A stretch of 44,932 nucleotides of DNA, taken from positions 1 to 44,932 of the forward strand of contig JAUCBJ010007638.1 of the NCBI GenBank assembly GCA_032718475.1. Direction: 5' to 3'. The notes below the pieces were generated by a model. That model was not told the DNA's origin and searched no databases. It was given only the letters and a program-made list of their open reading frames with translations. The stretch's first letter is position 1. Every line of letters begins with the position of its first letter. This document shows, in pieces, positions 1-44,932 of the stretch. Made by a program: the position numbers and the translations under genes. The stretch comes from Nemertoderma westbladi (lineage: Eukaryota > Animalia > Xenacoelomorpha).

Positions 1-284
1 ATATTCTAACATTTTAAGTTTATTACTTAAATTTTTATATTCTTATAAAAATAAAATGCGCCCCCGCCCAATCCAATCATTTTAATTATACTAGGTTAAT
101 TTACGGTTGTTGAAATTAAATACGTATTTATTCATACATATGAATATTTTCAAATATAGCACAACTTAATTAATATTAATATATAAGGAATATCATTAAA
201 AGGAGGAATCTTATTAAGTTCAATTTCATCAATTAATCAATTTACGGTTGTTGTTATCACGAATAGGCGATTATTAATAATTAT

Positions 285-490
285 CGGAGGTGAAAGTGTG
301 ATCTTCCACAGTAAAGCCTTCCACTATACTTCCCAAGTTGCATTGGTTCCCATTTACCGACCATCCCAGATGAAAGCCCGGGTTGGGCTAGGATGCAGCA
401 TTTAAAGCATAGTGCCCAAATAGTGCTGTCCCCATCTAGGGATCGAACCAGGGCTTCCCGGAAACCGATTGGGCAGCGCCCTTAGACCAA
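285..490 (-). mobile_element. tRNA-derived SINE fragment
   Basis: Minus strand has an A-box-like TGGTCTAAGG and B-box GGTTCGATCCC (plus GGGATCGAACC 439-449), then a body TTCATCTGGGATGGTCGGTAAATGGGAACC resembling conserved SINE central domains. No complete cloverleaf. Ends approximate. Confidence 0.55.
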
Positions 491-1010
491 AAGATAAACT
501 TCACAAATAGACATAGCACCATATAATTTAAAAACAACTCACAAGTAATCTTATAAAATGCTACGGATTAATAAGCCATGTAAATAGCTCAGTTACCGGG
601 GTGCTATATTTATTACTTTACAGTATGTTTATGCTCATTACTGTACATGCACCGCCTATCTGCATCAGCCTATATTAGTAGCCTATATCAGCCTATCTCA
701 GTATCTGGGTTGCGGAACTAATAAATAATAATACTGTAGTACCAGTCCACATTCCACAGCATAGTACATTAGAACTAGTTGCAATTGTAAAGATGGCATG
801 GCAATCCTCTACTGAAATAATAATTAGTGATCATGTAAAAGTGGTAATGTAATGATTAGGCCTAATGAAGTTAATTCCGTGAGTGCCGTGTTAGCTGCAT
901 TTTGTACGGTATATAGTTGTTCTTGGTTTAGCGACATGCACCTTCACTCTACACTCTACAGCTCTATGTAGACATTAAACAGGTAGAACGGTAGAAGTTC
1001 AGAAGTTATC

Positions 1011-2027
1011 ATGAATTCCCCACCGACAATTGGTAAAACTTATAAAAGTCCAATCCGTATAGCCCCTAAATACGGCGATTACATTCCCAATTCAGTTCTA
1101 TTAGTTAAACTGCAGGACTTCAACACTTACAATAAGGCGAACGGCATTCCGGAATTCCGACTGATAGAAACTCATCCGGACAACGACCCAGAGAATCCGG
1201 GATGCGTCATAGGCGGCCAACTCTCCATCTACTGGGGAGTCCGCAACCCCATCCAACTAGCCATGTACGACGACGACATATGCGAGGCCTGTTCCGAAAA
1301 GACGTCAGCCGCCGCCGGCGGCGCAGGGCCGCCTCGCGAAACACCGAAACCTCAGAAATCCCACGACGTGCGCCGCGCGCGGAGCGTATTGAAACCGCGT
1401 CCCGCCAGCGTTATGATCGCGCCTAGCCCGAAGGCCCTGACGAACAATCAACTAACCTACGTACTTTCCGATAAACCGCACCAATTCGTGAAAGGCTCTT
1501 CGCTAAAACGCTCTTTAAGTTTCCGGGAGAGCATCGCCATAGAAGGCGACGAGAAACACTGTTGTAACATATCCGTAATAAACGGACACGCCTTCGATAT
1601 CGGAACCTCTATATTCACCCCGGAGCACGGATCCCGAACTATAGTCTACGTAACGAGCCGCATGAAAACCACAGAAGTTTTAGTGAAATTGTTACAGAAA
1701 TTCAAGATTTTAAATAATCCCAATGAATTCACACTGAATAAAGTCATGTCTAACGGGGAGGTTTTGTGTCTGAAGAAGGACGACAAGCCGCTTATACAAC
1801 GGTTGTTGATGGGCCCCGCTGAGGAAATCGCAAAGATTTATATTTCCGAAAGGAGTTTAGTTAAAGAAGTTAATTTCGCAGCGGCGCAATATATTAATCT
1901 AAAGTTGCCGATACTAGAAGGGATTGTGCGTAAATACGAAGAGGAAGAGGAGAAAGCGATAATGGCGATTCGTAAACGGTACGAGAGTTACAGAAAGAAT
2001 TTAGAGGATCGCCTCAAAAATGAATAA
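1011..2027 (+). CDS. RASSF2: Ras association domain family protein, RASSF2/4/6-like (RA domain + C-terminal SARAH coiled coil), single-exon ORF
   Basis: 338-aa ORF. INGHAFDIGTSIFTPEHGS...EVLVKLLQKFKI...PLIQRLLMGPAEEIAKIYI matches the RASSF2/4 RA domain as I recall it (INGHFYNHKTSVFTPAYGS...LLNKFKI...PLIARILQGP). AQYINLKLPILEGIVRKYEEEEEK is SARAH. The N-terminal G.LSIYWG..PIQL motif is also family-typical. Exact paralogue not resolvable. Confidence 0.9.
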   Translation: MNSPPTIGKTYKSPIRIAPKYGDYIPNSVLLVKLQDFNTYNKANGIPEFRLIETHPDNDPENPGCVIGGQLSIYWGVRNPIQLAMYDDDICEACSEKTSAAAGGAGPPRETPKPQKSHDVRRARSVLKPRPASVMIAPSPKALTNNQLTYVLSDKPHQFVKGSSLKRSLSFRESIAIEGDEKHCCNISVINGHAFDIGTSIFTPEHGSRTIVYVTSRMKTTEVLVKLLQKFKILNNPNEFTLNKVMSNGEVLCLKKDDKPLIQRLLMGPAEEIAKIYISERSLVKEVNFAAAQYINLKLPILEGIVRKYEEEEEKAIMAIRKRYESYRKNLEDRLKNE

Positions 2028-2209
2028 TTTATTATCTTTAATATGTGTGAATTGATTAAATATTGGAAATTGATGCCAGATGGTGCATGTGGGGTGGGTA
2101 CGTACAATAGAACCGGGCATATATCACACTAGACTACTAGCAGCTAGGCGCACATATTCCCAGTTAAGTTTTGTACCAAATAATTCTGCATGAAAAATTA
2201 CAGACTTAA

Positions 2210-2260
2210 GGGAAAAGAGCAGGTTACAGGGGCAGGATATTCTAACCAAAATACTAAACG
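2210..2260 (+). repeat. Solitary diverged monomer of the 68-bp satellite
   Basis: GGGAAAAGAGCAGGTTACAGGGGCAGGATATTCTAACCAAAATACTAAACG aligns with the conserved core of the array at 33036-33872. Confidence 0.75.
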
Positions 2261-3017
2261 TATGATTATACATTGTGGGTAAGGAACAAGGCTTTTCTCA
2301 CTAAAAGATTATATTAATATATACAACTTGTGTAATTAATAAGATTGTATAGTAAATACTACCGTTATTTCCCACTTTTCCTCTATTTCTGCGATATCCA
2401 ATATCTATTTGTGTAGGTGGATATATTTTTTAATTGAATTGTAAACAATTTTTAATAATAATTTATTTCTACGACACTAATTTATTTTTCATTTATTCGC
2501 ATCGCTATTATGTAATTAATCGTGCTATTCTTATTTATTTTGTAAGTTTGACTGGAATATTAATGAGTTTTGTTATTTATTTTAATTAATGCGAAATATC
2601 TGTCGGATTTGTTTTAATTAAACATTTTGTAATTAATGGTTAAATTAATGGGGAAGATTTCTGGGGGAGGGGGGGGGGGGGGGGTCTGTTAGATTATGTG
2701 GTTTAGAGTTAAGTTTATTAATGATAATATTTATAAATTACATCCATTTTATACCAAAAATGTCATTATTACTTAACAGCGAGTTGTTATTTTGCACTTT
2801 ATAGCATTATATTACTCATAACATCACAATACGTAGGTATATACAACAGCGACGCAATGTATACTTTACAGCTCTCGACGTGGTCTTTACATTTTATGTG
2901 GTCCTGAGAAAAATACGTTTGTTTATGTTTTGCGCGGTGCCCGTAAATAAATTTAAATGCGATCTTGTACAACAACATCTCGCTGGAGGGGAGAAATTTA
3001 TTTATATTATACGACTA

Positions 3018-3350
3018 GGCCCACCTTGGTGTTGTGGTTGCATTGAATTAACATCTCTAGCAGGTCGCGTGTTCAAACCCCGCGTGTGGGCCAATGCAGT
3101 TTTGAAGGCAACTATATGCAACTAAAAACTGTCTGTTCAATAGAAGTGGAATAATTTGAAAGATGAGTTGTCTAGGTGGCTGAACCTAATAGCGCTACTG
3201 AAGAGCCCTGATAGGCTGAAACATACGTATAGCGCTGGTTCAACCCCCGGTGACGCGCTTTCTCATTCTTTCCATTTCTGAACAACTTAATACTATGAAT
3301 GAAGGGTCTAGCCAGGGCGCATTACTAATAGACTCCCGCTAGAGGGCTAC
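3018..3350 (+). mobile_element. tRNA-derived SINE interrupted by a 191-bp insert (3109-3299)
   Basis: Head CCACCTTGGTGTTGTGGTTGCATTGAATT...GTTCAAACCCC...GGGCCAATGCAGTTTT is shared with the copies at 7500-7685, 11428 and 12930-13200. The body resumes at about 3300 (GGGTCTAGCCAGGGCGCATT). The insert is bounded by TGAAGG at 3103-3108 and 3300-3305. Confidence 0.65.
3191..3236 (+). ncRNA. Minimal type I hammerhead ribozyme (Penelope/retrozyme-like)
   Basis: AGCGCTA-CTGAAGA-GCCCTGATAGGCT-GAAAC-ATAC-GTA-TAGCGCT: perfect 7-bp stem I, CUGANGA and GAAA core, minimal stem III, GUA triplet (predicted cut after 3229). Stem II is imperfect. Confidence 0.7.
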
Positions 3351-3678
3351 ATATTAATGTCTCCCCATTTATTTGTTTTTATTCCGTTTAAACTAAAACT
3401 TACTAGACTAATTAACTGTATCTTCGTATATCGTATGAAACCTAATTAGTCTGCAGTTCTCGAGTGGGCCGCATGATTCTTTCTTCATTTGAGTTGACAC
3501 ACGACCTACTACAGTATAAATATATAGTATCAATACCGTAGTTGGTCATGGTTGACACTTAAAATGAATTTATCTCACGTTCTGAGCGAATGCGTCACTT
3601 GTGTATTATAATGTAGAACTTGTGCGGCGGATAGGTAACAACATTTACCTCTGCTCGTTACCCGGAAAGGTAGACCTA

Positions 3679-4224
3679 CTACTACTACTACTAGGTCGAG
3701 CGAACTCGGACAGTGGAAATGAGATCCCTCCAGGCTTCCCGATTCTCCATAGTTGTCGCAATTTCGTTTCTCCCAAGTTCAGTATCCCTTTCAAGTTGAT
3801 CTATATATGTTATGGCAGGTCGTCCACGACTACGCTTTCCATGAGTTGGTTGCCAGAGAAGTAGATCTGGTATGGCCTCGCCTTTACTTCGCCAGCAGTG
3901 CCCACTGAATGGGTGGTATTGTACCATAAAGCTCGGCGTTTGTCATGTGTTGTCTCCAGCTGATGTTTAGGGCTACCCTTAGTAGTCTTGTGTAGCAACC
4001 ATCAATTCGTTGTTCAAGTGATTTAGTCAGTGTCCAGGTCTCACCCGCGTATAAAAATACACTTTCCACTGTGGCTCGAAAGAACTTAGTCTTCAGGTGC
4101 CTGGATAGATCTGATTTCCAGATGGTATCCATTTTTGATAGAGCTACCCAAGCCTTTGCTTTCCTAACTTCTATGTCCTTTTTACTACTCTCTATCCATG
4201 ATCCAAGGTTCTGGAAGGTAAGGT
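3679..4224 (-). mobile_element. 5'-truncated RTE-clade non-LTR retrotransposon (decayed RT C-terminus)
   Basis: Minus-strand translation FQNLGSWIESSKKDIEVRKAKAW...FFRATVESVFLYAGETWTLTK...GRPAITYIDQL...REAWR is a typical RTE C-terminus, with one frame break. (TAG)n 3' tail. TSD AGGTAGACCTA at 3668-3678 and 4225-4235. Confidence 0.85.
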
Positions 4225-6374
4225 AGGTAGACCTATACCCGGTAATTACATTCTCATTTTCAAAATTGTCTGTACAGTACCGTAAGGTTCACGTCTACAT
4301 AACAATAGCTAACCAAGGCCTCTGACATTGTTTCCATTTACGGCCCTTCTTCTGATGACATTACCGAATTTCCGAAATCACGATATGAAATTTCAATTAT
4401 TTATTAGATATTTTCGATACGATAATTTCGATTCGACCGACCCAGGTAAAAAATTTCGATTCGATTATTGTAACTTTGAATATTTACGATATTTGACAGC
4501 ATATATTTATTGTTTTTATCATAATATATACACTATTAATTTATTTATATATATATATATTGACATGTACTGTTGGCTAAGTTATGCCAAAAAGTACTAT
4601 GTCGATTATTCCATCGGGGGGGGGGTAGGTACGCGATACGATTGTACCAGAAGTACAGCAATTATAGACTAGCAACCGAAGTCCGATTGGATTTATATTC
4701 ATCAAGCTGTAATTTATTTAAGTTAAATAAAAGGGACAATATATTTTGTTGCAGTACATGACTAACTTGTTTTCAAAGGAATAAAAAACGAACGGCAAGC
4801 TATTATTTTATTAATTTGAAATATCGTTGATTTTTAACTGCCAATTTATTTTAAAAAAATTTATTAAAATTTTATTTTAACTTTTTTTTAAAGCGGATAT
4901 ACATCTCAAGTCGCTTAACCTCAAAAGTAAGGTGATGTGGAGGTTATGGACAAACTTCCCATAATTGGCACAGGTGAAGATAATTACCATACCTTTCATT
5001 TTTTAAGGGGAACCTGACTTTGCAACATGATTTATCGGTCCCATGTAACCATGACAACAGGAGGTCATTTACAAAAGTCCACTTTTCAATAAAGCTACAG
5101 TCTTCTTGACCTACCCCCATATATCAGCGTCAGAGATTCCTTTGACGTCATTTGTAAAACCCGGTTATCATGGCAACTGTTTCAAAAAGTCTCTAACGCC
5201 GATTTTCAGTAAATATCAGAAAAATATAAAACCATTGATTAATAATTGGTCCCCATTTGGAAAAAATCATCTAACATTATAAATATATTATCCCTGAGAC
5301 CGACTTGATTTCTAGTAGTGGACCAATTTAAGTGGACCTGTGGTTGTCCTGTAACCATGGTCACAAGTCATATATATATTCTGCCAAATTTAATATAGTT
5401 CCGAACTTCTATTAAAAGGTAATTATATTGTGATAATAAATGTTATAATGACACAATAAGCGTAAACCATGTATCTCATGCGAGTTCATTGTTTTGGCTT
5501 AAGAACAGCTGTGGAAATTTATATAATTTACATGATGTAATAAATAAGTAAACTGGTTAAAATTTGTAAGGTACCTCTAAAATCAAAACAAAAAACATTT
5601 TTTAAATATCTAGCTTAAGTTTGGAGCTCTAAGACTTTCTAGGTATTTAAATAATACTATCCGACTAACCCTTAGTGTTGAAAATGTTCACACAGACATT
5701 CCCTGCAAACCACCAACGTTAATCTAACGTTGGGTTTATGTTAGACATTCGTTAAAAAATGACAGTTAGAATTTAACCATAAACCTACGTTAATATACGT
5801 TAGAATTCTGTCAATTTTTAATGTTAATTTTTTACAGTAATTATACGTCAAAAATTTACAAATATCGGACAATACCATATTTTTTAACGTTACTTTAACG
5901 TTAATTTTTAACGTTAATTTTTTACTGTAATTATACGTTAAAAATCAACAGAGATCTGACATTTCCAAATTTTTTAACGTTTATTTAACGTTAATTTTTA
6001 ACGTTCATTATTAACGTTAATTTAGCATTAAAATACATCAGATTTTAACGATGATTAGTGAATCACTTAACTGATTCATCAATGGATAACATATCTATGT
6101 CTAGCTGACCTTCCGCTGACTTTGTTCATTTCTTATTTTGTTAAATTTTTATGATACTTGTGTAATTTTTTAAATATTATTTTTAAATATTTGCCTTACT
6201 AGTCAGCATCTGTGTACCAGTACCAAGCGTACAGTATAAAAGTACAGTAAGTAAGCGTACGGTAGAAAAAGGGTGGAAAGAAGGATCTAGACGATGCTAG
6301 TGGGGCTGCAGCCGATAGCGAAGATGAATGAATATTATATATCGATAAAAACTTGGCCCTAATTACGTTACGGA

Positions 6375-6698
6375 TAACTTTATGAAACTGGATGTACGTT
6401 TCGGTTAACTTTATGAAACTGGATGTACGTTTCGGTTAACTTTATGAAACTGGATGTACGTTTCGGTTAACTTTATGAAACTGGATGTACGTTTCGGTTA
6501 ACTTTATGAAACTGGATGTACGTTTCGGTTAACTTTATGAAAGTGGATGTACGTTTCGGTTAACTTTATGAAAGTGGATGTACGTTTCGGTTAACTTTAT
6601 GAAACTGGATGTACGTTTCGGTTAACTTTATGAAAGTGGATGTACGTTTCGGTTAACTTTATGAAACTGGATGTACGTTTCGGTTAACTTTATGAAAC
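6375..6698. repeat. 31-bp minisatellite, about 10.4 copies
   Basis: Unit TAACTTTATGAAA(C/G)TGGATGTACGTTTCGGT starting every 31 bp from 6375 to 6685. The only variant among full copies is C>G in copies 6, 7 and 9. Confidence 0.97.
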
Positions 6699-7004
6699 GG
6701 ATGAGTCCGGTAGCAACCTACGGGTCTCTGAACTATAGATCTAAGCCTCCCATTGATAAATAAAAATTCCACAAATTTCTAATTCCGAATTCCAAAATTT
6801 CCACATTTCTAAAGCCTACTTTATAATGTTATAGAAATTAAATTCAGAATTTCATACAAGAAAAAATCATACATAATTATTGATTTTTTCATTGATCAAT
6901 TACACGAGATTATGAATTTAAGCTTATGGTTTTAACACTTGAATTTGTTCAAAATTACATTTCACTGTATGTAACTGGCAACTTTCGTGACATTTTGTGA
7001 CAGG

Positions 7005-7035
<31 letters not shown>

Positions 7036-7339
7036 CACTTTTGTGACGGTCACGGCGATGCTCTACGGTATCCTTTAATGTTAGATTGACTTTGACTATA
7101 ACATTTGTAGATGAGTGGGAAACTTTAAGGAAAAAACAATAAACTCAATAACATTGAATTTAATCCCTAACATTAACAGGGCACCCCTGTCTAGTCTGCC
7201 TTGTACATGTACATTGTACAGTATTGTAGTTTGAAGCTGCTAAAGTATGTATAGGCTTTTAGTAAGAACTACTTCAGTCAAAATGTTTCACTTTCTATTG
7301 TGCTTTCTAACTGTTATTAAATTACTGAAATAAAATATT

Positions 7340-7492
7340 TTTCGTCAAGGGGGGGGGGGGGGGGGGGGGGGGAGGGGTTATAAATTTACGAAAATAGGTT
7401 TTCTGTAACAGAAGGGGCCCCCCCCGGCGGGGGCAGAAAACCGAGCATCAAAAAAATGGAAAATTTGCGTGACATACTTTATGAACGCCACC
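7340..7492. mobile_element. Probable PIF/Harbinger MITE terminus (one end only)
   Basis: Poly-G tract, then AAAATTTGCGTGACATACTTTATGAACGCCACC followed by TAA. Similar architecture at 14150-14270. Partner TIR not found. Confidence 0.4.
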
Positions 7493-7499
7493 TAATTCC

Positions 7500-7685
7500 A
7501 CCATATTTTTATTCACCAGAGGATACTCAGGACCCATTAAAGGACGCCCTTGAGAAATGCGCCCTAGCTCGTCCCTTTAAAGCGTTCGTCCTGAAACGAA
7601 AACTCTCCCGCCCCTTTGCGGGGATCGAACCCATGACCTCTGGAGAGATGTTAATTAAAGGCAACGGATTAACACTACACAAACT
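7500..7685 (-). mobile_element. tRNA-derived SINE, nested in the CACTA-like element
   Basis: Minus strand GTGTAGTGTT...TTAATTAACATCTCTCCAGAGGTCATGGGTTCGATCCCC...GTTTTCGTTTCAGGACGAACGCTTTAAAGGG; same family as 3018, 11428 and 13200. Ends approximate. Confidence 0.65.
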
Positions 7686-8369
7686 AAAAGGGCGGGAAGA
7701 ACATAAAAAATGTTAGATTTTTGCTTTATCAAATGTGGCGTCGAATGCTGGAAATTGACATTGACATATAGATTATCTATCATTACTAATATCAATATTA
7801 ATCATAACAACACATTTTGATGCTAACAAATACAATAGTATTTGGAATTTCTCTGAATACTATTTTTAATGCAACCACGGCGACAATAAACCGATAGGAT
7901 CATAGATTCGAGCTGAGTTTCAGCAGAGTAAGTGCAATAGAAAAGACCGCAACTACTTAAATTTATGCAAAAAACCGTAAGTCAACAAGACTTGCGGTTT
8001 TTTGTCATCAGAATTTAATGAGGATTTCACATCTGGAAATGGCTTGGCGAGATCTGTTGTATGCATTTTCAATAATTACCAGAAGTAGCTCCGATGAGAG
8101 AAAGCTTTTAATTTAACTGATGTTATTAATTCCATTAGTCATCTGAAGTCAACCCACCCTACCCTAACTGTTTAGTATGAGAATGCCTTCTTAGGTTGTT
8201 TCGAGTTATCACTGTCTACCGGTCTGACCGTCAAGATGTAAATTTAGACAGAGCCAGATAAGATAATAGCAATTGTCTGGAATATGCGATTATTTGACGT
8301 TAATTAACGTTAAGGTAATTAAGCGTTAATTATTATAATTATGTTTTTATCACTGTCAGTTGTTTGTAA

Positions 8370-8528
8370 TTTTTTAACATTAAATACAATATATTTTGAC
8401 GATCCAAACTGATTGTCAGTAATATGTCATTTTTTAACGTTAACCATACAATATATTTTGACGATCCAAACTGATTGACAGTAATATGTCATTTTTTAAC
8501 GTTAAACATACAATATATTTTGACGATC
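8370..8528. repeat. About 61-bp tandem repeat, 2.6 copies (subterminal region of the CACTA-like element)
   Basis: TTTTTAACGTTAA..ATACAATATATTTTGACGATCCAAACTGATTG.CAGTAATATGTCAT starting at about 8371, 8431 and 8493. Confidence 0.85.
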
Positions 8529-10618
8529 AAAATACCTACCGTTTAAAATTAACGTTAATTTGCGTTAATTTTTAACGTTAAAAGGGCGGCCAAACTAACG
8601 TTATTTATATGTATTATTAACGTTAATAATTAACGTTGGCATTGTCAGAAAATAACGTATATTAATGCATTATTAACGTTAAATTGTTTGCAGGGTTCAC
8701 ATGTTTTCTTACAGATCCGTTAACTTTAGATTAATTTATTTTTCTCAAAACTCGATTTTTTGAGTTACATTAGGAGGGCAGAACTGACGAAACATGCACT
8801 AAAAGATTTTTATAAACTAAAATTTAACTTTACTAAATTTTTATAAAATGATCTTATTTTTCGGATTTGTTACCTATAGGCTAATTATTGGCGCTGATTT
8901 CGAAAATGGCAAAATATTTCGAAATTTCCGAACAATGAGATATACAGTAGCTTTGATTTTATACATACTGTATTTTAGGTCAAAATTTAACGTACTTTAT
9001 GAATTCAGTGCTAAAAATTGTATCAACAGAGGGGTTTCTCAAAAATAGTCGAATTACAAATTATGCACCTGCTCTGCACAAAATGTGAATAAAAGTGTGC
9101 AAAAGTTTCGTTTGCTGTAGGCACTTCCTATGACCAATAAATTAACATTTCTGAGCATGTACAAAATCAGAAAGAAACCCATTTTCGAATTTTTTTTTTG
9201 GTTTTATTTAATTTCACCAGTGTTTCATTCCTCTGGAATGAAATCGATAAAGTTAATCATGTGATGTCCCATACTTTACCTAAAATAGTGAAATTTTTAG
9301 TTTATTCAAAGAGATGTAACTCAGCCTAATCACCCAGTGGAATGCAAAGCACGTTTGTGTTGCGTCATCTTATAAAACAATTAGTTTCATCTTCACTCCC
9401 TCAGAAATATCATGGCGGCCAATTTAAAATTGTCCCATACTTTACCATTATAATATATGAAACCTGGAGTTCAGGAGTGTTATAATGCTTTAGGGTGATA
9501 GTAGGGGGAAGCATAGAAGTATGTATTTGAACTAAGAATCATTCCTCAGTTAACTAATCTTTGAGTTTATGCATGTAAAGTCCCGTACTTTACAAAAAAA
9601 AAATTGTTTTTTAGAAGATAAGAAGATCAGTAAGTACAGTAATTGATACATTTTCAGAAATGGAAAGAATTTCTAAACTTTTGACAGACTACATGTGTAC
9701 AAGTTTGGTTATTTTTCATCAATGATTGGCGGACTTATTTAATTCTGAAACTATCGGTACCAACAGACAGACTGTCTGATATGTGACCTTTGATTCCTTA
9801 AACCTCAGATTCTTTCCAAACTTTTGACAGATTGCATACGTACCAAGTTTGGTTTAATTTCATCTATAAATAACTTGAGTTATTAGTGATAAAACATTAG
9901 ATAGATGACAGACAACTCGTCAATGGTACCCATATGCTAAGACTTCGGGTCAATTTGTGGCTCGCCCCATATTTTACATCCACATCTTGGTTGGGAATAC
10001 TTAGTTGCACTTTATTATCACTAATTATCTGGGAATTACTGTTAGACCATGTCGACCATAACATTCGTACAGGTCCCGTACTTTACCTAGCAATATCCCA
10101 TACCTTACCACACAAACCACGCTGTAAAAAATAAGCAATGTAGCAATTCGTCTGATATTTATATTTTTATTTGAGCTTAATAATACAGCTTTATCCTAAA
10201 CATCAACTCAACACCGTAAATGCGCACGATTCGCTAAACTTTAGAATTGAAATCATAAAATAATAAAAACTATTTCGTACGAATCCGTACTTTACCTTAA
10301 TTGGACAAGCTGGTGTTTTCTCAAAAGTGACAAAGTCCCGCCATAATCTTAGCGAAATCAACGCTGATATTCGAAAGTTCAATCCAAGCACAATTTTGTG
10401 CACCTACAGTATGTGCTGTGGATAACATTGTAGGCCCTACAGGCAATCAAAGTTCAAAATTATGTACGAATGTCCCGTACTTTACTTTGGAATGAGCGTG
10501 CAACAAAATAAACAATTTTCAAATTTTGGGTTTCTGAATTTATAAGAATCGACAGAAAATACTATGGAAATATATTTCACTGTTTAGAAGTAACAAATCG
10601 TCGGGACAAATATGTCTA

Positions 10619-11012
10619 CCGTGGGATTAAATGGGTCTATGTTGAATATTTGACAAAATTGAATATATATTGTGTGATTTAAAGCAGGTTAAATGGGTAG
10701 TTCAAAAAAGCTGAATAAATTTGCAAAAATTTGATACAGTACAACTGTAACACTAACTTCAATTTTGTTGCAAGCTTTTATACGCGATGCATAATGTTGT
10801 TATCTCTATGTTATCGTCATTTACCTCAATAAGCTTACAGTAGAAACATAATTATTCGACCCTACTCGACATCCGGCCGCCTCCAAAATTAATATTTACT
10901 GAACCTAACGCGCTACAGTATTTTTAAATTCCTGTCAGTTTGTTTGTATCATGATAGACCCATTTTACCCAACGCCAATAAATTCAGATAGACCCATTTA
11001 ACCCCGTTTTAC
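10619..11012. mobile_element. Degenerate MITE with inverted ends (pogo/Tc1-like?)
   Basis: GGGATTAAATGGGTCTATGTTGAAT (about 10623) is inverted relative to ATTCAGATAGACCCATTTAACCCCG (about 10982-11006), each with a second internal copy. Termini and TSD are eroded. Confidence 0.45.
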
Positions 11013-11427
11013 AAACAGATTGTTTCTCCTCGTTTAAAAGGCTCAGTGATACACGATAGCTTGGAAAATGGGGAACCTCAACAATCTATCTCTTAAAGTC
11101 ACACATCAACCAGAAAAAGAAAATCTCTTTCTTAGCAAAATTGAGCGATTTTTTTATGGCGGAAAAAATCAAATTTTTTCACCAGCTACAGTATAATTTC
11201 CATGAAGTTAACTCCTAATGTTCACGAATTATACTGTAGTTCCGTAAAAAGGAAATTTATAACTTAGAAACAATTAATTTATTGTGGTATCATAAAGTAT
11301 TTTTCCAGTATAATTCCAAAAGATACCAGGCTTAATATTTCAGAAAGTTATTCAAACACTGGTGCGCTGTATTACCCCCAAATTATTCAACGTAAATACA
11401 ATTAGGTCAGTCTGTACCACTAGCTTT

Positions 11428-12690
11428 AATGGTGTAATGCGTTGCCTTGAATTCAATGGCTCAAAGTCAAGATGCTGTGGGTTCAAACCTCCATGGGAGG
11501 GTTCAGGGGAGTTTTTGTTTCGGCACGAATACTTTAAATTGGTATACAGACGTTTCGGCCTAGGACGAAAAGGCCAAGTTGTTTTATTATATGATAATAA
11601 TTATTCATTAAAATTAGACTTATTTCACAATAACATACAAACAACACTAAGTGTTGTTAAGTCTTAATGAAATATCTTTTATGAAAAGGCTATTTAATTT
11701 ACCTTTATTACAAAATTAAATAAACAATATGTCTACCTTGGCTACTTCAGAATAGGTGTATCAGAGTTCCTACTATGTAACAATTGTTCTAGTAACGTAA
11801 AAACTTCAAAACAAATATATTGAACAACTTATTCTTAAAATTATGTTTGGTTTACATTTGCTTTGTAAGAAGTGATGATGAGGATGACATATATTTAAAA
11901 GTAGTAGAATAGCATAATAGTCGAAGTAATACTGTATAAAGTAATTGATTTAATTTTGTAACAATAAAGACAATATTAACGATTGGAGGACTGCAAATTA
12001 GCACTGGTATTTCGCATACCGGTAGCAATTCTAGAACAGGTGATAATCTTGTTTATCACATTATGTTCGAACGTCGGAACGTCTTGCTCTTGAACGCGAA
12101 GGGAGAATAGCACAAAATTAACAGTAGTAAGACAAACAATATCCCGCATTAATTTAGTACTGTATGTTGCAAATAATCTTACTTTTTTATACTATATATT
12201 GTAGTATTGATGAACAGTTTATACAGAAGCTTCTGCAAATAAACCTTGTATAACTTAACTACTGATGCCAATTTATCTGCGTCAGGTTCTACATGTATAA
12301 CCGTATGTCACATTCTGGGACAGGTGATAATCTATGTATAATAGCGATTGGAGGTTAAACATTAGTCCTATTTAAAATAATTAATGGGTATTATAATTAA
12401 CAGTTAAATGTATTAAAATTATATGCATATAATCTTCTACATATTACATTGTGTAGACTAAACTTTATATTTGACTTATTTAAGGGAGTAAAGTGAATCT
12501 TTGGGCCAAAACGTCCGACAAGCAAATCTTCTATTTAACTCATTGGGCCGAAACGTCCTAGGCCAAAACGTCTTAGACCGAAACGTCTGTTACCCCTTTA
12601 AATTGTACAGTATATAGCCATTATCTCATCTCTGCCTTTCATCTTAAATGGTAGCTAAATGGGTACCACTTTCCTCTGGGGAGTATAGTT
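11428..12690 (+). mobile_element. tRNA-derived SINE split by a MULE-like insertion
   Basis: Head TGGTGTAATGCGTTGCCTTGAATTC...GGGTTCAAACC...GTTTCGGCACGAATACTTTAAATT (11428-11540). Body resumes at 12605 (TCTCTGCCTTTCATCTTAAATGGTAGCTAAATGGGTACC...TTTCCTCTGGG), collinear with the uninterrupted copy at 12930-13200. Confidence 0.75.
11541..12595. mobile_element. Non-autonomous Mutator-like (MULE) DNA transposon, 1055 bp
   Basis: Imperfect TIRs GGTATACAGACGTTTCGGCCTAGGACG / CGTCTTAGACCGAAACGTCTGTTACCC, with repeated GACGTTTCGGCC-type units. Perfect 9-bp TSD CTTTAAATT (11532-11540, 12596-12604). Confidence 0.85.
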
Positions 12691-12929
12691 TGTACAGAGG
12701 ATATTCTTGGAATTCTTAAGTTAGGCGGGACGCGTGGCAACAATGGGAAGTACTGTATAACTATTGTCTTGCAAATGGCAGCCAAAGTGAAATCTATTTA
12801 AGTAATCGTGAATTGTTAATTCGATAAAAATGAAGAACACCACATTGACAGGGTAGATAAGGACGAGGTACAGTAGATTTAAACCCAGGAAGTGGCTCAA
12901 TAGTTGATCGTATTCCTTGTGCACTTCCG

Positions 12930-13200
12930 GTAAAAAGTAAAGTAAATTTTCTTCGGCCGCCAGGCCAGGGATTACGCAGAAAGTCTCACGACTTTTGTCC
13001 AGTGCGATCCCCTTAGACTCCCCAGAGGAAACTCCAGTACTCATTTAGCTACCACTTAAGGATTCAAGGCAGATAGATGTGCCATGGCTGGTCCCTCTAA
13101 AGCATTCGTGCCGAAACGAAAACTGCCCTGGCCCATGTGAGGATCGAACCCACGACCTACGGTTGATGTGAATTCAATGCAACCTTTACACCAAGGTGGA
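12930..13200 (-). mobile_element. Near full-length tRNA-derived SINE
   Basis: Minus strand TCCACCTTGGTGTAAAGGTTGCATTGAATTC...GGGTTCGATCC, central CTTAAGTGGTAGCTAAATGAGTACT, and a 3' tail TTTACTTTACTTTTT. Confidence 0.75.
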
Positions 13201-14149
13201 ACTTTGGTTGAACCGGTGATCGATGTCGAAACTCAGATATCGTCATTCCCATGGGAGTGAATATGTTGGGTGTCTTCCTTGTTTAGCCATTGTGTACAGC
13301 TGAATTAATGAAGTATTTACATTTAGATAGCAAGTCGTTAGACTTGATTATTGTAAGAAAATTGATGGCAGAAAAAACGAATGTTGACTACTGGCTACTG
13401 ACCTAGAGCAAAACGACTAGATTTAGATGAAATTTTGCACGAACCATGAAAATAGATTTCTAAGGGTACTTGTGAAATCGCGGTTTAAATTGAAACATCT
13501 CAACTTGTTTTATTTCGCAAAATAGCTTAAAAATAAGGCTGAATGTTTACTCAGCCTCATAATGATTCTCCATAAGGCTAACATTATAGTTTGAAATATA
13601 AAAATCTGTTTTACTAATAATATAGTTGTTGTATTTAATTAATATCGTGGTTTACATTGAACAGTGTAAATTGTTAATCGCGGTTTACATTGAAACATCT
13701 CAACTTGTTTTATTTATTACAAAAATAAGAACGAATTTGTCTTATCACTTCTTGGGCGCGATTGTATTGAATCCATGACAACTGCTGTTATTATTATCAC
13801 CTCGACACCTAATTGACACCTCGGTTCCTCTAGCTGAGACTCAGACTACTCTATCCGATAGAATAAAATAATCATTTCGCTAACTGCTCTCTATCTTCGA
13901 TAATCACAACAGCTTTTATAATTTATTAGATGATTACAACATAATAATTATAGTTTGAAGTTGTCTAGAAAATTTCTCGTACACCACCGGGACTACCCTC
14001 ACACTAATTGATTATCAGACAGAACAAAAAGCTTTTTCTTGACTCGTATTGTCTCCTACGACTTGCTTCACGGGGCGCTAGGCCCGTCTCTAGTTTTAAT
14101 ACCATAATAATTTCAAAGTTAACATTTTGTATTAACTGTACTGAGTATT

Positions 14150-14270
14150 TTTCTGACGTGACGTTCAAGGGGGGGGGGGGGGGGGGGGGGTTACAACATT
14201 CGTGACAGTGTGACAGAGGTGGGGGTCGAAAATCGTCAAAAAAGCGCGACATCATTTTGTGCACGGCCCT
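14150..14270. mobile_element. Probable PIF/Harbinger MITE terminus (one end only)
   Basis: Poly-G, GTGACA repeats, then AAAAAAGCGCGACATCATTTTGTGCACGGCCCT followed by TTA. Partner end not found. Confidence 0.45.
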
Positions 14271-14830
14271 TTATATATATTATATTGTAGGTCTGCTTAG
14301 TTTAGACGGCCGAGAAATTGATGCAGGGAGAGAGAGTAATGTGTGCTAACTGAAATATGAGCTGTAAATGAATGCGATATAGTACGAGAGAATAATTATA
14401 GTGATAATCTGATCTAATTAATTGGCACACCTTTGACACACGTTCCTCGCCTTACTGTGGAATAAAACCTCTATTTCAATTTCTGAGAACTTCAGTGCGT
14501 GTTACATGGACATCATGCTGGGTAATTGTGTATTCGAATGCTAAGTTGCGATACATAGTCAATATGTATGGGCCATTGTGCTCCGTTTCCTGGGGTATTC
14601 CCTGTTTATCCAGTGATAAAATATAGCCAATGATATTTCAAATACTGAAACAGTTAAATTATTATTATTTAATCTTCTAGAGTGTGATAGAAGAACTAAG
14701 GCCATGGACCCTCCAACAATCAAAACAAAATGAACATGTAGAACACCTACAATCATTGTTTCGTCAGCACCGGTATAATAATCCTAACTATTAAATACCG
14801 GTAAACAACAATAGGTTATCGCCAGGGCAA

Positions 14831-16960
14831 CTACTCGTCTCGCGAACTTAGAACGGTAACGTCCTCGCGGACTAAAAATTCCAGAATTTCTTCTTCGTAG
14901 TTATCCTCATCGTCATCTAAGTCGAGGTCGTCGTCGCAATCCACACCGTCTCGGAGTTCCTTCCGCTCGGGTTGCTGCTGACGCCAGTTGTCCTTCATCT
15001 GTTGCCGCCACTGCTTGTAGCGATCTGTCAGAGCTTCGCGTTTCATAAGAAGCTCCTTGGAAGCCTTCGTGTGGCTGAGCCGATCCTTAATCTCGAAATC
15101 CTTCTGGTACTTCTTGATGTTCTTCCTCACCTGTTTCACGTCGGCCTCGTCCAACACGGTAGCGGGACGCGGTCGCCACAGCAGCTGAAGGAACTCATTC
15201 ACAGGATTCCGCTGAATCAACTTCCCTTGGAAACTCCACAACCAGTAGGCGTTGTCCACCTTGTGATGCAGGTAGGAGACGGAGGACACGACATAGCGAC
15301 CGGTGGGATCCCAATCAACGTCAGTCGCCATGAAGTGCTCCACCGTGTTCGCGGTCGTCATATCGGAGGTGTCGATAAACTCGAGAGTCCCCCCGACAGC
15401 GGAACTCCGGATATCCGCGACCACGAGGAACTTCCCCTGCGGACACCACGACAGGTAGTTCATCGAGCGTTTCTCCAACGTCTTCAGCAACACAACTTTG
15501 TCGCTTTTCATCTCGTATAGACTCACACTGGTCCTCGGGGATTCACCGTGAATGATCGCGAGTTTGTGACCTTGCGGTTCCCATCCAACCGATATAACGT
15601 CCTCCTTTAGCTCAACCGTGTCCACCGGAATCCCCTTTCCCGCCATCCGAAACAACTCCAAGTTGTATGAAGTGGTTTTCTTCGTCTTGGACGAGGTGTA
15701 ACGATCTACTTTCACGCAGAAGTAGAGCCCTTGCGGGTGCCAACTCATCGTGCAGTTGATAACGTTGAATAAATTCTTGGATCTCAGCTCTTCCCGACTC
15801 GGGAAACCAAAGAGCGTTACTTTAGCGGGAGTGTCTTGGTTCTCCGGGGCCCAACAAGCCAGGATGTTGTCGCCCGGAGACCAGCCCATCTCCTTCACGT
15901 CGGATACCTTTATAGACTTCCGTCCGTGCAGCCCGAACGACGGAGTCTCGTAGACGCTGATCGCGTCCGGTGAGATTCGCGCAAAGAACTTCCCGTCAAA
16001 ACTCCACTTAAACACGGGCCACGCGGTGGTCAGGCTGTCGCAATGGAAACTCCGTTTCTTCACGCCGCTCTTAATGTGCCAAATGATAAGGGCGGTTGGC
16101 TCGTCAGAGGGAAGGACAGCATGTAACTCCGGGCTGAAGGTAACCAAGTATGTTTCGCACGGAGAGAAATCCAACATCTGGACGTTGGCGTGTCCGAAAC
16201 GATACAACCGACGGAAATCCTTCCCGCCCCACAGAATGATGCCTTTATTGTGATGGAAAGTCGCCAAGTAAGTACCACGCGGACTCCAGACGACCGGCGC
16301 GTCGGACCATCTCTGTTTCTCGTGGACCAACTCGGCCTGGTTGACGGTGTTGCGGTATATGGCGGTGCGACACCCGCGATCGTACGTTATAACGTACTCG
16401 TCGAAACAATTATCATCCAGCAACCAGTTCTGTAGATCGGATTGTTCATGGTACGGGAGGGGTTCCGGGACTTCCCAATCCTGCGAGAGGTTGGCGAACT
16501 TCTCGAAGTCGCTGAACAGATTGACTGCAAGAGTGTGAGACTTGTCAAGTTTGAGCCCATTGAGGTTAAGGGCCTCTTTGGCGCTCTGTGGTTTCGAGTA
16601 GCACAGGAATATAAATCCTTTGGTGGTGCCCTTCTCGTCTACAGGATAGTGATCGTGAGTGATGCTGCCAAACTTACCGAAATGTTTGTGGAGAACGCTC
16701 TTGAGTTTCTCGAAACGATCGGGATTTACTTGGGGCACATTATCCACGACAATAACGCAGTCATTGACGTCAGATACGCTGGGTCTCTGACGCAGAATTT
16801 CGAACAATAATTCCTCATCGGTTATGGAATCAACGTAATTATCGGGATCGCTGAAATCGGGAAGCTCTTCATCCTCAATCCCGTTCTGCACTGAAACCAA
16901 AGCTTCTTCAGATTCGCTCCCGCGTGTTGATCGCCTCTCCCTCATTTTACTAGTTGACAT
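14831..16960 (-). CDS. EIF3B: Eukaryotic translation initiation factor 3 subunit B (Prt1), single-exon ORF, 709 aa from the first ATG
   Basis: PDFSDPDNYVDSITDEEL N-terminal motif; RRM (VIVVDNVPQV...TKGFIFL...LDKSHTLAVNLFSDFEKF); beta-propeller repeats (WSPRGTYLATFH, DFSPCETYLVTFS, WDPTGRYVVSSVS...DNAYWLWSFQG); WRPRP and the C-terminal helix. The track's 16999 start is TTG; the first ATG is at 16960 (alternative 16945). Confidence 0.96.
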   Translation of the reverse strand: MSTSKMRERRSTRGSESEEALVSVQNGIEDEELPDFSDPDNYVDSITDEELLFEILRQRPSVSDVNDCVIVVDNVPQVNPDRFEKLKSVLHKHFGKFGSITHDHYPVDEKGTTKGFIFLCYSKPQSAKEALNLNGLKLDKSHTLAVNLFSDFEKFANLSQDWEVPEPLPYHEQSDLQNWLLDDNCFDEYVITYDRGCRTAIYRNTVNQAELVHEKQRWSDAPVVWSPRGTYLATFHHNKGIILWGGKDFRRLYRFGHANVQMLDFSPCETYLVTFSPELHAVLPSDEPTALIIWHIKSGVKKRSFHCDSLTTAWPVFKWSFDGKFFARISPDAISVYETPSFGLHGRKSIKVSDVKEMGWSPGDNILACWAPENQDTPAKVTLFGFPSREELRSKNLFNVINCTMSWHPQGLYFCVKVDRYTSSKTKKTTSYNLELFRMAGKGIPVDTVELKEDVISVGWEPQGHKLAIIHGESPRTSVSLYEMKSDKVVLLKTLEKRSMNYLSWCPQGKFLVVADIRSSAVGGTLEFIDTSDMTTANTVEHFMATDVDWDPTGRYVVSSVSYLHHKVDNAYWLWSFQGKLIQRNPVNEFLQLLWRPRPATVLDEADVKQVRKNIKKYQKDFEIKDRLSHTKASKELLMKREALTDRYKQWRQQMKDNWRQQQPERKELRDGVDCDDDLDLDDDEDNYEEEILEFLVREDVTVLSSRDE

Positions 16961-17100
16961 ACCGGTAACGATCAGACTGGAACACAGGAAAACAATCAAA
17001 AGGCCTACAATAAATCACGTTATTTAACTAACCTACCGGTAACCTGCAGAGCTGTACGGCTGTAAGTGTAACCTGCCTGCCTGCTAGTAACTGATTAAGG

Positions 17101-18319
17101 CAGTAGGGCACTTTTGCCCAATCGGGCCATAACTTATGGCTCGATCAGGCCATACGATATTGCCAGATCGGGCCATTTTTGACTGATTTTCTTGTCGCAC
17201 TTCCAGGGCAGGAATCGCACTTAACCACTGTTACTACATTGTTAGCCACCCTATATAGGCTAGGAATAATTCCCTATGACTCATGAGAGTTTGCATGTTG
17301 ACGTTCTATAGGTTGATACTTGGAAGGCTGTAATCGTCTTGCCCGATCGGGCCATACATAAAATTATCCGTGGGGTGGCTGAGGAATATTATTATATGTA
17401 TGGCCGGATTGGGCCAGTACAGCAGTATGATGCTACAGTAGATACCCCCACCCCCCCCCCCCCCCCCACCCCCCCATGACTGATCGTTCGAATATTCACT
17501 CAAGTCTGCAAGTTTGATTCTTATAAAACAACGTAAGAAGTTGAAGGCAGTGGAGCAAAGCAATTTAAGTTTAACAGAGCCTGAGAGAGCAATGCTTCTT
17601 CTTGACATAATATCCAAGAATTAAAATACGGCAACTGACAACTGAATAATAATATTAATAAACAGCAAAATAAACATCAAGCAAGCAATAGCAAATGGTA
17701 AGTCGAGTACAAAGTATTGACTAATAGTAATTGGCCTATAACAAACAAGTATAACAGTAGGGCCTATAAGTTTATTAGTGTATAATTATAATAAATCAAA
17801 ATCAAACAGCTCTTCATACTATCTGACTATGGCCTTGGCTTGGCCTACACTGCTACACTACACTACTGTATACAGACTGCCAGCATACAGCACAGCATTA
17901 ACACAGTCACACTGACCATTGCAAAGCGAAACGACAAATGTGAATTTTTACTTAATATTTTTAAAAGGTCTACTGTAGAGGGATTTACTTTTCACTGCTG
18001 ATTTTTTTTAACAGTGAAATGTGAAATTTCAATTTACGGTATAGGCCTACGCCTATTAATTTTAAATTTTTATTCACTGCACAGAATGAAAATATTTCGC
18101 TGTTTAAAATTTCGCATTTCACTGTATCTCAGAACTGCCCTAGAAAATTAATTATGGCCTGATTTGGCAAGTACAAGTATGTATTGCCCCATTGGGCCAG
18201 GTTATGGCCCGATCGGGCGGATTTGCATTTCGTGGGATATGGCCCGTTTAGGCCATGCCCATAGTATTGCCCCATCTGGCCATAAAAGTATGGCCCGATT
18301 GGGCAAAAGTGCCCTACTG
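17101..18319. mobile_element. Non-autonomous DNA transposon, 31-bp TIR, 5-bp TSD (superfamily uncertain)
   Basis: Perfect TIR CAGTAGGGCACTTTTGCCCAATCGGGCCATA (17101-17131 / 18289-18319). TSD TAAGG at 17096-17100 and 18320-18324. Subterminal ATCGGGCCA-type repeats. Confidence 0.9.
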
Positions 18320-19837
18320 TAAGGGGACCATTCGGAAGTGAAATTTTCGGAAATTTACAAAATTAAAAATTGTCTTTTACCGGCAGACCTGTCAACCTGT
18401 AGGCCTACTCTGTGTTTGTAGTTTGATATTGATAGAAGGACTTTCTGGCTTTCATCATTCATGTTTGCATGTGCCCATGTGATGACATTGAATGATTGTT
18501 TGACCACAAACTGACAAACAGACAAAACAGCACTTTTCAACAACATAACTTATGGCTGATAATCATGACTGTCTGTACTGCTGTACGGTAGTGGGTAGGC
18601 CAAGACTAGTAGACTGCAGGACTGCGCGCTGTTGGGCCTATAACTGTAAAACAGTAGGCTATAACAGTATAAAACAACCTTTTTCTCAGTTTGTCGATTT
18701 TTAATTTTTCATCCTAAATTCCATACTATAGTCAGACAGTACAACGGTACCGTACAGGTACCTACTTTTTTAAAGTGTTTAGGCCTACTACCGGTACTGC
18801 AGTACTGTCATGGTCACCAAACATATCACATATCTCAGTACTGCAGTAGGCCTACAGCAGTACCTATCTGCATATAGGCCTACCAAAATATTCAGAAGCT
18901 TTCCGGCTTTAGGGCTACAATCCAGCAATCTGACAATCGCAAATCGTAAGATAAGATAAGATAATATATTTTATTAGAGGAGACACCTCGGCTAGTGCAG
19001 CAACTTAACAATGAGGCAGTGATTTTTTATGTCCTTTTATTTGACTTTTTCTGTCCTCCTTTTTTTACGAATTGTGCATAATGACTTTTGTTGTCCTTTT
19101 AATGACTTTTGTTGTCCTTTTAATGACTTTTTACGGGTAAATCTTTTCGACCTACGCGTAGGCCTACGCGTAGCTACGCGTAGCTACGCGTAGCTACGCG
19201 TAGTTTGTAACTTCCATTCCTGTCATTTACCGGTAGGGCCAGACTTACTGCCATTTTAACAACTACGCGTAGGTGTTTTAAAACTACGCGTAGTTATTTT
19301 GGAACTACGCGTAGGTATTTTGAAACTACGCGTAGATGCTACGCGTAGCTACGCGTAGGTGCTACGCGTAGCAGTCCTGATAACAATGATTTTTCATTTC
19401 AGGTCCGGTAGGGTTGAGTTGTTAGGCAAGTATCGGTATATGTCAGGTATCTGATTATCAGACAAGGGATAACAGAATCGGAAACTCATATCTCTACATA
19501 CAGCACTGGTAATAAATAATATTCGGCTCTTTCACATACAAACACAGGATGAATAAAAAGTAGACTTAAAATTCACGTCTCTTGATTCAAGTATCTTTGT
19601 TTCCATTGGATTATTGAAATATTCTACAGTAGTAAGCTACCAATCTACCAGTGAAGTGGTTAAGCGAAAGCTGATAAATACTGCATAAAATTAAATTGTT
19701 TGGTCAAATAACAAGTGCAACCAATCATGGTAGACAATTTAGTCTCCCCCTTCCCTTGTCAAGGGGTTAACATATTAAATATATCCTTGCCCTATCGTGA
19801 ACACAGGCAATAAAAAGCATACAGAATCTATAAGAAC

Positions 19838-21097
19838 TGTTCGCGCTTTCGAAGACCTTTAGCAGTTTAACCTGCCAAAATTTATATGTCTTTTCGTTAA
19901 TTAAAACCACTTTAGCATACGACAATAATTTATGCTAATACGCAAAACATTAGCCGAAGTCAGCCCATGCGCGATCATTCACCCGATGGATCTACACCCG
20001 GGAGACTGAATTCGGATGCTTGAATTGTATTATTACAGTGTAAGGTTGCAGTGTATACCTAATGTATTATTCGATAGATCGTTAATAATTAATCTCTGAC
20101 AGCTATTATTGGCTTTCGGGAAATATTAACAGTTCCTTTAGGACGTGGCGCTTTATCTATTTAAACAGAACTAAGACTTATACTAAACGCAACGATACTG
20201 CTTATGATTAAAGTATAAAACGTATTCTTTAGGAAATACTTTGTTACCAATCACGATCATACACACTATTCTGCCGACAGTCAGTACATTTGATCACACA
20301 TAAAGAGAGCAGTAATTGACTCACGTAGGGTCTGCTAAATAACATTGGATTCAATACACACCACATTAATATAAATCGCAATTGTTATGTATAGCCGGTC
20401 TCTCTAACCTGTAGTGTTATCAAGAAAATTGGGAATTGGGTGATTTATCCGTATTATCCAAATAGCAATATTTCCATCAACAAATAGGTACAATTAATAA
20501 CTGACGGTAAAATAACAGTACAAACAATATGATTAATGCAATTAAATTAAGTAAGTAAAGTATCAAGGTGAGATGAGTGATTTAAGTCAGTGAGTAGGTA
20601 ACAGTTTATACTTTCGATAATTCAAGCAGTTTACGGTACAGCAGTATCTATCCAAAAATGCCGATGTTTCTGGCTTAGACAGCAATAACAACAAAGTATC
20701 AAGAAAAAACAGTAAGACTGAACACTCTCCTTATGATCGGCTGAAAAGCTACACGTCGACAGGAAAAATCGCTCTGATTGGCTCAAGCCAAACAAAGAAC
20801 CACGAGTCCAATGGCTGTTTCCATGTCAGCAACCAGCTGTTAGATGTCGTAATATGAATCATCACGGCTAAGCTGTGAAAGGTGGTTGGTGCATTACAGG
20901 TTTTTTGCCTTACCATGTCCGCTAAAACACGTATATAGCAGAATGATTTTTATGTCCGTTAAAACACCTGTAACGGTACCTTGCGGGCGAGGGGAATATA
21001 TATACAGTTAGAGAACCTTTTAGAGTATTCCAGCGCCTGGGGGGAAACTGGATTGCGAAGCAAAAGGGGCCAGTTATATCCCACAGAAGCTTTTACA
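19838..21097 (-). repeat. 3' LTR (1260 bp)
   Basis: Direct repeat of 31024-32283 of equal length; I found no differences by eye. Confidence 0.96.
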
Positions 21098-21106
21098 CCG
21101 CTCCCA
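21098..21106 (-). promoter_or_regulatory. Putative polypurine tract
   Basis: Sense TGGGAGCGG directly abuts the TGTAAAAG start of the 3' LTR. Short and imperfect. Confidence 0.55.
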
Positions 21107-21200
21107 GAAAATGGGATTTAAGTCTATAAAATATACAAAATCACAGTTTCTCAAATACGAAAATACTCTAAACAGTTAGTCTTTCATGAGCGGACGGCGT

Positions 21201-22456
21201 TTACGCAGTCAAGAGTAGAGTCTTTTTCTCTTTGGGGCGAGCCACTTTACAAGGAGGGCTATAACTCCTGGGTGAAGGGTGCAACATGATTGCATCAGAG
21301 GGTATAGGATTATGGTCGGTGTATCCGCCAGTCGAAGTGCCGAGTTGATTGACATCAACGTCGGGGGAGAGGGGTCTAACGGCTTTGAGAGCTCGTTTCA
21401 AGACAGCCGCTCTTACGGGTCCTTTACGAGTGGTCTGAACGAGGGCCGTGGGTGGACCATAGGCAGTTAGAAACTTCCTTGGTTTAATGGTTCTTTCCAA
21501 CTCGCGTTCGCGGGCTCGGTACTCGTAAGGCCGTCGATATACTTCCTGTAACTCGATATGCGTGATTTCTGTTCGACAGAAGCGAATAGATAAGGATGGA
21601 ACGCATAAATTCCTTCGTAAGCGCGTCCAGGATAATAGCGATGGCGCGAATCACGATGTAAATCAGCGTTCGCTTCCCAAGCTCTAATGTAACGTAGTGT
21701 GATCATTTCATCTACGCTTTCCAAATCGCGATTAAAAGGGCAATCGAAACTGGCGTGTCCCTTTAGTGGACAGTGGTGACATTGAGTCATAAATTGAGGG
21801 CAAACCGCAAAAATATGCAAATTATTAAATCTGCAATACGCTCAATAAATTTCCATCGCCGGTTGTTCGTGGAAATAGGAACAGCGGACGTTTGTGTCCA
21901 TGGGCGTAACATGGTCTCTCGATGCGCATAACCGACAACGTTGCCGAGAAACATAGTTGGCATGGCGATAATCGTACGCAGTGAGACACTGTGGACCTTG
22001 ATACCATTCTAGGATGTAATCGTTGTCGCTGTTCCGAGCGCGATAGGCTGAATCTCCTCAGATTCTAGTCATATTGGTTCGTCTTCCCAGTCTGTTACGA
22101 ATAGAATTTTCGTGATCTATTCTCGGTTTATCGTTCCGCCTCCGCTGGGTATGATATTTAAATAGAACCATTTCCCTTTCGGTGTCTACATCGTCCGTAT
22201 CATGTAAATCGATAGGATGGCCGGTAGTTAGGAGGTCCATATACGTATTATTACGATGCGTATAGCGAGCGGTTAATTTTCGATAGTCCAATTCACGCGT
22301 AAGTTGCTCTTGGGACATCGGCGGTTCGATATAACGACCATCGTCCTCCGTAATAGTCGGATCGGCTTCACCGCGTATCAAGCTATCCACAAACGCTTGT
22401 AAAGGTAGAGTATATCGCTCTCTAATACCAAGGTCATCTTCTATTAATTCCATCAT
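21201..22456 (-). pseudogene. Decayed accessory ORF2 with three Cys/His zinc-knuckle-like motifs
   Basis: One frame runs from 22456 to 21467, broken only by TGA at 22060-22058 and 21844-21842. It encodes CRLCASRDH-x9-C, *AYCRFNNLHIFAVC and CHHCPLKGHASFDC. A probable frameshift near 21570 links it to the frame ending at 21201. A branch-point/acceptor-like TACTAAT...CAG precedes the ATG. Confidence 0.7.
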
Positions 22457-24075
22457 ATCTGCTATCTGAGTTTATTAATATTAGTATGAGTCAATATTTA
22501 GGTAAGCGGGCGTCGCTGCCTACTAGTCTTTGACCCCGGACAGTGGGTTTCTCAGCGCCGATGTACCGTTGTCGCGGTGTTTGCGCCAACATGTAGCAAC
22601 AGCACGACAACGATAATCGACACAAGTCCCACCACTGTCCGTCCCAAAGGCTTGAATCCACTTGAGGTTATCTCGGTAGAGTTAGGCTACTTTACAATTG
22701 CGATTAGCTACTGTAAACACACTTTAGTAGTATCATTCACCTATAAACGCACAAATTCCATACAATCATTACTTACTGCACACATGCAAGCCATTTTGTC
22801 CGTTAGTCATTGTCTTCCAGAATGTCACGTTATTACTATGTATCCTTGGATACTAATAGTGCGCTATGTATTCTCTTATGCTACGCAATGGGGCAAGCCT
22901 TTATTGTTCCTTTAACTTGCTTCTAATTCCAGCGTGGGTGTTGCCATGGTGACATTATGGAAAACTAGCGGTAGAATTAGGGTAATTCTCATGCATACAG
23001 ATCTGGGATGTTATTTAATAGTAATTCTTTAATTGTCAATATCCTCTTTATGCATGATTTTATAAATTTTATCGGCTATTGACTATATGTTGGAGATTCT
23101 CACACTCTAATACACTCAATATGAATCTCCGCTCCCATGATCTATTAATTACTGGAATTTTGGGAATGTTATAAATTGCACAAAATGACAATTTATGAAA
23201 TTCATTTGAATATGAATTTAAATTTATTCCCGTGAATTTTATTATTTGATGTTAAATTGACACAAATTTTATTCCAGAGCATATCTGGGGACTTAGGATC
23301 CTTAATTCTATAAAATAGTCCTTCTAAGAATATCGGTAAATACTGCGATATCTTAATTGACTAGAAATTTTAAAGGATCGGGATTTTACAGATTTTAATA
23401 AATATTAAATTAATATTTAGGATGGGCACCGATTTATTCCAGAACTTGTCTGGGGACATTAACCACTGATTCTAGAATTTGTCTTTCAAGTATATCGGTG
23501 GGTGCCGCGATATCTTAATCGACTAGAATTACAGATGGTCAAAAGTTTAACAGATTTATTTGCGATTTACGCTACTGTTAGAGGGACATCACGCTACTAT
23601 ATGTATTATTTGTTATAAGATAGAAAAGCAATATCGCACGAAGCAATGTCAGTGTGAAGAGGCAAGTCGTTTCCAAGGTCTACCCAGAGCTTGGTTTAGC
23701 AGAGACACGAGGATCTGAACTTTGCATTCCTAATACTCTGCCTACCAATAATACTTAAATATAGTAGTGGCTTTATTGTACTTTAATAAGTACGGACATG
23801 TCATCTTACTATAGTCTCGCATTTATAATATAATACGGACAGTAAGGAAAGAGAAAATAATTACTTCTTGCCGTCGCACTAAATATATTGTAAGTAATTA
23901 AATACGTAATAAACACTAATATATTGCACTAATTTACTAAATAATCCCTAAAATAACATTCTACCAAATAAAATTAAAGAAAACGATTATAATAATATTA
24001 CATAATAATACATACATAAATATAAAATAAAAACAAATATAAAATGATATAGTCACACACCCACTCCATATGTTA

Positions 24076-27000
24076 TTACGTTATGGAGTCCCTAGATATT
24101 TGTCGGATTAGGGAAGTGGTCGTAGGAAGAGTATCTTGCCTTCCATAGTTTCCGGACAGTTTTTGGTCTCTTTCCAGTAAACATAAACGACCAGCTGGGT
24201 GATTGGGTTGTCGTGTTACTTTCTCCGCTCCCTTGGCCTGTCTACTCTGCGCCGTGGTAAGATGAGGAGGCCATTCATCTTCTTCTTTACTTAGGGAGTC
24301 GGGTCCACCTAACCAGCCGGGAGTATCTATCCGTTCTTGAGGAGTCGCTCCTCTGGAAGCGATGTCGGCTAGATTAATCATTTCGGGGCGATGTCTCCAT
24401 TGTTCTTCATTGGAGTTAATATCGTCATTATCTGAGGAGTATGGTGTTCCCTCAGTTAGTTCGTCCACTTCACTGCTCCCCACTTCCCAACCATTTATCT
24501 GGCATATTCTTTCTGGTGGTAGTCTCTCTTCGAGAGTTCTGCGGGAAGGGCCAGTAAAGTACCAACCTACTCTAGTTCTTACCGCATAGGTTTGTAGTGG
24601 CTGCGGTTGAGCAGGTCGTTTTTCCAATGTCTCGAGCGCCTCGTGCGCGTTTTGGCCGATAAGTATTTGCACTCCAGGATAATCCGTTTGGAATCGAGGT
24701 ATTTTAAGTTGTTGGATGCTCTTGTCCTCGTCCCAATTATAAAGGTCTGCTTGGGTAGTAGCGAAGTTCTTTATAGCCACCATTTTTACTGACCTTATAC
24801 TTTGTGCTCCTAATTTATCCTGGGGGGTGGACAACGCACCTACATAGTAATCTGCCGTTATGGTAGATTTCCAAACCTGCATAATTCCGGACATATTCAA
24901 CTTAGTTTGGAATTTGGGTTGTCCAGCAAAGATATCTTCGGCTAGTTCTTGATCGATGAATGTTCCTGTGCTGCCGGAGTCAAGTAGGGCGTTCACTATG
25001 TAACTCTTGTTAAGACCGTGAACTCTTACTTGAACTACAGGAAATTCTCTGATTCCTACGTTGGAAGCTGGAGCTTTCCAAGATGGTTGTTTGTCAAAGG
25101 TGGTTGGGGGGAACTCCGTGTCAGTGTCTTTTTCGTACGTAAGTGCTCGATACACTGCGGTATTTATTAGATAACAGGATTCATTGGCATCGGAGAATTC
25201 GTCCGTATAGAATCCTTCCCACTCAGAACTTTGGTCAGTGTCGTTCTCATCACTGAATTGGACATGTGATTTGGGCTCACTTACCTGACTCGGGCTGTTT
25301 CGTTCGAATTCACTTTGTAACAAGATGTGATGTTTCGCACCGCACTTTGCACACTTTATGTCGGAGTAACAGGTTCGCCGCTGGTGTCCGCGTCTGAGGC
25401 AATTATAGCATAATCGCTTGTCCCACACAACTGTACGTCTGTCTACAAGGGATTTCTTTAGGAATTCCGCACACGCACTCAAACGGTGGGGCCCGTCGCA
25501 CAGCGCACAGTTGGGTTTAATGTTACTCACCTTATTTTGGGTGACGTTATGCACTCTAGTTCTTTCTTCGGGCTTTCTTCCGTGTACTCTGTTAGGAAAC
25601 TGAAGAGGAGTCTTAGCAACCTGTTCTCTCCTGTCATGGGTTCGAGCTTTAGATTTACTTACGTTCTTTGAGGTCTTGTTAACATAGTAAAATTTCTCGG
25701 TGTCTTTCTCGCTGTCTTCTTCTTGAGAAGCTAGGCTTTCGCCGTCATCAGTATAACACACCGGTGTTACTCTTCTCCTAGAAACGGGTTTCTCACTTAC
25801 CTTATTTTCCGGTGTTTTCTCTCTGGATTGCTTTAGGAGTTGTAATTTCACTTCGCCATCCAAGAATGACATGAGATCAGCCATGGTAGGGTCTCGTTGT
25901 TGTTGTTCCATCGTATATAACACCTTCTTGTCCCAGCGTGTACCTACTCCACCCTTGGGCAAAGTAGATGCTAAGGCTCCTACAACCATAGAATTCTGGT
26001 ATTCATGAGACTTACCTAACCAATCTAGTTGTCTACAGATCTCCTGAATCTCATCGGAAAACTCTATAATCCCGCTGCTAAGAAACTTTCGGGGGGCCAT
26101 TAATTTCGCATATAAATACCTAGCTATGTTATTCCTATTACCATACCTGATGTTTAGTGTATCCCAAACTTGTCTTAATCCATCTGGATGTCCAATAAAT
26201 TTTAACGCCATTGACTTGGGAGGTCCTTCCAAGCACTCGATGAGGAATCTAAGTTTCTCTCCGTTGGATAACACAGAGTTCTGTATGTTATCTTTATAAT
26301 ATTCATTAAAAGGTAACCATTTCATCTCATCTCCATTGAATTTGACGATCTCTCCAACCTTTACCGCTTGCCGGGCTTCGGTTCTAGCCATTTGACGCGT
26401 AAAACTTTCTTGGGCCATCGTGTTATTGAATATCGAGTTATCGGTATATAAATTTCTCGAATTATTATCAAGTCTATTGGGAATGTCATTAACAACAGGC
26501 GTATAATCACCCTTAATAGGGTTTGCTATAGGAGTTTCTACTTCACTAGCAGTATAGATGCGTGTAGGCTCCACACCTTGCGCATGTAATACTTCAGACC
26601 TAACAGGCTGACACACTGTTACAGGGGTTATTGGTATTCCCTTTTGTAGGTTGACTAATTTGTCGCATTCTAGTGCGATACTTTGCTGCACTTTTTGCAA
26701 CTCTAACCTACTTTCCCTCACCGTTCCCTTAAGTTGGTGGACAGTCTCCTGCATCTGTCCTAACAGGAGATTCATCCCCCGCCGTCCCTCCTCCACCCAC
26801 TCAACCGCTGAAGCGGGAGTCGCCAACATAGTAGCGGGCTGACGCGGGACGACGGGAGACAAATTATTGATTTCTCTCTCTGCTATCTGGACAGGGGTAT
26901 TTGAATGGACTGTTCCACCGGGTACAGGCAGTGTAGTGCTATGTAAAGGGAATTTAGAGTTAAGCTCTGGAAGTGTAGGGGTCTCTAGCACAGAAGTGAC

Positions 27001-28698
27001 TTTGGGAACTACAGGCCTAATTATTTCAGGTTCATCGACTATAGTAGGGAGCCTTTTGACCTGGATAAATTGTTCTATGGGTTCTGCACTACCTAAATCT
27101 GTGCTAGTTAGCTGTCTTTTAACAGCTGGGGGCAAATCAGGCAATTTACGACGGTAATATGTTTTTCTACGCCTACTTAGATGAGATCTATCTCCTCCGC
27201 CTTCAGGGTCGGTAGTATCGCCTTCTTCCGATGATGTGTACCCCTGGCGCTTGGGAGTAGATTTTCTCATCATCTGCATTTGATTAGCAGTAAACTGTTT
27301 ATTTATACTGTCTTGTGTCTCTTGCAGATTTTCCAACTCCAGTTGGGTAGTCTGCTCAGAGGCTCTCCGTTCTGCTTCGGCTACTGCTCTTTCCGCCTTT
27401 GCTTCTGCCGCCGCTACCCTTCCTTTTGCTTCTGCTTCTGCCGCTGCTGCCCTTGCTGCTATTCGTTCTGCTTCTGCTTCTGCCTTAGCCTCCGCCATAG
27501 CCGCTGTTTTTTGTTCCTCTATCCTTCTTTTCTTTATTTGTTCTTCTCGGACTCTAGTGAGGCGGAGTTTTTCATCACATTCAGCTTGGTTTGCAGCTAA
27601 CATTTCGGCATCGATCGAGTCCAATATAAGCTTGGTTCCTTCACTATTAGGGGAAAGTCCATGTAGCCGTCTCCTCAACTCTTCGTCTCCTAGGAATCGC
27701 TGATAGTCGGACAAATAAATGTCGATAGCGTCTCTAGTTCGCGGTTTCTCGGCGGCCTCTTCGCTTTCCTCTTGGGCAAGGGTGACATCAGTTTGTTCGG
27801 AGACATCAGTTGGTTCCTCATAGATTGATCTCTCAGCCAGCTGGGATTTCCACGGGGCTGTTTCCTGTACTTTGAGATCTACTCGATGTAGCCAAGTTTT
27901 GACAGCAACCTGCAGCGACGTGTCCTGTCTTCTTTTGGAAGTTTCCTCAAAGGCTGAGAGGATTAGTCGAATGCGTAGGGTTCTTTCGCGTATTTGATAT
28001 AGCAGTTCTTCCTGCTCTTGAGGTCCGTGAGGTTGTCGAAACAGTTGTTCCTCCAATCGCTCCAAGGATCCGAAGAATCCCTGCACATATCCTGCTGCCG
28101 ACCTCTTCCAAACAGCTGGATCCACTGTATCTTTGGCCACTCCCATCCTGTGTATATCTTCCCAAGTAGCCTCGGACATATCAAACGGAAGTCCGAGTCC
28201 GGGAAAGTTCCATTGTGATTCAACAATAGATCTCAATTCTTCCCTGGCGTATCCCGCGTAATTATCTTGGGTCGCTTGCTTATTCTTCGCCCAGTCGGTT
28301 TGATGTTCTTCCACCGCAATGAGTATAGTAGTCAGGACTGCAGCAGGAAGAGTAAGAAGGGGGTCCGAGTAGACTGTATCAGCCATCTGCACTCCATGTT
28401 CGGGAGTCAACTCTACAGTATCCGAACTGCTGGAGCTATCCAGTCTCTGGGAAGTAGGTTCTTGACCAAGATGTTGCTGCGATAGGACAGCTGCCTCTTG
28501 GTCCCGTTTTACCTGTGCCCGAGTGCCTATGATGGACCTATGGTGGACTAGCCTAGGGTCTGATACTACTAGAGGGATGACCTTTTTTACAGTAGGAGGT
28601 GAGCCGAACTTCTCTTTTATTCGCTCCACACTTCTATCTGAATCACAGATAGTGGTCTCGATCAGACTGTCCGACAGGTTTTGCTGAGTGTCAGACAT
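24076..28698 (-). CDS. BEL/Pao Gag-protease polyprotein (1540 aa) with RNase H and integrase C-terminal remnants; no RT or integrase core
   Basis: DUF1759-like gag core (KFNGDEMKWLPF...LSNGEKLRFLIECLEG...LNIRYGN); BEL triple knuckle (CALCDGPHRLSAC...CYNCLRRGHQRRTC...CAKCGAKHHILL); aspartic protease (ALLDSGSTGTFI...ILIGQN...RTRVGWYFTGP). No YVDD or DDE region. Confidence 0.92.
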   Translation of the reverse strand: MSDTQQNLSDSLIETTICDSDRSVERIKEKFGSPPTVKKVIPLVVSDPRLVHHRSIIGTRAQVKRDQEAAVLSQQHLGQEPTSQRLDSSSSSDTVELTPEHGVQMADTVYSDPLLTLPAAVLTTILIAVEEHQTDWAKNKQATQDNYAGYAREELRSIVESQWNFPGLGLPFDMSEATWEDIHRMGVAKDTVDPAVWKRSAAGYVQGFFGSLERLEEQLFRQPHGPQEQEELLYQIRERTLRIRLILSAFEETSKRRQDTSLQVAVKTWLHRVDLKVQETAPWKSQLAERSIYEEPTDVSEQTDVTLAQEESEEAAEKPRTRDAIDIYLSDYQRFLGDEELRRRLHGLSPNSEGTKLILDSIDAEMLAANQAECDEKLRLTRVREEQIKKRRIEEQKTAAMAEAKAEAEAERIAARAAAAEAEAKGRVAAAEAKAERAVAEAERRASEQTTQLELENLQETQDSINKQFTANQMQMMRKSTPKRQGYTSSEEGDTTDPEGGGDRSHLSRRRKTYYRRKLPDLPPAVKRQLTSTDLGSAEPIEQFIQVKRLPTIVDEPEIIRPVVPKVTSVLETPTLPELNSKFPLHSTTLPVPGGTVHSNTPVQIAEREINNLSPVVPRQPATMLATPASAVEWVEEGRRGMNLLLGQMQETVHQLKGTVRESRLELQKVQQSIALECDKLVNLQKGIPITPVTVCQPVRSEVLHAQGVEPTRIYTASEVETPIANPIKGDYTPVVNDIPNRLDNNSRNLYTDNSIFNNTMAQESFTRQMARTEARQAVKVGEIVKFNGDEMKWLPFNEYYKDNIQNSVLSNGEKLRFLIECLEGPPKSMALKFIGHPDGLRQVWDTLNIRYGNRNNIARYLYAKLMAPRKFLSSGIIEFSDEIQEICRQLDWLGKSHEYQNSMVVGALASTLPKGGVGTRWDKKVLYTMEQQQRDPTMADLMSFLDGEVKLQLLKQSREKTPENKVSEKPVSRRRVTPVCYTDDGESLASQEEDSEKDTEKFYYVNKTSKNVSKSKARTHDRREQVAKTPLQFPNRVHGRKPEERTRVHNVTQNKVSNIKPNCALCDGPHRLSACAEFLKKSLVDRRTVVWDKRLCYNCLRRGHQRRTCYSDIKCAKCGAKHHILLQSEFERNSPSQVSEPKSHVQFSDENDTDQSSEWEGFYTDEFSDANESCYLINTAVYRALTYEKDTDTEFPPTTFDKQPSWKAPASNVGIREFPVVQVRVHGLNKSYIVNALLDSGSTGTFIDQELAEDIFAGQPKFQTKLNMSGIMQVWKSTITADYYVGALSTPQDKLGAQSIRSVKMVAIKNFATTQADLYNWDEDKSIQQLKIPRFQTDYPGVQILIGQNAHEALETLEKRPAQPQPLQTYAVRTRVGWYFTGPSRRTLEERLPPERICQINGWEVGSSEVDELTEGTPYSSDNDDINSNEEQWRHRPEMINLADIASRGATPQERIDTPGWLGGPDSLSKEEDEWPPHLTTAQSRQAKGAEKVTRQPNHPAGRLCLLERDQKLSGNYGRQDTLPTTTSLIRQISRDSIT

Positions 28699-30039
28699 AT
28701 TTAGTTATACAGTTGAATGTCTACTACTATAGTTTCAGTTAAAGCAAGTCTAGTAATTCAGTATGACCGCAAGCCTAGCGATTTATTACCGGTACCGTTA
28801 CTCGGTGTAACGTGATATATACACAATATATTAGAATACCGGTATGCTTATAATATATAAGTATTATTACAGACTAGATTTGTCACAGAGTACCGGTATA
28901 TAATTTTAGCACAAATATATATATATATATAGTAGGCCTATAATGAATACCGGTATACAGCCTACACTTACAGCATGTAAGTATAATTATGAACTAGAAT
29001 TAATTACAGAATACCGGTATGATTTCCGCTCAAATATATAGTGATAAATATAATAAGCCTATAATGAGTACCGGTATGTCAATTATTTTAGGATATTTGA
29101 ATCTCTGAATATTTTAGGGCTACTTGGTTACTTTAACTTACTTTATTACCGTTATTTAAGCAGTAGTCCAACTGACAGTGAGACCTAGTTTTTGTATGAC
29201 AGGCCTACTATTTATAAATCGTTTGATTTGATTTATAATATTTATATACCCGTTATATGGGTTTTTTGTCAATATTTGAAATAAATGTTATTATTTCTGG
29301 GGGTCACTACACAGAAGCTGAACGCCTCTCAGTGAAGTGCTATTTATTTGACACTAAAACTGATAATTCTAATTTACCTAAGTTACTTAATACTACGAAT
29401 TACTTACGATACGGGTGAGATTAATTCTCTAATTAAACACAACAAAATATTACGGACGAAATTTTTTAGGGTAATTTTACAGGAAGTCTACAAACCAGTC
29501 CAACAAAGGGTTAGATTTCTGGCTATTACAAAGGACAGGGTACTACGGTATTTAAATAATAAGTAGTAGTAAATATATTGTACTGTCCAGATAGGAAAAT
29601 ACCACCGCCTGACGACCTATAACCGTATCGCTATAGGTACAACGTTATGTATCACGGATTGTTCCTACCCAGAAGTTAATAGAGCTAACGAATGTGCCTA
29701 TCAACCACTTTACAACACAAATATACTGCCTACACTAATTACTTCGGAAGGCACTGTACTCTAAACCCTAAATTAGGTACAAGTACCGGTATAACAAATA
29801 ATCAGTAGTTAAATATACTTGAACAGTTAAAAGAACCACGGCATCTGCTGGAGTGACCGAAGCACAAAGTCGTCAGTCTTTACCTACGCCAAGCAGCCCT
29901 GATGTAGTACCGGGGTTAGTTTAACTATAACGGTATGTATAACAAGCACAATTACTGTAGGAATAAACTTGGGGACATGAATGTTGCGAATAATCGCATA
30001 AACTCTGAATAATAAATATTACGCTACCCGTACAGAACA

Positions 30040-30580
30040 CTCAAACAAATACAAACCAAACGCTGGCAGACTACTATCAAGCCTAAACAAACTACTGTAT
30101 GTGCAGATTCTGAAACTGTTAGTTAGTATGCGTGCTAACACGGTAGTACGACTTACTCTTTAAGAGGGGATTGACCTTACAGTGTTGACTGCCCCAACTT
30201 ACTAACGGCACTTGATCAGACCAACTCTACACACGCAGCAATCCCTTCAGACCTAAAAATAGCTAGACAACAATCCAGCCTACAAAATATCTGAGTAATA
30301 ACTATTACGGTACCTGAACAGACCACACAAACAAACACAGGCCAAAACACTGGCAGACTACGATCAAGCCTAAATAAACTACGGTATATGCAGACTCTGA
30401 AACTGTTAGTTAGTATGCGTGCTAACACGGTAGTACGACTTACTCTTTAAGAGGGGATTGACCTTACAGTGTTGACTGCCCCAACTTACTAACGGCACTT
30501 TATCAGACAAACTCTACACACGCCGTAATCTCTCCAAACCCAACCACAGTCAGACAGCAGCTCAGCCTACAATTATCTGA
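30040..30580. repeat. About 287-bp tandem duplication in the element leader
   Basis: TGGCAGACTA starts at 30064 and 30351; long identical blocks (CTGAAACTGTTAGTTAGTATGCGTGCTAACACGG...ACTAACGGCACTT). Confidence 0.9.
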
Positions 30581-31010
30581 ACAATCTGAGTAGGGTCACA
30601 CGCCTTCTGCTCAATATTAGCCTACTAGTAAATAAAACTGACAGAAATAGACCTAAGTAAAATCCCAATAAAAACCAGGCGTCCCCGATTTAATATCGAG
30701 ACCTACCGGTATACAACAATCAAAATCGAATAATACTAATGTACTTGTACAGCAGTACCGGTACCGGTGATGACAGTTAGGCCTACTGACCTACAAAGTA
30801 CCGGTTCAGTTTTACCGGTCACTACGGTATTTTGCAACCCTATTGCCTACTGCAATAAGATTGTAAACCGTTACTGTTCGCCAGAACAGTATTAAACTGT
30901 ATTTAATGCCTACACTTGCAACCTTATTGCCTACTGCAATAAGATTTATAAACTGTTACTGTTCGACAGAACAGTATTAAGCTGTATTTAATGCTTACAC
31001 TGCAATACAA

Positions 31011-31023
31011 TATAAACTGTTAC
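31011..31023 (-). promoter_or_regulatory. Non-tRNA primer-binding site, complementary to own LTR (putative self-priming)
   Basis: Sense GTAACAGTTTATA starts at the first nt after the 5' LTR and is the exact reverse complement of sense TATAAACTGTTAC at 31796-31784. No TGG-type tRNA PBS. Confidence 0.75.
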
Positions 31024-32283
31024 TGTTCGCGCTTTCGAAGACCTTTAGCAGTTTAACCTGCCAAAATTTATATGTCTTTTCGTTAATTAAAACCACTTTA
31101 GCATACGACAATAATTTATGCTAATACGCAAAACATTAGCCGAAGTCAGCCCATGCGCGATCATTCACCCGATGGATCTACACCCGGGAGACTGAATTCG
31201 GATGCTTGAATTGTATTATTACAGTGTAAGGTTGCAGTGTATACCTAATGTATTATTCGATAGATCGTTAATAATTAATCTCTGACAGCTATTATTGGCT
31301 TTCGGGAAATATTAACAGTTCCTTTAGGACGTGGCGCTTTATCTATTTAAACAGAACTAAGACTTATACTAAACGCAACGATACTGCTTATGATTAAAGT
31401 ATAAAACGTATTCTTTAGGAAATACTTTGTTACCAATCACGATCATACACACTATTCTGCCGACAGTCAGTACATTTGATCACACATAAAGAGAGCAGTA
31501 ATTGACTCACGTAGGGTCTGCTAAATAACATTGGATTCAATACACACCACATTAATATAAATCGCAATTGTTATGTATAGCCGGTCTCTCTAACCTGTAG
31601 TGTTATCAAGAAAATTGGGAATTGGGTGATTTATCCGTATTATCCAAATAGCAATATTTCCATCAACAAATAGGTACAATTAATAACTGACGGTAAAATA
31701 ACAGTACAAACAATATGATTAATGCAATTAAATTAAGTAAGTAAAGTATCAAGGTGAGATGAGTGATTTAAGTCAGTGAGTAGGTAACAGTTTATACTTT
31801 CGATAATTCAAGCAGTTTACGGTACAGCAGTATCTATCCAAAAATGCCGATGTTTCTGGCTTAGACAGCAATAACAACAAAGTATCAAGAAAAAACAGTA
31901 AGACTGAACACTCTCCTTATGATCGGCTGAAAAGCTACACGTCGACAGGAAAAATCGCTCTGATTGGCTCAAGCCAAACAAAGAACCACGAGTCCAATGG
32001 CTGTTTCCATGTCAGCAACCAGCTGTTAGATGTCGTAATATGAATCATCACGGCTAAGCTGTGAAAGGTGGTTGGTGCATTACAGGTTTTTTGCCTTACC
32101 ATGTCCGCTAAAACACGTATATAGCAGAATGATTTTTATGTCCGTTAAAACACCTGTAACGGTACCTTGCGGGCGAGGGGAATATATATACAGTTAGAGA
32201 ACCTTTTAGAGTATTCCAGCGCCTGGGGGGAAACTGGATTGCGAAGCAAAAGGGGCCAGTTATATCCCACAGAAGCTTTTACA
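31024..32283 (-). repeat. 5' LTR (1260 bp)
   Basis: Sense TGTAAAAGC...GCGCGAACA; lies upstream of the minus-strand gag. Confidence 0.96.
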
Positions 32284-33035
32284 AGAACCATCGGCCTATT
32301 TCCTTTGTAAACTATTTTTTAACTCTAAACATTATTACCGGTAACACATTTTAGCACCCGCAACGCATGAAGTGAAGAATATGTAGTCTTAGCGTATTCC
32401 TCTATATAGAGTATACAGGTATAGGATGCATTACTGTTGAAAGCATTTGATGGTTGTGGGTTGTTTATTGAACCTACCGTATGGTCTTATTTTAGTACTG
32501 AACCGCTTGGAATACGTAGGCCTACTAATGATAAACGACGTATAGGCATAGTTGTTATGGCTGTATGGGTAGGACCTACGCGTAGTTATACGTAGCACCT
32601 ACGCGTAGGTCGCGTAGGACCTACGCGTAGCTACGCGTAGCACCTACGCGTAGTTAATGTTAAAACTCTGAAACTGGTGATATATGACCCAATGTTGCGA
32701 ACTACGCGTAGCTACGCGTAGCCCTACGCGTAGGTCGAAAAGATTTATCCACTTTTTATGTATGTATTTCTTCAAACTGTCAGACTGCTGATTTCTGGAC
32801 TGTCAGACAGTTGATTTCAACATGCCTATGCCAAAACATTCAAAATTTGTTGATTTCTGGTCTGTCGGACAGTTGGTTTCACTATGCCTGTGCCAAAACA
32901 TTCCATGATTCCATGATTTATAGACTATGAGATAGAATTCCATATGCGCCTGTGGTAAAAGACTCTAAATTTAATAGTTTGTGGTTGTTGTCGATAATCG
33001 ATTACCACATGACGTAGCAAAACACTCATTTTATA

Positions 33036-33872
33036 GCCAAAAACAATTACCAATTGATGGAAAGGAGCAGGTTAAGGCCGGATTTTCTAACCAAAACAAT
33101 AAACAGTCGTTTTACCAAATCAGGGAAAGGAGCTGGTTACAGAGGCGGGATTTTCTAACCAAAACAATAAACAATCATTTGACTAATTGAGGGAAAGGAG
33201 CGCAGGTTACCGAGACGGGATTTTCTAACCAAAACAATAAACGATAACATTACCAATTGAGAGAAAGGAGCAGTTACAGAGGCGGGATTTTCTAACCAAA
33301 ACAATAAACAGTCTCTTTACCAAATTAGGGAAAGGAGCAGGTTACAGAGACGGGATTTTCTAACCAAAACAATAAACTATAACATTACCAATTGAGAGAA
33401 AGGAGCAGGTTACAGAGGCGGGATTTTCTAACCAAAACAATAAACAGTCACTTTACCAAATCAGGGAAAGGAGCAGGTTACAGAGACGGGATTTTCTAAC
33501 CAAAACAATAAACGATAACATTACCAATTGAAAGAAAGGAGCAGGTTACAGAGGCGGGATTTCCTAACCAAAACAATAAACGATCACTTAACTAATTGAG
33601 GGAAAGGAGCAGGTTACAGAGGTGGGATTTTCTAACCAAAACAATAAACAGTCACTTTACCAAATCAGGGAAAGGAGCAGGTTACAAAGACGGGATTTCC
33701 TAACCAAAACAATAAACGATCACTTAACTAATTGAGGGAAAGGAGCAGGTTACAGAGGCGGGATTTTCTAACCAAAACAATAAACGATCATTTAACTAAT
33801 TGAGGGAAAGGGGCAGGTTACAGACGCGGGGGAAAGGAGCAGGCTACAGAGGTGGGATTTTCTAACCAAAAC
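33036..33872. repeat. 68-bp satellite, about 12 copies
   Basis: Core GAAAGGAGCAGGTTACAGAG.CGGGATTTTCTAACCAAAACAATAAAC. AACCAAAAC recurs at 33089, 33157, 33227, 33294, 33362, 33430, 33498, 33566, 33634, 33702, 33770 and 33864. Confidence 0.96.
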
Positions 33873-35504
33873 GACCGGTCAGCCGTTAGGCCTACCAGTA
33901 CCGTATTTAAATGGTAGGCTACACAGTAGGCCTACAGCAGTACCGGTGCTGGTACCGGTACTAAAATACAGAAATACCTGCTTTATACCTACATCTGTAC
34001 ATACAATACAGAAAAATAGTGCTATATATACTAATACCGTTACTGATAGCCTGAGAGAACAGCAGTAGAGAAACCGGTAGCATGGAACCAACATTTCGAT
34101 TTTTGGAGGACATAAAAAATAATAAAAAAAAGGACAAAAAAAGGATTTAAACGGACAATAAAAATTATTGCGTAACAATGATAAACAACACAATTATAGC
34201 ATTAACATTACGACACGAAGTGACTTATGCACCAGCTAAACTATGAACTAAAAGATTAAGTAAAATTATACACTTCAATAAAACAGTTAAAATCAATATT
34301 AAACGTTACAGATTTCGATCAAATTTTATATATTTTTTAAAATCCACAGTAAGTAATACGAACTGACTGACAAACGGGTTTTTACAGTACGAAGCTATCA
34401 AAAGATAGCTCAATCAATAGATTAATAATTTTTAGAGTAACAGATCACATATCATTTGTGTTAATGTTTCAACCCGGATTGATATTATTTTAACTCGGGT
34501 TGAAATTCAAGAAAAAAATTTTGATCAAAATAAAAATTAACAAAGTAGTGAATTATTTTTGCCACTTTCACCACCGTACACACAATATATATTATTTTAT
34601 GAATATTTTTAATTTTTAAATAACCTCCACTGACATTTCATTACCCAGCAATGCAGCAAAGTCATAGCATGATAAGTTGCTGATAAATTGCTATCTACTG
34701 TAGATCTACTTTAATAATTTTTAATAATTAGTATTTACTAATTATTTTTGTTTGAAAAATCCGCTTTTTCTTGCTAATATTTTAATTTTTGAAATTTAAT
34801 TATCAGACAAAAAGACCTACGTACTACTTAGTCCTATATTAATTTTTATCCTACTCTCTCATATAATTATTACAACGAATTATCGATAGTTTTTCATCAC
34901 ATAGCGAGGGCCCCCCGTGGAATCGAAACGTAGCCTCATGGGTTTATCTTCGATGGCAAATCATGTTCTGATATTATTCAATGTTTTAGAGTCACCGTCA
35001 TCTCCATCACCGACAAGACAGTCCAGGTCTATCTATGTCTTGTCTACAGTATGTTATTTTGCAGTTCATTAACTGAGTAACATATGAACATATATTATTA
35101 TAAACATACAGTACAGACATTTCTAACCTACAGTATTTTATTTTTTTAAAACCATTTTATTTAAGACCATTTTATTTTCAGTAAAGTATTACAATTTTTT
35201 TCTTTTAAATATACAGTACATAGTGAAGACATTTCTAAGTCAGTAATTATTATACTTACACATCTTAATAGTGCTAATGAACTATTAATGGAATCTCTCT
35301 CTCACACTACAGTATCCGATTGAAGGTCTTTTCATTTACTTTTTGCTACTTTTGTTGTTCTGTTTAAAACTGTTTTATTATGTTACCGCTATTGTTCATA
35401 TATTATTGTATAATATTTAGAGTTCAGGGTACTATAATACTACAGTACCGCCATTACACCTACTGCAGAATATTTTTTAAAATTGATTCCCTTTGTTGTA
35501 GAAG

Positions 35505-35600
35505 TTGTGAAGCGAGCCACGCAGTCAGGGCGAGACTTAGCGCACAATTATAATTAGTAAATAGATCAAAACTTCATGTCCGTCTGTCTGGCAGTCTGAC

Positions 35601-35634
<34 letters not shown>

Positions 35635-35830
35635 CCTGTATGTCTGTCTGTGTGTGTGTGTTTGAAAAATTTATTCGTAAATAACCTTTGAAGATCTTAA
35701 CCATTTTCAACAAAATTTTGTATGGGCATACTAGAGAAAAATTACCAATATTTTTGAAAGTTATGGGCAAATACCTCTCGAACTTTTGACTCCAGATCAA
35801 ATCGAACTTGTTTCGAACTTGCTCAAGTTC
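35505..35830 (+). mobile_element. Possible Helentron-associated non-autonomous (DINE/HINE-like) fragment with a (GTCT)n tract
   Basis: Short GC-rich head, (GTCT)n/(GT)n microsatellite at 35577-35662, then AACCATTTTCAACAAAATTTTGTATG, a layout typical of such elements. Ends not defined. Confidence 0.45.
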
Positions 35831-35915
35831 GCGTGCTGCGCGACGCCCACGAACGTGTTCATTCAATGTGCACTCAACTTATATGACAGTAAGTTCGTTC
35901 GTCTGTCTCAATGAT

Positions 35916-36770
35916 GGATAGTTATAAAACCCGAAAAAAACGAAAAAGACGAAATTATTAACGAAAATATCGAAATTATAAAACTTTAAATAAATTCTCG
36001 TTCTCTTTCCATTGAGATCGATATTATTAGAAGGCACACTTTACATTTTTTAATTAAGAAAATCCGATAATTTCGCCCCATTTTCGACCCTAAAAGTAAT
36101 TTAATACCAAATACTGGCTCTGCTGATTGGTTGTTAGGGGTGATCCAAATGATTGCAAAACAGCACAAGATGGCGCTCAAATTAGGACAGTACAGTCAGA
36201 GTGTAGGCCTACTGCAGTTATAGCGACTGCTGGACTGCAATTCTGTAGTTACGTTCACCTGTTCACATCCGCCGCGCCGCGTCACTTGCCTGACAGTCAC
36301 TGTAGGCCTACAGTGCACACCTAGGCCAGGTAGCGCTAAAGGTACCGTATGCCGTAATGCAAACAACATTTCATATGGGAATTACATCGTTGCAGTATTG
36401 GGTTAGGGTACCGGACCGCTTCTTTCAACTTTGCCGCTTCAGGCTGTACCATACCATATGCTTGTACTGTACAGTAATACACCAGTAGGCCCCTATAGGC
36501 TACTGATCTGTTGATGCTGAGTCATTCATCCAAGCTGCCATTATTGGTCAACACCCACCAACCAACCAGTAGACAGTATTTGGTATTAAATTACTTTTAA
36601 GGTCGAAAATGGGGCGAAATTCTCGGATTTTATTAATTAAAAAATGTAAAGTGTGACTTCTAATTATACTCATCTTATTGGAAAGCGAGATTTTGTAGAT
36701 TGTTTGATAATTTTGATATTTTCGCTGATAAATTCGTCTTTTTCGTTATTTTCGGGTTTTATAACTATCC
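35916..36770. mobile_element. Non-autonomous MULE with about 230-bp TIRs, 855 bp
   Basis: GGATAGTTATAAAACCCGAAAA...TTTTCGGGTTTTATAACTATCC with long imperfect inverted arms. Perfect 9-bp TSD CTCAATGAT (35907-35915, 36771-36779). Confidence 0.92.
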
Positions 36771-37019
36771 CTCAATGATTGGTCGACACTATGTCAGCAA
36801 CAGCGAAGTAAATTTTTTGAAATTTGGTGAGGCGCTAAAATATCACTTCGTCTAGGCTAAGAATCTCCGCCATTAATTTTGATAAAACTTTCACAGAATG
36901 ACCTATGAAATGTTCTCAATTAAAGGAGAAAATTTAGGGTGCCGTGAAATTTCACGGTCCACCGCTAGGTGGTGCTAAATATCCAATCGTCACACCCTCC
37001 AATAGTCCAACCTCCAATA

Positions 37020-38845
37020 GTAACTTTACTGGAATTAAATTATAACAGTGCAACAAATGACAATTTCCCTACTAGTTAATTAAGTTGGTGGCTGAGCCAT
37101 TATCACACCATCTTTATTTTATTATTAACTTATCTTTCTCGACTGGATACTTTCCAGACTCATTGAAATCCGCATTGGTAATAGCGAGCTTTAAAGGAGG
37201 GGACCCTTTTAGATTCAAATTATAGACCAATATCATTACTGCTTATTTTTAGTAAAATATATGAGCAAATTATATATACGCAGCTACAGTCCTACTTAGA
37301 GCACTTTTCTATTTTCTATTAAGCCAATTTGGATTTCGGATAAAAATTTCCACATCCTCAGCTATTCTAACTGTCACAGAAAAAATTAGGCATGTTCTCG
37401 ATACTAAAACATCTAGTTGTGCAGTGTTCATTGACCTTAAAAAACGTTCGACACTTTGAACCATAAAATATTATTCAAAAAATTGGAAACGTATGGTATA
37501 CGAGGGTTTTTTGACCAATCGATCACAAACTGTCTCATCAAATAGAACTATAAATTCCCCCAGCTTGAATCTCTACTGCGGAACTCCACAAGGGTTTGTG
37601 TTATCTCCTTTATTATTCCTTTTATATGTTAATGATCTGCCCATGGCCAGTAATTTATTAACGACACTTTTCGTAGATGACACGACACGTCTAAACTCTC
37701 ACAGTAACTTACAGCTACTTATTTCAACTACTAACAACGAACTTGATAGAATTGCTGATTGGCTCATAGACAATCGTTTAATACTGAATCTGAAAAAATC
37801 TGAACATTCAATATTTTCTAATATAGAAAAAAACGGCTCCCCCAAGGTTAATATAAAAATAATGAAATTAAACAAGTGAAGCATACCAAATTTCTAGGAG
37901 TATATAGATGAAAATTTAAACTGGAAACCGCACATCAGCCATATTTTAAACAATAAAAATATCGAAATCATCCGCGGCTTGTTTTATAAATTAACACACA
38001 TATTTCCTTTTGAGATTCTACGTACCGGTATGCTTTACTATTCATTGATTCATCCATATATAAATTATGAGATTCTACCCTGGGGTACAGCTTGTAAGTC
38101 TGTTTGTTCTCCGTCCGCTTAGAATAAAACTGAACAAAATACTTAGATGTATAACATTTAGTGATTCGCGAGCCTCTTCAGTGCCAATTTATAAAAATCC
38201 AAAAATTTTACCGGTTAACTTACTATTTGAATTTGACCTAGGCCAACTACTTTACGATGTGTCCAATAATCCTAAAACTCACCCACTATCACACTTATTT
38301 TCCAAATGTTCAGACTTCCACAGTTATTATACCCGATCGTCGAATCAAGGTCATTTTATAGTACCTCTAACTCATTTAAATGTTGCGCATCAATCTATAA
38401 GTGTATCTGGTCCTATTTTCTGGAATGCGCTACCGAATAACATCTGTAAGGCTAAAATAAACAAATTTTTAAAATCCTCCTTAAAAAGTATCTGATAGAC
38501 CATATAACCTGAATTAAACGGCAAATTTAATCATGATTTGAGTTTCTTTTTAAATTCCGCTGTATCCTATTATCTGCGAATTTCCGTAAAAGAATTCGAA
38601 CATGACACATGTTGATAGCATTATATTTAATTTAATATCTACGTACAGTACTTTCCTATTATAGTCAGTTGGTGAAATGGTAGCCTCGACTAGCCCTAAG
38701 CTATTGTAACCATCCCACAAACACCCTACATCAGCTCAATAAAATTTCAAAGTAAAAATAATATTCACACTTTCACACAATGTCATTATTACTTTCACTT
38801 TCATTGTATTCATCGCTGGTGGTGGGGTTTCAATAAAACTTGAAA
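37020..38845 (+). mobile_element. Decayed 5'-truncated CR1/L2-group LINE (RT pseudogene)
   Basis: Across frameshifts: NYRPISLL, QFGFR, AVFIDL, FDTLNHKIL, GTPQGFVLSPLLFLLYVNDLP, LFVDDTT, KFLGV, DENLNWKPHI, HSYYTRSS, GPIFWNALP. 3' AATAAAACTTGAA at about 38832. Confidence 0.88.
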
Positions 38846-38872
38846 GAAATTTTAGAATTATGAGAAAATATA

Positions 38873-38924
<52 letters not shown>
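38873..38924. repeat. (AATC)13 microsatellite
   Basis: Perfect 52-nt tetranucleotide run. Confidence 0.98.
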
Positions 38925-38925
<1 letters not shown>

Positions 38926-39307
38926 GTGAGTAAATATCCGCCATTATTAACCTATTATAGCAATGATAAAGCGAGACAATATTGCAAAATTCTAATTTTT
39001 TTAATTTTAAAATCCTATTGTATCCTGTTTATCATTGCTTTAAATTATTAATTATTTTACAGTAGATAATAATTTCATTAATGATTAACGATGCGACGTC
39101 GAAAGAGACAAGTGACGTTTTAATAAGAGATAATAGTATTACATTTTATATAGAAGGGAGTAAATATCTTTTGAAATGCTGTTAAAATTGCTGTTTTGGT
39201 TTTTTATTTTTCAATTAGGGAAAAAGGTATTCTATTTCATATAAGTAAAAGTATGCTTCGAAAACTGATAGATTGTTGACTTGAAACTAATAATGAACCT
39301 GTCTTTA

Positions 39308-39718
39308 GGGGTGACTACAAAACAAAGACCAAAGACCCAAATAATAAAGACCTGTTCAAAACTCATATGTTAACTTGCGTTTATTGTTTTGGTTCCCCCA
39401 ACACGCCTCTGTAACCTGCTCCTTCACTAAACTGCTCCTTTAAATGACAATGGGACCTAACGCTCATAACGCAATAGGACCTATCGCTCTTCGGGCCCTA
39501 ACGCTCTTTGGGACGTATCGCGACTTTACCTCTTTGTTTTGTACAGGTCCCAAAGAGCGTTAGGTACCAGTGCCATTTAAAGGTGCAGGTTAGTAAAGGA
39601 GCATATGCTACAGAGGCGTGTTGGGGGAACCAAAACAATAAACGAAAGTCAACACATGTTACAATATTATGCAGGTCTTTATTATTTGGGTATCTGGTCT
39701 TTGTTTTGTAGTCACCCC
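39308..39718. mobile_element. Foldback MITE, almost entirely palindromic (about 410 bp)
   Basis: GGGGTGACTACAAAACAAAGACCA...AAATAATAAAGACCTG is inverted at 39672-39718, and the arms continue inward imperfectly for about 170-190 bp. The flanking duplication reads as TTTA (4 bp) or CTTTAG (6 bp). Confidence 0.85.
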
Positions 39719-40718
39719 TTTAGACTGGGTAGTTTTTATCTAAAGCTGAGGCCGTCAAAAACATGATGGATGTGTCTGGTGCACCGAGACCCAGATTTTA
39801 ATCCGCCATCTAGCAGAAGCGCTCGTCGAAAAGCGGGATGGCATGCATGAAAGGGGTCTCGCCCTCGCGTGTGGGGGGGGGGGGGGGTTCCTTCGCACTC
39901 CTTCGCTCTAGCTCCCTCTGCTTGCGTGGGGGTCGACGATCTTGGCGTGGCCTACTGTAGGGTTCGGTGACGGTGACGGTGCGGCGTGCGGGGCTTCAAT
40001 CCGGCCGGGCAGTTCTATACCAGAGACATACCAATGTTGTTATCCTTGCGACGATGTACTACTGTACAGTACGATGAGATTCAGGGAGGAGTGATTTCTG
40101 TTAGCTTCGATTAACAAATAAACTAAATACAACTTTAACTCTAGACTAAATAATGTACAGTAATTTAATTGTTTCAACAATATGCTATTATTTATTTCAT
40201 TATTTGTTTTCAATAATAACGCGTCCGTATTTGTGTCTTATTTATGTGTATGTATGTATAACCACCAAAGGGCTTTTACCACTTGCATTTATTGAAAAAT
40301 TGTAAACGCGACTATTTAATCAAGTATGAAGTTGAGAACGCTGTGATATGTGCGATATTCGAAAAATTTGCATATTATTATTAACATTATGGAACGTGAA
40401 ATTAAATACCTACAACTACACTTTGACAGCTGAACAACATTTCGCTAATTATTGTTTGTTCTATAATTATTATTATTGATTATAATTATACTTATTATTG
40501 TTTTAATTTGTTCTATATGTCACTATTTATATTTACATACAGAAATAACATTATCAATTAGTCAGTCAGATAATTTAGTTGCAGTAGTTATGTGTAGATC
40601 GGATATCAGGGTATTTGGATTTTTTTGAGAATTAGAGGATAGTGGTTTCGTCTGCAAAGTGTATACATTTTTTTAGAGGCCTCTGGACAAAGGCCATTGG
40701 TCTCTGGCCGGAGGCTAT

Positions 40719-42235
40719 TGTAAAAGCCTTTGCTGAATTGCCCCGTTATTTTTATTATTTTTTACATTAAAATACTCTGTAGTTGATTTAATAGGTGTAA
40801 GAGACCGTATTATTGCTGTATCGGTGTTTTTAGAGGATCTAAGAGCTATTTCCTCCGTATGTGTACTGTGGAAGGCATAGTTGATGATTCTATGGCAATT
40901 CCGTGACGCAAAAGGTGATAGCTACTCTTGAACAGTAGTTACTATGACGACGGTTAACAGCTGATATTCATACGTGTCGATTTTCTTTGTTCTACAGCGT
41001 CTCTCAGTTCAGTCAGCCAATCAGAGCATTTTTATGGCTCTTGTACAGAAATTTCCTAGAAATCACGTAATGCTTTATGTGCAGTGTTTACATTCTGTCC
41101 TGAGCCAGGAGAGAGCGGCTTGGGAATATTTTGTGCTTTTCTGTTTTAGCCTAACACTAGTAGGCTTAATTATAAGGACATATATCCGTTATCTGATTGT
41201 CTCAAACCAAACCTTACTTACTGACACTGCATACTGTGTAACACTGAGCATACTTTATATTGTTATACTGCTATTTACTGTCGGTCCTTCATAATATGGT
41301 TGATGAATTATTATATTTGGAATAACGAGAAATAACCCCGAAACCCAATATTCTTGATATACCGAAGGTAAGAGAGAAAGGTTACATATAACGATTGTGA
41401 CTTATGTTAAAGTGGTTTGAAGTGAATCTAATGTTATTTGATAGACCCTACAAGATTCGGTCTGTGTTCCTTTTATATGTGACTAAAATCAGTGAAGATC
41501 GGCAGATTAGTGTGCAGTATTGTGCAGCATTGTGTATGAGTGAGACTGATAACGAAGCATTTCCTAAAGAATGCGCCATATATGTGAATTATAACTAAGC
41601 CATATCGTTGTGAGTAGTTTAAGTCATAACTCTGTTTATATAGATAGAGCGCCACGTCCTAAAGGAACTGTTAATATTCCCCGAAGGTGAATAATATTGT
41701 CAGAGATTATATAATACTGTCAGTCGAATAATACTTTAGGCTTACATAGCAATAAGATTAAGCCGTCGAACCCAATCTCCCGGGTATATCCAGCGGGTGA
41801 ATGATCGCGCACAGATTGGTTTCGACTAGTGTAGTGAATCAAATACTTGTCAGAGGCTAAAAGCAATTTATTATCTAAAAGACATCTTAATTTGGCGGGT
41901 TAAGCTGCCAAAGGTCTGAAAGCGTGAACAATAACTCTGTTTATATAGATAGAGTGCCACGTCCTAAAGGAACTGTTAATATTCCCCGAAGGTGAATAAT
42001 ATTGTCAGAGATTATATAATACTGTCAGTCGAATAATACTTTAGGCTTACATAGCAATAAGATTAAGCCGTCGAACCCAATCTCCCGGGTATATCCAGCG
42101 GGTGAATGATCGCGCACAGATTGGTTTCGACTAGTGTAGTGAATCAAATACTTGTCAGAGGCTAAAAGCAATTTATTATCTAAAAGACATCTTAATTTGG
42201 CGGGTTAAACTGCCAAAGGTCTGAAAGCTCGAACA
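40719..42235 (+). repeat. 5' LTR of element 2 (1517 bp including a 305-bp tandem duplication of its 3' end)
   Basis: TGTAAAAGC start and GCTCGAACA end, by homology to the element 1 LTR. 41626-41930 and 41931-42235 are near-identical copies. The partner LTR is outside the window. Confidence 0.8.
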
Positions 42236-42246
42236 ATAACGGATAT
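42236..42246 (+). promoter_or_regulatory. Non-tRNA primer-binding site of element 2, complementary to own LTR
   Basis: ATAACGGATAT starts at the first nt after the LTR and is the exact reverse complement of ATATCCGTTAT at 41182-41192. Confidence 0.75.
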
Positions 42247-42313
42247 TGCTTCTTTATTGCAGTAAGCAATAAAGTTGAAAGTACCGGTCAACCGGTAAAC
42301 CTGAACGGTACAT

Positions 42314-42429
42314 CTGTAGGTCAGTAGGCCCAACTGCCAGAACCGGTACTGCCGTAGGTCCGTAGGTCCAACTGCCAGAACCGGTACTTCTGTAGGTCCG
42401 TAGGCCCAACTGTCCTAACCGGTACTTCC
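42314..42429. repeat. 38-bp tandem repeat, 3 copies
   Basis: GTAGGTC.GTAGG.CCAACTG.C..AACCGGTACT starting at 42316, 42354 and 42392. Confidence 0.9.
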
Positions 42430-42609
42430 AGTATAAGTACATTAGTATTATTCGAATTTGATAATTATATACCGGTAGGTCTTAGTACTTAATCAGGGAA
42501 CGGCCGCCCTGGTTTTTTATTGAGATTTTTACTTATTTCTGTCAAGTTTTATTTGTTTGTAGGCCAGTATTGAACAGAAGGCGTGTAAGCCTGATCAGAT
42601 TGTACAGAC

Positions 42610-43180
42610 AATTTGTAGGCTGAGCTGTTGTCTGATTGTTGTTAAGTCTGAACGGATTGCAGTGTGTGTAGATCATCTGTCCGATAAAGAACGGTTAGGA
42701 AGTAGGGGCAGCCAAAGCTGTAAGGTAAACCCCCAACTAAAGAATAAGTCGTACTACTGGGTTAGAACGCATACTACCTAATCATTTCGGAGTCTGCATG
42801 TCCTGTAGTTTATTTAGGCTTGAGAGTAGTCTGCCATCGTTTAGTCTGTACTTTGTTTGTGTAGTCTGTACAGGTAGCGTATAATATTTATTTAGATAAT
42901 TTGTAGGCTGGATAGTTGTCTGGCTGTTGTTAAGTCTGAACGGATTGCAGTGTGTGTAGATCATCTGTCCGATAAAGAACGGTTAGGAAGTAGGGGCAGC
43001 CAAAGCTGTAAGGTAAACCCCCAACTAAAGAATAAGTCGTACTACTGGGTTAGAACGCATACTACCTAATCATTTCGGAGTCTGCATGTCCTGTAGTTTA
43101 TTTAGGCTTGATAGTAGTCTGTCAGTATTTGGTCTGCATTTTGTTTGAGTGGTTTGTACGCGTAGCGTAATATTTATTAT
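42610..43180. repeat. About 288-bp tandem duplication in the element 2 leader
   Basis: TTTGTAGGCTG at 42612 and 42900, with a central block of about 180 bp that appears identical. Confidence 0.9.
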
Positions 43181-44500
43181 TCAGAGTTTATGCGATTATT
43201 CGCAACATTCATTCCCCAAGTTTGTTCCTACAATAATTGTGTTTGTTATACATACCGCTATAGTTAAATTAACCCCGGTACTACACGGGCTGCTTGGCGT
43301 AGGTAAAGACTGGTGATTTTGTGCACCGGTCACTCCAGCAGATGCCGTGGTTCTTTTAGCTGTTCAAGTATATTTAACTACTGATTATATGTTGTACAAG
43401 TACTCGTACCTAATTTAGGGTTTAGTGTACAGTGCTTTCCGAAAGTAATTAGTGTAGACATTATATTTGTGTTGTAAAGTGGTTGATAGGCACGTTCGAT
43501 TAGCTCTATTAACTTCTAGGTAGGAACACTCCGTGATACATAACGTAGTACCTATAGCGATACGGCTATAGGTCGTCAGGCGGTGGTATTTTCCTACCTG
43601 GACAACGCAGTGTATTTACTACTACGTATTATTTTCAAATACCGCAGTACCCTGTCCGTTGTAATAACCAGATTCTAACCCTTTGTTAGGCTGGTTTGTA
43701 GACTTCTTGTAAAATTACCCTGAAAATTCGTATTTTGTGTTTTTTGTAAATTTTTGTGTTTATTTAGAGATTGTAATCTCACCCGAATTGTACGTAATTT
43801 GTAGTATTAAGTAACTTAGGTAAATTAGTATTATTTGTTTTAGTGTCCTATAAGTAGCACTTCACTGAAAGCGCACCGCTTTGTGTAGTGATTACTCCCC
43901 AGAAATAATAACATTTATTTCAAACATTGACAAAACCCATTAAAACGGGTATATATATATTATAAATCAACTCAAACGATTTATAAATAGCAGGCCTACC
44001 ATACAACCATTAGGTCTCAATATCAGTTGGATTACTGCTCAAATAACGGTAATAAAGTAAGTAAAGTAACCAAGTAACCCTAAAATTCAGAAATTCAATT
44101 ATTTAAAATAATTGATATACCGGTATTTACGATAGGCCTATTATCTTTATTTCTATAAATTTAGGCTGAAATTATACCGGTACTTGTAATTAATTCTAGT
44201 CCAGAATTATATATACTACAAACTGTAAGCTGTATGTATACCGGTATTCCGATAGGCCTATTATATATTTATATATATTTGTGCTAAAATTATACCGGTA
44301 TTCTGTGATAAACCTAGTCTGTAATAATACTTATATAGTTATATATACTATAAGCATACCGGTATTCTAATATATTATATATATCACGCTGCACTGAGTA
44401 GCAGTACCGGTAATTAATTACTAGGCTAGCAGTTAATACTGAGTTACTAGACTTGCTCAGACTGTAATACAGCAGTAGACATTCAACTGTACACATAAAC

Positions 44501-44932
44501 ATGTCTGATACTAAGCAGAACCTGTCAGACAGTTTATTAGATGTAACTATCTGCGACTCAGATAGAGGTGTAGAACCGTCTAGTCCTAAGTTCAGTTCAC
44601 CTCCCACTGTGAGGAAGGTCATCCCTCCAGTAGAAATAACAGAACCTAGGCTGGTCCAACATCGTAGGTCTATCATAGGCACTCGAGCTCAGGTCAAGCG
44701 GGACCAAGAAGCAGCAGAACAGCAACAACCCGCGAGCCAAGAACTTACTTCTCAACGGCCCAACAGCTCCAGTAGTGAGGATACTGTAGAACTGACACCA
44801 GAACGCGGAGAAAAGATGATGGATGCGGTTTATTCGGATCCCCTTCTCATCCTTCCTGCAGCCGTACTCACTAGGCTATTGATTGCGGTGGAAGAACACC
44901 AGATCGATTGGGCGAGAAGTCAGCGATCAACT
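44501..44932 (+). CDS. Gag N-terminus of element 2 (partial, 144 codons, open at the window edge)
   Basis: MSDTKQNLSDSLLDVTICDSDRGVE...SIIGTRAQVKRDQEAA...DTVELTPE...VYSDPLLILPAAVLTRLLIAVEEHQIDWA aligns with the start of the 1540-aa ORF. It is missing from the ORF track because it has no stop in the window. Confidence 0.92.
   Translation, partial: MSDTKQNLSDSLLDVTICDSDRGVEPSSPKFSSPPTVRKVIPPVEITEPRLVQHRRSIIGTRAQVKRDQEAAEQQQPASQELTSQRPNSSSSEDTVELTPERGEKMMDAVYSDPLLILPAAVLTRLLIAVEEHQIDWARSQRST

Follow-up and report, generated by a model that had tools for sequence, protein, structure and literature searches.

Candidate self-primed reverse transcription in a BEL/Pao-derived LTR family of Nemertoderma westbladi

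Priming of reverse transcription by the element's own RNA is described for the LTR retrotransposon Tf1, in which the first 11 nt of the RNA pair with the primer binding site (PBS), RNase H cutting between nucleotides 11 and 12 (accessible part of PMC7175516). Duplexes flanking this helix build a structure known as the pretzel (PMC10085805, in its available sections). For the Tcn1 clade and the TAR lineage, self-priming has been predicted from sequence, as far as the accessible text of PMC6317226 goes. BEL/Pao elements are reported to possess an 18-nt PBS for a host tRNA-Arg or tRNA-Gly primer, while their replication is poorly understood (PMC8742986), and the available portion of PMC4580426 gives a tRNA-Tyr PBS for Achilles, a member of this group.

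When compared with itself, the window, i.e. the whole stretch of 44,932 nt analysed here, proved to contain a complete minus-strand LTR element (element 1) and, on the plus strand, a related element represented by its 5' part (element 2). Two copies of the element 1 LTR (32283-31024 and 21097-19838, minus strand) are identical over 1260 nt. The 5' LTR (31024-32283, minus strand; 1260 nt, TG...CA) has the same sequence as the 3' LTR (19838-21097, minus strand), which is preceded by a short purine-rich tract (21098-21106, minus strand), a candidate PPT. The LTR end was set at ...AACA because a 5-nt target-site duplication (GTTCT; left copy 32284-32288, minus strand, right copy 19837-19833) flanks both sides, and the identity of the LTRs together with this duplication indicates that the insertion is young. 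The unit consisting of LTR end and PBS is present in three tandem copies in the element 1 leader, the two further copies (30862-30959, minus strand) being exact (30959-30947) or deviating by two changes (30874-30862). Element 1 is flanked by palindromic short-repeat arrays (19079-19388 and 32547-32903) that are related to each other in inverted orientation, and a foldback or MITE-like element may enclose it. Tandem arrays of 68 nt and 31 nt and a 430-nt imperfect palindrome were also noticed in the window (33047-33830, 6364-6703 and 39298-39728).

The 5' LTR of element 2 (40719-42235, plus strand) comprises 1517 nt and its start is homologous to that of the element 1 LTR. The end of its U5 is duplicated in tandem by 305 nt (41626-42240), and this duplication opens and closes on the five letters that start the element 2 PBS. 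Across the leader and the gag start (2.5 kb), the two elements share 82% identity; their LTRs agree to approximately 50% in U3 and to 55-84% within the 3' half. The Gag start of element 2 (44495-44932, plus strand), truncated by the end of the window, shows 71% identity to that of element 1. The leaders (2.3 kb; 28847-30584 and 42306-44384) have tandem repeats of 288, 121 and 38 nt in common. In both elements, duplication breakpoints coincide with the LTR end and the first PBS letters (41626-42240; 30832-31028), which may reflect slipped plus-strand transfer. As 10,031 contigs of the DNA run X1 map to the 1.5-kb LTR stretch, the family can be called abundant and varied, a figure of this kind not being a copy number.

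The assignment to BEL/Pao made in the preliminary description is supported by the coding content of element 1. An ORF of 1542 amino acids (24076-28704, minus strand) encodes a BEL/Pao Gag with a DUF1759 match (E 2e-13) and Cys/His knuckles, a protease and, of the Pao RNase H region, nothing but its end; the Pao Peptidase_A17 family (PF05380) occurs in 26 of 28 homologues of this ORF. Directly behind the protease, the reading frame enters the terminal part of the RNase H region, so that most of RNase H is missing. With 22 full-length BEL polyproteins, neither an RT core nor an integrase was detected in the window, matches being confined to the protease and the RNase H end. Lacking RT and integrase as well as most of RNase H, element 1 is non-autonomous, a point absent from the preliminary description, and needs a helper. 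Gag and protease type, TG..CA LTR ends and a short target-site duplication agree with BEL/Pao, but neither element contains an 18-nt PBS matching a host tRNA at its 3' end. The elements are therefore filed as a non-autonomous BEL/Pao-derived family departing in this respect from the ICTV description.

Behind a splice acceptor, element 1 contains a second, Cys/His-rich ORF (21467-22471, minus strand), which is interrupted by two in-frame stops in this copy. It revealed a weak zinc-knuckle match (E 0.003), but no Pfam family above the cut-off and no credible Atlas match; Atlas matches to bacterial DUF444 were discarded as noise of low recognition. The ORF occupies the position of an accessory gene where env would be. 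A coding role of the conserved U5 was rejected since the element 1 LTR has no shared long ORF (frames below 80 amino acids), element 2 having been inspected by eye only. Outside the elements, two intronless single open frames were found, one for eIF3b (14831-17014, minus strand; 727 amino acids, 47-55% identity to the 120 animal homologues listed) and one for a RASSF-type RA-SARAH protein (987-2027, plus strand). Both may be either intron-poor host genes or retrocopies. Judged by the eIF3b identities, the host is a divergent metazoan, none of the homologues listed coming from a close relative.

In the preliminary description it had been proposed that the nucleotides directly following the LTR pair with a stretch of the same LTR, and the positions and letters of both pairs proved to be correct. 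The PBS of element 1 (31011-31023, minus strand) comprises 13 nt located immediately 3' of the 5' LTR. Read on the element strand, 31023-31011 is the exact reverse complement of 31796-31784, the candidate self-primer at LTR nt 488-500 (31784-31796, minus strand), and pairing extends to 15 bp with one G:U up to 31798. A second copy of this partner is carried by the 3' LTR at 20610-20598. In element 2, the 11-nt PBS (42236-42246, plus strand) is the reverse complement of 41182-41192 (plus strand), the candidate self-primer at LTR nt 464-474. Pairing ends exactly at the LTR boundary, the next pair being a C:A mismatch in both elements, and the partners are found at aligned positions behind a common GCTT(G)AATTAT. 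A tRNA-type PBS starting with TGG is absent, as had been stated; the first TGG lies 141 nt (element 1) and 275 nt (element 2) after the LTR. Two points of the earlier account have to be modified. The changes between both PBSs are indeed compensated in the partners, but instead of differences at five of 11 positions a gapped alignment gives three substitutions and one indel. Likewise, a putative R-U5 of approximately 750-770 nt would hold for element 1 (about 770 nt from partner to PBS) but not for element 2, where the distance is about 1050 nt because U5 contains the 305-nt tandem duplication.

The significance of the pairing was assessed in several ways. In dinucleotide-shuffled LTRs, a complement to the PBS start of equal or greater length appeared in two of 20,000 cases for element 1 and in 15 of 20,000 for element 2. 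Among 861 starts around the LTR end, the PBS start of element 1 has the longest LTR complement, tied with its own tandem copy, and that of element 2 the second-longest, a 12-nt match at 42444 being longer. Cross-pairing failed, as PBS1 on LTR2 and PBS2 on LTR1 each reached only 5 nt; accordingly, duplex energies were -17.0 (element 1) and -14.1 (element 2) for the own partner and -8.2 and -4.9 for the cross combinations. Judged by free energy only, the element 2 duplex is weak and was reached by 29 of 300 shuffles, that of element 1 by none of 300. An invariant U5 motif (LTR nt 964), which is able to form an 8-nt pairing with PBS1, served as internal control. It does not track the changes in PBS2, unlike the partner at nt 488/464, which does. 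It should be kept in mind that this covariation is drawn from two elements only. In run X1, the partner itself has no listed substitution of at least 3%, an empty row that does not prove identity; indels of 1-7 nt do appear right beyond the partner's 3' end, at 31775-31780. One contig of run X5 has a partner shortened by one A.

Several RNA structures were predicted around the putative priming site. A U5 stem (31140-31201, minus strand) is kept in both elements with three two-sided and two one-sided changes in two-sequence folding; the region folds in each element alone, though with an unremarkable energy (reached by 19 and 38 of 200 shuffles). A hairpin approximately 20 nt before the LTR end (31043-31066, minus strand) exists in both elements (z -4.3 and -3.1) and beat all 200 shuffles in each. 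It is thus likely from these models that U5 is structured. In both elements, one and the same U5 segment is the best pairing partner of the leader directly following the PBS: 31008-30993 with LTR nt 1053-1068 (31216-31231, minus strand) in element 1, borderline if taken alone, and 42247-42268 with 41739-41764 at the homologous, likewise predicted duplex of element 2. Depending on the folding window, this second duplex was reached by 7, 18 or 47 of 300 shuffles (element 1) and by 90, 15 or 4 of 300 (element 2), and its resemblance to one arm of the Tf1 pretzel must be called borderline. The other arm of the pretzel, LTR end with U5, did not rise above shuffles (88/300 and 264/300). When the whole R-U5-leader was folded, the primer:PBS helix formed in element 2. 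In element 1 it had a probability of 0.84-1.0 in one of three constructs and of 0.05 and 0.0 in the other two; the outcome shifts with the point at which the RNA is truncated. Element 1 additionally has a 13-nt U5 insertion that is absent from element 2 and finds its complement in the second leader repeat; pairing of 31249-31215 with 30943-30902 on the minus strand yields -30.9 kcal/mol, reached by 13 of 300 shuffles.

Information on transcripts came from sequencing runs, all of them in the form of contigs. One contig of X5, a public run labelled 'DNA?', follows the LTR to 31595 and resumes at 22671. This is a canonical splice removing a GT..AG intron of 8923 nt (22672-31594, minus strand), which reaches from LTR nt 690 to the region of the 3' ORF and takes out U5, PBS and gag. 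At least three more X5 contigs end at the same exon end (31595), while X1 contigs continue into the intron, and the splice donor is kept in element 2 (41368). Moreover, 66 plus-strand T>C places (A>G on the element strand) were counted for X5 between 30900 and 32400, compared to 19 in each DNA run. Its splice and T>C behaviour suggest that X5 is RNA; alternatively, the contig may be a spliced DNA copy. Should the contig be RNA, it follows that transcription starts upstream of LTR nt 689 and that a subgenomic mRNA without U5, PBS and gag reaches the 3' ORF. The T>C excess and a divergent X5 contig (734 nt over U5 with 90 differences) may be due to A-to-I editing of element RNA or to a divergent subfamily.

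Regarding the position of the start site, the bound set by the splice would fit a start near nt 488 and one near nt 518 equally well. A motif directly upstream of the element 1 partner (31797-31815, minus strand) is common to element 2 and might be a start-site element. Further upstream, a CCAAT box (31963-31967, minus strand) lies in a block of 13 nt that recurs in element 2 (41017), at a distance of 171 and 165 nt from the respective partner. In element 1, TATAAA occurs at nt 488, 30 nt before an Inr-like TCACTC at nt 518, but it is not kept at the corresponding place in element 2. AATAAA is missing from both LTRs throughout. The summed depth of X5 contigs drops from approximately 10,800 at 31625-31634 to 1,300 at 31595-31604, where X1 continues; a 3' end near LTR nt 660 would be consistent with this drop, which was not counted because it stems from one study and from contigs only. 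None of the six X5 rows listed has a loose poly(A) end. For X1, depth values of 410-490 thousand at 31785-31814 and 28-79 thousand at 31735-31784 were obtained, contig depth being unable to rank parts of the element. Run X4, RNA by guess, is thin and gives no cover at the partner bin.

Taken together, the sequences of both elements argue that a stretch of 11-13 nt of the LTR probably serves as a Tf1-like self-primer in these two members of a high-copy BEL/Pao family. Transcription would start at the partner or slightly upstream, and the unspliced RNA would bring the partner onto the PBS by folding over a long, structured R-U5. RNase H of the helper element's RT might then cut at the 3' end of the partner, leaving a 3'-OH opposite the first PBS base, from which RT would copy ...AACA, U5 and R before jumping to the 3' R. 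Having lost U5 and PBS, the spliced RNA would be no template but would act as mRNA for the 3' ORF. The long span of about 770 nt between partner and PBS counts against self-priming, as do the weak energy of the element 2 duplex and the X5 contig with the shortened partner.

It is conceivable, albeit unlikely, that the partner belongs to U3 and that transcription starts near LTR nt 518, in which case the copy in the 3' LTR would pair with the PBS for circularisation, for priming after an internal cut or merely as an aid in strand transfer. TATAAA at nt 488 together with the Inr-like TCACTC at nt 518 of element 1 would suit this arrangement, and any start before nt 689 is compatible with the splice evidence. 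However, element 2 lacks TATAAA at this place, and indels occur between TATAAA and TCACTC in family copies. Besides, a primer needs the exact stop of pairing at the LTR boundary, which circularisation does not, and cutting the 3' copy would destroy the 3' R required for transfer. Even less is to be said for a primer provided by the 3' end of the RNA, with polyadenylation cleaving the transcript where the 3'-LTR partner ends and the resulting end annealing to the PBS. Since both LTRs are devoid of AATAAA, the sequence does not fix the 3' end, which leaves room for such a cut; on the other hand, no hexamer resembling a poly(A) signal is common to both elements upstream of the partner, and X5 contigs span LTR nt 500-689, past the partner, although they may derive from the 5' LTR. 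This explanation is therefore considered very unlikely. Neither element has an interrupted partner, so that a primer assembled by removal of an intron from the LTR was rejected; when every GT/GC..AG join within the LTRs was scanned, element 2 yielded no such primer and element 1 only trivial 2-nt primer extensions.

Priming by a host small RNA, a tRNA half or another species, with the LTR complement acting as a regulatory mask of the PBS, ranks between these two explanations and is improbable as well. Half-tRNA priming, the type of copia, Osser and Bianca, is known in Ty1/copia (PMC6317226, accessible part) and BEL/Pao elements are described as tRNA-primed (PMC8742986; available portion of PMC4580426). 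However, TGG is absent near both LTR ends, and leaders that are approximately 80% alike would require two primers differing at four to five places, each difference being mirrored in the LTR. The window contains no tRNA genes. A comparison of the PBS letters with a table of tRNA 3' ends gave no match, but it is uninformative, since the positive control was also unmatched and the entries end with CCA by construction. Rfam yielded two matches on 30500-43200, both far below the gathering score, and no ribozyme or intron family. Hardly any weight can be given to the notion of a chance complementarity or a functionless relic. The sequence is AT-rich and chance matches of 10-12 nt do arise among the 861 scanned starts; but here two elements, a fixed start position, a homologous partner site and matched changes coincide. 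In a metagenome scan with a pattern for the signature, all five loci turned out to be chance matches of 18-26 nt, and among viral contigs with a BEL polyprotein one pattern match was obtained and none confirmed.

With Tf1 and Tf2 of S. pombe, Tj1, Tosmo and the Tf1/sushi group, the elements share an LTR-adjacent PBS, a complement of approximately 11 nt within their own LTR, the lack of a tRNA and U5 structures (accessible parts of PMC7175516, PMC10085805 and PMC4600332). They differ from this group by the BEL/Pao Gag and protease, by the partner-PBS span of about 770 nt and by a splice donor located within the LTR, and borderline support exists for just one pretzel arm out of two. Because their Gag is of the BEL/Pao type, they are not members of Tf1/sushi, which are Ty3/gypsy chromoviruses, and it is the proposed mechanism that is alike. 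The TAR lineage (Houba, Osr-1; Ty1/copia) and Tcn1 resemble them in that self-priming was predicted from sequence, beyond Tf1/sushi or at its margin (PMC6317226, in the accessible part), but belong to other superfamilies and to plant and fungal hosts. The Belpaoviridae (Tas; Achilles) have in common with them the DUF1759 Gag, the knuckles, the protease, the Pao RNase H region, of which a remnant is left here, TG..CA LTRs, a 5-nt target-site duplication, a metazoan host and an extra 3' ORF. By contrast to that family (PMC8742986; available portion of PMC4580426), the elements described here have no tRNA PBS, and element 1 is devoid of RT and integrase.

In the literature searched, no report of self-priming in BEL/Pao was found, though a remark in Repbase Reports, GyDB, the full ICTV report or subscription papers (e.g. 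Butler 2001) is possible. The accessible parts of PMC3601003, PMC2864245, PMC6934838, PMC3286476 and PMC13524379 contain no link between BEL/Pao and self-priming, and a term search detected no primer-related mention in the available text of PMC3118150, PMC554778 and PMC12440569. The mechanism is thus a known one, seemingly undescribed in BEL/Pao within this literature. Whether a BEL/Pao lineage has swapped tRNA priming for self-priming, as the third superfamily to do so, with a primer held across a 770-nt R-U5 and a splice donor in the LTR that sorts self-priming unspliced RNA from spliced mRNA for a 3' zinc-knuckle protein, is a wider proposal for which the chances are evenly balanced. The abundance of the family and a copy with identical LTRs make it possible to map the start site and the primer directly in the host. 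If the proposal is true, self-priming reaches a third LTR superfamily, which would suggest that RT/RNase H can repeatedly adopt a primer from its own RNA. The element might thereby be freed from the tRNA supply and from silencing by tRNA fragments, and self-priming would account for BEL/Pao elements that have been annotated as having 'no PBS'.
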